DNA from: a virus
Lineage: Duplodnaviria; Heunggongvirae; Uroviricota; Caudoviricetes
Reading direction: 5' to 3' (one strand)
Length of the DNA: 27,426 nt
IMG/VR virus record: IMGVR_UViG_2671180885_000001
Coordinates: 1-27,426 of that record
In this document: positions 1 to 27,426 of the stretch, one piece after another
How positions within the stretch are numbered: position 1 is the stretch's first letter
How the letters are laid out: every line of letters begins with the position of its first letter
The notes under the pieces: generated by a model
Databases searched by the model: none
What the model was told of the DNA's origin: nothing
The model's input: only the letters and a program-made list of their open reading frames with translations
Made by a program: the position numbers and the translations under genes

Positions 1-1063
1 CTTCTCCCAAACCAAGGTATGTGAGAAGACCAGCTACATCCTTTCCACTCAAATTGGTAAGCGTATTGTCCAGCGGTTGTTTACCTGCCAGCGCATTAAG
101 CATTGTCGTGGCAAAGTTCGGATCATTCCCCAGTGCCGCCGCCAGTTCGTTCAGTGTATCCAGTGCAGCAGGTGCAGAACCCACCATTCCTGCAATCGCC
201 GATTTCACAAAAGCCGTAGTGGCAATCTGTGTATTGTTGACCGACTGCGCCGCCGTGGGGGCTGTTGGCGTTCCGGTGAGTGCCGGACTCGACAACGGTG
301 CTTTTAGTGCCAGCGCATTGTTAATGGTGGTACTGAAATTCGGATCATTGTTAATGGCTGCGGCTATTTCTTTCAGCGTGTCCAGCGTGGCTGGCGCACC
401 ATTAATAAGGGCCGTCAGTGCCGCCTGTACAAACGCAGTGGTCGCAACCTGCGTGGTATTATTCCCCGCCGCTGGCGTTGGCGCTTTGGGGGTTCCGGTA
501 AATGTCGGGCTGGCTTTTGGCGCGTACTGTGAATGCGGGTCCGGTGCGGCAAGATGTTTTGCCATCTGATCATCCGCGTAAACCTTCAGCTCCAGTGCCT
601 TGTCATCCACATACTTGCGGGTTGCCAGCACTACAGCAGGGTCGATTTTCAGGGTGATATTGTCCGTGCTGCTGGTAATCAGCACCATGCGCACGGTCTG
701 AGTGCGCCCGCTACCTTCAGCCAGTTGCGGCTTATAGCTTTCCGGGCAGTTGCCCACGGCAATCAATGCCCCGGACTCATCAAACAAGCCCACTTCACGT
801 ATCCACCAACCGCCCTCGTTTTCAGGGATCACCTGTTCGGCAATAATCTGGCTGCTGTTCTGCGGGTCGATATAAAGCATATTCAGCGCAGCCCGGCGTT
901 TCTCATTTACCAGTGCCGTCTGCTTTGCGTCCGGCGTTGGCAATACTCCACCGCCATCGCCCACCGCCATATGGGTAATTTTTAGCGGCACACCGAGCGC
1001 GGCGGCGCTGGCAAGTTTCGCCGCGCCAATATCCGTCAGCAGGGTATAAAATTTTGTGCTCAT
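1..1063 (-). CDS. H: Tail fibre protein (P2 gpH-like), N-terminal part only; gene runs off the window start
   Basis: Minus-strand ATG at 1063 overlapping the stop of the upstream gene (ATGA); translation begins MSTKFYTLLTDIGAAKLASAAALG, matching the P2 gpH N-terminus from memory; no stop before position 1, so absent from the ORF track; internal coding repeats typical of tail fibres. Confidence 0.75.
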   Translation of the reverse strand, partial: MSTKFYTLLTDIGAAKLASAAALGVPLKITHMAVGDGGGVLPTPDAKQTALVNEKRRAALNMLYIDPQNSSQIIAEQVIPENEGGWWIREVGLFDESGALIAVGNCPESYKPQLAEGSGRTQTVRMVLITSSTDNITLKIDPAVVLATRKYVDDKALELKVYADDQMAKHLAAPDPHSQYAPKASPTFTGTPKAPTPAAGNNTTQVATTAFVQAALTALINGAPATLDTLKEIAAAINNDPNFSTTINNALALKAPLSSPALTGTPTAPTAAQSVNNTQIATTAFVKSAIAGMVGSAPAALDTLNELAAALGNDPNFATTMLNALAGKQPLDNTLTNLSGKDVAGLLTYLGLGE

Positions 1064-1665
1064 GGATTCACTCTCATTGTGTCAATAACATGGACCGCCC
1101 CGCCTTCATGCGCGGTGCCACCGGAAATAATCGTTTCGTTGATATACGGATAGATCGTGATTTCTTCGCCAAGATAGCTGGCGGCTCCCACCCAATGCGG
1201 GCCGCTGGTCTGCAGATTGATGGACATGCCGATCATGTGGCGGCTACATGGTTTGGCATCGCTTATCAGTCGCTCAAGTTCCAGATAGGTATCTTCAGTG
1301 ATGCCCTGGTCCTGCACGCCGATATCCAGGCGAAACGTGCCCGGTGCCTCTCCGGTCTGCCACCACTCAATAATGCGGATCAGAAAGCCGAACGGCTCCA
1401 CCACCCGCCGCACGGCACTGGTGGTCCCTTTATGCTGATGAATATAAAAAGCATCCTTCACCACCTGGCGCTTGACGCTTTCTGTCCAGCCCTCGTCCCA
1501 GCGATCCACAGAGAACGCCCAGGCGAGGTAAGGCAGGAAACTGACCGGACAGGTTGCCGGATTCCACAAGTCACGCAGCGGCACTTGCAGATCAGAAATC
1601 CCGCTGCAGGTTTGCGCCAGTCGGCGCTCCAGTGGTGTTGAACCCGGAGGCAGCAGACTATTCAT
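1060..1665 (-). CDS. I: Baseplate assembly protein (P2 gpI-like)
   Basis: ORF track 201 aa; conserved WNPATCP...LAWAFSVDRWDE block typical of gpI; synteny J-I-H. Confidence 0.8.
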   Translation of the reverse strand: MNSLLPPGSTPLERRLAQTCSGISDLQVPLRDLWNPATCPVSFLPYLAWAFSVDRWDEGWTESVKRQVVKDAFYIHQHKGTTSAVRRVVEPFGFLIRIIEWWQTGEAPGTFRLDIGVQDQGITEDTYLELERLISDAKPCSRHMIGMSINLQTSGPHWVGAASYLGEEITIYPYINETIISGGTAHEGGAVHVIDTMRVNP

Positions 1666-2566
1666 CCGTTCCTCCGTTGGTTACGCTCCACTGCGTACAT
1701 GATGCCGCCTGTGTTTTGTTCAGAACCACATCCGCCAGCGGAGAAGCCAGTTCCACACGTTGAACACCCTCAACATGCAGCGCGGCAAAAATAGCACTAC
1801 GGCGAATATCCCGACCGAGCCGCGTCTGACTGGCGATGTACCTCTGCAGGCTGACTTTTGCCGCTGCCATTACCGGCTCTGCTTCCGGTCCCGGATAAAG
1901 AAAAATGGTGGCTTCCACACGGTACGGGATGATTTCTGCGCTGCGAACCGTAAGACGGTCAGCCACCGGGCGGACGTTCTCACTGTTCAGAGCTTTTTCC
2001 ACCACGTCCAGCAGGTCTTTTTCTGCAGTTCCATCGCCTTCGCGGCTAAGGACAGTCAGCACCACCTCTGCAGGTGCCGGGCTGGTTGCACTGGCATCCG
2101 CCACCCGGCCGTCGGCGCTTCGGGCATGAAATTCATAAGCTGCAGTTGGCCCCGCAACTGAAAGCCCTTCAAAGGCTGCAGGCACACGCAGGCGTAACGC
2201 TTCATCGCTTTCCATCACAGCTGCAACGGGCGGCACAGCGTCATTATCAGCAGGCGTCACCGTCAGGCGTTTCACGTTGTAGTTGGCAGCGAGCTGGTCA
2301 AGATCGCTGCCCATCGCGTAAGCCACCATCACAGCCTGCGCGGCTTCGTTAATGCGCTGGCGCAGAAGCAACTCACGGTAAGCGTTCTCCTGCAGCAATT
2401 TGGTGACGGGTTCAGATTCCAGTTCCAGCGTGCGGATCACTGCTTCCTGCTCATCTTTCGGATGAAGCGCCACAAATTCGGCCTTGCGTTCGGCAAGCAG
2501 CGTCTCAAAGTCCGGCACATCCACAATCTGCGGCGCAGGCAACTGCGAAAGGTCAATCACTGCCAT
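1658..2566 (-). CDS. J: Baseplate assembly protein (P2 gpJ-like)
   Basis: ORF track 1658..2605; internal start MAVIDLSQLP at 2566 preferred (AGGAG about 7 nt upstream); synteny W-J-I. Confidence 0.8.
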   Translation of the reverse strand: MAVIDLSQLPAPQIVDVPDFETLLAERKAEFVALHPKDEQEAVIRTLELESEPVTKLLQENAYRELLLRQRINEAAQAVMVAYAMGSDLDQLAANYNVKRLTVTPADNDAVPPVAAVMESDEALRLRVPAAFEGLSVAGPTAAYEFHARSADGRVADASATSPAPAEVVLTVLSREGDGTAEKDLLDVVEKALNSENVRPVADRLTVRSAEIIPYRVEATIFLYPGPEAEPVMAAAKVSLQRYIASQTRLGRDIRRSAIFAALHVEGVQRVELASPLADVVLNKTQAASCTQWSVTNGGTDE

Positions 2567-2912
2567 TCTCTGCTCCTGTTGATACGGAAAGGGAAACAGG
2601 CACACCGTTATTACGCCGCCCGGTCAGCTCCACCACCATTGAACCGTCAAAATTGCTGTTAATGGTGATGGAATCCAGCGTCAGCCGTGGCTCCCAGCGA
2701 CTCAGCGCCACATACACTGCCGACATGACCTGCAGGCGTAATGCCGGATTTTGTGGCTGGTCTATCAGTGCCGACAGCAGGGAACCATATTCCCGACGGG
2801 CAATGCGGCTACCCTGCGGCGTCAGCAAAATGTCCCGCACCGACTGGCGCAGATGGTCAATATCAGTAATGGCTTTACCGCTGGTATTGTTCATCCCGCT
2901 ATAAAGCGTCAT
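2553..2912 (-). CDS. W: Baseplate wedge protein (P2 gpW / GPW-gp25 family)
   Basis: ORF track 119 aa; start overlaps stop of V (ATGA); size and position match gpW. Confidence 0.8.
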   Translation of the reverse strand: MTLYSGMNNTSGKAITDIDHLRQSVRDILLTPQGSRIARREYGSLLSALIDQPQNPALRLQVMSAVYVALSRWEPRLTLDSITINSNFDGSMVVELTGRRNNGVPVSLSVSTGAENGSD

Positions 2913-3487
2913 ACCGGGCCTCCGGTTGCATCGCCGCCTTTCAGGACGCCAGTATGCTGATGCGCATCAACCACGATCCCGTTAGAACTCATCGCTCCGC
3001 CGCCCTGAGTAACGCCACCATTGACCACCACTTCGCTGTTAATACGCGTGCACTCAGCCTCCAGCACAAACTCACTGGTTTTCAGGGTGATGTTATCGGC
3101 AGCCTCAATGACCATGGATTTGATGCCCCTGACATACCAGCGCCCGGTGGCAGGTTCGTATTCAAACCAGCCACCGTCAGGATGTTCTGTCACGCAGGCG
3201 TCCGCCGACGTCGACGGTGGTGCGAACTGATTCGAATAGATGGCGGGCAGCGCAAAAGCTGTTTCCAGATTACCGCCCATACTCAGCAGCACCACCTGCT
3301 CACCTTCCGATGGTCGCCACCATGTCCGGGCATTCCCGGCACGCAGCGTCAGCCAGCTGATCCAGTTGGTTTCAAGGTCGCCCGTTTTCACCCGGCAAAG
3401 CCAGTTTGTCCTGTCCACTTCGGTGACTACCCCAGTGCGGATCAGGTTGGTGATAAGGCGCATGATTTCGGTTAATTGTGCGTTCAT
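2909..3487 (-). CDS. V: Baseplate spike/assembly protein (P2 gpV-like)
   Basis: ORF track 192 aa; ATG at 3487; first gene of the V-W-J-I-H block. Confidence 0.8.
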   Translation of the reverse strand: MNAQLTEIMRLITNLIRTGVVTEVDRTNWLCRVKTGDLETNWISWLTLRAGNARTWWRPSEGEQVVLLSMGGNLETAFALPAIYSNQFAPPSTSADACVTEHPDGGWFEYEPATGRWYVRGIKSMVIEAADNITLKTSEFVLEAECTRINSEVVVNGGVTQGGGAMSSNGIVVDAHQHTGVLKGGDATGGPV

Positions 3488-3532
3488 AGGGAAAGGTTGC
3501 CATCAGGGGAAGAAAGGCGGCAGTGCTGCAAC

Positions 3533-3552
3533 TTGTATCAGTGCTGATACAA
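3533..3552 (-). promoter_or_regulatory. Putative late-promoter activator site (TGT-N12-ACA dyad) upstream of V
   Basis: Near-perfect palindrome TTGTATCAGTGCTGATACAA centred about 55 bp upstream of the V start codon; P2 late promoters carry Ogr-type activator dyads of this form. Confidence 0.35.
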
Positions 3553-3555
3553 AAA

Positions 3556-4002
3556 TCACCCCGCCAGCCATTGCAGAATCATGTCGCGGGTCATTGCCTC
3601 AACATCATCATTTACACCCAGAAGGCGACGCTCTGCGTAACGGACCTCCGGTCCTTTGCGGCTGACGCGATCACGTAAGCCGTAGTGATGAACACGGGCA
3701 ATGCGCTGTACCTTGCCTTCAAACTGCACGCTGGCAGAGTCGGCGCTGGCGGAAGTTTTCAGGTATTTTGTGGTGCGCAGCTTTGCAAACATCTGACGTT
3801 TGATACGGCCTTTTTTACTGCGTGCTGTTACCCGTCGCGGTTCATAACTGCTGCCATCTGGATTGCGCTGCATTCTGATATTTTGCTGCTGTGTCCGGCG
3901 TAGTTCCTGCGCCAGCTGGCGCATCATGCGGCTTCTTGCGGCTGGCTCCAGATTCGCCAGCAAGGCACTCAGCCAGTCGTCCACTTTCTGCAGTTCAGCC
4001 AC
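3556..4002 (-). CDS. S: Tail completion / virion morphogenesis protein (P2 gpS-like)
   Basis: ORF track 148 aa; GTG start; synteny R-S-V. Confidence 0.75.
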   Translation of the reverse strand: MAELQKVDDWLSALLANLEPAARSRMMRQLAQELRRTQQQNIRMQRNPDGSSYEPRRVTARSKKGRIKRQMFAKLRTTKYLKTSASADSASVQFEGKVQRIARVHHYGLRDRVSRKGPEVRYAERRLLGVNDDVEAMTRDMILQWLAG

Positions 4003-4426
4003 GTTTCACCGTCCACATTTCTTCAGGTTCATCAGGTTCCGCTATAGCTTCAACGCTCGACACACTGCCGTCAGTGCTGACCAGCACACGCTCCGTCAGT
4101 TGCAGGTTGAGGCTGATATCACAGACATCGTTGCGCAGAATATCCACCTCAAAGGTGAATAGCTTTTCCCGTAACGCCGGGTTATTGATGGCATCGGGCT
4201 GGTTATCACGCAGCCACAGCAAAACCGGGGCCATCAGCAGATTCTGGTCGCCGCTGAAATCCTCAATCACCACGTTCAGGGTGTAGCGGTACTCCCATGA
4301 CATGGAGCTGGCCCCCGTGGCAACCAGCGAACCGTTATCCACAAACAGATGCAGTTTGTCCGGGTTATTGCGGACATAAGGCACCGCTTTATTGAGGGCG
4401 TGGCGCAGGGATTGTGGTTTGTTCAC
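3995..4426 (-). CDS. R: Tail completion protein (P2 gpR-like)
   Basis: ORF track 3995..4447 begins with a non-ATG codon; GTG at 4426 gives N-terminus (M)NKPQSLRHAL resembling P2 gpR MLKPDSLRRAL, with GGAG about 7 nt upstream. Confidence 0.7.
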   Translation of the reverse strand: MNKPQSLRHALNKAVPYVRNNPDKLHLFVDNGSLVATGASSMSWEYRYTLNVVIEDFSGDQNLLMAPVLLWLRDNQPDAINNPALREKLFTFEVDILRNDVCDISLNLQLTERVLVSTDGSVSSVEAIAEPDEPEEMWTVKRG

Positions 4427-4679
4427 TGTTTCGCTCCTGACACGCAATAATCATGTCCACTTTGTCTGCACAGATCGCCCAGGCGGCCTCCGTTTCATCC
4501 AGCAACGCATTCAGATCACCGTTAGTGCGCGGTGCTGCCTGCTCCAGCCGACACGGCGTCACTCGCGGACAACCACTGACGGTAAGCTGCACCTCCGGTG
4601 AGTACCGGACGTTCCCGCAGCCGGATAATGTCAGCAGGCAAAGGAGTATCAGCCCAGTGGCGTAAATCCTCGTTCTCAC
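4389..4679 (-). CDS. lysC: Outer-membrane spanin lipoprotein (LysC / Rz1-like), nested in lysB in another frame and extending into R
   Basis: ORF track 96 aa; signal peptide plus lipobox LTLSGC; embedded in the lysB reading frame as in P2 lysB/lysC. Confidence 0.6.
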   Translation of the reverse strand: MRTRIYATGLILLCLLTLSGCGNVRYSPEVQLTVSGCPRVTPCRLEQAAPRTNGDLNALLDETEAAWAICADKVDMIIACQERNSEQTTIPAPRPQ

Positions 4680-4950
4680 GTTTCAGTTCCTCGATCCGGC
4701 GTTGTCGTTGTCTCAGCTGTGCGCTGGTCTGTTCTGCTTCGGCATAGAGCCGCGCCTGCTCCCGGTTATTGGTTTCAGTCAGAATGGACAGGCTGATAAG
4801 CTGGCTGTTGCTCTTTGCCAGTGCCTGGCTTTTGCTCTGCAGCTCGTTTGCCTGCGTGCTGATGGTCTGGCTGGCATCAGCCAGCCGCCACGTCTGCCAG
4901 CCCAGCGCCGCCAGTAATAACGCCAGCACAACCAGCAGCAACCGGTTCAT
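4522..4950 (-). CDS. lysB: Inner-membrane spanin (LysB / Rz-like)
   Basis: ORF track 142 aa; N-terminal transmembrane helix then coiled-coil-like Q/R/E-rich region; ATG overlaps lysA stop. Confidence 0.7.
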   Translation of the reverse strand: MNRLLLVVLALLLAALGWQTWRLADASQTISTQANELQSKSQALAKSNSQLISLSILTETNNREQARLYAEAEQTSAQLRQRQRRIEELKRENEDLRHWADTPLPADIIRLRERPVLTGGAAYRQWLSASDAVSAGAGSTAH

Positions 4951-5324
4951 GCTGCTACCTGTTGCGCCATCTGATTACGGGTGATCCAGAAGGCAATAAC
5001 GGTCAGTAGATAAAAGACCAGGGTAATAGCCCACCCCGTCCATGCGAGACTTACAACAATCAGCAATCGCATCACCCAACTGATAAATACGTTTTCTTTT
5101 CGGGTAATTGTCTTCAGCAAAGATGCCCTTAACTCCTGCCAGAGCGGGCTATTCTTAATTAACGCAGCCAGTGCTACCGGAATTACCGCCCATGTCAGCA
5201 AACAGGCTACCCAAACGCCTGACGCTGCCAGTACCGGAAAAATCCCCTGCGGATACACCATTGCTGCGATTAACAACGCCATCCATAACATCAGAAACAG
5301 TCCGCTGATTAATTTCTTTTTCAT
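4947..5324 (-). CDS. lysA: Lysis-timing membrane protein (P2 LysA-like)
   Basis: ORF track 4947..5396; internal ATG at 5324 (MKKKLISGLF) preferred, 2 nt after the K stop with AGGGAG upstream; multiple hydrophobic helices. Confidence 0.6.
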   Translation of the reverse strand: MKKKLISGLFLMLWMALLIAAMVYPQGIFPVLAASGVWVACLLTWAVIPVALAALIKNSPLWQELRASLLKTITRKENVFISWVMRLLIVVSLAWTGWAITLVFYLLTVIAFWITRNQMAQQVAA

Positions 5325-5325
5325 T

Positions 5326-5838
5326 TCAGTTTGCTCCCTGTAAACACCAGGCCCTCTCCCGCGCACGGCGGTTATCCAGCCCCTGATTAAACACACCTTT
5401 TACATAAACCCAGCGCGGCAACTGTCGGCACGCATCCGCCCAGCGCCGCTGATTGAGCAATTTCACCAGCGTGGAGCTGCAGGCATTGCCTGTCCCCACG
5501 TTGAAGGCAAACGACACCACCGAGTCATACACCTTTTGTGGCGGCTGTTGCTTCACACATCTTTCCAGCGCCCGCTCCACACGCAGCACGTTGGAGATAA
5601 GCCCTTCTGCTGCCTGTCGTTCCGTAATGGTTTTGCCGGGAATGACGCCCGACGTATTACCAATGCCGTCAGTCCATACACCCGCGCTGCACTGATACGG
5701 CTGCAGACGACAGCCTTCGTAATCGGCAATCAGTTTCAGTCCTTCCACGGAGGTGTGAAGCTGCTGAAAACCCGGCAGCGTGGCAGCAATAGCCAGCACG
5801 GTCCCGACAAGGCAGCGTTTAACGATTGATGGATTCAT
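5326..5838 (-). CDS. K: Endolysin, GH24 lysozyme with SAR-like N-terminus (phage 21 R-like rather than P2 K-like)
   Basis: ORF track 170 aa; weakly hydrophobic G/A-rich N-terminal segment CLVGTVLAIAATL; catalytic spacing E-8-C-5-T in YEGCRLQPYQCSAGVWTDGIGNT; C-terminal FNVGTGN...RW.Y resembles phage 21 R. Confidence 0.75.
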   Translation of the reverse strand: MNPSIVKRCLVGTVLAIAATLPGFQQLHTSVEGLKLIADYEGCRLQPYQCSAGVWTDGIGNTSGVIPGKTITERQAAEGLISNVLRVERALERCVKQQPPQKVYDSVVSFAFNVGTGNACSSTLVKLLNQRRWADACRQLPRWVYVKGVFNQGLDNRRARERAWCLQGAN

Positions 5839-6034
5839 AGTCCTCCCGCGTGATCTGCCCGTCGCGCAGAAGCTGGTAGGCTTTGTGTTTGTAGTACCAG
5901 TTGATAGCCAGCATCAGCACACCGATCATCAGGCCGCCCAGCGTTGAGGCATCCTTGATGGACAAATCGCCCAGCCAGGCCAGCACGACGGCGATGCAAT
6001 ACGTGATAAAGGCGCTGATTCGCTCAAGCGTCAT
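5819..6034 (-). CDS. Y: Holin (two transmembrane domains; possible pinholin)
   Basis: ORF track 71 aa; two hydrophobic helices and charged C-terminus; immediately upstream of the endolysin. Confidence 0.7.
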   Translation of the reverse strand: MTLERISAFITYCIAVVLAWLGDLSIKDASTLGGLMIGVLMLAINWYYKHKAYQLLRDGQITREDYESINR

Positions 6035-6037
6035 AAT

Positions 6038-6241
6038 TCAGTCCCATAGCTGGACGGTCTGCACGGTGGTGGTGGTCGGAATGTCCGGCAGCTCCACCTG
6101 CAGCCCGTGAGGTAAAAAGGGGCCGTATTCGGCAAGCCCCGGATTTGCCTTCAGTACCTGCTCCGTGACACCCTGCGTGCGCCCGTAATGACGCCAGCAA
6201 AGTGCGTCCACCGTGTCATACTGATGCGCACGCACTTTCAT
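6038..6241 (-). CDS. X: Tail protein X (P2 gpX-like)
   Basis: ORF track 67 aa; position between L and the lysis cassette as in P2. Confidence 0.65.
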   Translation of the reverse strand: MKVRAHQYDTVDALCWRHYGRTQGVTEQVLKANPGLAEYGPFLPHGLQVELPDIPTTTTVQTVQLWD

Positions 6242-6705
6242 CAGATAAGCTCCACTGTGCAGTGCGGCGCATCCTGCACCCGGCTGATGGCCCAGCGGGC
6301 GTCACGCCACAAATCACCGCTTGCTTCCGCCAGTTCCTCGCCCCGCTTCACACCGGACGCCGTGGCGTCATAGTCCTGGTATCGTTCGTTGAGCATGGCG
6401 CGTGCCCAGCAGTAAACCGCGTTGAAATAGTGCTGAATGCGCTCACTTTTGCCGTCCAGCTTTTCCGCCGGAACTTCTGCCAGCGAGGCATACCCCAGCA
6501 TCTGCTGGCGTCTGCGAAACTCATACAGCTCTGCGTTGACCTCCGAAATTGCCGACAGCGCAACCTGCTTTAAACGCGGCTGCGTCACCGTGCCGTCAGT
6601 GCGCATCACGCTGCGAAACTCCGACAGGTCCACATCAGGCCAGAACGGCGTATTCCTGATGATTTCCGCCTGTTCCGGTGCCTGTTCTGGCGCAACAAAC
6701 TTCAT
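6241..6705 (-). CDS. L: Head completion/stabilisation protein (P2 gpL-like)
   Basis: ORF track 6241..6768; internal ATG at 6705 (MKFVAPEQ) has AGGAGA upstream; synteny M-L-X. Confidence 0.7.
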   Translation of the reverse strand: MKFVAPEQAPEQAEIIRNTPFWPDVDLSEFRSVMRTDGTVTQPRLKQVALSAISEVNAELYEFRRRQQMLGYASLAEVPAEKLDGKSERIQHYFNAVYCWARAMLNERYQDYDATASGVKRGEELAEASGDLWRDARWAISRVQDAPHCTVELI

Positions 6706-6800
6706 GCTGCTTTCTCCTGAAATAGAGGGCGGTGGACGGGGTTTTGATGTGGCAGTGCCTTTCGCCACCCCGTGCCGCCCGTGCGCGGGGGCACGTTCTG

Positions 6801-7451
6801 TCAGCGGCTGTCATTGCGCAGTCTGCGCTCCAGCTGCTGTTTGTCTTTTTTCACGCCACAGCGAGGATCGAGCTGTAACGCATGGTTGAGATGATTAAGG
6901 GCGGAAGCCGGGTTGCTTTCACTCAGGACAGCGCCAATCGCTTTATGCAGACGCGCCCGTGACTGGTCCGGCATATCCAGACCGTCTGTCAGCTCCAGCG
7001 TCTGCAGCAACAGATCGGCATCAAAGCCGGTGGCGGCAAGCATTGCGCTCTGCGCCGCGTCTGCCATTTCCTCTGCCAGCACGGTCTGCACATTGCGATT
7101 ACCCAGTGGCATCACCCAGCCATGACGCAGGGCATGACGCCCGATCTCCAGCGCCCCGGCATAATCTCCGGCATCAATGCGCCACAGCATCACGTACATC
7201 AGCACGTCATCCTGTTGAGCGCCTCCGGCAGCCAGGACACCCTCTGCCCAGGCGACGTATTTCGGCAGCAGTTCCACCTTGATTTCCGCTTTTTTGACCG
7301 TGGACTGAACGCCCTTGAGACGGCGGCGGTCTTCCGCCAGTTGCAGCAGCATCAGGTCATAGCCCGACGCGTGGCGAACACTGCCGCCCTCGCGGGCGGC
7401 CTGTTCAGCCTGAACGCGCAGGCGATGCTGCCGTGCGGGACTCAGGCTCAT
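6801..7451 (-). CDS. M: Terminase endonuclease/small subunit (P2 gpM-like)
   Basis: ORF track 216 aa; synteny O-N-M. Confidence 0.75.
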   Translation of the reverse strand: MSLSPARQHRLRVQAEQAAREGGSVRHASGYDLMLLQLAEDRRRLKGVQSTVKKAEIKVELLPKYVAWAEGVLAAGGAQQDDVLMYVMLWRIDAGDYAGALEIGRHALRHGWVMPLGNRNVQTVLAEEMADAAQSAMLAATGFDADLLLQTLELTDGLDMPDQSRARLHKAIGAVLSESNPASALNHLNHALQLDPRCGVKKDKQQLERRLRNDSR

Positions 7452-7454
7452 GGA

Positions 7455-8513
7455 TTACGCTCCGGTTTCTGCTGCGGCGGCGCTGAAGTCGCCAATCTGG
7501 ATGTTTTCCACCAGTGCGGCGCAGCGGTAGTCCTCAACCACATAGGCTTCGTTAACGGATTCAAAGTTTTCAATCCGGTCACGTTTCGGGTTGTCGATAA
7601 CTGAACGACGGCGAGTGTCTTCCTGCCAGTAGATGGACAGGTTATCCAGACGGGTGATCAGCAGCGCATTCGGCGGGAAGAACGGCGCACGCACTGCCTG
7701 CAGGCCACCCATGCGTTTTTGGCTGATGATCATATCTGCAGCCAGTTTTTCACTGTTCTCCTGCTCTTTGTTGACCAGCGGGAAATACTTGTCAGACAAC
7801 AGTTCACGACCGCAAATCACCACCAGATCGTCATCGTCCTGGTAAACCACGTCGATAAGCTCATTGACGGCATCCATCACCACAGCGTCCAGGTTGGCAT
7901 ATTCGCCACCTTTCCCGACTTTCACCGCACCCGGAGTGGTTTCACCGCCCGTGGTGGTGCTGCCCATGACGTGATCCGGTGCATCCTCACGGATTTTCTG
8001 CAGCCAGCCTTTGTTCACATCCTGCAGCAGCGGGTTTTCGCTACGGTTGGAGGTTTTCGCACGCTTCACGCCGTTAAAGCCGATCATGATGCGGTCCAGT
8101 GCCTGACGTTTCACGATGGCGTCACGGATGCGCACCTGGAAATCCTGAAACTTCGCCCACAGGTCCAGCTTCGCGTAGGTCAGTACCGTGTCAAAGTTGG
8201 TCTGCTCGCATTTATATTCCACATCGACCATCAGCGTCGGATCGACAGGCTCACGCTCTTTTGCGGTGGTATCAGTGGTTCCGGCAATGGTGCTGCCAAC
8301 ACCCAGCCCCAGCAACTGACCAGACTGCTCAGTCACTGGCGTGACGTTAATCAGCGTCAGGAATGCGGCGGATTGCTGGATCTGGTCTTCCAGCGTCTGC
8401 TGCACGGACGGCTCCACAGTGAACTTGCTGGACAGTTCTTCAACTGCCACACCGTTCAGACGCGCCAGCTGCTGCAGGTAAGCGTTAAAAGCAAAGCGGG
8501 TATTCTTCTTCAT
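7455..8513 (-). CDS. N: Major capsid protein (P2 gpN-like)
   Basis: ORF track 352 aa; size and position match P2 N. Confidence 0.85.
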   Translation of the reverse strand: MKKNTRFAFNAYLQQLARLNGVAVEELSSKFTVEPSVQQTLEDQIQQSAAFLTLINVTPVTEQSGQLLGLGVGSTIAGTTDTTAKEREPVDPTLMVDVEYKCEQTNFDTVLTYAKLDLWAKFQDFQVRIRDAIVKRQALDRIMIGFNGVKRAKTSNRSENPLLQDVNKGWLQKIREDAPDHVMGSTTTGGETTPGAVKVGKGGEYANLDAVVMDAVNELIDVVYQDDDDLVVICGRELLSDKYFPLVNKEQENSEKLAADMIISQKRMGGLQAVRAPFFPPNALLITRLDNLSIYWQEDTRRRSVIDNPKRDRIENFESVNEAYVVEDYRCAALVENIQIGDFSAAAAETGA

Positions 8514-8529
8514 CAGGTTTTGTGCTCCA

Positions 8530-9363
8530 TCAGCAATTTGTCAGAGTGTCAGCGGGGGCATTACCGCCTGTTGCACGCTGGCGGTAGTCCTGGCGGCTGT
8601 CTTCATGGCTCAGCTTGTCCACCAGTTCATTAAAGGTGGTCAGCTGTGCCTGCAGGGCTGTCTCCAGCTCAGACAGGCGTTCTTCCTGTTCAGACAGGGA
8701 TTTTTCGGTGCGCGCACTCAGGTTTTGCTGCTCAGTGGCGACCAGCTCCACGGCCTTATGCACATCAGAGAACCGGGCATCATCGGACTGCTCTTTTTTG
8801 GTGAACAGCGCCGTGACACGGGCAAACAGGGATGGTTTTTCGTCCTGGACTTCTTCCAGTTCGATCACCGTTTCCTCTGCAGCGGTAAAGAGATTGGCGG
8901 GGTTCTGCTTGCGGTTTGCCAGCGGGTTATGGGCTGCACTGGCGCTGAATGTCAGCATTTCAGTGCCCAGACTGGCAGGGTCATCAGTGGCAGCCAGGCC
9001 AACCAGGTAGGCTTTGCCCGTATCAGCAAACTTCGGGCTGACTTCCATAGAGGTGAATAATTTCTGGCCTTTTTTCACCAGCTCCACCAGGGACTCCGTT
9101 GGCTCAACGTCGGCATACAGCGCCATCTTGCCTGCCAGCGGACCTTCCTTGATTTCTTCAGCAAACAGCGCCGTCACCTTGCCGTAGCGGTTAAAGGTGC
9201 TGTCCGGCAGATAAGACTTGATGTGCTCAAGGTTAATCAGCGCGGTATACACCGCCGGGTTGTAGCTGGCTGCCATCTGTTCCAGCCATTCACGCTGGAT
9301 TTCGCGTCCGTCGGTGGTGGCACCTTCCACCCCGATGCGAAAACGCTTTGCTTTCACTGTCAT
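8530..9363 (-). CDS. O: Capsid scaffolding protein (P2 gpO-like)
   Basis: ORF track 277 aa; coiled-coil C-terminal region; divergent from P. Confidence 0.8.
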   Translation of the reverse strand: MTVKAKRFRIGVEGATTDGREIQREWLEQMAASYNPAVYTALINLEHIKSYLPDSTFNRYGKVTALFAEEIKEGPLAGKMALYADVEPTESLVELVKKGQKLFTSMEVSPKFADTGKAYLVGLAATDDPASLGTEMLTFSASAAHNPLANRKQNPANLFTAAEETVIELEEVQDEKPSLFARVTALFTKKEQSDDARFSDVHKAVELVATEQQNLSARTEKSLSEQEERLSELETALQAQLTTFNELVDKLSHEDSRQDYRQRATGGNAPADTLTNC

Positions 9364-9441
9364 GAGCCGTGCTCCGTTAGAAAAAACTTACTGGAGCCTT
9401 ATGGTTGCGGTGATAGGGGCAGTGAAACAATGCGCGGTATT

Positions 9442-9459
9442 TGTACCGACAATCACACA
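9442..9459. promoter_or_regulatory. Putative late-promoter activator site (TGT-N12-ACA) in the O/P divergent intergenic region
   Basis: TGTACCGACAATCACACA centred about 55 bp upstream of the P start codon, same spacing as the dyad upstream of V. Confidence 0.3.
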
Positions 9460-9505
9460 AACCGCAGGCGGGGAAAGCCTTCATTCAAGGCTGTAGGTTT
9501 GTGCC

Positions 9506-11272
9506 ATGAACACCACACTGACACCCGCAGATCTCGATCCCCGTCGGCAGGCCATGCTGCTGTACTTTCAGGGATACCGCGTCGCCCGCATTGCTGAAAT
9601 GCTGGGCGAGAAAGTTGCAACCGTTCACAGCTGGAAAAAACGCGACAAGTGGGGTGACTATGGGCCGCTGGATCAGATGCAGCTCACCACCGCCGCACGC
9701 TACTGCCAGCTCATTATGAAGGAGCACAAAGAAGGGAAAGATTTCAAAGAGATTGACCTGCTGGCGCGCCAGTCGGAACGCCACGCGCGGATCGGCAAGT
9801 TTAACAATGGCGGCAACGAAGCCGACTTAAACCCTAACGTCGCCAACCGTAACAAAGGCCCGCGCCGTCAGCCGGAAAAGAATGTTTTCACCGATGAACA
9901 GATTGAGAAGCTGGAAGAAATCTTTCATTCCTCCATGTTCAACTACCAGCGCCACTGGTGGGAAGCCGGAAAAACCAACCGCATCCGCAACCTGCTGAAG
10001 TCACGCCAGATCGGCGCGACCTTCTATTTTGCCCGTGAAGCCCTGATTGACGCCCTGCTGACCGGACGTAACCAGATTTTCCTTTCCGCCAGTAAGGCAC
10101 AGGCCCACGTCTTTAAGCAGTACATCATCGACTTCGCCAAAGAAGTGGAGGTGGAGCTGAAAGGCGATCCGATGGTGCTTCCCAACGGGGCCACACTGTA
10201 TTTCCTCGGCACCAATGCCCGCACGGCCCAGAGTTACCACGGCAACCTGTATCTGGATGAATATTTCTGGATACCGAAATTCCAGGAGCTGCGCAAAGTG
10301 GCTTCCGGTATGGCTATTCACAAGAAATGGCGACAGACCTATTTTTCCACGCCATCCAGCCTGACACACAGTGCTTATCCGTTCTGGTCCGGTGCGCTGT
10401 TCAACCGTGGGCGCAACAAAGCCGACAAGGTGGACATCGACCTGTCCCACAGCAATCTGGCCCCCGGCCTGCTGTGCGCAGACGGGCAATACCGCCAGAT
10501 AGTCACCGTGGAAGATGCGGTGCGCGGCGGCTGTAACCTGTTCGACCTCGACCAGTTGCGCATGGAGTACAGCCCGGACGAATACCAGAACCTGCTGATG
10601 TGCGAGTTCGTTGACGATCTCGCATCTGTGTTCCCGCTCAGCGAATTGCAGGCGTGCATGGTGGACAGCTGGGAAGTCTGGACCGACTTTCATGCACTGG
10701 CCCTGCGCCCGTTTGGCTGGCGCGAAGTGTGGATCGGTTATGACCCGGCAAAAGGTACGCAGAACGGCGACAGCGCCGGATGCGTGGTGGTGGCTCCGCC
10801 AGCCGTGCCGGGCGGTAAGTTTCGCATTCTTGAGCGTCACCAGTGGCGCGGGATGGACTTCCGCGCCCAGGCGGACGCCATCAAAAAACTGACCGAACAG
10901 TACAACGTGACCTATATCGGTATCGACTCAACCGGCGTCGGTCACGGGGTTTACGAGAACGTGAAAGCGTTCTTTCCTGCCGTCCGGGAGTTTGTCTACA
11001 ACCCCAACGTTAAAAACGCCCTGGTACTCAAGGCCTACGACATTATCAGCCACCGCCGTCTGGAGTTTGACGCCGGACATACCGACATTGCGCAGTCATT
11101 CATGGCAATCCGTCGCGCCACCACCGCCAGTGGCAACCGCCCGACCTACGAAGCCAGCCGCAGCGAAGAAGCCAGCCATGCCGATCTGGCATGGGCAACC
11201 ATGCACGCACTGTTTAACGAACCGCTGCAGGGCGAGTCCGCCAATACCAGCAATATTGTGGAGATTTTTTGA
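9506..11272 (+). CDS. P: Terminase large (ATPase) subunit (P2 gpP-like)
   Basis: ORF track 588 aa; ATG at 9506. Confidence 0.85.
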   Translation: MNTTLTPADLDPRRQAMLLYFQGYRVARIAEMLGEKVATVHSWKKRDKWGDYGPLDQMQLTTAARYCQLIMKEHKEGKDFKEIDLLARQSERHARIGKFNNGGNEADLNPNVANRNKGPRRQPEKNVFTDEQIEKLEEIFHSSMFNYQRHWWEAGKTNRIRNLLKSRQIGATFYFAREALIDALLTGRNQIFLSASKAQAHVFKQYIIDFAKEVEVELKGDPMVLPNGATLYFLGTNARTAQSYHGNLYLDEYFWIPKFQELRKVASGMAIHKKWRQTYFSTPSSLTHSAYPFWSGALFNRGRNKADKVDIDLSHSNLAPGLLCADGQYRQIVTVEDAVRGGCNLFDLDQLRMEYSPDEYQNLLMCEFVDDLASVFPLSELQACMVDSWEVWTDFHALALRPFGWREVWIGYDPAKGTQNGDSAGCVVVAPPAVPGGKFRILERHQWRGMDFRAQADAIKKLTEQYNVTYIGIDSTGVGHGVYENVKAFFPAVREFVYNPNVKNALVLKAYDIISHRRLEFDAGHTDIAQSFMAIRRATTASGNRPTYEASRSEEASHADLAWATMHALFNEPLQGESANTSNIVEIF

Positions 11273-12312
11273 TGAAAGAACATATCGCGCCAGGCGAAAC
11301 CGTAACTGCAGAAGAAACTAAAAAACCCGTTGCGGAGGCTTTCAGCTTTGGTGATCCCATTCCTGTACTGGACCGCCGCGAACTGCTGGACTATGTGGAA
11401 TGCGTACAGATGGATCGCTGGTATGAGCCGCCCGTCAGTTTTGACGGACTGGCACGAACCTTCCGCGCCGCCGTGCACCACAGCTCCCCGATCAGTGTTA
11501 AACGTGACATCATCAGCAGTACCTATATTCCACATCGCCTTCTCAGCCAGCAGGCATTTACCCGTTTTGTGCAGGACTATCTGGTTTTTGGTAACGCCTA
11601 TCTGGAGAAGCGCACGAATCGCTTTGGTGAAGTTATTTCGCTGGAGCCTGCACTGGCAAAATACACCCGGCGCGGGCTTGACCTTGAAACATACTGGTTT
11701 GTGCAATACAGCCTGACGACACAGCCGTATCAGTTCACAAAAGGTAACGTCTTCCACCTGATGGAGCCGGATATCAACCAGGAGATTTATGGTCTGCCGG
11801 GTTACCTTTCTGCCATTCCGTCAGCTCTGCTCAACGAATCCGCCACGCTGTTCCGCCGCAAGTATTACATTAACGGCAGCCACGCAGGCTTCATCATGTA
11901 CATGACCGACGCCGCGCAGAACCAGGAGGATGTGAACAACATCCGCAAGGCAATGAAAAGTGCTAAAGGGCCGGGCAACTTCCGCAACCTGTTTATGTAC
12001 TCGCCTAACGGCAAAAAAGATGGCATTCAGATTATCCCGTTGTCGGAAGTCGCGGCGAAGGATGAATTTCTGAACATCAAGAACGTCAGCCGCGATGACA
12101 TGATGGCGGCTCACCGCGTACCGCCGCAAATGATGGGCATCATTCCCAACAACACTGGCGGCTTTGGTGATGTGGAAAAAGCGAGCCGTGTCTTCGTCCG
12201 CAATGAACTGATGCCACTGCAAAAGCGACTGCAGGAGCTGAATGACTGGCTGAATGAAGAGGTGATCCGTTTTGAAGCTTATGACTTAGGGCTTAAGGGC
12301 AAACGAGGCTGA
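11272..12312 (+). CDS. Q: Portal protein (P2 gpQ-like)
   Basis: ORF track 11269..12312; ATG at 11272 overlaps the P stop (TGATG); P-Q order toward cos as in P2. Confidence 0.85.
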   Translation: MKEHIAPGETVTAEETKKPVAEAFSFGDPIPVLDRRELLDYVECVQMDRWYEPPVSFDGLARTFRAAVHHSSPISVKRDIISSTYIPHRLLSQQAFTRFVQDYLVFGNAYLEKRTNRFGEVISLEPALAKYTRRGLDLETYWFVQYSLTTQPYQFTKGNVFHLMEPDINQEIYGLPGYLSAIPSALLNESATLFRRKYYINGSHAGFIMYMTDAAQNQEDVNNIRKAMKSAKGPGNFRNLFMYSPNGKKDGIQIIPLSEVAAKDEFLNIKNVSRDDMMAAHRVPPQMMGIIPNNTGGFGDVEKASRVFVRNELMPLQKRLQELNDWLNEEVIRFEAYDLGLKGKRG

Positions 12313-12347
12313 CATACTCATAACATCAAAACCCGACCAACTCTCAC

Positions 12348-12383
12348 AACGCCTCAGCAGCATTCTGCGGGGCGTTTCTTTTT
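12348..12383 (+). terminator. Putative intrinsic terminator downstream of Q
   Basis: Imperfect GC-rich hairpin (AACGCC..GCAG / CTGC..GGCGTT) followed by TCTTTTT. Confidence 0.4.
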
Positions 12384-12472
12384 GCCCTGAATCTCCCCCC
12401 CCTCCACTAAATGAGGCCGCCAGCGGGCCAGAGGCTGTGCCGGATTTTGGCCATTTTACCCCGTTGCGCGCG

Positions 12473-12491
12473 CTCGTATCCCCGCCACGCC
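12473..12491. other. Putative cos (cohesive end) site
   Basis: Minus strand reads GGCGTGGCGGGGATACGAG; the first 13 nt match the start of the 186/P2 19-nt cohesive end as I recall it; position between Q and the tum/dinI-A block is where cos lies in P2-family prophages. Confidence 0.4.
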
Positions 12492-12694
12492 TGCCCGCTT
12501 TGTGTAGTGGTTTTCATGCACCTGCATGACATAAGCAAAAGCCCGCCAGTTCTGGCGGGCCTGAGCAAAAACGATCCTCAAACGATCATGCGATTTCATG
12601 CGGCATAGACATGCACAACAGCACTAACGCCTCGCGTGGCTCGTTGTTCAACCTTGCGGACGGTAAAAACCAGTTTTATCGTCCGCAACGTTCG

Positions 12695-12928
12695 CTAATG
12701 TAACCAGCTGTCGTCCTCCCAGACCTGCTGCATTATTTCCATCACTCGCTTTTTATCTTCATCCAGTTTTAACCCGCTCAGCTCAACGCCGTTGGCACTG
12801 CCCTTACGGATACGAATTGCTGTTTTGGGATACAGAGGGCGCAAATTACGGTAAAGCTCGGATTCAAGGGCGTCCAGTGTAGCCTGGCTAATCTTCTGCT
12901 CTTTATCGATCATTATTTCAATGCGCAT
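12695..12928 (-). CDS. DinI-family protein
   Basis: ORF track 77 aa, MRIEIMIDKEQ...EIMQQVWEDDSWLH, typical DinI length and termini; own RBS AAGGGA. Confidence 0.75.
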   Translation of the reverse strand: MRIEIMIDKEQKISQATLDALESELYRNLRPLYPKTAIRIRKGSANGVELSGLKLDEDKKRVMEIMQQVWEDDSWLH

Positions 12929-12939
12929 ACAGATTTCCC

Positions 12940-13155
12940 TTAACTGGTTACGTCCATTGACCGGCAGTATTCATGGCTGCGGATTTTCGCCATCAGCTCG
13001 TCGGTCAATTCAGACACCCACTGGATAGCCAGCCGCTTTTCTTCGTCGCTGCACTCACTAGCCGCTACAAGCTTAATAAAAAAATCAATGCGCTGGAGCT
13101 TCAACGACTCCAAAAGATAGTCCTGCATCTTCCCTCCTATCACGACCCCGGACAT
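12940..13155 (-). CDS. Small SOS-controlled protein, possible Tum-like antirepressor (start uncertain, alternative ATG at 13128)
   Basis: ORF track 71 aa; directly downstream of a strong LexA box; position matches the 186 tum region downstream of A. Confidence 0.4.
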   Translation of the reverse strand: MSGVVIGGKMQDYLLESLKLQRIDFFIKLVAASECSDEEKRLAIQWVSELTDELMAKIRSHEYCRSMDVTS

Positions 13156-13175
13156 GCGTTAACTGTATGCATATC

Positions 13176-13195
13176 CACTGTTTATATATACAGTA
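13176..13195 (-). promoter_or_regulatory. LexA operator (SOS box) overlapping the promoter of the tum-like/dinI-like operon
   Basis: Minus strand TACTGTATATATAAACAGTG, i.e. CTGT-N8-ACAG with AT-rich spacer; overlaps a TATACT -10-like hexamer about 20 bp upstream of the ATG at 13155. Confidence 0.65.
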
Positions 13196-13289
13196 TACCC
13201 CTGATATCCAAAAGTAAAATATTTTTTATCCGTCAATGAGAACGTTCTTACGAGGGTCGTTAAGAGCATGAATTGTTAAAGCCTTGCCG

Positions 13290-15683
13290 TCAGTACCACT
13301 GGCGCCATTTGTCATCTTCCTGCAGTCGATGGTTGCGGTAAAAAATCCGTAGCCCGGCACCTGACGGAATGCTGCCACCACGCAGAAGCAAATCAATCTC
13401 AGATGCACTACCTTCAAACCCTCTGGCAGTCAGTTCTGCCTCAAGCTGCAGGCTCTGCTGCTCCGAAATACTCTGTTTGAATGCTTTTTTCCGCTTCGGT
13501 TTTACCAGTCTTAACCTGGCTGTCAGCTCCCGGCGTTCCTTCTGGCCCATATTGTGGAGGTAATCGTGCAGTTCCTGCTCATTCATGGTTTTAATATCGG
13601 GCAAATCACCCCCTGATTTGTTCAGATTTTCAACAGGGGGACAGTTATTGCCACGAGTCCAAGGGGCGCAAGCGCCCTGGTCGGCTGCCGCCTCCTGAAC
13701 GTCAACGACCTTACGAACCATTTTCCATTTCATTGCATGAGTGCAGATCTTGCCCTGTACAATGGGTGACCAGATGCCATAAATACGAATACCGTGATCG
13801 CCATAAGCGGTCGGCTCTTCGTTAATTTCATAAGCTGTTCTGATAAGGTGATATTTGCGGGGAACCAGTACGCCGCCCTGCTTCATGATGTAGGTGGCAA
13901 AACAGCCAGCATCAGCGGCAGCCAGGATGGCATCAAGGCGCGGGTCATCCAGTACCGGCGCACCTGCTTTTTTGTCACCCTGTTGCCTTGCCGCCTGACC
14001 AGCCAGCAAGCGAAGTTCACGGTACGCCTGACGCCCCGGAATACCAAAGAAGCGGAACTGCTGAACACGATGCAGAGACGCCCAGGCATTAACGTATTCG
14101 GCGTTATCACGCAGGGATTTACCCGTTTCCTTGCTGATCTCGCCAGCCAGACCACGTCCGTCAATGTTCTTACTGATGTATTTCGCGATGTAGCTTGTCG
14201 GCGTTCCTTTGCGCGGGTTTATCAGCTCAGACTTAAAGCGTGGACCAGTGTTATTACCCAGCTCCTCGCGGTCTTCACGAATGGCAAACTTACGCAACAA
14301 AGCAGTAATGGCGCGGCGATCTTTTTTGCGCATAAAACACAACAGGTGCCAGTGAACTGTACCGTCATGATGCGGCTCAGCCACCCGCACGCCATACCAG
14401 CGCAATCCGGCTTTGTGCATCGCCTTACGAAATGCAGCAAACATGCCGACCAGATAATCACTGCTTTGTCTTACCGTCGCATTTGTCCAGGTCGGGTTGG
14501 GCCTGCCGTTATTTAGCGTGGAATGGAAACGTGACGGACAGGTGATGGTGTAGAAAACGGCGCAGTCACCGCGCATTTCCGCGATAAGCTCCAGACCTTT
14601 AACACAGGCCATCATCTCATTGCGGCGATGCGCAGGGTTGCTGCTGCTGGCGTTTACCACATCCTCCATGTCCAGCGTGTCGCCGTCTTCGTTCACCAGT
14701 TCATGAGAACGGAAAAACTCCAGCGACTTACGGCGCTGCTCACGTTTATGCATCACGGCTTCATAGCTGACATAAGGAGATGCTTTTTTGCTGACCAGGC
14801 AGACAGCGCGCAACTGCTCTTCCCGCCATTCGCAACGCATCTTCCATAATTTCCGATACCACCAGTCGGCGCACAACATACGCGCCAGCGAACCCGGAAT
14901 GAGTTCATAGGGCACGGGTTTACGGCGGTTTCTTTTCCGGCGGAGTTGATCAAACGCAGGCGGGATGACATCCAGACGCAGGGTTTCCGCTGCCACCTTT
15001 TCCCATGTCTTGCGGATTTCTTCTGGCTTAACGTCATCGGTGACATACAAATCGCCACAAGCTGCATCAAGGCACATGCTCATATGCGCAGCGACAAGGG
15101 TAGACAAGCGTTTCACCTGCTCCTGACTCATTTCAGGCAGGATCAGCAGGCCGTCCAGCCCTTCATGGCTTGCCATAAAGCGAAAAGAAGTGGATAGCTG
15201 ACTGTCGCGTACATGCTCCAGTCGTTCCAGACATGGCTTAATCGTCTCACGCAAATAGCGGGAATAAGCCTTTGGCCTGCCCAGACTGCTGAAGTATTCA
15301 ATACGTTGCATCAGCGGCTTGCTGATATGGGAAGGCTGGGCGTTAACGTCTGCCAGAATGACCATGTCCGGGTTAAAACGCTGCTGCTCATGCGCCAGCT
15401 TTGCCCGGCTAATGAGCTTATCCTGCTCCATTTCGCGTTGGACAGGATCACGGGATTCATTAAAGAAATAACGCTCCCAGACCTGATCACTCAGTGCCTC
15501 GCGGCGCAGTTGTTCCTGCTCGTTATCGGCAGCGTACAGAGTGATCAGGTTTGAAAGCGCAGAAACCGGCGCAACTTCCGCCGGGTCCAGATAAGGGTTA
15601 ATGGCCTTTTTCGGGCTGTTCCATGAGAATGCTGCGGCGACCTCGTTAAAGCCGCTGCAGTTGTTCATATCATCATGGCTCAT
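13290..15683 (-). CDS. A: Replication initiation endonuclease (P2 gpA-like, rolling-circle HUH-type)
   Basis: ORF track 797 aa; VHWHLL HUH-like motif and YIAKYISK tyrosine motif; ATG overlaps Dam stop. Confidence 0.85.
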
Positions 15684-16537
15684 GCACGCACTCCGTACAT
15701 GGCAGAACTATCCACGCCACGCGAAGGATCAAATCCCACCCAGCAGCGCGCCCCGGAAACAGCAATGATTTCTGTTGCAGATTTACTCTCGCCAGCCGAC
15801 ACGCCGATGCTGCGTTTTGCCTTGATGTAGTGGTGAGTGAAATTGCGATACAGCGAACGAATCAGGGATGTGTCACTGTTAGAAACAATGACCGGATGAC
15901 CTTCAGATGATCGATGTTCAAGAACGGATGCCAGGTGATACTGGTCATCTTCAGTGAAGCCATCAGTGTGATAGCCGGAAAACGTACCGTCATACGGCGG
16001 ATCGCAATACACCACATCCCCCACCTGCAGCATCGCCAGCGTTTCATCAAAGCTTGCGCAGATAAACGTTGCACGCTGGGCTTTCTCTGCAAATGCGCGA
16101 ATTTCTTTTTCAGGGAAATACGGATTTTTATAATTACCGTACGGAATGTTGAAATGCCCGCTCTTGTTATAGCGACATAATCCACGGTAACCATGACGAT
16201 TGAGATACAGGAAATATACCGCTTTCATGAAATCAGTAATTTCAGTGGAGTAATTAAACTCCTGCCTTATGTTGTAATAAGCCACCTCCCTGTTTGCTTC
16301 CTCAAATAAAGCTCTGGCACGAGATATAAACGCCTCGCAATCAGCAGCAACCTTTTTATAGAGGTTGATTAAATCAGGATTAATATCCGCAACAAGATAG
16401 CTGGGGTAATCCGTCTCCATCATCACAGCACAGGAACCCGCGAAAGGTTCAACCAGTCGCGGGCCAGCAGGAAGGTGTTTTTTCAGTTCGGACATAATGG
16501 CGATTTTATTTCCCGCCCATTTCAGGATGGTGCTCAT
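15680..16537 (-). CDS. DNA adenine methyltransferase (Dam family, N6-adenine, probable GATC specificity)
   Basis: ORF track 15680..16597; internal ATG at 16537 ([11 protein letters not shown]) with GGAGG upstream; motifs FAGSCAV (AdoMet binding) and DPPY (catalytic); ATGA overlaps with both neighbours. Confidence 0.8.
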
Positions 16538-16761
16538 ACAGCACCTCCGTTGTAATGTTTGCCTTTCAGCTCTGCAATTTCCTGGCAGGTAATGCAAAGC
16601 TGCACACCCGGAATGGCACGGCGGTGTGCTGGCGGAATTGGCGCTTCACACTCAATGCAAAGCACGCGAGACACGCCCGGTGTTTTGGCACGGGCAGCAC
16701 GGATATGGCGCTGGCGTTCTTCTTCAACGCGCTGCTGTACGAGATCCATTGCATCAGCCAT
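16534..16761 (-). CDS. TraR/DksA-family C4 zinc-finger protein
   Basis: ORF track 75 aa; CIEC...CITC four-cysteine pattern near C-terminus. Confidence 0.65.
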   Translation of the reverse strand: MADAMDLVQQRVEEERQRHIRAARAKTPGVSRVLCIECEAPIPPAHRRAIPGVQLCITCQEIAELKGKHYNGGAV

Positions 16762-16994
16762 TAGTGGATCTCCTGCGCTTCGTTCTGGATTGCTTCAGCA
16801 GTCACACGCAGCAGTTCTGCCGCTTCCACGTGGTTTAGCTGACGGGATGAGATATGACACGCCAGGCTATCAAGGCGAGCTGCCATTGCTTCAGCCCTTG
16901 CCCGGCGTTCTTCCAGACGAGCCTCTGTCAGTAAAATATTAAGCCCTGCATCATCCGGTCCGGTTTTAGTCGTGAGGGTTTCAATATTACGCAT
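16761..16994 (-). CDS. Hypothetical early-region protein
   Basis: ORF track 16761..17000 starts on a non-ATG codon; ATG two codons in (about 16994) sits about 7 nt after AGGAGA; my hand reading of this stretch was internally inconsistent by 1 nt, so exact start is uncertain. Confidence 0.4.
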   Translation of the reverse strand: MRNIETLTTKTGPDDAGLNILLTEARLEERRARAEAMAARLDSLACHISSRQLNHVEAAELLRVTAEAIQNEAQEIH

Positions 16995-17061
16995 AATCAA
17001 TTCTCCTGAATTTAGATAAAGGGATGCCCGGCGGGTTTACGCCATTAATTTCATTAGTTGG

Positions 17062-17403
17062 TTAATTCGGCATGGTTAGCCGTCTGGGAAATAAGCTCAC
17101 CACTGCACGAAAATGATTCATTGCTTTAATCAACTCCCGCTTTTCGTCAGTGGTCAGCTCATTAATGCTGATGCTATGACGTTCAGCTGGAATTTTTGCC
17201 ATAAAGAATATGGCAGCCAGTGCCCGTTTATTTTGTTCGCTATTAATATCCCGTGAATCACGCATATCTTTAATAAACCGCTCAAGCTCTGACTCAATAT
17301 TCAGGCCAAAAACTTTCGCCCTTAACTCCGCAATGTGATTAAGTCCATTCAGGCGTTCACCGGGGCTTAATGGAACAGTCGCCGCAGTGCCTTCAATAGC
17401 CAT
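17062..17403 (-). CDS. Hypothetical protein, somewhat AT-richer than neighbours
   Basis: ORF track 113 aa; in-operon position between B and A. Confidence 0.4.
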   Translation of the reverse strand: MAIEGTAATVPLSPGERLNGLNHIAELRAKVFGLNIESELERFIKDMRDSRDINSEQNKRALAAIFFMAKIPAERHSISINELTTDEKRELIKAMNHFRAVVSLFPRRLTMPN

Positions 17404-17567
17404 TGGTTCCCCCGTTTTTTCGTTGATAGTTCTGCCAGCAATTCATCCTGTGAACGGCACGGATGCCAGCGTTTACCATCCTCACCCATGATCCAGCCGT
17501 GACCGTAGTGCATTGCCGGGCTTTGTTTAACCAGCAGCGATGCAAATGATGGTTCTTTCGTAAGCAT
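17367..17567 (-). CDS. Hypothetical small protein
   Basis: ORF track 17367..17600; internal ATG at 17567 (MLTKEPSF) with GAGGTG upstream, just downstream of the B stop. Confidence 0.35.
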   Translation of the reverse strand: MLTKEPSFASLLVKQSPAMHYGHGWIMGEDGKRWHPCRSQDELLAELSTKKRGNQWLLKALRRLFH

Positions 17568-17574
17568 AAGCACC

Positions 17575-18084
17575 TCACAGCAAACCGAATGAAGCACCAA
17601 GGCCAGTCATGGTATCAACTGCACTCGCCATCGCAGGATTAGCCTGTAAGCGGGCCTGCAATGAAACAGCAGCCAGCGCCATCAGTCGTGTAACAGAGTT
17701 AATGCTGCTGATAGCATCACGACGGCCTGCACTGGTTTTTACATCTCCAGAAACCGCACCTGCCGCGACACGACCTATCTCTGCAGTTGCACTCATGACG
17801 TAATGCGGTAGTTTCTCTTTTGCCACCTCATTAATCGGAACACATGGCAGACAATGAATCTGTGCCAGAAAACCATCTACCAGCGTTGAATCTTCAGTCA
17901 GATCGGTAAGTAGCCAGATATCTGGCGCATTGAGCTGATGCGGTTGATCTGGGTTGAGTTTGTTTCGCAGAGTCTGGACATTCATTCCTGCACGTTCTGC
18001 CAGCTTCGCCATATTGTGACGAAGTGCAAAAGCTCTACAGGCTTCATCAAAATGCGGGTGTTTGGAAATCTTATAATCAAACAT
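17575..18084 (-). CDS. B: Replication protein B (P2 gpB-like, helicase loader)
   Basis: ORF track 169 aa; size and position (between cox-like gene and A) match P2 B. Confidence 0.7.
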   Translation of the reverse strand: MFDYKISKHPHFDEACRAFALRHNMAKLAERAGMNVQTLRNKLNPDQPHQLNAPDIWLLTDLTEDSTLVDGFLAQIHCLPCVPINEVAKEKLPHYVMSATAEIGRVAAGAVSGDVKTSAGRRDAISSINSVTRLMALAAVSLQARLQANPAMASAVDTMTGLGASFGLL

Positions 18085-18116
18085 GCTACCCCCTTAGAAA
18101 GTTCTCATAATTGAAC

Positions 18117-18359
18117 TTACTTACCAACAATGACGCGGAAGTTGGAATGACCGAGGGATTCACGGACCTGATCGGTTTTGTACATTAAATAACGCAGGTT
18201 TACGCGGCCTTTGTTTTTTTCTTTCTTGACCATGTATTTAGCAAGCTGACCATGGTGAATTTTTTGATACACGGAGCCGCGGGAGATACCTTCCCATTCC
18301 GCGAACTCTGCAGGCGTAGCCATCTCTTTTGGTACACGAATTGAAATATCAGTGCTCAT
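18117..18359 (-). CDS. Cox/Apl-like excisionase and transcriptional regulator
   Basis: ORF track 80 aa; HTH-like segment PAEFAEWEGISRGSVYQKIHHGQL; first gene of the early operon, divergent from the repressor. Confidence 0.6.
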   Translation of the reverse strand: MSTDISIRVPKEMATPAEFAEWEGISRGSVYQKIHHGQLAKYMVKKEKNKGRVNLRYLMYKTDQVRESLGHSNFRVIVGK

Positions 18360-18389
18360 AGTGCAGTATCTCCCGATTAAGGTTTGGTT

Positions 18390-18465
18390 TACGTCGTTTT
18401 ATCTCGTTTTACTTGATTCAATATTTGATACATCGAGATACTACGATCCAATATTTGATACGTCA
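18390..18465. promoter_or_regulatory. Lysogeny/lysis switch region with direct-repeat operator candidates
   Basis: Direct repeats CAATATTTGATAC (about 18419 and 18449, 30 bp apart) and TCGTTTTA (twice near 18393-18411) between divergent cox-like and repressor genes. Confidence 0.4.
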
Positions 18466-18478
18466 ACAGGATTAAAAA

Positions 18479-19111
18479 ATGATACAGGTAAAGGTTGGAG
18501 AGAATACAGGGGGAAGAGAGGCTATCCATAGACTAATGGCAGCCTATGATTTCAAGTCCAGACAGCAACTTTGCGATCACTTAGGCGCATCAAAAAGCAC
18601 CATGGCAAACAGATACTTAAGAGATAGTTTTCCTGCAGAGTGGGTGATTCAGTGCGCCTTGGAAACAGGAGTTTCTTTACTGTGGCTAACCACCGGACAG
18701 GGGGAGCCAGGTCCAAACATTGAACCTAAAAAAAATATCAATTCCGTGAACTCCAGCAAGGTTGTACCTCTTTCTGAACTAGTATCTCCTGAAATTGACA
18801 AGGCGACTCTCAACGGTGGTTTATTGGTCGATGCTGGAAAAGCAATCATTGATAGCAGCATACTCCCCTCAGACTCAAGCAACCTACTGCTGGTGACTAC
18901 TTCTGGTGATTCTTATTTAATAGATCGCAACCAAACACCACCAGTAAATGGTATGTGGTTAGTCGATATCGACGGGATAAAAAGCATCGTTAAATTGACT
19001 CGACTCCCGGGAAACAAATTAGTAGTGCATCAGGATGATTCATCGTTTGAGTGCGGTCTGGATGACATTGAGGTAGTAGGCCGCGCACTGAAAATCATTA
19101 AGAGCCTTTGA
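18479..19111 (+). CDS. cI: Immunity repressor, 186 CI-like (N-terminal HTH, C-terminal oligomerisation domain)
   Basis: ORF track 210 aa; far longer than P2 C (about 99 aa) and close to 186 CI (about 190 aa); immediately upstream of int. Confidence 0.65.
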   Translation: MIQVKVGENTGGREAIHRLMAAYDFKSRQQLCDHLGASKSTMANRYLRDSFPAEWVIQCALETGVSLLWLTTGQGEPGPNIEPKKNINSVNSSKVVPLSELVSPEIDKATLNGGLLVDAGKAIIDSSILPSDSSNLLLVTTSGDSYLIDRNQTPPVNGMWLVDIDGIKSIVKLTRLPGNKLVVHQDDSSFECGLDDIEVVGRALKIIKSL

Positions 19112-19112
19112 T

Positions 19113-20132
19113 ATGACCATCAGAAAACAGCCGAACGGAAAATGGTTGTGTGAGTGCTATCCCAATGGACGCAATGGCAAGCGCGTGCGTAAGCAATTTG
19201 CCACGAAAGGCGAAGCCATTGCGTTTGAAAGCTTCACAATGGAAGAAGTGAATAAAAAACCGTGGTTGGGTGAAAAGGATGATCGGCGACGCCTATCAGA
19301 ATTAATTGAGCTTTGGTATTCCCTGTATGGTCAGACACTCGCAGACCCCAAGCGCCTCATGGCGAAACTTAGAATTATCTGTAATGGTCTAGGCGACCCC
19401 ATCGCCTCTGAGCTGACAGCAGGTGATTTCACAAAATATCGGGAAGCCAGATTAAAGGGGGAGGTCCAAAATGAAGACGGTTCGTTCATGTCACCCGTTA
19501 AACCTCGCACAGTTAATCTTGAGCAGCGTAACCTGTCATCGGTGTTCGGTACATTGAAAAAACTAGGGCACTGGTCCGCACCAAACCCGCTGGCAGGGCT
19601 TCCAACCTTCAAAATTGCTGAAGGTGAATTGGCTTTTCTTTCCACGGACGAAATCAAACGCCTGTTGGCTGCATGTGCTGAATCTCAAAGCCCGAGCCTA
19701 CTAATGATTACCAAAATATGCTTAGCTACCGGCGCACGGTGGAGTGAAGCCGAAAAACTGCAGGGCCATCAGTTATCCAAATACCGCATCACTTATACCA
19801 AGACGAAGGGCAAGAAAAACCGTACCGTGCCGATATCTCAGGAGCTGTACAACGAACTTCCTAAAAACCGAGGGAAGTTATTCTCGCCATGCAGAAAAGC
19901 CTTTGAGCGTGCAGTAAAGCGGGCCGGTATTGAGCTTCCAGAGGGTCAATGCACCCATGTATTACGTCATACATTTGCCAGCCATTTTATGATGAACGGA
20001 GGAAACATACTTGTTCTTAAAGAGATTCTCGGTCATACAGATATAAAAATGACAATGGTTTATTCTCATTTTTCCCCAGACCATCTTGAAGATGCCGTTA
20101 CCAAAAACCCTTTACATATGTTAACTATTTGA
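19113..20132 (+). CDS. int: Tyrosine integrase (P2 Int family)
   Basis: ORF track 339 aa; C-terminal catalytic region HVLRHTFAS...LGH...Y; position next to att. Confidence 0.9.
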   Translation: MTIRKQPNGKWLCECYPNGRNGKRVRKQFATKGEAIAFESFTMEEVNKKPWLGEKDDRRRLSELIELWYSLYGQTLADPKRLMAKLRIICNGLGDPIASELTAGDFTKYREARLKGEVQNEDGSFMSPVKPRTVNLEQRNLSSVFGTLKKLGHWSAPNPLAGLPTFKIAEGELAFLSTDEIKRLLAACAESQSPSLLMITKICLATGARWSEAEKLQGHQLSKYRITYTKTKGKKNRTVPISQELYNELPKNRGKLFSPCRKAFERAVKRAGIELPEGQCTHVLRHTFASHFMMNGGNILVLKEILGHTDIKMTMVYSHFSPDHLEDAVTKNPLHMLTI

Positions 20133-20142
20133 GCTTATCAAA

Positions 20143-21363
20143 ATGGATATTAAAAACAAAGTCAATAAAGAAAAGTTATTTGAGAACCATTTAAACTCAT
20201 TATTAAAACAAGTCATTTCCGAACCAAAATTAAACCCTCCACTTATAGTACATAGAGATATAATAAGTGACTTCACTGAACGTTGCGATAAGTATCTAAA
20301 AACAATAATTAAATACAAAAGCAACAATAAAGATGGGATGCCGAATTTTGATGAATTAATCAGCAAAGCTAAGAACATTCAAAATGGAATAACATTATCA
20401 CTTGAAAGTTTTTTATCCGGTGATATCAAGTCAGCATATGACCACTTTGATAAAACATTCTCTGATAACTCAACAATCCAACACATACATCGCATCACTA
20501 CTCCACTCAGTAGCATTTGCAATCATAAAAAACCATTATTTCGAGTTAGAAAAAGTGAAAATCCTCTAACGTCAAGAGATGAAATTTTCCATATTCCATT
20601 CTCCAATAGACATTTTGTTAGTGCACAAAGATATTCAGTCGCTGGCTTACCATGTTTATATCTTGGCACTTCTGTTTATGTTTGTTGGCAGGAGATGGAA
20701 AAACCAGATTTTGACAAGCTTTTTATTTCATCATTTACTACCAGTGAAACTGAATATAAAGTCTTAAACTTTGCATCACAGCTTTTGTTACATCCCTCAC
20801 CAAATTACGCTGACGAAAATAAACTAGCCGAAACAAATAGAGTAAAGGCCTCTTATCTCATTTTCTGGCCTTTAATTATTGCATGTAATTATTTAAAAAA
20901 TCATCGTTCTGCAACATTCATACAAGAGTACATTATCCCTAATTTGTTGATGCAATGGATTAGTAGAAAAACTTACTCGAAAATTGTCGGTGTAGCTTAC
21001 TTCTCTACAAAAATGCCTAATTCACGATTAAGTAACCGCTCAATAAATGTTGTATTTCCACCCAAAGTTACATATGAACAAACGGTAAAACAAAATTTTT
21101 GCCCTAAACTCTCCACATTATTCGACTTTACGCCACCTATTTCGTGGCAGGTCTTAAAAACATTAGATCATTCATCAATAACAGAAAATTCAATAGAATT
21201 GATGATGTCAAAGAGATATCTTCAAAGTCAAGAAAAACTGTCTGGAATTAAAAACTTCGAAGAGGACATTGTAAAACTATACCCCTTAACTGATTTTTAC
21301 AAACTCGAAAGAAGTATTGATATGCTATTTGAATATAAAAAGATAGATAACCCCATACTATAA
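20143..21363 (+). CDS. AT-rich cargo protein of unknown function with RES-domain-like motifs
   Basis: ORF track 406 aa; markedly lower G+C by eye than all flanking phage genes; blocks LFRVRK, RYSVAGLPCLYLGTSVYVCWQEM and GVAYFSTK resemble the Arg, Glu and Ser blocks of RES-domain toxins (from memory, not searched). Confidence 0.55.
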   Translation: MDIKNKVNKEKLFENHLNSLLKQVISEPKLNPPLIVHRDIISDFTERCDKYLKTIIKYKSNNKDGMPNFDELISKAKNIQNGITLSLESFLSGDIKSAYDHFDKTFSDNSTIQHIHRITTPLSSICNHKKPLFRVRKSENPLTSRDEIFHIPFSNRHFVSAQRYSVAGLPCLYLGTSVYVCWQEMEKPDFDKLFISSFTTSETEYKVLNFASQLLLHPSPNYADENKLAETNRVKASYLIFWPLIIACNYLKNHRSATFIQEYIIPNLLMQWISRKTYSKIVGVAYFSTKMPNSRLSNRSINVVFPPKVTYEQTVKQNFCPKLSTLFDFTPPISWQVLKTLDHSSITENSIELMMSKRYLQSQEKLSGIKNFEEDIVKLYPLTDFYKLERSIDMLFEYKKIDNPIL

Positions 21364-21478
21364 AACTGGCGACAAATTGGCGGCAGAACTTTAAAATCAC
21401 ATAAAACAGCCAAACACAAGATAAGACTAATTCACTGATTTAAAAAGTAAATATCTATTTTCACTATAATATAAATGG

Positions 21479-21525
21479 TATGTAGGAATTTCGGACGCGG
21501 GTTCAACTCCCGCCAGCTCCACCAA
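21479..21525 (+). other. Prophage attachment core (attR) = duplicated 3'-terminal about 47 nt of ssrA (tmRNA), ending CCA
   Basis: ATGTAGGAATTTCGGACGCGGGTTCAACTCCCGCCAGCTCCACCA matches the E. coli tmRNA 3' end (T-arm, acceptor stem, CCA); upstream sequence is not ssrA, so this is a partial copy. Confidence 0.8.
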
Positions 21526-21651
21526 TCATGATTGGACGGTGTAAGGACAACACCAACAAAAACAGGAAGTTAGAAGTCTCAGCAAAACACCGACCAGACG
21601 GTGAGGAGACATAAAAGGATACGCAAAGGAGCCGCGGCTCCTGGTAACATG

Positions 21652-21676
21652 AAAGCCCACAGATGTGGGCTTTTTC
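21652..21676 (+). terminator. Intrinsic terminator hairpin between attR and the autotransporter gene
   Basis: AAAGCCCAC-AGAT-GTGGGCTTT followed by TTTTT. Confidence 0.5.
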
Positions 21677-21684
21677 GTTGATGG

Positions 21685-24600
21685 TCAGAACGACCAGTTC
21701 ACACCAGCTACCGCGTTCCACGGGGATTCCACACCGGCACTATGGCTATACCCCACCCCAAGATGCCCGCTTAACGTACTGCTGAATGAGGCTTTAATAC
21801 CTGCCTGGTATATTCCACGTCTGCCCGACAAATAATTGACGAAATTACCGTCACTATTCACTTTCACCCGGTTATCATCGACAAATTCTTTGCGCACAGC
21901 CGCCTTCAGCCACGGCTCAACTTCCATACCGTTCCCCAGACGCATGTTGTAACTCAGCGTTGCGCCCAGTTCACGATATATACTGCGGGTATCGACTGAT
22001 TTCGATTTCATGCCATTGGATAAATGATATTCGGGGTTATCAGCGGTGAACCCCGTTAACGATGCATACGGCGTCAGGTTCCAGTTACCATCGGTAAATC
22101 GCATCCCGGTTTCAATGTGACCGCCCAGCCCGTTGCTGTGGTAACTGCCATTGGCGGCTCCACCGCTGCTCATTTTACCTGCTACGTTACTTTTAAAACG
22201 GTTCAGCTTCACGACACCGTCCAGATAGAAACCACTTTCATGTTCCCAACTGGCATAGCCGCCCAGAGAATAACTGCCCACACTGCCATATCCTCCGCGA
22301 TCAAAACCGATATGTGAATGGGAATAGCCCATAAAAGCGCCTAGCGTGGTAATTCCTTCAGGAATATCATTACGGCTGTCGATCCCCACTGTCATTCCGG
22401 TCAGCGTCTGCTCAAACCCGGCACCCGCATCGGTGGTGACATTATTACGGGTGTTATACGTCGCCCCCCAGACATTATTGTTGTGTGGACTCGCTTTCAT
22501 TATGTTCAACCGCTCGCGAATACTGTTTAGCTCAGCATCAAATACCAACGGTAATGTTGCTGCCATATTGAGTACGGCTGCCGTAGAAGGCGTAATGCGT
22601 TTCTCCGGAACGGGTGTCGGCGTTGGATCGGGAGTAGGGTCTGGTTTTGGATTTGGGTCTGGCTTTGGATCGGGTTTTGGGTCTGGCTTTGGATTTGGGA
22701 TGGGGTCCGGGTTGGGTTTGACATCATTGGTCAGGTTCCAGTTGCTGTTGCCGTCACTTTTCAGGACATACTCATAGGTCCCAAGATCAACGAAACCGCC
22801 GGTATTGCCCAGCGTAAACGAAGCATCCCCTCCCCCTGTTTTCACCAGCGTCATCGCGTCGTCAGACTGTGGGCTGACGCCGGTATCCTGAACAAAGATT
22901 TTAAAATTACCAGTGGCGTTGTTGTTGACGACCAGTTGATCGCCCCGGGAGCCTGCAACGTTGGTATGCAGGTAGAAATTACCGCTACCGGAAAGTTCAT
23001 TGGTTGTCAGCGTATTGTAGATACCGTTAGTTGTGGCAGGCGCTGCTGTTTGTGCTGACAAATAAACATCACCGTCGTTGAGTAGCAAACTGTTTACTCT
23101 ATATTCGCAGTTGCTGGTACCTGCACAGGAATTATTGCTGTTAAGCCAGACACTGCCCCGGCTGGCAGCCGTCAGGTCGGCAAGCGTGGTATCGACGCCA
23201 TTTCCCAGAGTCAATGTCGCGCTATCGGTAATCCGGACCGCCCCTTCGAGTTTAACTGGCGTAACATTATCCCGTGGCGTCATTAACGACAGGCTTCCTG
23301 TCGCGCCACTGACCGATGCATCCGCCAGCGTACCTGCGTAGACGATTGCCGTACCGCCAGCGACCTGGAGATCTTCTGCCCGGGCCAGAGCCTGAAACTC
23401 ATCTTTTGACCGCCCAAGGGTATATTGCCCGCCAGAGTTAACCTTTGTGGCGGAGTCCTGACCCAGGTTTTGCATTGCCCCACCCTTGCCAACCGTGGAG
23501 TCGCGAGCTTCGGTACCTGCTAATACCAATAAATTACCGCCATTTTCCAGCAACATATTGGTCGCTAAATTGCCGGAAATGGAAAAAGTACCGTACTGGT
23601 GAGTACCGCTGATTTCAATACCGTTAGCCGTGCTCGTCTGGAGAGCGGCACCGCTGTTCTGGACGATATCTGTCGCTTTGCCATTATCGTTGACTGTCAG
23701 CGTACCGCCTTCATTGATCTTTGTTTTTATTGCCTCTCCGTTAGCTGAAACTGTTTGTATTCCGCCGTCGTTAATTGTTGTCTCATTCGCCACACCCTCG
23801 ACAATTTGTTCACCGCCGGTGAGCGTCGTGCCTGTCGCAGTGGCTTTTGTTTTGACGATCTCCCGTCCGCCCATATTGACCTGTGTTTTGTCAGAAGAGG
23901 TGTCTGACTCCACGGTTAACACGCCGCCATTTGCCAGCAGGATATTGTTCGCCGCACCCTGCTCGATGCTGAACGCGACGCCATCCGCGCGTGTTCCTGT
24001 GACCCGCGTCGCCCTGGTGGTTGCAACCAAAGCGCCCTGGCTACTCTGCTGTATCCCCGTTGCGCTGCCTTTCTCCCGCACATCGAGTGTGCCGCCGTCA
24101 TTAAGCACCGAGTTTTCAGCCAGACCGCCCTCATTAACTACCTGTGAACCCCCATTAATAATGGAACCTTCCGCTGTCCCGTTTGCCATAATTTGTTGTA
24201 GGCCAGAGACGATATCGGTATTGATTGCCTTACCATAATTCTGAACGGTTTGCGTGCCACCATTGATGTGTGTTTTCTCTGTTGACCCACCATCAACAAT
24301 TTGTTCACCACTTTCGATATTTGCTTCAGTGGCTAAACCATATACCGTTTGCTTGCCACCTTTGATATTTGCTTTATCAGAAGTGGCACTGGCATATATT
24401 GTTTGGGTGCCAGCACTATTGAGTACAGTGCCAACATCTTTTCCATAAACATCCATTTTGCCGTTGGCATTAATAATCGTGTCAACTGCCCGGGAACCAG
24501 TGACGACTGTTAATGAGCCAGCGTTTTCCAGCACTACATTTTTAGCTTCTGAATTCCTGATGTAGAAAGCATCACCATAACTGTTGGTTCCTTCGATAAG

Positions 24601-26265
24601 TGTTCCGGAGGTCGTGGAAGCAATTAATGCGCCGCCGGATTGTTGCTCAACATGCTTAGCCTCACCACCGTCCTGAACCTCCAGAACGCCGCCATTATTA
24701 AGTCTGGTGCTATCTGTTTTAGCCTCCTTCTGGACAATCAGCTTACCGCCAGTATCAATGGTAGTATTTTTCGCCGAGGTTTTAGCCACTACCGTCAGTT
24801 CGCCGGTATTTTCCAGCACAACATAATTAGCCTCCCCTCCGGTAATAGTGAAGTGAGAGAGCTTGTTGTATCCTTCGATATCAGTCCCTGCACCCGTGTT
24901 GGCAACTAAAGCACTGCCCGTCTCCTGGTTAACCCCATGTGCAATACCGCCGGTATAGACAATCAGCGAGCCTCCGGCGCTAATATTGCTGCCAATTGCC
25001 GTACCATCTTTCTCAACAACCTGCCGGCTCCCGGAGGATATAATTGTTGTGTCAGCTTTCCCGCCGCTTTTGATATTTTGCGTTCCGCTGTTGATATTGG
25101 TGCCTGTGGCTATGCCATAATTATTAATATTCTGTGTGCCACCATTAATTATGGTATTTGTCGCGTTTCCTGCAACATCCATAACCCCGCCATTATCTAT
25201 TCGGGTCGCATCAGCTTTAGCATTGGTTAAAACTGACATTGTTCCTTTATCTTTAATAATCGTCTTGTTTGCCGAACCATATGCGTTTATGTCTAAATGA
25301 CCACCGTTTTCCAGCAACACATTGTCTGCCACGTGATTGTGGATGGAGAATGCACCTTCACTATTCGTACCGCTCACCGTCGTACCGTTAGTGTTAGTTT
25401 TTAAAATTGCACCATCGTGCTGGGTAACATTTGTTGCCGTACCACCACTAACATCAAGCACGCCACCAGAATAAACTTCAATAACATCCGAGGTGCTGGT
25501 GTTATCAACAATTTGCGTGCCACCAGAATAGATATGCGTATTTTTTGCCGTTGACTTACTATTCAGAGACTGAGTTCCGCCTTCAATCGTCGTGTCCAGC
25601 GCACGGCTCTCATATACTCTTTGCTCACCGCCATTTTTAATGGTTGTTGTTTCTACTGTGCTCTGTTCAACATACTGTCGACCACCATTTATGGTTGTGT
25701 TCGTTGCCAGACTTCCTTGTACTACGTCCTGAGAGCCAGACTTATTTATCGTTGTACCATCAGCATGCCCTTGAACTTTTACTATCTGGCTACCACCATC
25801 AATGAGTATTCCATTCGCACTCCCTCCCTCTACGCGTGAAGCACCGCCCTTAATTGTCGTTCCATTGCTGATACCCCCTTTATAAACGTCCTGATTGCCA
25901 CTCTCGATTGTCGTACCTGTGGAAATACCCCCGTCATGAATTGACTGTCTGCCACCGTTAATGGTTGTATTATTAGCCTGCCCCACAAAATTGTTATGAC
26001 TTCCTATATCTTGATATCCACCAGATTCAATAAGACTTCCATTAGATACCCCGCCATGAACATTCTGCTGGCCATGGTTGATAATATGAGTGTTATTTGT
26101 TGTACCTCGTTCATCCACTTTTTGGTTGCCATCTACAGTCTCATCGTTTACCACACCAATAACATTAGTAGTGAAGGCAGCCATCCCGGGCGGGGCATAT
26201 ATCAAGGCAGATATCAATAAGGAAAGTACTGAGCGGCGACAATAATAGGGACTGGTCCTGTTCAT
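21685..26265 (-). CDS. ypjA: AIDA-I-type autotransporter adhesin (YpjA-like): signal peptide, long beta-helical passenger, Pro-rich linker, C-terminal beta-barrel
   Basis: ORF track 21685..26394; start at 26265 (MNRTSPYYCRRSVL) has GAGGA about 8 nt upstream and gives about 1526 aa; repetitive GG/T/N-rich passenger, PNPDPKPDP linker, C-terminus ending NWSF; chromosomal context beside ssrA island end matches K-12 ypjA. Confidence 0.75.
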   Translation of the reverse strand: MNRTSPYYCRRSVLSLLISALIYAPPGMAAFTTNVIGVVNDETVDGNQKVDERGTTNNTHIINHGQQNVHGGVSNGSLIESGGYQDIGSHNNFVGQANNTTINGGRQSIHDGGISTGTTIESGNQDVYKGGISNGTTIKGGASRVEGGSANGILIDGGSQIVKVQGHADGTTINKSGSQDVVQGSLATNTTINGGRQYVEQSTVETTTIKNGGEQRVYESRALDTTIEGGTQSLNSKSTAKNTHIYSGGTQIVDNTSTSDVIEVYSGGVLDVSGGTATNVTQHDGAILKTNTNGTTVSGTNSEGAFSIHNHVADNVLLENGGHLDINAYGSANKTIIKDKGTMSVLTNAKADATRIDNGGVMDVAGNATNTIINGGTQNINNYGIATGTNINSGTQNIKSGGKADTTIISSGSRQVVEKDGTAIGSNISAGGSLIVYTGGIAHGVNQETGSALVANTGAGTDIEGYNKLSHFTITGGEANYVVLENTGELTVVAKTSAKNTTIDTGGKLIVQKEAKTDSTRLNNGGVLEVQDGGEAKHVEQQSGGALIASTTSGTLIEGTNSYGDAFYIRNSEAKNVVLENAGSLTVVTGSRAVDTIINANGKMDVYGKDVGTVLNSAGTQTIYASATSDKANIKGGKQTVYGLATEANIESGEQIVDGGSTEKTHINGGTQTVQNYGKAINTDIVSGLQQIMANGTAEGSIINGGSQVVNEGGLAENSVLNDGGTLDVREKGSATGIQQSSQGALVATTRATRVTGTRADGVAFSIEQGAANNILLANGGVLTVESDTSSDKTQVNMGGREIVKTKATATGTTLTGGEQIVEGVANETTINDGGIQTVSANGEAIKTKINEGGTLTVNDNGKATDIVQNSGAALQTSTANGIEISGTHQYGTFSISGNLATNMLLENGGNLLVLAGTEARDSTVGKGGAMQNLGQDSATKVNSGGQYTLGRSKDEFQALARAEDLQVAGGTAIVYAGTLADASVSGATGSLSLMTPRDNVTPVKLEGAVRITDSATLTLGNGVDTTLADLTAASRGSVWLNSNNSCAGTSNCEYRVNSLLLNDGDVYLSAQTAAPATTNGIYNTLTTNELSGSGNFYLHTNVAGSRGDQLVVNNNATGNFKIFVQDTGVSPQSDDAMTLVKTGGGDASFTLGNTGGFVDLGTYEYVLKSDGNSNWNLTNDVKPNPDPIPNPKPDPKPDPKPDPNPKPDPTPDPTPTPVPEKRITPSTAAVLNMAATLPLVFDAELNSIRERLNIMKASPHNNNVWGATYNTRNNVTTDAGAGFEQTLTGMTVGIDSRNDIPEGITTLGAFMGYSHSHIGFDRGGYGSVGSYSLGGYASWEHESGFYLDGVVKLNRFKSNVAGKMSSGGAANGSYHSNGLGGHIETGMRFTDGNWNLTPYASLTGFTADNPEYHLSNGMKSKSVDTRSIYRELGATLSYNMRLGNGMEVEPWLKAAVRKEFVDDNRVKVNSDGNFVNYLSGRRGIYQAGIKASFSSTLSGHLGVGYSHSAGVESPWNAVAGVNWSF
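22610..22720 (-). repeat. In-frame tandem repeat encoding the (P-D/N-P-K/T) linker of the autotransporter
   Basis: Reiterated GGGTCTGGCTTTGGAT-like units on the plus strand, about 6 bp periodicity. Confidence 0.5.
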
Positions 26266-26649
26266 AAATTTCATCCTCTGAAAAGTGAATACTGAGTAGC
26301 GTTTAAGCGACCTTAGCTTTGCTGCAACATCAGCCCACAGGCACCAGACCAGGGGATTCATCCTGAAGAGACAGCGCAAGTGTATTGTGTTCACCGCTCA
26401 TCAAAGACATCATGATGAAATGATGATATTCCGCATAAGAATGAGGCATTTTTTAAACGCAGTGCGCTGAAGTGTGGTTGGATAAAAAAGTCAATCCATT
26501 CAGGAAATACGGGCGTATTCTTTTCTTTCGACAATGAGGCCGTTGGCAAAATAAAATGATTTACATAATCGTTTCTGATGAATATCTTCTGCTCACATAA
26601 AAATCACACAATAACTTTGAGATCGCAGATTGTTTTACTTTTACAGCAT

Positions 26650-26790
26650 TCGTCCCCCCATTGTTGGGCAAATATAGATTGGGCCAGAGCACGAAAGTTA
26701 ATACCACGTTCGCACAGCTCCTCCAACAGCACGACAAGATGCCACATACTGCGCCCCAGTCGGTTCAGTTTACAGACTAGCAGTGCGTTC
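26650..26790 (-). pseudogene. Serine recombinase (Hin/Gin/Pin-type DNA invertase) fragment
   Basis: Minus-strand translation [38 protein letters not shown] resembles the invertase core (WKLDRLGRSM...ELRERGINFRSLTDSI); no intact ORF; K-12 has a pinH remnant next to ypjA. Confidence 0.5.
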
Positions 26791-26814
26791 CCTGCCGATG
26801 ATGTCCTGACCAGT

Positions 26815-26900
26815 TTTTTCAGTCCGGACCTCCTGCCACGGTTTTACGTTGAAGTGGTAACCCTGAGCACGCAGTTCTTCAGTCAGGCGTGGTGCACCGT
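26815..26900 (-). pseudogene. Short IS3-family transposase OrfB-like fragment
   Basis: Minus-strand translation [22 protein letters not shown] resembles the IS3 OrfB N-terminal region; flanked by a stop and non-homologous sequence. Confidence 0.3.
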
Positions 26901-27165
26901 AACGCTGTTATTGCTGGGTAAGATCAAAAAACTTTCAGGCAGCTAAGGAAAGTTGAACCAGACATTAGATGAAATATTTCAACCAATTACAGCACCAATT
27001 CAGTCACTGCCAGCCCACCAAATAAATCAAGGGGTTACATGAAAACGTAGCCCCTTTTTCTTTGGTAGTGACACTAAAATGGATGTAGTGTGAAGAATAA
27101 TCCCGTTTACTCAATCAATAATACATATTGTTTCAATCTACGTTATTATCTCTTTGTAAAAATTG

Positions 27166-27426
27166 GGTGATGCTGCCAACTTACTGATTTAGTGTATGAT
27201 GGTGTTTTTGAGGTGCTCCAGTGGCTTCTGTTTCTATCAGCTGTCCCTCCTGTTCAGCTACTGACGGGGTGGTGCGTAACGGCAAAAGCACCGCCGGACA
27301 TCAGCGCTATCTCTGCTCTCACTGCCGTAAAACATGGCAACTGCAGTTCACTTACACCGCTTCTCAACCCGGTACGCACCAGAAAATCATTGATATGGCC
27401 ATGAATGGCGTTGGATGCCGGGCAAC
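27166..27426 (+). mobile_element. IS1 insertion sequence, left end (element continues beyond window)
   Basis: Begins GGTGATGCTGCCAACTTACTGATTTAGTGTATGATGGTG, the IS1 terminal inverted repeat and leader; downstream sequence matches insA. Confidence 0.85.
27221..27426 (+). CDS. insA: IS1 InsA (transposition repressor), 5' part; GTG start; truncated by window end
   Basis: GTG GCT TCT GTT TCT ATC AGC TGT CCC gives [23 protein letters not shown], the InsA N-terminus; the ORF-track entry 27192..27404 is in a different frame. Confidence 0.7.

What the first reader, a model, noticed from the sequence alone, without database searches (positions are those of the whole stretch)
13176..13195. Near-consensus LexA box controlling a tum-like/DinI-like pair: 186-style SOS induction wired into a P2-like structural genome
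CTGTATATATAAACAG (minus strand) is within one base of the idealised LexA operator and overlaps a -10-like hexamer about 20 bp upstream of a small ORF followed by a DinI-family gene. P2 itself is not SOS-inducible; 186 is, through LexA-repressed Tum antirepressor. Together with the 186-length CI this predicts a UV/mitomycin-inducible prophage. The two ORFs together are about the size I recall for 186 Tum (about 146 aa, with a DinI-like C-terminal half), so this may be a split or ancestral two-gene form.
Basis: partly seen in the sequence, partly recalled or inferred. Interest (0 to 1): 0.55.

Follow-up and report, generated by a model that had tools for sequence, protein, structure and literature searches.

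The report
LexA-controlled tumA-tumB prophage induction switch
This is the DNA-damage "trigger" of a P2-like E. coli prophage: a LexA-repressed promoter driving a small antirepressor gene and a DinI-like gene. It is real, but it is the known two-gene form of the phage 186 tum system.

Summary
CACTGTTTATATATACAGTA at 13176-13195 differs from the 20-bp LexA consensus at 2 positions (1 in the 16-bp core), and no shuffle of the window reproduces it. On the minus strand it precedes a 62-aa ORF (12940-13128), a 77-aa DinI-family ORF (12695-12928) and a terminator. It lies between the P2 gpA-type replicase and the portal gene of a P2-like prophage that carries a 186-type CI/Apl/CII region.

PSP3 annotates this split as tumA/tumB, and Fels-2 has it too. 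The small ORF is 100% identical to SopEPhi orf10. It is 90% identical to E. coli HS ECHS_RS04495, the "tum" gene whose in-frame deletion abolishes mitomycin C induction of prophage DuoHS; lexA(Ind-) does the same. Profile searches link the ORF to the N-terminal half of 186 Tum. The module occurs in 1202 of 5426 complete E. coli genomes.

Corrections: the ORF starts at ATG 13128, so it is 62 aa, not 71. The operator is a pair of overlapping LexA boxes (13161-13195) built like colicin operators, whereas 186 and PSP3 have one box. The pair is conserved in 57 of 64 distinct relatives' promoters. This last point is the only possibly new detail. Low interest.

The parts
13176..13195 (-). LexA box 1, the strong box: TACTGTATATATAAACAGTG. 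It overlaps the putative -10 and the transcription start.
   Evidence: 2 mismatches to the 20-bp consensus; 0 of 100 shuffles match. Conserved in relatives.
13161..13180 (-). LexA box 2, the weak box: CAGTGGATATGCATACAGTT. It is offset 15 bp from box 1. With box 1 it forms a colicin-type double operator (core 13163-13193).
   Evidence: The composite pattern CTGT-N8-MCAGTG-N9-ACAG occurs once in the window and in 0 of 100 shuffles. It is present at every phrog_698-type tumA promoter fetched and at ColE1-family colicin promoters. It is kept in 57 of 64 distinct upstream regions of TumA loci chosen by protein similarity.
13190..13218 (-). Putative promoter PtumA (p95 equivalent): -35 TTTACT (13213-13218), 17-bp spacer, -10 TACTGT (13190-13195). 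Alternative -10: TATACT (13192-13197).
   Evidence: By position, analogous to the annotated 186 p95 -35/-10, where the -10 is the first 6 nt of the LexA box. TTTACA/TTTACT is conserved at this spacing in relatives. Not detected by the consensus scan. Inferred.
13133..13138 (-). Shine-Dalgarno sequence AGGAGG of tumA
   Evidence: Read directly from the sequence. Invariant in relatives.
12940..13128 (-). tumA: 62-aa antirepressor gene (Tum N-terminal-domain homologue), including the stop codon
   Evidence: phrog_698 E=2.8e-36. The N-terminal 70 aa of 186 Tum hit phrog_698 at E=5.9e-6, and this ORF hits the PSP3-TumA family phrog_1993 at E=1.4e-3. 100% identical to SopEPhi orf10 and 90% to DuoHS tum ECHS_RS04495. 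Synonymous changes dominate, e.g. 19 synonymous against 2 non-synonymous versus ST13-OXA48phi12.1.
12695..12928 (-). tumB: 77-aa DinI-family gene. Its start codon lies 11 nt after the tumA stop.
   Evidence: Pfam DinI E=8.8e-24. 41% identical to 186 Tum residues 71-145. 91% identical to PSP3 TumB. Matches E. coli DinI structure 1GHH at E=6.5e-9.
12539..12562 (-). Intrinsic terminator closing the two-gene SOS operon
   Evidence: 10-bp stem with 7 G-C pairs followed by a T-rich tail.
18479..19111 (+). 186-type CI immunity repressor, the presumed target of TumA
   Evidence: Pfam Phage_CI_repr plus Phage_CI_C and no S24 peptidase domain. 33% identical to 186 CI. Matches 186 CI structures 2FJR and 2FKD.
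13290..15683 (-). P2 gpA-type replication endonuclease, the upstream neighbour (context)
   Evidence: Pfam Phage_GPA E=3.9e-128.

Best explanation
This is the SOS-induction operon of a Fels-2/SopEPhi/DuoHS-type P2-like prophage with 186-type immunity, integrated next to ypjA in E. coli.

In the lysogen, LexA sits on two overlapping operators (13161-13195) that cover the -10 and the start site of the promoter, and this silences a two-gene transcript. DNA damage activates RecA, LexA cleaves itself, and the operon tumA-tumB is transcribed up to the terminator at 12539-12562.

TumA (62 aa) is the antirepressor. It binds the 186-type CI repressor (18479-19111) and stops it binding its operators. 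That frees the early lytic promoter, so Apl, CII and replication gene A are expressed.

TumB (77 aa, DinI-like) most likely binds RecA filaments and tunes the SOS signal rather than acting on CI.

The arrangement is the unfused, two-gene form of the single 146-aa Tum protein of phage 186.

Shown here: the sequence features, the homologies and their conservation. Shown by others in orthologues: LexA dependence and the requirement for tum. Inferred: a direct TumA-CI contact in this phage, occupancy of box 2 by a second LexA dimer, and the role of TumB.
For: Operator: the LexA 20-mer has 2 mismatches and no shuffle matches it. The double-box pattern is unique in the window, with 0 of 100 shuffles. 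It is conserved in 57 of 64 distinct promoters of TumA loci picked by protein similarity, while the -35 spacer and the leader vary.

Genes: DinI Pfam E=8.8e-24, and 41% identity to the C-terminal half of 186 Tum. TumA belongs to phrog_698, which the N-terminal 70 aa of 186 Tum hit at E=5.9e-6. Both proteins also hit phrog_8554 (4.4e-8 and 3.4e-12) and phrog_1993, the PSP3 TumA family.

Position: the genes sit in the same place (between gene A and cos/portal) as 186 p95-tum, PSP3 tumA/tumB and Fels-2 STM2728/STM2726.1.

Repressor: CI is 186-type and has no S24 peptidase domain, so induction needs an antirepressor.

Experiments in orthologues:
- An in-frame deletion of ECHS_RS04495 (62 aa, 90% identical to the window's TumA), or lexA(Ind-), abolishes mitomycin C induction of DuoHS (PMC12055606).
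- Fels-2 STM2726-STM2727-STM2728 behaves as one operon, and STM2727 is induced 5.5- to 14.8-fold by the mutagen MX (PMC2225428).
- 186 Tum is a LexA-controlled antirepressor of CI; Fels-2 and PSP3 have tum split in two, with the upstream PSP3 gene carrying the antirepressor activity (PMC3121763).

Functional split: TumB is 91% identical between PSP3 and the window, while their TumA proteins cannot be aligned by BLAST and their CIs are 36% identical. This fits TumA tracking the phage CI and TumB tracking a host target.
Against: - Pairwise BLASTP finds no similarity between the window's TumA and 186 Tum or PSP3 TumA. The homology rests on profile matches and a 17-20% identity alignment.
- No consensus sigma-70 promoter is detected.
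- Nothing was measured for this particular prophage. Only about 20 kb of it lies in the window, so its intactness cannot be judged.
- The window's CI is only 44% identical to the DuoHS CI, so transferring the DuoHS genetics assumes that TumA recognises a conserved CI surface.
- Box 2 has 6 mismatches to the consensus and a poor left half-site (GTGG). It might not bind LexA by itself.
Confidence: 0.9

Rival explanations
1. Only box 1 is a working LexA operator, as in 186 p95. The adjacent 'box 2' is conserved for another reason, for example as part of the transcribed leader or as a site for another protein, and does not bind a second LexA dimer.
For: Box 2 has 6 mismatches to the 20-bp consensus, and its left half is GTGG rather than CTGT. 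186, PSP3 and ESSI-2 manage with a single box.
Against: ColE1-family colicin promoters have the same architecture: 15-bp offset, shared CAGTG, and a perfect ATACAGT right half. SopEPhi shares the 21-nt stretch CAGTGGTTATATATACAGTAT with one of them exactly. Colicin operators of this design are reported to bind two LexA dimers (PMC2994835). The half-site flanks are kept while the inner 8 bp vary across relatives.
Confidence: 0.3
2. The LexA-controlled unit is essentially an SOS-regulated DinI-like 'moron' serving the host. The small upstream ORF has no role in induction, and the prophage is non-inducible or is induced some other way.
For: PGAP and most phage records call the small ORF 'hypothetical protein'. 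It has no Pfam or NCBIfam family.
Against: Deleting the 90%-identical orthologue alone, with the tumB ribosome-binding site left intact, abolishes induction in DuoHS. The ORF shows profile homology to the Tum N-terminal half and to TumA. It is under strong purifying selection. ESSI-2 keeps a tumA-like gene behind a LexA box with no dinI gene at all. CI lacks an autocleavage domain.
Confidence: 0.04
3. The module is intact but the prophage is a defective remnant. LexA derepression would then only produce TumA and TumB, possibly cross-inducing other resident P2-like prophages, without yielding phage from this element.
For: The window covers only part of the prophage. The related BTP5 expresses tum, yet no infectious phage was detected (PMC7067206). 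E. coli genomes carry up to 4 copies of the module.
Against: Every gene in the roughly 20 kb visible is full-length and in the canonical order: tail and capsid genes, P, Q, tumB, tumA, A, dam, cII, apl, cI, int. The region is about 93% identical to isolated phages.
Confidence: 0.1
4. The LexA-like sequence is a chance AT-rich palindrome in an intergenic region.
For: The intergenic region is AT-rich (46% GC).
Against: 0 of 100 shuffles reach 3 or fewer mismatches. The site is conserved at the same place in dozens of diverged relatives. The orthologous operon is damage-induced.
Confidence: 0.01

Closest known systems
Phage 186 SOS operon (p95-tum-orf97), with Tum as antirepressor of CI
   Same: A LexA box overlaps the -10 of a promoter placed after replication gene A. 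The C-terminal DinI-like part is 41% identical to the window's TumB. The N-terminal part is a profile-level homologue of the window's TumA. The target is a 186-type CI, and 186-like CII and Fil are present.
   Different: 186 fuses both parts into one 146-aa protein and makes the DinI-like part separately from internal starts. It has a single LexA box at -38. It carries a third gene, orf97, which the window lacks. Here the terminator follows tumB directly.
PSP3 tumA/tumB and Fels-2 STM2728/STM2726.1 (split tum)
   Same: Two-gene layout with a short gap between the genes, in the same genomic position. TumB is 87-91% identical. Fels-2 TumA is 87-90% identical and has the same double LexA operator. 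The split and the antirepressor role of the upstream gene are stated in PMC3121763.
   Different: PSP3 TumA belongs to the 186-like subfamily (phrog_1993) and has a single LexA box. Fels-2 has an extra downstream gene (STM2726) and a CI 58% identical to the window's.
DuoHS prophage of E. coli HS (tum = ECHS_RS04495) and SopEPhi orf10/orf11
   Same: TumA is 90% identical in DuoHS and 100% identical in SopEPhi. The operator, Shine-Dalgarno sequence and gene order are the same. DuoHS gives the direct genetic proof: delta-tum and lexA(Ind-) are both non-inducible.
   Different: The immunity differs: CI is 44% identical to the DuoHS CI and 85% to the SopEPhi CI. The integration site differs: beside ypjA here, near rcdA/ybjL in E. 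coli HS.
Colicin operators with two overlapping SOS boxes (ColE1-family promoters)
   Same: Identical operator geometry and nearly identical sequence. The colicin promoter reads GCTGTATATAAAACCAGTGGTTATATATACAGTA; the window reads TACTGTATATATAAACAGTGGATATGCATACAGTT. In both cases LexA controls a gene whose untimely expression kills the cell (PMC2994835).
   Different: The regulated product is an antirepressor, not a toxin or lysis operon. LexA binding to both boxes has not been tested for the phage promoter.
Gifsy/Fels-1 LexA-controlled antirepressors (GfoA, GftA, FsoA) and N15 AntC
   Same: The logic is the same: a LexA-repressed small antirepressor lying outside the immunity region inactivates a non-cleavable repressor. 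The Gifsy operons also contain a dinI homologue (PMC3121763).
   Different: The antirepressor and repressor families are unrelated. The gene order is reversed (dinI first) in Gifsy.

Membership tests
186-type Tum SOS-induction module (LexA-repressed antirepressor of a 186-type CI) | LexA operator overlapping the promoter immediately upstream of the antirepressor gene | tested here: met
   The 20-mer has 2 mismatches and 0 of 100 shuffles match it. It occupies the same position relative to the -10 as the annotated 186 p95.
186-type Tum SOS-induction module (LexA-repressed antirepressor of a 186-type CI) | Location between replication gene A and the cos/portal end of a P2-like genome, transcribed in the same direction as A | tested here: met
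   gpA lies at 13290-15683(-), tumA and tumB at 12695-13128(-), and portal Q at 11269-12312(+). The order is the same in 186, PSP3, Fels-2 and DuoHS.
186-type Tum SOS-induction module (LexA-repressed antirepressor of a 186-type CI) | Antirepressor homologous to the N-terminal half of 186 Tum / PSP3 TumA | tested here: met
   Met at profile level only. 186 Tum residues 1-70 hit phrog_698 at E=5.9e-6. The window ORF hits phrog_1993 at E=1.4e-3 and phrog_8554 at E=4.4e-8. Pairwise BLASTP is negative. The alignment shows a shared C-x7-A motif.
186-type Tum SOS-induction module (LexA-repressed antirepressor of a 186-type CI) | DinI-like domain or gene directly downstream of the antirepressor part | tested here: met
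   Pfam DinI E=8.8e-24. 41% identical to Tum residues 71-145 and 91% identical to PSP3 TumB.
186-type Tum SOS-induction module (LexA-repressed antirepressor of a 186-type CI) | Cognate 186-type CI repressor without a RecA-stimulated autocleavage (S24) domain | tested here: met
   Only Phage_CI_repr and Phage_CI_C were found. 33% identical to 186 CI. Matches 2FJR and 2FKD.
186-type Tum SOS-induction module (LexA-repressed antirepressor of a 186-type CI) | LexA-dependent expression, and antirepressor activity required for prophage induction | not testable with these tools
   Shown only in orthologues: DuoHS delta-tum and lexA(Ind-), Fels-2 operon induction by MX, and 186.
DinI family (RecA-filament-binding SOS modulators) | Match to Pfam PF06183 above the gathering score | tested here: met
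   84.1 bits against a cut-off of 24.2. E. coli DinI structure 1GHH matched at E=6.5e-9.
DinI family (RecA-filament-binding SOS modulators) | Equivalence to host DinI (NCBIfam NF007893 equivalog cut-off) | tested here: not met
   51.7 bits against a cut-off of 111. It is a phage DinI-like paralogue (TumB type), not the host dinI gene.
Colicin-type double overlapping SOS operator | Two LexA 16-mers offset by 15 bp and sharing one base, in the form CTGT-N8-(A/C)CAG|TGG-N8-ACAG | tested here: met
   The window core is at 13163-13193. The same pattern lies upstream of ColE1-family colicin genes. It is conserved in 57 of 64 relatives' promoters.
Colicin-type double overlapping SOS operator | Binding of two LexA dimers, giving tighter or delayed derepression | not testable with these tools
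   Reported for colicin operators (PMC2994835). No data for tumA promoters were found in the searchable literature.
Lambda-type induction by RecA-stimulated repressor autocleavage (considered as a rival) | Repressor carries a LexA/S24 peptidase domain | tested here: not met
   The CI Pfam scan lists only the two 186-CI domains.

The most novel reading that the evidence does not exclude
Fels-2/SopEPhi/DuoHS-type P2-like prophages, including this one, may gate their antirepressor with a colicin-style pair of overlapping LexA boxes instead of the single box of 186 and PSP3. Two LexA dimers binding cooperatively would set a higher damage threshold and a later time of induction.

In addition, their TumA is almost invariant (87-100% identity) across phages whose CI C-terminal domains have diverged to about 30% identity, while the CI N-terminal DNA-binding domain stays at 63% or more. 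One TumA may therefore inactivate many heteroimmune CIs through the N-terminal domain, so that co-resident P2-like prophages induce together.

I found neither point in the literature I could search. Bunny et al. 2002 could not be read, so prior description is not excluded.
Probability: 0.45. Interest if true: 0.35.

Novelty: already known. Interest (0 to 1): 0.15.

Why it matters
The module explains why this very common class of P2-like prophages responds to UV, mitomycin C or quinolones even though P2 itself does not. It occurs in 1202 of 5426 complete E. coli genomes, and also in Salmonella, Klebsiella, Yersinia and Cronobacter phages. That bears on the spread of cargo such as sopE.

Most genome records still label the antirepressor gene 'hypothetical protein', so annotating it as tumA would be useful.

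The only part that may add knowledge is the colicin-like double LexA operator together with the near-universal TumA sequence. These suggest a thresholded induction that could be shared between prophages.

Tried and rejected
- Pairwise BLASTP of the small ORF against 186 Tum and PSP3 TumA gave no alignment. Homology had to be established through PHROG profiles.
- The sigma-70 consensus scan found no promoter. The promoter was placed by analogy with 186 p95.
- Pfam, NCBIfam and PADLOC have no family for TumA, and PDB has no relative.
- Bunny et al. 2002 (PMC151935) and Gillor et al. 2008 (PMC2729051) are not held. I could not check whether they describe the double box at Fels-2 tum. Colicin operator sequences were taken from plasmid records instead.
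- A literature search for 'tumA/tumB' returned only irrelevant papers.
- The pattern-based IMG/VR scan for the double box (92 of 119 hits lie upstream of TumA homologues) is biased by how the hits were selected. I did not use it as evidence of conservation. I replaced it with a protein-based sample.
- The second CTGT-N8-ACAG in the window (12820-12835) lies inside tumB, has a G-rich centre and 8 mismatches to the 20-mer by eye. I rejected it as an operator.
- I did not run structure prediction of TumA. It would not discriminate between the explanations, and the tool cannot model a TumA-CI complex.
- I did not use the large protein-database searches. The phage, plasmid and E. coli collections answered the question.

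Full report
**What is in the sequence**

The reported 20-mer is present at 13176-13195. On the minus strand it reads TACTGTATATATAAACAGTG. It differs from the LexA consensus TACTGTATATATATACAGTA at two positions, one of them inside the 16-bp core. It is the only site in the 27.4-kb window within three mismatches, and none of 100 dinucleotide-preserving shuffles produced such a site.

On the minus strand the order is as follows:
- the end of a P2 gpA-type replicase (13290-15683, Pfam Phage_GPA E=3.9e-128);
- the LexA site;
- a small ORF;
- a 77-aa ORF (12695-12928) that matches Pfam DinI (E=8.8e-24);
- an intrinsic terminator (12539-12562);
- the portal gene Q and terminase gene P, on the opposite strand.

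The rest of the window is a P2-like late region, followed by a 186-like early region. The early region holds a Dam methylase, a DksA/TraR-like protein, DUF2732, DUF5347, Fil, CII (70% identical to 186 CII), an Apl-like gene, CI and integrase. Beyond the integrase lie an AT-rich cargo gene and the E. coli ypjA autotransporter gene.

**Corrections to the anatomy**

The longest reading frame of the small ORF starts at ATG 13155 and gives 71 aa, but that codon has no ribosome-binding site. It also lies in a 6-bp insertion that Fels-2 and DuoHS lack. ATG 13128 is preceded by AGGAGG (13133-13138) and gives a 62-aa protein. That length and start are the ones conserved in all relatives. Across relatives, synonymous codon changes far outnumber non-synonymous ones. 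Against Klebsiella phage ST13-OXA48phi12.1, for example, there are 19 synonymous and 2 non-synonymous differences at 87% nucleotide identity. It is a real, constrained gene.

**What the two genes are**

The DinI-like protein is 41% identical to residues 71-145 of 186 Tum and 91% identical to PSP3 TumB. It matches the E. coli DinI structure (1GHH, E=6.5e-9). It falls below NCBI's cut-off for the host DinI equivalog, so it is a phage paralogue.

The 62-aa protein shows no pairwise BLAST similarity to 186 Tum or PSP3 TumA. Profiles do link them:
- it belongs to phrog_698 (E=2.8e-36);
- the N-terminal 70 residues of 186 Tum hit phrog_698 at E=5.9e-6;
- both proteins hit phrog_8554 (4.4e-8 and 3.4e-12);
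- the window protein hits phrog_1993, the family of PSP3 TumA, at E=1.4e-3.

A four-way alignment shows the shared cysteine and a downstream invariant alanine within a conserved [LI]-A-[LI] stretch. The 186 record annotates p95, its LexA site, tum and internally initiated DinI-like products. PSP3 annotates tumA ('similar to 5' end 186 tum; UV induction of prophage') and tumB. Fels-2 has the same pair, STM2728 and STM2726.1.

**The repressor**

CI (18479-19111) has the two Pfam domains defined on 186 CI. It is 33% identical to 186 CI over its whole length, matches the 186 CI crystal structures, and has no S24 autocleavage domain. Induction therefore has to go through an antirepressor, as in 186.

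**What is already published**

Lemire et al. (PMC3121763) make three relevant statements. Tum is a LexA-controlled antirepressor whose second half resembles DinI. [quoted passage not shown] In PSP3 the upstream gene carries the antirepressor activity; this last point is a personal communication cited through Bunny et al. 2002.

[quoted passage not shown] That deletion, and separately lexA(Ind-), each abolish mitomycin C induction. ECHS_RS04495 is the 62-aa 'hypothetical protein' just upstream of the DinI-like gene. It is 90% identical to the window's protein. The deletion primers match the same Shine-Dalgarno/ATG junction and leave the tumB start region intact.

In Salmonella TA100, STM2726-STM2727-STM2728 behaves as one operon, and STM2727 is induced 5.5- to 14.8-fold by the mutagen MX (PMC2225428). 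A tum homologue is also noted in prophage BTP5 (PMC7067206).

The window's TumA is 100% identical to orf10 of SopEPhi. The 741-bp module is found in 1202 of 5426 complete E. coli genomes and in more than 590 IMG/VR contigs.

**Mechanism**

Four steps are proposed:
1. LexA represses the promoter.
2. DNA damage, acting through RecA, removes LexA.
3. TumA sequesters CI, and lytic transcription starts.
4. TumB probably acts on RecA filaments.

Steps 1 to 3 are shown in 186 and, genetically, in DuoHS. For this element they are inferred from orthology. Step 4 is inferred from DinI homology and from the 186 annotation 'modulates SOS induction'.

A comparative pattern supports this division of labour. 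TumB is 91% identical between PSP3 and the window. Their TumA proteins cannot be aligned by BLAST, and their CIs are 36% identical. This is what one expects if TumA follows the phage repressor and TumB follows a conserved host protein. Cronobacter phage ESSI-2 has a tumA-like gene behind a LexA box and no dinI-like gene within the 9.8-kb stretch fetched. The antirepressor is thus a self-sufficient module. The fused 186 protein still makes a free DinI-like product from an internal start. It is therefore more likely the derived state than the ancestral one, but this is inference.

**An added detail: a double operator**

Immediately downstream of the strong box lies a second LexA-like box, CAGTGGATATGCATACAGTT (13161-13180). 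It is offset by 15 bp and shares CAGTG with box 1. It has a perfect right half-site and a poor left half. The composite CTGT-N8-MCAGTG-N9-ACAG occurs once in the window and in none of 100 shuffles.

Among the 15 loci held at that point, the composite is found only at the tumA promoters of the phrog_698-type phages and at two colicin promoters. It is absent from 186, PSP3, ESSI-2 and 45 kb of E. coli HS chromosome.

A BLAST search of the operator against plasmids hit small mobilizable Col plasmids. There the match lies about 45 bp upstream of a ColE1-family pore-forming colicin gene and reads GCTGTATATAAAACCAGTGGTTATATATACAGTA. [quoted passage not shown]

I also took 80 IMG/VR loci chosen by TumA protein similarity alone. 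Of their 64 distinct upstream sequences, 57 keep the exact double-box pattern, and most of the rest differ from it by a single base or a single-base insertion. The -35 spacer, the inner 8 bp of box 2 and the leader all vary.

186, PSP3 and ESSI-2 have one box, 38-40 bp upstream of the start codon. I found no description of this double operator for tum promoters in the searchable literature. Bunny et al. 2002 could not be read.

**A second side observation: conserved TumA, divergent CI**

TumA of this type stays 87-100% identical across phages with very different CIs. In those phages the CI C-terminal domain falls to 30-35% identity with the window's, while the CI N-terminal DNA-binding domain stays at 63-100%. 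This is compatible with TumA contacting the N-terminal domain and working across immunity types. Overall relatedness confounds the pattern, however, because gpA and CII are also 84-98% identical within this group. It remains a hypothesis.

**Verdict**

It is the known tumA-tumB (split Tum) SOS-induction operon of Fels-2/SopEPhi/DuoHS-type P2-like prophages. Novelty: already known. Interest: low. The colicin-like double LexA operator is a modest refinement worth a footprinting experiment.

Noticed in passing
window 13161-13195 (minus strand): The tumA operator is a pair of overlapping LexA boxes offset by 15 bp. It is nearly identical in design and sequence to ColE1-family colicin operators. 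186, PSP3 and ESSI-2 have a single box. The pair is conserved in 57 of 64 distinct promoters of TumA loci.
   Followed up: yes
window 12940-13128 against 18479-19111; loci L005-L013: TumA is 87-100% identical across phages whose CI is only 36-58% identical overall (C-terminal domain down to 30%, N-terminal domain at least 63%). This suggests one antirepressor could act on several immunity types. E. coli genomes carry up to 4 copies of the module.
   Followed up: partly
window 12539-12694: This SOS operon stops after tumB: a terminator follows about 130 bp downstream. 186 (orf97), Fels-2 (STM2726) and DuoHS carry a further gene of about 680-730 bp downstream in the same orientation.
   Followed up: partly
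L012 (Cronobacter phage ESSI-2) 1641-1796: A tumA-like gene (44% identical) sits behind a single LexA box, is not annotated in the record, and has no DinI-like gene in the locus. The antirepressor therefore occurs without tumB.
   Followed up: partly
window 12820-12835: A second exact CTGT-N8-ACAG (CTGTTTTGGGATACAG) lies inside the tumB coding sequence, over the codons for LYPKT. Its centre is G-rich and it fits the 20-mer consensus poorly. It is probably fortuitous.
   Followed up: partly
window 20143-21363 (+): A 406-aa ORF lies just beyond the integrase gene in a 32-35% GC island. It has no Pfam or PADLOC family. The related phage Cartapus annotates the ORF in the same position, next to int, as 'putative RES protein, NAD+ binding domain', and SopEPhi has an 'orfY' at that position. 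It is a candidate moron or defence gene.
   Followed up: partly
window 21685-26394 (-) and flank: The host flank is the E. coli adhesin-like autotransporter gene ypjA/ehaD, so the prophage sits in the ypjA region of an E. coli chromosome. ARAGORN finds no tRNA gene in the window.
   Followed up: partly
window 13219-13250 (minus strand) and relatives: A conserved TTGAC(A/G)GATAAAAAA...TTTTAC element lies upstream of the tumA promoter, between the end of gene A and the -35. It contains an AT-rich inverted repeat (GTAAAAAAACGTTTTAC in DuoHS). Its function is unknown; it could be a weak terminator for the A transcript or a protein-binding site.
   Followed up: no
L040, L110/L131, L036/L052, L047, L133 (IMG/VR): AT-rich colicin-type double LexA boxes also occur in other viral contigs, upstream of unrelated ORFs (for example 225-aa and 267-aa proteins) or of no ORF of 40 aa or more. 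These may be other LexA-gated phage genes.
   Followed up: no
window 15680-16597 (-): A Dam-type orphan N6-adenine methyltransferase lies directly upstream of gene A and overlaps its start. The listed TTG start is probably too far upstream, because homology begins near residue 20.
   Followed up: no

Follow-up and report, generated by a model that had tools for sequence, protein, structure and literature searches.

A dam gene directly ahead of the replication gene A is a known component of P2-like phages. It has been annotated in this slot in Fels-2, in RE-2010 and in dozens of Klebsiella and Salmonella phages. In Fels-2, in RE-2010 and in the P2-like Klebsiella phages (genus Felsduovirus and relatives) the gene order is cII, fil, DUF5347, DUF2732, DksA-like gene, dam and A, and the dam CDS is 858 nt long and overlaps its neighbors in each case. 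In Fels-2 these last three genes are STM2731 (DksA-like), STM2730 (dam) and STM2729 (gpA-like), and STM2730 was annotated by similarity to the enzyme of the Ec67 element. The Dam methylase of the retron-Ec67 prophage was reportedly described by Hsu, Inouye and Inouye in 1990 (PNAS 87:9454). The Ec67 element is a roughly 34-kb 186-related prophage (PMC7826664), and it carries its retron between cos and a terminator.

Other members of the group fill the same place differently. Phage P2 encodes no putative methylases (PMC3091744) and has Orf83 (DUF5405) between the DksA-like zinc-finger gene and A, while phage 186 has an exonuclease-like gene, a DUF5405 gene and orf84, which is PAPS-reductase-like. 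The P2 and 186 slot proteins are unrelated to Dam, and their genes overlap the start of A in a similar manner (ATGA in 186). Outside this group, T2 and T4 Dam, P1 Dmt, HP1 Dam and VT-2 Dam are phage-carried solitary GATC adenine methylases (PMC7556043, PMC12707154), the class to which the gene discussed below would also belong. The E. coli chromosomal enzyme (b3387; PDB 2G1P) is encoded in the damX-dam-rpe operon.

The window, i.e., the whole stretch of DNA analyzed, is 27,426 nucleotides long (IMG/VR record IMGVR_UViG_2671180885_000001) and includes a P2-family prophage without its tail-fibre and late-control end. The features of its dam locus are listed in Table 1. The operon order (int, cI / apl, cII, fil, ..., DUF2732, DksA-like gene, slot, A), the collinearity and the divergent promoter-like sites of the switch identify the region as the early lytic operon of a Fels-2/186-like member of the Peduoviridae. 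Gene by gene it follows the order of Fels-2 and RE-2010, and the encoded proteins are 74-99% identical, the exception being cI, which is only 58% identical to that of Fels-2. The gene A product is 93% identical to A of RE-2010 and 83% identical to the Fels-2 gpA-like protein, and the dam product is 96% and 74% identical, respectively, to its counterparts in these two elements; at the DNA level dam is 95-97% identical to the gene in many Klebsiella phages. These relatives differ from the window prophage in their hosts, RE-2010 has a different immunity region with a short P2-type repressor, and both Fels-2 and RE-2010 have extra cargo beside cos that is absent in the window. The hotspot in which Ec67 carries its retron is empty in the window, where the terminator lies at 12562-12539 and a cos-like sequence at 12480-12491. 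A sequence-only reading had placed dam between a TraR-like gene and A with ATGA overlaps on both sides, had stated that P2 has no methyltransferase there, and had proposed a comparison with Fels-2-type prophages. The overlaps are read directly from the sequence, and the P2 and Fels-2 arrangements described above bear out the rest. Taken as a whole, we hold it highly probable that the dam product is a solitary (orphan) alpha-group Dam N6-adenine methyltransferase that acts on GATC early in lytic growth and whose gene is optional cargo of a Fels-2/186-like P2-family E. coli prophage.

Table 1. Features of the dam locus and the early lytic operon (positions in the window).
Feature	Position	Strand	Basis or remark
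dam, 285-aa solitary Dam-family (D12 class) N6-adenine DNA methyltransferase	15680..16537	-	stop codon included
Motif I codons, F32-A-G-S-C36, AdoMet-binding loop	16430..16444	-	sequence and alignment
DNA-recognition hairpin codons, residues 117-136	16130..16189	-	alignment with E. coli Dam
Catalytic motif IV codons, D179-P-P-Y182 (GAT CCG CCG TAT)	15992..16003	-	sequence and alignment
C-terminal tail codons, residues 261-285	15683..15757	-	alignments
Replication gene A, encoding a 797-aa nickase that initiates rolling-circle replication, directly downstream of dam	13290..15683	-	PF05840 E=3.9e-128
ATGA overlap, dam stop / gene A start	15680..15683	-	stop TGA 15682-15680, A ATG 15683-15681
ATGA overlap, TraR-like stop / dam start	16534..16537	-	stop TGA 16536-16534, dam ATG 16537-16535
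TraR/DksA-family C4 zinc-finger gene, 75 aa, directly upstream of dam	16534..16761	-	PF01258 E=6.3e-09; TIGR02419 60.8 bits; phrog_54
Upstream genes of the early lytic operon holding dam	16761..18359	-	Pfam and PHROG matches; collinear with Fels-2, RE-2010
DUF2732	16761-17000	-	
DUF5347	17062-17403	-	
fil	17367-17600	-	
cII	17575-18084	-	
apl/cox-like	18117-18359	-	
Presumed early promoter pR, cI/apl switch region	18438..18466	-	TTGACG, 17 nt spacer, TAGTAT; consensus scan

The dam ORF runs uninterrupted from 16537 to 15680 on the minus strand (285 codons and a TGA), and the earlier description of a complete Dam-family enzyme with DPPY and FAGSC motifs holds. The translated protein matches PF02086 over profile positions 1-253 of 253 (E=1.9e-76, 257.6 bits, cut-off 22) and TIGR00571, 'Dam family site-specific DNA-(adenine-N6)-methyltransferase', with 323.9 bits (cut-off 114.85); these full-length matches over curated thresholds place it in the Dam family, D12 class. 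The top PDB matches are structures of E. coli Dam (2g1p, E=1.9e-74), followed by the GATC-specific DpnM (2dpm, 2.4e-33) and T4 Dam (1.5e-17). As sequence comparisons, the profile and structure matches are far beyond chance, and the match to the solved E. coli Dam structure settles the fold. The order of the motifs, an N-terminal AdoMet motif I followed later by a motif IV of the (D/N)PP(Y/F) type, is that of the alpha group. Motif I aligns with F35-V-G-A-G39 of E. coli Dam, and each of its residues F32, A33, G34, S35 and C36 is invariant in 40 family representatives; its last position, a G in E. coli Dam, has C in the window protein and L in T2 Dam. D179-P-P-Y182 aligns with D181-P-P-Y184 of E. 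coli Dam and is invariant in that alignment. A longer version of the ORF, initiated by a TTG at 16597, was rejected: all homologues share the N-terminus of the ATG version and the CDSs annotated in Fels-2 and RE-2010 are 858 nt long. The possibility of a pseudogene was also rejected given the intact ORF and the invariant catalytic residues.

While the window protein shares the fold family, motif order and GATC-contact residues of E. coli Dam, it lacks the 5-residue insertion that follows DPPY in the host enzyme, and its C-terminus carries a 25-residue tail that the host enzyme does not have. Its score against the housekeeping equivalog NF008152 / PRK10904 is 290.9 bits, well under the cut-off of 441, and the gene is located in a phage lytic operon rather than in damX-dam-rpe. 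It is a phage paralogue and not the host dam. The identity to T2 Dam is only 23%.

As for its role, the most likely one that we infer is to methylate phage DNA at GATC while it replicates in lytic growth, the enzyme being expressed together with A. The enzyme would methylate the adenine of GATC and would be transcribed from the CI-repressed early promoter, so that it should be made mostly after infection or induction and not in a quiescent lysogen; translation in step with the neighboring genes would make it appear along with the rolling-circle initiator A. Phage-directed GATC methylation looks redundant because E. coli already has Dam. The host Dam is limiting under rapid phage DNA replication, and an additional enzyme could keep fast-replicating phage DNA fully methylated at GATC. 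Full methylation, in turn, would shield progeny DNA, on entering the next host, from restriction that cuts at GATC and is sensitive to methylation, and would leave no un- or hemimethylated sites for MutH to nick or SeqA to bind. The prophage part of the window has 71 GATC sites where 94 are expected, but this ratio of 0.76 is within the spread of other 4-bp palindromes (CTAG 0.43, GGCC 0.48), and composition thus gives no argument for or against selection by GATC-directed restriction. In P1, GATC methylation at pac is required (PMC7556043, PMC12707154). In contrast, the cos-like sequence of the window prophage suggests packaging from a cos site. Methylation-dependent packaging is not known in P2-type phages.

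The place of dam in the operon is a variable slot, of which the gene is optional cargo. Besides the P2 and 186 occupants, other close relatives have the slot empty, with TraR directly beside A, or otherwise filled, and since relatives with an empty slot exist dam must be dispensable for replication. The slot could be more than this: a place between the TraR/DksA-like gene and A that P2-family phages dedicate to exchangeable enzymes acting on phage DNA, with the synthesis of the occupants tied to that of A by the overlaps and with the Dam tail (residues 261-285) linking the enzyme with the replication machinery or with translation of A. The occupants under this reading are Dam, a DndC/PAPS-reductase-like protein and an exonuclease-like protein, and tying their synthesis to the initiator would result in nascent phage DNA being modified while it is made. 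In the alignments the tail has no counterpart in E. coli Dam or T2 Dam, and some of its residues are conserved among the prophage enzymes (W266, G274, D276, V283). The 3' end of its codons contains the ribosome-binding site of gene A. An AlphaFold model built from a 40-sequence, low-diversity alignment (pLDDT 67.9, pTM 0.64) has values below 50 in the DNA hairpin and the C-terminal tail, and for this reason residues 264-285 are probably disordered. A shared cis element at the junction of the slot and A was not found: when the end of dam and the beginning of A were aligned, only RE-2010 matched, and there was no homology to the P2 Orf83/A or 186 orf84/A junctions. We consider a dedicated slot of this kind unlikely, but if it existed the locus would be a counter-defence hotspot and not a single ordinary gene.

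With respect to expression, a scan of 12300-19200 for sigma-70 promoter-like sites gave just one upstream of dam on the strand of the gene, at 18438..18466. The position of this site matches that of pR of 186, the site is part of a pair of divergent promoter-like sites at 18438-18483, and it is presumed to be the early promoter pR. The consensus scan returned 3 promoter-like sites versus 7.9 in shuffled sequences. No promoter-like or terminator-like site adjoins dam on its own strand in the scanned region. The top-scoring match of the scan is located on the plus strand at 16107-16134, antisense within dam, and is a consensus match only. In Fels-2, STM2729 and STM2730 shift together in a microarray study (PMC3844500).

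The suggestion that the enzyme alters host gene regulation is the weakest part of the sequence-only reading: dam lacks a promoter-like site of its own, and its place is in an early lytic operon repressed by CI. As a lysogenic-conversion regulator, dam would be made in the lysogen and would raise Dam activity, with effects on phase-variable switches, mutation rate or antibiotic tolerance. In Salmonella, Dam dosage is known to influence both prophage excision and the phase variation that depends on GATC (reviewed in PMC7380047), and in colistin-adapted Klebsiella the common change was an amplified Fels-2-like prophage with this dam, for which the authors speculated on the methylase (PMC7826664); the link to colistin is, however, speculation by the authors' own account. 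Against expression in the lysogen, no promoter-like site was found on the dam strand between pR and dam, and the gene is locked by 4-nt overlaps into the repressed operon. Morons usually have a promoter of their own and an odd composition, as exemplified by orf406 with its 31.7% GC, whereas dam has 47% GC, similar to that of the neighboring genes. A regulatory role in the lysogen is accordingly a decidedly improbable explanation.

The sequence specificity can be considered in terms of the residues through which E. coli Dam contacts GATC (PMC4417163). The equivalents of K9, Y119, L122, R124, P134 and Y138, which are K6, Y117, L120, R122, P132 and Y136 in the window protein, are all conserved and, across 40 representatives, invariant. 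In the hairpin Y117, R118, G119, L120, C121, R122, P132, G134 and Y136 do not vary in these 40 sequences. As the protein has 46% identity to E. coli K-12 Dam over the catalytic core and keeps the GATC-contact residues, GATC is very likely its target. Two hairpin replacements distinguish it from the host enzyme, R118 for N120 and N135 for R137. Since N120 contacts a base in E. coli Dam, the R118 replacement leaves room for a subtle difference, and the enzyme may differ slightly in site or flank preference. A larger departure, in which dam methylates a site other or broader than GATC and provides wider anti-restriction cover, would be in keeping with the fixation of both replacements across the family, with the first base pair being the one that E. 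coli Dam reads least accurately (PMC4417163), and with the existence of very relaxed phage methylases (PMC7556043; M.EcoGII, PMC12707154). Nevertheless, the GATC enzyme T2 Dam differs at these two positions as well (S and K), and a close homologue bears the name of a Dam methylase. The family also shows no variation at R122, the counterpart of the R124 that enforces the fourth base pair, at L120 and P132, which concern the third base pair, or at Y117, K6 and Y136. Altered or relaxed specificity is consequently very unlikely, and methylation of GATC remains the preferred reading.

The two ATGA junctions are preserved among relatives: the start context of dam is kept in 65 of the 66 relatives that carry the gene, and an [A/G]TGA overlap is found at the dam stop in 59 of them. 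A GGAGG is located at 16548-16544, 6 nt 5' of the dam ATG, and a GGAG at 15694-15691, 7 nt 5' of the ATG of A. From this arrangement dam is inferred to be translated in step with its neighbors; dam and A each have their own Shine-Dalgarno sequence, and dependence on the overlaps is putative here. According to the phage 186 record, whose orf84/A junction is also ATGA, translation of A appears to need translation through the end of orf84, and a terminator within A is active when A is untranslated. By analogy, the dam ORF could be a catalytically irrelevant passenger kept mainly to deliver ribosomes to A, an idea in line with the 186 record and with the presence and conservation of the junction. 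However, gene A has its own GGAG, and relatives with TraR directly beside A indicate that no long upstream ORF is required. Moreover, 40 representatives of the cluster, with identities as low as 71%, show no variation at the catalytic and DNA-contact positions, a pattern that indicates selection for enzyme function. A mere passenger is therefore extremely doubtful.

Finally, the absence of a cognate endonuclease noted at first reading stood up to domain searches of all sizeable ORFs in the window, in none of which an endonuclease-like domain was detected. In PADLOC the protein scores highest with oMTase (orphan methyltransferase), at 372.5 bits, ahead of MTase_II. A Type II restriction-modification system consists of a methyltransferase and an endonuclease of the same specificity, and such a system was rejected here, as no restriction endonuclease is present in the window or annotated in complete Fels-2 (49 features) or in the 11.9-kb RE-2010 dam region. 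That dam is the modification half of a system with its endonuclease outside the window is scarcely credible: although the window does not cover all prophage genes and Dam-family members such as DpnM do belong to restriction-modification systems, the codons of TraR and A overlap those of dam and leave no room for an adjacent endonuclease, the two relatives have no annotated partner, and the best model is of the orphan class.

The gene is common. A near-identical copy is found in 1239 of 5426 complete E. coli genomes (about 23%), the exact protein is present on 109 public contigs, and its 90% cluster has 4038 members. One of these, called 'retron EC67 DNA adenine methylase' by its source, is 94% identical to the window protein; the Ec67 enzyme is, like the window protein, 285 amino acids long and a member of the same cluster, a link that rests on database naming. 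The prophage at this particular junction is absent from the complete E. coli genomes in the collection, in which the best flank matches start at about window positions 21360-21480. With the same gene annotated at the same position in Fels-2 and a copy in about one quarter of complete E. coli genomes, dam is ordinary and has little weight as a discovery, its presence, location and orphan status being known and widely annotated. Its importance is of another kind. Strains with such prophages have a second GATC methylase, which may switch on during induction, and this is relevant to the reading of methylomes, of the phenotypes of dam mutants and of assays based on DpnI and MboI. Being common, optional and located beside the replication initiator, the gene would be a convenient test case for the function of phage Dam enzymes.

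Within its early operon, adjacent to the gene for the rolling-circle initiator, the prophage encodes a Dam-family enzyme that is intact, conserved and solitary. Its gene, dam, is an uninterrupted minus-strand ORF of 285 codons that runs from an ATG at 16537 to a TGA ending at 15680. A mechanical ORF call extends it to a TTG at 16597, but the ATG is favored as the start because all homologues begin at this codon and the annotated dam coding sequences of the P2-family phages Fels-2 and RE-2010 are 858 nt long. A Shine-Dalgarno-like GGAGG is located 6 nt 5′ of the dam ATG and a GGAG 7 nt 5′ of the gene A ATG; the codons for the terminal VRA of Dam supply the ribosome-binding site of gene A. The sequence-only reading had described a complete Dam-family gene with FAGSC and DPPY motifs, lying between a TraR-like gene and replication gene A and joined to each by an ATGA overlap. 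Since the ORF, the motifs and the overlaps all match, this description was accurate in every detail.

Features of the prophage and its flank, in coordinates of the window
Feature	Coordinates	Strand	Remarks
Baseplate, tail-completion, lysis, head and terminase genes	roughly 1-12312		
cos-like GGCGTGGCGGGG	reverse complement of 12480-12491		after structural genes
Strong terminator	12562-12539	−	
Small LexA-box-controlled operon with DinI-like gene	12695-13193	−	
77-aa ORF	12695-12928	−	length and position match Fels-2 DinI-family gene
71-aa ORF	12940-13155	−	phrog_698
LexA box	13178-13193		near-consensus, CTGT-N8-ACAG
Early lytic operon	18359 down to 13290	−	apl/cox-like, cII, fil, DUF5347, DUF2732, TraR-like, dam, A
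ATGA, dam stop and gene A start	15683-15680	−	from the sequence
DPPY motif	16003-15992	−	dam residues 179-182, GAT CCG CCG TAT
FAGSC motif	16444-16430	−	dam residues 32-36
ATGA, TraR/DksA-like stop and dam start	16537-16534	−	from the sequence
TraR/DksA-like gene	16761-16534	−	upstream of dam; TGA overlaps dam ATG
cI	18479-19111		divergent from early operon
int	19113-20132		
AT-rich 406-codon ORF	20143-21363	+	follows int; GC 31.7% vs about 52% in prophage
Host flank with 1569-aa Ag43/AIDA-type autotransporter	21685-27426		autotransporter matches E. coli ypjA/EhaD

The window covers a P2-family prophage over its left two thirds, together with an E. coli flank. This flank, the ypjA/EhaD autotransporter region with IS1, is 99-100% identical to many E. 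coli chromosomes; all E. coli genomes of the collection contain the right-end sequence, and IS1-family transposases are among the annotated features at the matching sites. The window lacks tRNA and tmRNA genes, which places the attachment-site gene beyond it or at the opposite end of the prophage. The 406-codon ORF separates int from the junction with host DNA (about 21360-21480). It matches PHROG 7835 ("unknown function"), searches of Pfam, PADLOC and PDB gave no hit, and a similarly sized, unnamed ORF occupies this position in RE-2010. The 406-codon ORF resembles a moron gained by horizontal transfer and could be a defence gene. The minus strand of 12470-13200 has the character of an SOS-type module. 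The cos-adjacent hotspot, which holds old/tin in P2, an Abi gene in RE-2010 and a retron in the 186-related Ec67 phage, is empty here.

A scan of the dam strand between 12300 and 19200 detected a single promoter-like site upstream of dam, at 18466-18438 in the cI/apl switch region, the position occupied by pR in phage 186, and no terminator-like site flanking dam. The presumed pR region (18416-18466, minus strand) includes a direct repeat in two copies, GTATCAAATATTG(G/A)ATC, probably the operators of CI; a GATC site (18445-18448) falls within the first copy, immediately 5′ of the −10 hexamer. The best-scoring sigma-70-like match in 12300-19200 (TTTTCA, 16-nt spacer, TATAAT; 10/12 consensus) lies antisense within dam at 16107-16134 on the plus strand, and is probably a chance occurrence as the scan gave fewer sites than shuffled controls.

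The Dam protein matches PF02086 (D12-class N6-adenine methyltransferase) across the whole profile (E = 1.9e-76) and reaches 323.9 bits with TIGR00571, the Dam family of site-specific adenine-N6 methyltransferases, for which the cut-off is 114.85. Its score with NF008152, the housekeeping Dam equivalog, is 290.9 bits, below the 441-bit cut-off, which identifies it as a paralogue and not the host dam. The top solved structures were E. coli Dam (E = 1.9e-74), the GATC-specific DpnM (2.4e-33) and T4 Dam (1.5e-17); identity is 46% to E. coli K-12 Dam and 23% to T2 Dam. E. coli Dam recognizes GATC and enters the helix through K9 and Y138 at the first base pair, L122 and P134 at the third, R124 at the fourth and the intercalating Y119 (PMC4417163). 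These correspond to K6, Y136, L120, P132, R122 and Y117, none of which varies among 40 cluster representatives of the prophage family with identities as low as 71%. The hairpin differs from that of E. coli Dam at two positions, N120 to R118 and R137 to N135, where T2 Dam, also a GATC enzyme, has S and K. As the contact residues are kept and the two differing positions also vary in T2 Dam, specificity for GATC is very likely. An AlphaFold model made with a shallow alignment reached a pLDDT of only 67.9; its core shows the expected alternating strand/helix pattern, and pLDDT falls below 50 for residues 117-137, which form the DNA hairpin, and for the C-terminal 22 residues. The C-terminal tail, residues 261-285 (15683-15757, minus strand), is predicted to be disordered. 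It is absent from E. coli and T2 Dam; among members of the prophage family it is conserved in part (W266, G274, D276, V283 and the terminal VRA). In a few E. coli database proteins (P0008, P0009 and P0074; 456-496 amino acids), approximately 90% of this Dam is joined to PF05954, the phage late control gene D domain; these proteins probably derive from internal prophage deletions or misassemblies rather than represent a real fusion enzyme.

The gene is already known and very common. Megablast matched its 858 bases to 56 phage records, with coverage of 80% of the gene or more in 47; Salmonella phage RE-2010 (Felsduovirus) is among the matches, as are many P2-like phages of Klebsiella. Among the annotated records listed, a DNA adenine methylase or methyltransferase lies under the match and nearly all also have a replication protein and a TraR/DksA-like gene. 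The suggestion that Fels-2-type prophages carry dam at the same site held: STM2730 of Fels-2, annotated as a "DNA adenine methylase-like protein" similar to the retron EC67 DNA adenine methylase, is 74% identical and lies between the DksA-like STM2731 and the gpA-like STM2729. A copy is found in 1239 of 5426 complete E. coli genomes, nearly all at 90-99% DNA identity, and the two neighbors are the same in the best six of these matches. An identical protein is already public on 109 contigs, and its 90% cluster has 4038 members, one of which, 94% identical, is named "retron EC67 DNA adenine methylase". The Ec67 element is a 186-related prophage of roughly 34 kb, for whose Dam gene PMC7826664 and PMC8989520 cite Hsu, Inouye and Inouye (1990). 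The observation is confirmed and its interpretation supported.

Reviews describe the function of Dam enzymes in phages as mostly unclear, P1 packaging being the exception. Transcription from the CI-repressed early promoter would occur mainly after infection or induction, translation would proceed in step with the TraR-like protein and A, and the enzyme would methylate GATC on replicating phage DNA. The explanation with most support, still a guess, is that host Dam, being limited, cannot keep pace with rolling-circle replication and that the phage enzyme keeps progeny DNA fully methylated. In the next host this would protect progeny from methylation-sensitive restriction that cuts at GATC, and it would avoid MutH nicking and SeqA binding; limited host Dam, GATC-sensitive restriction and the effects of MutH and SeqA are established Dam biology. 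The GATC frequency in the prophage, 0.76 of expectation, does not discriminate between these ideas. An epigenetic role in lysogenic conversion is possible but disfavored, since the scan gave dam no promoter of its own and its composition is similar to that of neighboring genes. Altered specificity is disfavored by the invariance of the GATC-contact residues. A purely translational "spacer" is contradicted by the invariant catalytic residues and by relatives in which the position is empty. That dam is half of a restriction-modification system is excluded within the window and the complete Fels-2: no window ORF contains a nuclease or restriction-enzyme domain, in line with what the sequence-only reading had noted for the vicinity of dam, and no endonuclease is annotated in Fels-2. 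None is annotated in the 11.9-kb RE-2010 dam region either. The best PADLOC model for dam is "orphan methyltransferase" (372.5 bits; best type II model, 289.9).

The sequence-only reading was right that P2 lacks a methyltransferase at this position: between its DksA-like gene and A there is Orf83 (DUF5405), and P2 encodes no methylase (PMC3091744). In 186 the same slot holds three genes, an exonuclease-like gene, DUF5405 and the PAPS-reductase-like orf84, the last of which overlaps A by ATGA. The 186 record states that [quoted passage not shown] and indicates a terminator within A, active when A is untranslated. The slot was surveyed in the 80 IMG/VR contigs with the closest A protein (L006-L085; 79-98% identity in the best aligned segment). 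It is occupied by dam alone in 60, by dam and a PAPS-reductase-like gene in five, and in one each by an exonuclease-like gene with dam, a PAPS-reductase-like gene alone, another ORF of 157 aa (L067), and a 5′-truncated dam whose 3′ half remains behind an unrelated 189-aa ORF (L028); in about nine the slot is empty and the TraR-like gene directly adjoins A. Of the 66 dam-carrying relatives, 65 have the dam start within an ATGA, and 59 have the dam stop overlapping a start codon, ATG or GTG. The dam gene can therefore be regarded as cargo that is optional and its position as exchangeable; the overlapping codons are a property of the slot and not of dam itself. Conceivably, the slot is a general site for DNA-modifying or counter-defence cargo.

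Follow-up and report, generated by a model that had tools for sequence, protein, structure and literature searches.

What kind of repressor switch controls the prophage analysed here, one resembling that of coliphage 186, one resembling that of P2, or a mixture of the two? The question is raised by positions 18360–19111 of a 27,426-bp stretch of DNA (the window), described in an initial annotation as a hybrid immunity region in which a repressor of 186 length is paired with a short Cox/Apl-like gene and direct-repeat operators. The region is the lysis–lysogeny switch of a phage-186/Fels-2-like prophage (Peduoviridae) located at ssrA and most probably operates in the manner of the 186 switch. 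This reading is supported by the gene identities, the location of the lytic promoter pR at the repeats, the statistics of a 13-bp repeat and covariation with the class of CI repressor, with further support from paired Apl arrays, a lysogenic promoter (pL) geometry identical to that of 186, and a LexA box accompanied by a split tum locus. The sequence features on which the annotation was built, a divergent 80-aa gene, a 119-bp spacer and pairs of repeats, are all present.

18479–19111, + strand: cI, 210 aa
18360–18478: cI/apl spacer, 119 bp
18117–18359, − strand: apl, 80 aa, divergent from cI; opens the lytic operon and encodes a Cox/Apl-like excisionase and repressor
17575–18084, − strand: cII, lysogeny-establishment activator, 169 aa (PF06892, E = 4e-43)
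17367–17600, − strand: fil, cell-division inhibitor (PF10893, E = 5e-24), probable start at 17567
19113–20132, + strand: int, tyrosine integrase (Pfam Int_N and Phage_integrase), co-transcribed with cI

Sequence and homology together define two divergent operons, cI–int and apl–cII–fil, an order shared with 186, in which Apl is likewise the first lytic gene. The repressor comprises an N-terminal helix–turn–helix (HTH) domain (Phage_CI_repr, PF07022, E = 5e-31) and a C-terminal domain (Phage_CI_C, PF16452, E = 6e-28) separated by a long linker. Its homology to 186 CI extends over both domains (33% identity over 193 aa, residues 14–206 aligned, E = 5e-36), albeit with a linker 18 aa longer; it matches PDB entry 2FJR (E = 1.5e-27), and its C-terminal domain is homologous to PDB 2FKD (E = 7e-14). 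P2 C, in contrast, is a 99-aa single-domain protein, and only 62 aa of the HTH match it (E = 1e-4), bearing out the earlier likening of this CI to that of 186 and not to P2 C. The partner protein is a homologue of 186 Apl, as had been suggested, with 30% identity over its full length (E = 3e-13) and matches to phrog_6912 (excisionase, 4e-39) and phrog_575 (Cox-like, 2e-27; PHROG ‘Cox-like excisionase and repressor’), while P2 Cox is matched weakly (E = 0.003).

Directly after apl lie cII and fil: the cII product shares 70% identity with 186 CII (E = 8e-98) and the fil product 82% with 186 Fil across 50 aa; the int product is 55% identical to 186 Int. The proposal that the early operon lacks cII, fil and dhr therefore stands for dhr alone, which is replaced by a gene for a DUF5347 protein. 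P2 has neither cII nor fil, its early operon being cox–orf78–B. In these homology comparisons all components are of the 186 type, and the ‘hybrid’ description has to be given up, as no part of the region is of the P2 type.

18438–18466, − strand: pR, lytic promoter (−35 TTGACG at 18466..18461, 17-bp spacer, −10 TAGTAT at 18443..18438)
18341–18369, + strand: pL, predicted lysogenic promoter (−35 TTGAAA at 18341–46, inside apl; 17-bp spacer; −10 CAGTAT at 18364–69)

The strong lytic promoter pR, a 9/12 match in a promoter scan, falls exactly at the repeats and is directed toward apl–cII–fil; its frame, TTGAC-17-TAnnnT, is found in all related CI classes. Facing it, the predicted pL is directed toward cI–int, with the two start sites about 54 bp apart (62 bp in 186). 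Face-to-face promoters, expected 40–60 bp apart in a 186-type switch, are a feature of both the 186 and the P2 switches, the latter also employing a Cox-type protein as dual excisionase and repressor (PMC3448106, PMC1904268). Relative to the apl ATG, pL has the geometry of the annotated 186 pL, is invariant in relatives and has AGTATCTC in common with the pR −10 region; it lies under the threshold of the consensus promoter scan, which counts against our reading. Transcription from pL would express cI and int, and shut-off of pR by CI would relieve pL from convergent-transcription interference. A search of positions 17900–18700 against Rfam found no RNA families.

18445–18461: O-proximal, candidate CI operator GATCCAA-TAT-TTGATAC (17 bp, 7-3-7)
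18415–18431: O-distal, candidate CI operator GATTCAA-TAT-TTGATAC (17 bp)

Central to the switch is the 13-mer CAATATTTGATAC, which has exactly two copies in the window (18419–18431 and 18449–18461), 30 bp apart from start to start. A repeat search extends the copies to 20 nt (18415–18434 and 18445–18464) at 90% identity (18/20), and an exact 13-mer repeat appeared in 0.015% of 20,000 shuffles of the spacer (chance 1.5e-4). Each 13-mer forms the right-hand part of a 17-bp dyad site, GATYCAA-TAT-TTGATAC. Containing the second 13-mer, the palindrome ATCCAATATT/AATATTTGAT and the only GATC of the region, O-proximal fills the 17-bp pR spacer; O-distal contains the first 13-mer and lies across the start of pR, from about +1 to +17. 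Sites of the same 17-bp, 7-3-7 type lie over pR in 186. Judged from sequence, the 13-mers read best as CI operators, and this is their most likely role: CI dimers would occupy two dyad operators, GATYCAA-N3-TTGATAC, whose 30-bp spacing corresponds to about three helical turns and would thus place both on the same face of the DNA, and, since the operators lie over the pR spacer and start site, RNA polymerase would be kept off pR.

Conservation was assessed in 10 same-class sequences (nine relatives), whose spacers are 95% identical overall, so phylogenetic footprinting is of limited power here. O-proximal is nearly invariant, varying only at its centre position 18453 (A or T), and in O-distal the arms TCAA and T.G are invariant, with variation in the centre triplet and the terminal TAC. 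That overall identity, which makes conservation alone weak evidence, also lends something to the idea that the repeats have no repressor function and represent either a local duplication or AT-rich sequence that accompanies the promoter and was retained by descent. We consider this scarcely credible given the precision with which the repeats overlie the pR spacer and start site, the conservation of arms around a variable centre, the low chance probability of the repeat and the equivalence of these positions to class-specific palindromes of sister phages.

These palindromes emerge from a comparison across CI classes, in which the apl-proximal half of the spacer is constant alongside a near-identical Apl and the cI-proximal half is swapped class by class. 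Dyad 17-mers of the sister classes start −62/−64 and/or −32/−34 from the cI ATG: both offsets are occupied in one Enterobacteriaceae prophage (locus L028), only the upstream one in three Fels-2-class prophages and only the downstream one in Cartapus, with no dyad 17-mer scored at these offsets in Fels-2 itself or in ST437phi4.1. For Fels-2, a distal site of the form TTCA-N5-TGAA was refuted by its relatives, in which the conserved element is GGTTTG-N5-CAAACC.

Whether a CI of 186 length could instead act on two head-to-tail direct repeats, as P2 C does on O1/O2, giving a new kind of immunity, turns on the architecture of the individual sites. The two copies do share orientation and 18 of 20 positions, and one lies in the lytic promoter spacer with the other just downstream of the −10, as in P2, where two same-orientation repressor sites flank the lytic −10; TGATAC or AGATAC also recurs on the same strand at 18426, 18436, 18456 and 18480. 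P2 O1/O2 GTTTAGAT, however, are direct repeats of 8 bp, non-palindromic and spaced by 22 bp, with no internal dyad in their half-sites, and here each copy has one. Relatives keep the dyad arms, not the distal TAC or the centre; the third site of this kind, within cI (below), retains the dyad core only; sister CI classes carry plainly palindromic 17-mers at the same offsets; CI is homologous to a structurally known dimer-of-HTH protein; and, with cII and fil present, nothing else about the region is P2-like. We accordingly regard such a hybrid as improbable. The ‘direct-repeat operators’ of the initial annotation are better described as internally dyad 17-mers, in which the dyad, not the 13-mer, is conserved.

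In two respects the assignment of the dyad 17-mers to CI fits 186 imperfectly, both counted against it: clear pR operators number two here and three in 186, and their spacing is 30 bp rather than about 20 bp. A possible third pR site, GGATTAAAAAATGATAC (18469–18485), lies over the cI start but is weak, being 11/17 identical to O-distal with a position weight matrix score below 9, and the cI ribosome site and start codon confound its reading. Three further candidates were discarded. An ATCG...CGAT palindrome between the repeats (18432–18447) has arms that are not kept in Kp4845-2 or MLG42. The element GCAATCATTGATAG (18842–18855) has one mismatch to the SEN8 operator, yet it lies within conserved AIID codons, its arms are absent from SopEΦ and Enterobacter, and it is unsupported as a fourth site. 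Within apl, ATTTTTTGATAC (18259) is a half-site only, identical across CI classes because Apl is identical.

18375–18411, + strand: candidate Apl operator array in the pL–pR interval (GATTAA, GGTTTA, GTTTTA, GTTTTA; 10–11-bp phasing)
21385–21427, − strand: second phased GTTTTA-type array, candidate Apl excisionase sites (GTTTGG, GTTTTA, ATTTTA), adjoining the att core
21367–21386, − strand: TTGTCGCCA and CTGCCGCCA, a pair of Int arm-type repeats at 11-bp spacing
21480–21524, + strand: att core, duplicated ssrA (tmRNA) 3′ end, int-side prophage–host junction

A second kind of repeat occupies the pL side of the spacer. The 8-mer TCGTTTTA has exact copies at 18394 and 18404, a spacing of 10 bp. 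When one mismatch is allowed, the window contains 21 occurrences against an expected 19, which is no enrichment; the significance of the 8-mer comes from phasing only. Both units belong to the switch array, which has the best phased-array score in the window (21/24; shuffle maximum, 18), followed by the array beside att (20/24), and the same two loci rank best in five of five complete relatives. 186 Apl is described as using 6-bp direct repeats at 10–11 bp, with seven between pR and pL and five at attP (PMC7498355), a layout that the two candidate arrays match in their location at switch and att, although the switch here has about four units. From this pattern the TCGTTTTA units most likely serve Apl and the 13-mers CI, two repeat kinds for two proteins.

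The roles might also be swapped or shared, with the 13-mers being Apl or CII sites, or the TCGTTTTA units CI sites: both repeat kinds lie within one 119-bp spacer, and 186 CI in its wrapping also touches pL-side DNA weakly. This is very improbable, as conservation of the GTTTTA array follows Apl across changes of CI and the half of the spacer with the 13-mers changes with CI while Apl is constant. A second GTTTTA array at att, in the window and five of five relatives, is moreover what is expected of an excisionase, and the 13-mer motif has no copy near att; phased hexamers at 10–11 bp also suit the published mode of Apl. On the preferred assignment, Apl, a monomeric recombination directionality factor, would bind cooperatively to the approximately four GTTTTA-type hexamers at 18375–18411 and also to the array at 21385–21427, damping both promoters and directing excision.

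Beside the second array, TTGTCGCCA and CTGCCGCCA agree with the 186-type arm consensus tgccGCCActt (PMC3448106). The att core gives a partial Rfam tmRNA match (E = 7.5e-11) that extends to 21524 and falls short of the gathering score, which is the expectation for a fragment; the window contains no complete tRNA or tmRNA gene. Integration at ssrA, reported also for SopEΦ (PMC3448106), distinguishes this prophage from 186, which resides at ileY. A 406-aa cargo protein has no match in Pfam, PADLOC or NCBIfam.

The ssrA attachment site, candidate counterparts of the 186 flanking sites FL and FR, and the LexA box with split tum may round out a 186-style circuit.

18710–18726: FL-like candidate CI site in the linker-coding region of cI (GGTCCAA-ACA-TTGAACC)
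18101–18117: 17-mer at the FR position, at the apl stop and apl/cII junction (GTTCTCA-TAA-TTGAACT)
13176–13195, − strand: LexA (SOS) box TACTGTATATATAAACAGTG, upstream of the tum-like operon
12695–13128, − strand: split tum, with a 62-aa TumA-like candidate antirepressor (12940–13128) and a DinI-like protein (12695–12928)

In 186 itself, CI is a wheel of seven dimers that wraps DNA. Annotated 186 FL and FR, about 300 bp from pR, are, like the pR sites, 17-bp 7-3-7 dyads, and they have positional counterparts here in the cI linker and the apl/cII junction. The motif YCAA-N3-TTGR occurs at only three sites in 27 kb, all within 300 bp of one another; two are the pR operators and the third is the FL-like candidate, which parallels 186 FL in position and has a core that 8 of 10 same-class sequences retain even though amino acids change (the chance of one such site within cI is 0.046). 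The 17-mer at the FR position overlaps the CATAAT −10 of a predicted CII-dependent promoter, pE, in the same place as FR and pE in 186. The counterpart of the annotated 186 CII binding site of pE is formed by the first 28 nt of cII (18057–18084), and CII would activate pE at this 5′ end to establish lysogeny. These two 17-mers, weaker relatives of the pR operators about 280–330 bp to either side, may act as FL and FR do in 186, for a multimeric CI. The FR-position 17-mer has 0–1 mismatch in all CI classes and a second copy at the late-activator promoter pB in complete relatives; as neither varies with CI class, they may not be CI sites. Outside the window, pB carries a palindrome, TCTCAATATTGA, that is the same in every CI class of the complete relatives, so covariation at pB gives no class-specific support.

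The LexA box is canonical and follows gene A, which is also where 186 has its annotated p95/LexA site and a LexA-controlled tum locus. In 186 tum is a single gene; the split arrangement, a 62-aa protein plus DinI, has been described for Fels-2 and PSP3 (PMC3121763). The DinI-like protein (Pfam DinI, E = 9e-24) shares 41% identity with the C-terminal half of 186 Tum, and no similarity to the N-terminal half is detectable for the 62-aa protein or in a comparison with the 71-aa ORF. This protein, 87–100% identical in Fels-2, SEN8, SopEΦ, Cartapus, MLG42 and ST437phi4.1, is a candidate TumA-like antirepressor by synteny with Fels-2 and PSP3, and SOS induction would proceed through its LexA-controlled expression and without cleavage of CI.

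How distinct, then, is the immunity type? The operator sequences differ from those of both reference phages (YCAA-N3-TTGA here; TTCAC-N5-GTGAA, or the 186 pR sites, in 186), so the DNA specificity is very probably unlike either, as had been supposed; from sequence it appears to match the SopEΦ/SEN8/Kp4845-2 class, to differ from that of 186 and to bear no relation to that of P2. Against our reading, the Fels-2 class has the identical CI recognition helix, SKSTMANRYLRD, together with a different pR operator. The class itself is not new, contrary to what a distinct type might suggest. SopEΦ, a virulence-gene-carrying Salmonella phage (AY319521), SEN8 (NC_047753), vB_YpM_MLG42 and Klebsiella Kp4845-2 belong to the same predicted immunity class; their 119-bp spacer is free of indels, and the offsets of the two operators, the Apl array and the site inside cI are unchanged. 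They differ by point changes in the operator centres and carry a different cargo gene in the interval from int to att; the right arm of the distal site is degenerate in SopEΦ, and MLG42 and SopEΦ have another Apl C terminus. Phages of the P2 group are taken to share immunity when repressor identity is at least 95% and the spacer is alignable (PMC3448106). By this measure whole-CI identity is 95% for Kp4845-2, 90% for SEN8, 86% for MLG42 and 85% for SopEΦ, with spacers that align without gaps and operator cores that are kept; the N-terminal domains of these four CI proteins are 96–99% identical and the HTH 100%. In addition, 49 complete E. coli genomes carry the module at 95% identity or more.

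As a standard 186/Fels-2-type switch, whose exact module is present in named phages and dozens of E. coli genomes, the locus has small value as a discovery. No binding data for this CI class and no mapped operators for this immunity class were found in the searchable literature, and the value lies in a sequence-level operator map of the class, with two candidate CI operators, Apl arrays and FL/FR candidates.

Some features recur among Fels-2-like CI classes that differ in their pR operators. These classes appear to share an almost identical recognition helix, SKSTMANR-x-LRD, and a near-identical 62-aa TumA-like candidate antirepressor and Apl; they also have a common 17-mer, GTTCTCA-N3-TTGAAyw, at pE and pB. 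Should these shared 17-mers be real CI sites, heteroimmune repressors would repress one another's pE and pB, and a single SOS signal would suffice to induce all of the prophages, a proposal that we hold to be unlikely; if it is true, pR operator specificity would be set outside the recognition helix, for example in the N-terminal arm or helix 2. The shared helix, candidate antirepressor and accessory sites may be of interest for research on the 186 switch and on prophage cross-talk. The window class alone builds its pR operators from the ‘TTCAA’ half-site of the shared pE/pB 17-mers.

It is essentially certain that the immunity region is a switch of the 186/Fels-2 type. At its core are the CI repressor gene and, divergent from it, the gene of a Cox/Apl-like protein, separated by a 119-bp spacer (18360–18478):

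18479–19111, plus strand: cI, ATG-initiated ORF, 210 aa
18117–18359, minus strand: apl, 80-aa ORF divergent from cI

This layout is as described in the initial annotation. CI carries the Pfam domains Phage_CI_repr and Phage_CI_C, and aligns with 186 CI over residues 14–206 (33% identity, E 5e-36); it also matches the crystal structures of 186 CI, 2FJR and 2FKD, and by homology it may assemble into the CI wheel. The 80-aa protein can be aligned with 186 Apl over its whole length (30%, E 3e-13) and belongs to the PHROG excisionase and Cox-like excisionase/repressor families. In RefSeq E. coli genomes (matches H81–H92) and some phage records this Apl homologue is labelled ‘Rha family transcriptional regulator’, which, given its 186 Apl homology and Cox-like excisionase PHROGs, looks like a misnomer. 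Matches to P2 are marginal and local, both for P2 C with CI (E 1e-4 over 62 aa) and for P2 Cox with the Apl homologue (E 0.003 over 44 aa), and the region lacks what defines a P2-type switch. With no P2-type component, the region is not the hybrid that had been proposed; by every testable sequence criterion, its switch is assigned to the 186-type family, and it most likely operates as the members of that family do.

Directly after apl is cII (169 aa, 70% identical to 186 CII) and, in the same stretch, fil (82% identity with 186 Fil in a 50-aa alignment). Next come DUF5347, DUF2732, a DksA/TraR zinc-finger protein, a Dam methylase and replication gene A. The supposed loss of cII, fil and dhr thus holds for dhr, the sole member of this 186 early gene set with no counterpart here, but not for the other two. 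Int shares 55% identity with its 186 counterpart.

Within the 186-type family, the switch belongs to the already sequenced and known SopEΦ/SEN8/Kp4845-2 class, and is not a new immunity type as had been suggested. Its 1.7 kb share 91% identity with Klebsiella prophages (Kp4845-2), 86% with Salmonella phage SEN8, 81% with Yersinia phage MLG42 and 80% with SopEΦ; the corresponding CI identities are 95, 90, 86 and 85%, with 96–99% in the N-terminal domain and 100% in the helix-turn-helix. Equal in architecture (210-aa CI, 79–82-aa Apl, 116–122-bp spacer) are Fels-2, Cartapus/RE2010 and ST437phi4.1, whose CI proteins are only 52–58% identical to that of the window. Among 5,426 complete E. coli genomes, the apl–spacer–cI module is present at an identity of at least 99% in 19 and at least 95% in 49. 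Nilsson and Haggård-Ljungquist had already noted that SopEΦ and Fels-2 have a longer CI linker, and describe the CI immunity classes as little studied (PMC3448106); as far as the literature is searchable, we found no experimental operator mapping for the SopEΦ/SEN8/Kp4845-2 class.

Exact search of the window confirmed two copies of the 13-mer CAATATTTGATAC, 30 bp apart, at 18419 and 18449. Such an exact 13-mer repeat arises in only 0.015% of spacer shuffles. A repeat search lengthened the copies to 20 nt (18415–18434 and 18445–18464; 90% identity, spacing 30) and detected a palindrome within the extended copy. A promoter scan locates the lytic promoter pR here, a minus-strand sigma-70 promoter directed into apl (TTGACG-17-TAGTAT, 18466..18438). 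The cI-proximal repeat fills its 17-bp spacer, and the distal repeat begins seven bases past the −10 element, so that the start site is covered. Extended four bases leftward, the 13-mers become GATTCAA-TAT-TTGATAC and GATCCAA-TAT-TTGATAC, both in the 7-3-7 dyad frame of the annotated 17-bp flanking CI sites of 186, FL and FR. At the distal site, ten same-class sequences from six genera have invariant TCAA and T.G arms and a variable centre triplet (TAT, TAA, CAT, AAG) and distal TAC; evidently, the unit under conservation is the dyad and not the 13-mer.

From one CI class to another, the half of the spacer next to apl is constant alongside a near-identical Apl, and the half next to cI has been exchanged for different sequence. 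Class-specific dyad 17-mers begin −62/−64 and/or −32/−34 from the cI ATG: ATTCCCATTGCGGGAAT and GATCACTTTAAGTGGTC in an Enterobacteriaceae prophage (locus L028), GGTTTGTTTTTCAAACC or a close variant in three Fels-2-class prophages, and GATCTTGATTCAAGATT in Cartapus. Fels-2 itself and ST437phi4.1 have no dyad 17-mer at the threshold used. The class of the window is peculiar solely in having nearly the same 17-mer at both positions, hence the direct-repeat appearance. Mainly on the basis of this covariation with CI class and the placement at pR, the operator role proposed for the repeats is favoured, with the dyad in place of the 13-mer. The recognition helix in the Fels-2 class is identical to that of the window CI and its pR operator is different; specificity would therefore lie in residues outside the helix, or the operator assignment is incomplete in one class.

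A single GATC (18445–18448) lies within the cI-proximal operator, in the pR spacer just upstream of −10. Its position is kept in every CI class examined (loci L002–L008 and L017–L028), though the surrounding operator differs. The phage encodes a Dam methylase (15680–16540, PF02086), and repressor binding or pR activity is possibly methylation-sensitive.

The second repeat of the spacer, TCGTTTTA, is present in exact copies at 18394 and 18404, 10 bp apart, as had been noted. Every window position, on either strand, was scored for sets of four GTTTTA-like hexamers spaced 10–11 bp apart. The top locus is 18375–18411 (21/24; GATTAA, GGTTTA, GTTTTA, GTTTTA) and the runner-up 21427..21385 on the minus strand (20/24), against a maximum of 18 in shuffled sequence. 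The second array is 55–95 bp from the att core and adjoins two 186-type Int arm repeats. In SEN8, Fels-2, Cartapus, SopEΦ and MLG42, too, the switch and the att side are the top two loci. The arrangement fits what is published for 186 Apl, whose 6-bp direct repeats, spaced by one helical turn, number seven between pR and pL and five at attP (PMC7498355). The switch array is, moreover, kept together with Apl where CI differs, and the TCGTTTTA repeats are therefore predicted to be Apl sites and not part of the repressor operator. Quite probably, the 17-mers serve as CI operators that block pR, and the phased hexamers as Apl sites.

Facing pR is the putative lysogenic promoter pL:

18341–18369, plus strand: pL, TTGAAA-17-CAGTAT, at the same position relative to the apl ATG as annotated 186 pL

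The two promoters share an identical octamer, AGTATCTC (−10 plus discriminator; 18365–18372 and 18435–18442), forming a perfect inverted repeat 62 nt apart; their start sites would be ~54 bp apart, compared with 62 bp in 186. pL is invariant in relatives and too weak for the promoter scanner, as would be expected if its activity requires pR to be off. An imperfect inverted repeat of 18 nt, with 78% complementarity, has one arm in the Apl array (18394–18411) and the other in the pR −10 region (18429–18446); both arms are in the ~100-nt pL leader and could form a stem, which matched no Rfam family.

Two further dyads are candidate flanking CI sites:

18710–18726, inside cI: FL-like site GGTCCAA-ACA-TTGAACC, with a YCAA-N3-TTGR core
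18101–18117, apl stop at the apl–cII junction: FR-position 17-mer GTTCTCA-TAA-TTGAACT (GTTCTCATAATTGAACT)

The window has three instances of the degenerate core YCAA-N3-TTGR (~1.5 expected), at the two operators and at 18713 in the linker-coding part of cI; the chance of one inside cI is 0.046. Of 10 same-class sequences, 8 retain the core inside cI, including Tatumella despite changed encoded residues, and at the equivalent place Cartapus cI has a perfect 17-bp palindrome. The position of the site in the window, ~280 bp from the pR operators, is analogous to that of 186 FL. The second 17-mer, at the 186 FR position, covers a CATAAT fitting the −10 of the CII-dependent promoter pE. All CI classes keep this 17-mer with 0–1 mismatch, and a close copy (GTTCTCAATATTGAA) is found at pB, in the D–ogr spacer, in all complete relatives examined (L009, L011–L015), whatever their CI class; 186 has CI sites at both of these places. 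As the apl/cII 17-mer does not covary with CI, both flanking sites are kept as candidates only, through which CI might, by homology, form FL/FR-like loops.

Downstream of gene A and upstream of a split tum/dinI operon is a near-consensus LexA box:

13195..13176, minus strand: LexA box TACTGTATATATAAACAGTG

SOS-inducibility without repressor cleavage is therefore predicted. Past the box are a 62-aa ORF (12940–13128, minus strand) and a DinI-like ORF with 41% identity to the C-terminal half of 186 Tum. A split tum is known in Fels-2 and PSP3, and in PSP3 the upstream gene is an antirepressor (PMC3121763). The 62-aa protein has no similarity to the 186 Tum N terminus in our comparison; by homology, it may act in TumA antirepression. 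It is 87–100% identical over all Fels-2-like CI classes, and the CI recognition helix (residues 38–49) is nearly identical in classes with differing pR operators. This suggests one antirepressor common to heteroimmune relatives, with possible cross-induction.

The int-side prophage end is marked by 45 bp duplicated from the 3′ end of ssrA (21480–21524), the gene at which Fels-2 and SopEΦ are reported to integrate (PMC3448106). The window contains no full tmRNA gene; the intact ssrA must therefore sit past the other prophage end. Adjoining att is a host gene for a 1569-aa AIDA/pertactin-type autotransporter (21685–26394, minus strand). Between int and the att core is a cargo gene (20143–21363, plus strand; 406 aa), whose product has no match in Pfam, PADLOC or NCBIfam, is assigned to phrog_7835 and shares 46% identity with Cartapus gp33 (annotated ‘putative RES protein’). 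In other E. coli this spot holds an anti-phage dCTP deaminase, an HNH endonuclease or hypothetical genes, and it therefore looks like a variable defence-type hotspot.

Follow-up and report, generated by a model that had tools for sequence, protein, structure and literature searches.

What does a 406-aa open reading frame (ORF) do at the very edge of a prophage, between the integrase gene and the attachment site, and how did it come to lie there? We addressed this question in a window of 27,426 nucleotides, the whole stretch of DNA analysed, whose host element is a 186/P2-like prophage of E. coli integrated at ssrA. Its lysogenic operon begins with a 186-type CI repressor gene (18479-19111, plus strand; Pfam Phage_CI_repr, E = 5e-31; Phage_CI_C, E = 6e-28) and continues with the tyrosine integrase gene int (19113-20132, plus strand; Int_N, E = 1e-29; Phage_integrase, E = 4e-24), the left anchor of the cargo slot. 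The 406-aa ORF, taken from the ORF list of the window with an ATG start (20143-21363, plus strand), follows the end of int at 20132 after a gap that we recomputed as 10 nt, in agreement with the first-pass annotation, and the order CI repressor gene, int, cargo matches cI-int-orf69 of phage 186. On the right, only 3 nt separate the end of the ORF from two direct TGGCGRC repeats (21367-21387; TGGCGACAAATTGGCGGCAGA), predicted arm-type sites for Int that form the right anchor and, read as the reverse complement, fit the arm consensus YAYCGCCAYTY given for 186 Int in NC_001317. Wherever both were detected, this sequence (≤4 mismatches) lay 126 nt upstream of the ssrA core, irrespective of the cargo.

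The att core of attR is the 3′ end of ssrA, the tmRNA gene (21480-21524, plus strand; Rfam tmRNA, E = 3e-13). The Rfam match covers the 3′ part of the model (positions 186-374) and ends at 21524, with the ssrA 3′ end sequence GGACGCGGGTTCAACTCCCGCCAGCTCCACCA at 21493-21524; because ARAGORN found no complete tmRNA in the window, we read this fragment as the displaced attR copy. The core is kept across the loci compared, and its distance from the end of the ORF, earlier put at about 115 bp, measured 112-129 nt, varying with the chosen core start. Past attR and outside the element lies the host flank, here the ypjA/ehaD autotransporter gene (21685-26394, minus strand; ypjA is annotated at the match in E. 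coli genomes), and host flanks differ in other strains bearing the identical prophage cargo. An Rfam isrB match at 21650-21733 (minus strand, E = 0.087) fell under the gathering score and was taken as chance.

We then considered the origin of the gene, which had been described as conspicuously AT-rich and separately acquired; both points held. GC content is 0.317 in the 406-aa ORF and 0.463 in int, and sliding windows gave 0.30-0.34 within the ORF and 0.44-0.53 in the flanks. Compared across genera, int retains 90-96% amino acid identity while the cargo beside it is diverged (39-56% identical) or swapped for unrelated genes. Sequence comparison supports the view that this is AT-rich cargo acquired separately from its neighbours.

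The slot itself is exchangeable. Between the same boundaries, other E. coli carry a dCTP deaminase gene, which is a validated anti-phage gene (PADLOC, E = 2e-146), an HNH protein or an unknown 510-aa protein, and these alternating cargoes are all AT-rich (GC 0.32-0.34). The interval is variable and compositionally distinct, its anchors are conserved and known defence genes alternate in it, the features by which hotspot cargo is recognised. Unrelated cargo between the same anchors in sister prophages bore out the suspected cargo swapping and ruled out a core gene of the phage lineage. The P2-like int-att interval has already been listed as a minor defence hotspot. The claim that neither P2 nor 186 has a gene there was right for P2, whose int-attP interval is empty, and wrong for 186, in which Orf69 is located between int and attP. 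Orf69 resembles the cargo in lying after int and before attP within the lysogenic operon, but it is an 83-aa protein of unrelated sequence and attests the slot in the type phage, not the function of the cargo. The P2-like defence morons old, tin and fun/Z are likewise AT-rich single-gene cargo between conserved Peduoviridae prophage anchors, and the dCTP deaminase cargo has identical int/arm-site boundaries; the morons, however, have other biochemistry, and the main P2 hotspot is the gpA-portal interval. Here, that interval holds only a DinI gene (12695-12925, minus strand) and a small, unassigned ORF of 70 aa.

Which enzyme the gene might encode was not apparent from standard searches. Against Pfam, NCBIfam and PADLOC, the protein returned noise alone (DUF2198, E = 0.13; creatininase, E = 0.16), PHROGs matched it only to families without known function, and Foldseek against viral structures (BFVD) gave nothing with E ≤ 0.001. 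The suggestion that the Pfam RES profile (PF08808) might recognise the protein failed, with no match even at E ≤ 10. Family profiles A1 and A2 drew only coiled-coil noise from all PDB sequences, so the RES relationship is invisible to HMM-versus-sequence search. With no match in Pfam, NCBIfam, PADLOC or PDB sequences, RES homology rests on fold, on profile-profile comparison and on transitive sub-threshold matches.

The protein is predicted to adopt an RES/ART-type fold, and four of its five closest structures, MbcT, VPA0770, P. putida Res and NatT, are toxins of Xre-RES toxin-antitoxin (TA) systems. Pfam RES matched weakly, below threshold, in 12 of 29 close relatives (best E = 0.025) and likewise in 32 of 80 distant relatives (best E = 6e-6); YopC of SPbeta, a true family member (30% identity to the 406-aa protein, E = 5e-32), reached 22.4 bits where the gathering threshold is 23.2 bits. 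In hhalign, broad family profiles aligned with the catalytic core of three tested aRES proteins, the stand-alone RES defence proteins of a January 2026 preprint (Osterman et al., bioRxiv 10.64898/2026.01.28.702374), at 85.4% (E = 6e-6), 89.8% and 91.7% probability, with E values from 8e-7 to 6e-6 in a single register; the narrow profile A1 gave 6% with the register unchanged. The aRES study took a profile-profile probability above 80% as its criterion for an RES domain, its own test being hhsearch against Pfam. These comparisons support an RES fold of the ADP-ribosyltransferase type, and the three motif blocks that had been read as RES-like are present; conservation in the family is highest in these blocks, and with the broad profiles the core aligns to aRES at 85-92%.

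The RES active-site constellation, an Arg on strand 1 followed by Arg, Tyr, Glu, Ser and Asn, is present in the 406-aa protein. Profile A1 (29 relatives) shows no variation at R134, R136, R163, Y173, E184, S288 or N302, and most of these residues are invariant across 80 relatives too. The first six align to aRES R182, R184, R215, Y225, E236 and S334, all identical, and N302 aligns to N349. Those six aRES positions are all the residues mutated in the aRES study, where active-site point mutations abolished defence (bioRxiv 10.64898/2026.01.28.702374). The spacing R163-Y173-E184 (10 + 11 residues) is close to that of MbcT R47-Y58-E69 (11 + 11), of which R47 and Y58 are essential, and the catalytic spacing also fits NatT.

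We next compared the architecture of the protein with known RES systems. Its catalytic core (aa 128-310; 20524-21072, plus strand), delimited by hhalign against aRES and by the invariant residues, is preceded by an N-terminal helical domain, a putative sensor or regulatory module (aa 1-120; 20143-20502, plus strand; helices 3-26, 40-61, 69-91, 95-106 and 109-117), and followed by a C-terminal helical region, a second family-specific extension (aa 311-406; 21073-21360, plus strand; helices 335-340, 351-366, 372-382 and 384-395). With these long extensions the protein is indeed about twice the size of a canonical RES toxin. The closest functional precedent is aRES: the phage protection conferred by stand-alone RES proteins of E. 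coli, Klebsiella and Enterobacter works through depletion of NAD+ to ADPR-1P (bioRxiv 10.64898/2026.01.28.702374), and their prior description lowers the novelty of the present protein. Both are encoded by a single gene without an operonic partner, fall within 300-600 aa, place the RES core after a non-catalytic domain, and occur in Enterobacteriaceae and Firmicutes beside defence genes. In contrast, aRES proteins carry, as part of their definition, a Cys-rich HEPN/RES-NTD1 domain (PF18870) with CxxC...CxxC motifs, whereas the N-terminal domain here is a Cys-free helical bundle without such motifs. PF18870 matched aRES proteins but neither the 406-aa protein nor any of its 80 relatives, which excludes membership of aRES as published. 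The N-terminal domains aligned to each other at only 0.3-1.7% in hhalign and are unrelated, so the sensing logic of aRES is not transferable. The C-terminal helical region is an addition relative to aRES and is likewise unrelated to it (hhalign, 1.1%). Pfam RES scores aRES at E ~1e-14 and the 406-aa protein, with its diverged core, not at all, and the aRES gene list lacks B. subtilis, LF82 and Cronobacter entries, in all of which the 406-aa family is present.

The gene also appears to act without a partner. The stretch from its stop codon to the att core contains no candidate antitoxin ORF, the only overlapping ORFs being spurious (≤50 aa). No Xre/COG5642 (MbcA/ParS-type) antitoxin gene adjoins it, its upstream neighbour being int, and none accompanies the enterobacterial, Aeromonas or Ferrimonas homologues, as the first-pass annotation had anticipated for this locus. 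No partner gene of any kind was conserved in the 15 loci taken from other genomes or on six contigs with the identical protein. The Xre-RES toxins (MbcT, P. putida Res, NatT, VPA0770) differ on each of these counts: they are chains of 144-250 aa without fused extensions, they are neutralised by the product of a separate gene, an Xre/MbcA/ParS antitoxin that blocks the active site with its C-terminus, and their described roles are persistence and stability rather than defence. NatT, a well-studied RES system, showed no role in phage defence, a point against a defensive reading of the present gene. With no antitoxin gene and 406 aa in place of a small single-domain toxin (~150-250 aa), an Xre-RES TA toxin was ruled out.

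Given an RES fold, conserved catalytic residues, a solo gene and a slot shared with a validated defence gene, we lean towards the interpretation that this is a stand-alone RES enzyme carried as exchangeable int-attR cargo and acting, when expressed in lysogens, as an NAD+-depleting abortive-infection protein. Anti-phage defence, by a protein related to aRES but differently built, is the most likely role on our comparative analysis. Neither promoter nor terminator was predicted between int and the ORF, the ORF has a weak Shine-Dalgarno sequence and no predicted promoter of its own, and the promoter and terminator scan, yielding sites no more numerous than in shuffled sequence, speaks neither for nor against a promoter of its own. 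Since the scan did no better than shuffled sequence, we infer expression from the phage 186 paradigm, in which cI-int-orf69 is annotated as one lysogenic operon. On that paradigm, the gene would share the lysogenic promoter and transcript of cI and int, and the protein would consequently be present in every lysogen. Its own fast-evolving helical N- and C-terminal domains would hold it inactive until a cue from a superinfecting phage frees the RES core. The freed core would destroy NAD+, most plausibly by phosphorolysis to nicotinamide and ADP-ribose-1″-phosphate as do MbcT, NatT and aRES. The infected cell would then arrest and replication of the competitor phage would be blocked, protecting the lysogen population and the resident prophage.

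The chemistry is one point at which this interpretation could fail, as the RES fold does not fix it: ParT of ParST, a 160-aa protein paired with ParS, is a protein ADP-ribosyltransferase that modifies Prs and is not an NADase. A ParT-like enzyme that transfers ADP-ribose to one particular target of host or phage, such as Prs or a protein of replication or translation, in place of bulk NAD+ depletion would still be compatible with defence or exclusion. We regard it as unlikely, though the foremost of the alternatives, because four of the five closest structures come from Xre-RES TA systems, with NAD+ phosphorylase activity confirmed in the literature for MbcT and NatT, because aRES, the sole characterised stand-alone RES proteins, deplete NAD+ and form ADPR-1P, and because every residue tied to NAD+ phosphorolysis or defence is retained.

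Somewhat less probable again is an addiction, stabilisation or persistence toxin whose fused helical domains serve as an intramolecular antitoxin, penalising prophage loss or inducing stress dormancy. Canonical RES proteins are TA toxins to which roles in plasmid stability and persistence have been ascribed, the gene lies at the extreme prophage edge within the lysogenic operon, and yopC in SPbeta follows the small HTH gene yopB in an Xre-RES-like order. Yet YopB, an HTH protein of 75 aa, is shorter than the 113-aa MbcA, whose C-terminus blocks the active site of its toxin, and no antitoxin ORF occurs here or in the other Proteobacteria loci examined. A single polypeptide, moreover, lacks the differential stability needed for post-segregational killing, and genuine defence genes take the place of this gene in the slot elsewhere.

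The distribution of the family bears on whether the gene performs some other service for the phage. By sequence, the protein belongs to a large family of its own, with members in SopEPhi, Cartapus and SPbeta (YopC). The orthologues in the enterobacterial phages Cartapus, RE2010 and SopEPhi (45% identity, E = 2e-107) occupy the same int-att slot, while yopC is an internal gene of a large Bacillus phage, located downstream of yopB and not adjacent to an integrase gene. The family is likewise present in E. coli LF82 and S88, B. subtilis and Cronobacter. Counter-defence or lysogenic conversion, for instance by using up immune signals made from NAD+ or by changing the metabolism or virulence of the host, would suit the homologues in SopEPhi, related Salmonella P2-like phages and the pathogenic E. 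coli LF82 and S88, as well as the frequency with which att-adjacent morons are conversion genes. We nonetheless consider it improbable: the protein has no signal peptide, secretion feature or virulence-domain match, its catalytic set is that of NAD+-degrading enzymes, and the family extends to environmental Aeromonas, Ferrimonas and Clostridia, with defence genes as frequent neighbours; one Clostridium homologue adjoins a Septu-type PtuA/PtuB pair. A silent or decaying passenger, whether an RES-derived pseudo-enzyme or an unexpressed gene, would fit the weak Shine-Dalgarno sequence, the lack of a predicted promoter of its own and the degraded homologues at two loci (L012, frameshifted; L017, fragmented), but is very improbable given an intact ORF, an identical protein that recurs on contigs of 127 blocks in the assembly collection, the invariance of the catalytic residues, and a family of ~2,700 clusters at 50% identity, mostly of 360-400 aa.

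Returning to NAD+-depleting abortive infection, we asked where the family varies. Mean pairwise identity is 28% for aa 1-85, 31% for the insert at aa 201-240 and 40% for aa 346-406, compared with 63-76% in the core, the N-terminal domain being the most variable part of the protein. Variation focused in this domain, the insert and the C-terminal tail is the pattern that would be expected of arms-race recognition surfaces. A more ambitious reading, which we put forward tentatively and hold less firmly than the defence interpretation itself, is that this gene would be the founding example of another way of building single-protein RES NADase immunity, the second and independent of the first. The N-terminal domain, possibly helped by the C-terminal helices, would both sense the phage and hold the enzyme inactive, and swapping of alleles at the int/arm-site cassette of 186/P2-like prophages would change which competitor phages are aborted. 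It would unite the SopEPhi, SPbeta YopC, LF82 and S88 genes.

NAD+ depletion is a major bacterial route to aborting phage infection, but it was not until 2026 that RES enzymes were counted among such systems, and then solely for proteins with a specific N-terminal domain. If the present family is active, RES immunity would gain ~2,700 clusters (50% identity) now annotated as hypothetical, together with a new candidate sensor domain, and the recurrent integrase-edge cargo of P2-like prophages would be explained, including that of SopEPhi, SPbeta and pathogenic E. coli prophages. This would be one defence family that neither the databases Pfam, NCBIfam and PADLOC-DB v2 nor the definition of aRES pick up. 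RES enzymes form ADPR-1″-phosphate, which phage NARP1 is unable to recycle; the family would therefore bear on which phages superinfect such lysogens, candidates being carriers of NARP1-AP phosphatases or aRad-type inhibitors. Some records of YopC and its orthologues are already labelled 'putative RES protein' or 'RES domain-containing protein'.

The core (aa 128–310) of the 406-aa protein encoded between int and attR is a divergent RES domain whose catalytic set is predicted to be intact, a conclusion we draw because several lines of evidence agree, including transitive matches, profile–profile comparison and the catalytic residues. The Pfam check proposed in the first-pass annotation failed for the protein itself, which had no meaningful match in Pfam, NCBIfam or PADLOC searches, but gave weak RES matches for 12 of 29 close and 32 of 80 distant relatives (best E = 6e-6); RES was the only Pfam family matched recurrently among them. 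The protein matched only PHROG 7835, a function-unknown family, among PHROGs, and the family profiles had no match to PDB sequences. SPbeta YopC, which matches the protein at E = 5e-32, scored 22.4 bits on Pfam RES, under the 23.2 cutoff. Comparison by hhalign with three experimentally tested aRES proteins (stand-alone antiphage RES-domain proteins; bioRxiv 10.64898/2026.01.28.702374) gave probabilities of 85.4% (E = 6e-6) and 89.8% (E = 2e-6), and 91.7% (E = 8e-7) for the cores alone. The register was identical in all aRES comparisons, including that with a narrow 29-relative profile, where the probability was only 6%. The RES resemblance itself is not new, since some database records already label homologues ‘putative RES protein’.

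In this register, R134, R136, R163, Y173, E184 and S288 pair with aRES R182, R184, R215, Y225, E236 and S334, exactly the six positions mutated in the aRES study, in which active-site point mutations abolished defence (bioRxiv 10.64898/2026.01.28.702374). The motif statements of the first-pass annotation hold, and the blocks it called RES-like rank as the best-conserved stretches of the family. The six residues and N302 do not vary among the 29 aligned members; in the sample of 80, most of the seven are invariant or reach at least 90% conservation. The R163-Y173-E184 spacing (10 + 11) matches that of R47-Y58-E69 in MbcT (11 + 11), whose toxicity is abolished by R47A and Y58A; the analogous set in NatT is R82, Y93, S184 and N193. 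Three further residues, H150 (in an FHIPF motif), W182 and Y263, are invariant in this family but absent from aRES.

In the predicted model, the core is preceded by an N-terminal helical domain (aa 1–120) and followed by a further helical region (aa 311–406). The former is unrelated to the Cys-rich HEPN/RES-NTD1 of aRES (hhalign 0.3–1.7%), and PF18870, which the aRES proteins do match, had no match in this protein or the 80 distant relatives. How far family members diverge depends strongly on the region, with mean pairwise identities of 28% over aa 1–85, 31% over the aa 201–240 insert, 40% over aa 346–406, and 76% and 63% over the two core halves.

The window includes the right-hand portion of a 186/P2-like prophage, in which Pfam recognizes terminase, portal, gpA and Dam as well as a CI repressor of the 186 type and a tyrosine integrase. 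The RES-like ORF (20143–21363, + strand, ATG start, 406 aa) begins 10 nt past the int stop codon (20132), upstream of the ssrA-derived att core, and is AT-rich (GC 0.317 versus 0.463 for int; sliding-window GC 0.30–0.34 within it and 0.44–0.53 beyond), both as originally described. About 3–4 nt after its stop codon, two direct TGGCGRC repeats (TGGCGACAAATTGGCGGCAGA, 21367–21387) correspond, in reverse complement, to YAYCGCCAYTY, the Int arm-type consensus of phage 186, and the distance from arm repeat to ssrA core is exactly 126 nt in all 10 loci with both detected, whatever the cargo. The ssrA 3′ end occupies 21493–21524, where Rfam matches the 3′ part of tmRNA (match end 21524); because ARAGORN detected no full-length tmRNA gene anywhere in the window, this is the displaced attR copy, past which lies the host autotransporter gene ypjA. 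Only spurious short ORFs separate the stop codon from the att core, in line with the reported lack of an adjacent antitoxin ORF. The statement that P2 and 186 have no gene in this slot was right for P2 (none between int and attP) and wrong for 186, where Orf69 lies. At the classical P2 variable locus, the portal–gpA interval, a 70-aa ORF beside the DinI gene (12940–13152, − strand), a putative tum according to the first-pass annotation, had no Pfam match.

Many contigs encode the identical protein, in every case behind the same cI-int pair and with differing host flanks, and the gene is therefore phage-owned. Across genera, integrases are 90–96% identical and the RES-like genes in the same slot only 39–56%. 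Comparison across prophages bore out the suggested cargo swapping: in other E. coli genomes the slot, bounded on both sides as it is here, carries an anti-phage dCTP deaminase (PADLOC E = 2e-146), a 331-aa HNH-motif protein (strain ET734, L026:2284-3279) or an AT-rich, function-unknown 510-aa protein without a PADLOC match (strain IZSBS22, L027:2289-3821), each at GC 0.32–0.34. The latter two are candidates for further defence genes. In a 2026 preprint, the stretch between int and att is listed among the minor defence hotspots of P2-like phages; RES cargo is mentioned neither there nor in Rousset et al. 2022. No partner gene is conserved across the loci compared. A Citrobacter prophage has a two-gene cargo, in which an additional 375-aa ORF (L005:4798-5925), apparently a membrane protein without a PADLOC match, sits between int and the RES-like gene; a degenerate arm-repeat copy at 5892 suggests cassette stacking. 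In phage Cartapus, a 160-aa gene across attP (L003:5497-5979), annotated as exonuclease with a weak BRCT-like Pfam match (E = 9e-4), may mark a second cargo position flanking att.

The family comprises 2,693 clusters at 50% identity (E <= 1e-3), 1,014 of them at E <= 1e-30, with members mostly of 360–400 aa. At least 40 of 5,426 complete E. coli genomes, including LF82 and S88, carry a member, all annotated hypothetical; the window allele was not found among the complete genomes searched. Distant homologues adjoin a Septu-type PtuA/PtuB pair (Clostridium), ATPase and PLD-like genes, or HipA-like genes. Single members of one alignment (A4) also have restriction-endonuclease domains of the LlaMI type (E = 3e-42) or the MvaI/BcnI type, a sign either of fusion to restriction systems or of gene calls wrongly joined beside them. 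Copies are frameshift-split in Aeromonas bestiarum (L012:5786-6948, 71 + 293 aa) and fragmented in a Bacillota locus (L017:5977-6788). In Enterobacter chinensis (L007:5310-5954) the gene is intact and the adjoining integrase truncated, so this prophage remnant kept its cargo.

What the analysis shows for the gene is a RES fold, an intact catalytic set, solo organization and a cassette place in a defence slot. When triggered by infection, aRES proteins convert NAD+ to nicotinamide and ADPR-1''-phosphate, and E. coli is protected while its growth arrests; by analogy this protein would perform the same chemistry with an abortive-infection outcome, its variable N- and C-terminal helical domains perhaps serving as autoinhibitor and sensor. 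A rival assignment on the same fold is a ParT-like protein ADP-ribosyltransferase. The protein does not belong to aRES as defined, lacking PF18870, part of their operational definition, nor to the Xre-RES toxin–antitoxin modules, with which it shares the core but not the defining antitoxin gene; a self-contained addiction or persistence toxin is a further rival. SPbeta yopB-yopC (L002:2285-3948), in which the gene for the 442-aa YopC immediately follows a 75-aa Cro/C1-type HTH gene, resembles an Xre-RES pair, but YopB is shorter than the antitoxin MbcA (113 aa), and proteobacterial members have no yopB-like partner. B. subtilis, LF82 and Cronobacter all have family members yet do not appear in the aRES gene table, as would be expected if the family had been overlooked. 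Since the aRES preprint, stand-alone RES defence is no longer a surprising concept, and the gene is a good testable candidate for it; a non-defence conversion or counter-defence role is another rival reading of the cargo. The gene could also be a silent passenger. No promoter or terminator is predicted in the 10-nt gap after int, and the annotation of phage 186 treats cI-int-orf69 as a single lysogenic operon under pL and pE, so the protein should be made in lysogens; it would be co-expressed with cI and int from the lysogenic transcript.

Beyond the att core, the flank at 21525–21684 (AATCATGATTGGACGGTGTAAGG...) matches comparison locus L001, is unlike those of L004, L005, L008 and L009, and has a weak isrB-like Rfam match (E = 0.087). 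Beside the ypjA end, at ~21653–21677, there is a hairpin with a T-run after it (AAAGCCCACAGATGTGGGCTTTTT). The flank may have been left behind by a different element integrated at ssrA.

Follow-up and report, generated by a model that had tools for sequence, protein, structure and literature searches.

The 46 nucleotides at positions 21480-21525 of the window, by which we mean the whole 27,426-nt stretch of DNA that was analysed, are almost certainly the core of the int-proximal attR of a Fels-2/SopEPhi-type, 186-like Peduoviridae prophage in the 3' end of ssrA in Escherichia coli (attR being named with ssrA read left to right). For annotation, this fixes the right boundary of the prophage to the base, with phage DNA up to 21479, a shared core at 21480-21525 and chromosome from 21526 onward. 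It also identifies the ssrA piece as a displaced relic, of a kind that annotation pipelines sometimes call 'tmRNA ssrA', and the base-exact junction can guide the choice of primers for detecting excision.

An attR junction of this sort is an ordinary feature of an already known kind and brings no new biology. The mechanism by which phages of the Fels-2/SopEPhi type integrate at ssrA was reportedly described in 2003. It is established that such phages target ssrA and that an integrating element brings along the 3' end of the gene it targets (PMC3448106; PMC4383910). Some discovery value attaches only to two leads, a putative RES-like cargo gene in the interval between int and att, and a one-base polymorphism that bounds the crossover.

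The ssrA fragment

A 45-mer (ATGTAGGAATTTCGGACGCGGGTTCAACTCCCGCCAGCTCCACCA) that occurs once in the window, on the + strand at 21480-21524 and with 0 mismatches, corresponds exactly to the final 45 nt of ssrA, a gene of 363 nt in E. coli K-12 MG1655. The run of identity is exactly 45 nt long and ends at 21480; T21479 falls outside the match, K-12 ssrA having a G there. At the other end, A21525 lies past the mature CCA end and occurs both in attP of the phage and in the unoccupied, or empty, bacterial site (attB), so that the block of perfect identity between attP and attB comprises 46 nt, 21480-21525, with this extra A on the + strand as its last base. The two sites diverge from 21526, where attP reads ATAAA.. 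and both the window and the empty site read TCATG... The preliminary description had equated 47 nt (21479-21525) with the ssrA 3' terminus. The match is real, but its length has to be corrected to 45 nt of ssrA within an identity block of 46 nt, T21479 being mismatched. The possibility that the match is fortuitous, which had been raised as well, can be dismissed, as an exact match of 45 nt that appears in 0/100 dinucleotide-preserving shuffles is far beyond chance.

Read against the Rfam structure line, the fragment comprises, all on the + strand, a T-stem (21497-21501 and 21509-21513), the T-loop (21502-21508), the 3' acceptor strand (21514-21520) and the terminal ACCA (21521-21524). ARAGORN predicted no tmRNA or tRNA gene in the window, and Rfam gave no match in it at the gathering score. 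With a permissive threshold, Rfam matched a tmRNA truncated at its 5' end, at 36.5 bits where the cut-off is 47; the alignment is confident only over the last ~45 nt (the T-arm and the 3' part of the acceptor). The 5' acceptor half, the tag reading frame and the pseudoknots that characterize a functional tmRNA (RF00023) were not found with ARAGORN or Rfam. Judged from its sequence, 21480-21525 is a fragment of ssrA and not a gene, a non-functional relic that would also be the substrate for excision by Int plus Apl. A functional tmRNA, a tRNA and a permuted tmRNA were each considered for 21480-21524 and were ruled out by the two programs.

The phage attachment site

Core and left flank are shared with the attachment sites of free phages. 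Both the annotated split attP of Fels-2 and the int-to-ogr intergenic region of Cartapus read ...AAAAATGGT-ATGTAGG...CCACCAA, with the same core and left flank as the window. The combination is found in 13 records for 9 named phages, including SopEPhi, RE2010, SEN8 and Cartapus; among its carriers are also Yersinia phage MLG42 and several Klebsiella phages. Beyond the core, Fels-2 and Cartapus run rightward into a strong terminator hairpin of their own (AAGGGGTTACGTGAAAGCGTAGCCCCTTTTT; -19.8 kcal/mol, z -5.3) and then into the P' arm; the window has TCATGATTGG... instead of the phage terminator. The identity of the core and its phage-side flank with the attP of Fels-2, Cartapus and SopEPhi bears out the earlier proposal that the segment is a duplicated att core rather than a gene.

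The P arm of attR (21364-21479, + strand) is A+T-rich and fills the interval between the cargo stop codon and the core. It aligns with the int-side arms of the Fels-2 and Cartapus attP and with the attR of strains ET734 and 63-2. Conserved in this alignment are two direct repeats, 11 bp apart (21367-21385, + strand), that are putative arm-type Int-binding sites: TGGCGACA at 21367-21374 and TGGCGGCA at 21378-21385. The pair is kept in 5/5 aligned att sites and recurs in the P' arms of Fels-2 and Cartapus. Comparison of these two phages with the window attR thus gives an attP in which a core equal to the ssrA 3' end has 186-type arm repeats on both sides. The window repeats are the reverse complement of the arm-site consensus published for 186-type integrases, tgccGCCActt (PMC3448106). 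Binding of Int to the repeats at 21367-21385 is what we infer from this sequence resemblance.

The prophage left of the core

Some 21.5 kb of prophage lie to the left of the core. From position 1 to 20132, the gene order is that of Fels-2 from tail fibre H to Int, with 58-99% amino acid identity in tblastn with 37 Fels-2 proteins. The shared order begins with H, I, J, W, V, S, R, LysC/B, endolysin, holin, X, L, M, N, O, P and Q, and continues with a DinI-like protein, a 62-aa protein, gpA, Dam, a DksA-like, an orf79-like and an STM2733-like protein, Fil, CII, Apl, CI and Int. This colinearity refers to the genes in the window, H to Int, the genes left of H lying outside it. At the DNA level (megablast), 87-92% of the phage part (~20 kb) is 93-94% identical to Peduoviridae of Klebsiella and E. 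coli, including Escherichia phage Cartapus, whose genome has cos ends. The morphogenesis, lysis and replication genes of Peduoviridae stand in canonical order, and Pfam GPA, CII and CI domains were found. The stretch at 1-18084, as identified by tblastn, megablast and Pfam, holds a truncated tail fibre gene H, baseplate, lysis, head, terminase and portal genes, cos, a DinI/Tum-like operon, gpA, Dam, Fil and CII; the start of the window is probably a contig break inside H.

The genes nearest to att form the switch and integration module. A tyrosine integrase of Fels-2 type is encoded at 19113-20132 (+ strand; Pfam Int_N 1e-29, Phage_integrase 3.5e-24). Identity reaches 90% with Fels-2 Int over 338 aa but only 38% with P2 Int, and the integrase gene adjoins att with one cargo gene between it and the P arm. 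To its left lie a 186-type CI immunity repressor (18479-19111, + strand; Pfam Phage_CI_repr and Phage_CI_C) with 58% identity to Fels-2 CI, and an Apl/Cox-like excisionase and repressor (18117-18359, - strand; PHROG excisionase/Cox-like families) with 98.7% identity to Fels-2 Apl. Together with CII and Fil, these make up a switch of the 186 type. The preliminary description had read the DNA upstream of the core as phage DNA, and more precisely as a P2/186-like prophage of Fels-2 type; the Fels-2 colinearity, the Peduoviridae matches, the CI/Apl/CII/Fil switch and the integrase confirm this at each level.

A pattern search placed a near-consensus LexA box (CACTGTTTATATATACAGTA) at 13176-13195, directly upstream of a leftward operon with a 71-aa ORF (12940-13155, - strand) and a DinI-like gene (12695-12928, - strand). 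We take this layout to resemble the SOS-controlled tum region of phage 186. Given a LexA box upstream of a Tum/DinI-like operon, the prophage is predicted to be SOS-inducible in the manner of 186. A cos site is present at ~12523, because the genome termini of Cartapus map there. Int, Apl, cos and the LexA-controlled operon all appear intact in sequence, and the prophage may still be competent for excision.

Among the known phages, the closest counterparts are Fels-2 and SopEPhi of Salmonella (Peduoviridae, Felsduovirus), which share with the window the attP core, its left flank and the type of arm repeats. A passage in PMC3448106, citing Pelludat 2003, reports that Fels-2 integrates in ssrA. 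The window differs from both phages in its host, E. coli, and in its right neighbour, ypjA. It differs from Fels-2 in its CI, which at 58% identity probably represents a different immunity type, and in the 1.2-kb cargo gene that separates int from the P arm and is lacking in Fels-2. Cartapus (Elveevirus cartapus) and other P2-like relatives from Klebsiella and E. coli have the same attP core and arms. In Cartapus the slot between int and att holds a homologous cargo gene, of which the window carries a strongly diverged allele; Cartapus has an extra ORF between attP and ogr ('putative exonuclease protein'), and its cos-proximal slot contains other genes. Coliphage 186 resembles the window in its CI, Apl, CII and Fil, in its LexA-controlled Tum/DinI-like operon and 186-type arm sites, and in carrying a long tRNA-type core that regenerates the target gene.

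The chromosome right of the core

The DNA at 21526-21684 (+ strand) is bacterial and represents the B' side, the native sequence downstream of ssrA. As an empty-site probe we used 500 nt made up of the 3' half of K-12 ssrA and window positions 21525-21774. It matches natural isolates at 100% identity and is covered to >=80% in one piece in 2514 of 5426 complete E. coli genomes. Since ssrA followed directly by ATCATGATTGG... does occur in E. coli as an empty site, the flank from 21526 onward is the native downstream region of ssrA, and at the junction phage DNA meets what lies behind ssrA where the site is unoccupied. In K-12 the same flank directly adjoins the CP4-57 attR on its right side, and the match, which starts at 21526, continues into ypjA.

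Between the att fragment and ypjA, 10 nt past the ypjA stop codon, lies a terminator-like bidirectional hairpin (AAAGCCCACA/TGTGGGCTTT) at 21652-21673, which was recognized as an inverted repeat and by folding and is followed by a T run. The folding energies are -19.7 kcal/mol on the + strand and -16.0 kcal/mol on the - strand, with z about -3.3 on both. A simple terminator scan did not list the site; folding supports the hairpin. It is probably the terminator of ypjA and, at unoccupied sites, of ssrA. Just before it, still in the native ssrA downstream region, is a perfect 16-bp palindrome, AGGAGCCGCGGCTCCT, at 21627-21642.

A 1569-aa ORF at 21685-26394 (- strand) encodes the chromosomal ypjA/ehaD adhesin-like autotransporter, with Pfam AIDA, Pertactin and Autotransporter domains and with corresponding RefSeq annotations under the match. 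Hairpin, autotransporter and the correspondence with the distal end of CP4-57 had all been put forward from the sequence alone, and all three are upheld. The last part of the window, 27166-27426, is the left end of an IS1 element that continues beyond it. The element is missing at this place in two near-identical draft assemblies (L010 and L012), and it probably caused the contig break.

Integration model and the other junction

The observed identities, the synteny, the empty sites and the attL of related lysogens fit the standard model for integration into tRNA and tmRNA genes, in which the 3' part of the target gene is brought in by the element, so that the gene is restored on insertion and its former 3' end comes to lie on the far side of the element (PMC4383910; PMC3448106). 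In this scenario, attP would contain the end of ssrA as a 46-nt copy, with a phage terminator behind it, and each of its arms would hold paired 186-type arm sites (TGGCGRCA). The tyrosine Int, presumably together with a host bending protein, would exchange strands within the 46-nt block, likeliest in the region of the T-stem and T-loop and 5' of T21518. At attL, outside the window, the bacterial 5' part of ssrA would be completed by the phage-borne 3' end and terminator, and we propose that tmRNA stays functional because the gene is completed in this way. The original bacterial 3' end would be displaced by ~33-35 kb and would come to lie beside the phage P arm, still joined to its native downstream DNA and to ypjA.

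A search of the window for a second copy of the core, allowing <=3 mismatches, found none, and there is no other ssrA in the window either. E. coli 63-2, which has a single prophage of this kind with the same Int/att module, shows the arrangement in full. There, the attR fragment adjoins ypjA and the intact ssrA is 34.5 kb away, where attL, beside smpB, consists of a full 363-nt ssrA, the phage terminator and arm repeats. The earlier statement that the other junction lies outside the window agrees with both observations. Given that the prophage is colinear with Fels-2, attL should be found ~11-14 kb to the left of the window start, for a prophage of ~33-35 kb.

In 63-2, RefSeq/PGAP labels the attR fragment and the P arm together as a 177-nt 'tmRNA ssrA' (NZ_CP050040.1 1065327-1065503), besides the real ssrA. 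This false label is an annotation artefact and is also present in other lysogens (H50, H51 and H53).

The arm-core-flank arrangement of attR is present in at least 109 complete E. coli genomes. Strain ET734 (NZ_CP100922.1, ~1153400-1200000+) has two closely related P2-like prophages in tandem at ssrA with an attP-like junction between them, and the ssrA 3' end is regenerated at this junction as it is at attL of 63-2. The tandem array makes the caveat of the preliminary description, that additional islands might lie between the window and the intact ssrA, a realistic one. Several genes of the ET734 prophages are annotated as frameshifted.

In a further contig (L008, 11338-21221), an identical phage end with Int, cargo gene and core is joined to a different right flank that starts with AAATTCTCCATCGGTGATTACC. 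In K-12, ssrA is followed by this sequence at the CP4-57 attL; in L008 it leads to LysR, flavin reductase and RND efflux genes. The flank reflects either another host background or an array in which a further island stands in tandem. The same phage end on a different flank demonstrates the mobility of the element.

Alternative explanations

The fragment might be the relic of an older ssrA island of the CP4-57-like P4 type, to which the P2-like prophage is merely adjacent. K-12 indeed has a decayed ssrA 3' fragment at exactly this position, beside ypjA, as the attR of its cryptic prophage CP4-57, which also targets ssrA, and the sibling assemblies show the one-base deletion of K-12 type in the right part of the core. 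CP4-57 is, however, an unrelated element with an unrelated, P4-type integrase (IntA), and its relic keeps only ~17 nt of a shorter, decayed core (ACTCC-GCCAGC-CCACCA) behind a different left flank. The window core is instead perfect over 45 nt, passes unbroken into the Fels-2/Cartapus P arm with its arm repeats, and is contained in the phage's own attP. We regard this explanation as very improbable and as largely refuted; at most, some lineages may have inherited the bases on the right side of the crossover from an older relic.

Two further explanations are less probable still. That the phage truncated and inactivated ssrA, leaving a pseudogene in a strain that lacks functional tmRNA, might be supposed from the window itself, which contains only the last 45 nt of the gene, and from the 'tmRNA ssrA' label that PGAP sometimes gives to such fragments (the 177-nt feature of 63-2). 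Relatives with the same Int/att module nevertheless have a full 363-nt ssrA at attL with a phage-borne 3' end, attP bringing both that end and a terminator, and we give the idea next to no credence. The same holds for a function of the fragment itself, whether as a tRNA-like 3' element or processing signal for the cargo transcript or as one half of a two-piece tmRNA. The cargo gene does read towards the fragment with no terminator-like site between them in the terminator scan, and Rfam gave a weak permuted-tmRNA match (23.4 bits). That match, however, reaches half the gathering cut-off and extends over no more than the T-arm and the 3' half of the acceptor, which are shared, while Fels-2 has the same att without a cargo gene. 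The right part of the fragment also decays elsewhere, by 1 nt in L010 and L012 and by 5 nt in a third contig, L011, as expected without selection. An attR core with a displaced ssrA 3' end, belonging to a Fels-2/SopEPhi-type prophage, remains the reading that we adopt in what follows.

A one-base polymorphism and the position of the crossover

The draft assemblies L010 and L012 (the latter SNME01000001.1 of GCA_013351165.1) are 99.98% identical to window positions 10143-27165 and 100% identical to it in the prophage part. Their attR (~11376) is without T21518 and reads GCCAGC-CCACCA. The CP4-57 attR of K-12 (L004 23462-23477) has the same deletion, as does attR in 12 complete genomes of natural strains that carry P2-like prophages, and the single ssrA of DTU-1, a laboratory strain, is affected likewise. 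A variant of the phage attP was considered as its source and found no support in the phage records, none of the attP records that were checked having the deletion.

Given that the deletion occurs in attR and never in attP, the deleted base belongs to the bacterial side of the exchange. On these sequence comparisons, strand exchange would certainly take place 5' of T21518, and most likely in or near the T-stem and T-loop. T21518 is, we assume, the partner of G3 of tmRNA in the G3.U pair, the alanine identity pair. Because of this pairing with G3, loss of the base is expected to be tolerable only in a displaced copy. From the distribution of the polymorphism, the sequences suggest that phages of this kind may integrate into, and so repair, ssrA genes that were damaged by the earlier excision of a CP4-57-like island.

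In L011 (~11338-11380), a lysogen with an identical cargo protein, the displaced fragment has a 5-nt deletion (CCCGCCAGCCAATCATG). The deletion fits a neutral decay of attR in its right part.

The cargo gene between int and att

Between the integrase gene and the P arm, a gene at 20143-21363 (+ strand, ~32% G+C) encodes a protein of 406 aa with a putative RES-like fold, as characterized by its ORF, PHROG, an AlphaFold (AF2) model and Foldseek. The protein belongs to phrog_7835, a family listed in PHROG as of unknown function, and searches of Pfam, PADLOC, NCBIfam and a PDB sequence profile gave no matches; in particular, the Pfam RES domain was not found at E<=0.01. It is 46% identical in amino acid sequence to gp33 of Cartapus, which is annotated as a 'putative RES protein', and homologues of ~400 aa annotated as 'hypothetical' occur across Enterobacterales.

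RES-domain toxins are marked by a RES/ART-like catalytic fold, a conserved Arg...Glu...Ser signature and, usually, an Xre antitoxin partner. The AF2 model of the cargo protein has a pLDDT of 88.5 and a pTM of 0.90, and its top PDB match in Foldseek is the RES toxin MbcT of M. tuberculosis (probability 1.0, E 4e-3, TM on target 0.51-0.57). The family shares the invariant motif RVRK...FHIPF..R...QRYSV.G.PCLYLG.S.Y..W.E, and the invariant residues include R134, R136, R163, S165, S177 and E184. Among the neighbouring genes, none that is Xre-like lies beside the cargo gene.

The integrase-att interval has been described as a minor defence hotspot of P2-like phages (bioRxiv 10.64898/2026.02.27.708500). 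In related prophages the same slot is occupied by genes for an anti-phage dCTP deaminase, GapS1 or an HNH protein, which makes the cargo gene a candidate for a role in defence; in Fels-2 the slot is empty. On the basis of the structural model, the cargo protein may be an uncharacterised single-gene, NAD+-targeting anti-phage or abortive-infection effector in this hotspot. The joint reading, in which the cargo is an NAD+-targeting defence effector and the phages repair ssrA damaged by excision of a CP4-57-like island, is tentative and in our judgement rather doubtful. At the DNA level the cargo gene is absent from the 5426 complete E. coli genomes, where the best coverage is 69%. The exact protein is encoded on at least 127 blocks of public contigs, one of which has a different right flank.

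P2-like phages have another hotspot next to cos, where defence cargo is usual. In the window this slot (12313-12690, from portal to the DinI/gpA side) is nearly empty, with only cos and a 65-aa ORF, which sets the window apart from Fels-2 and SopEPhi. The slot is occupied in Fels-2, Cartapus, ET734 and L008/L009 (Cap4-nuclease protein).
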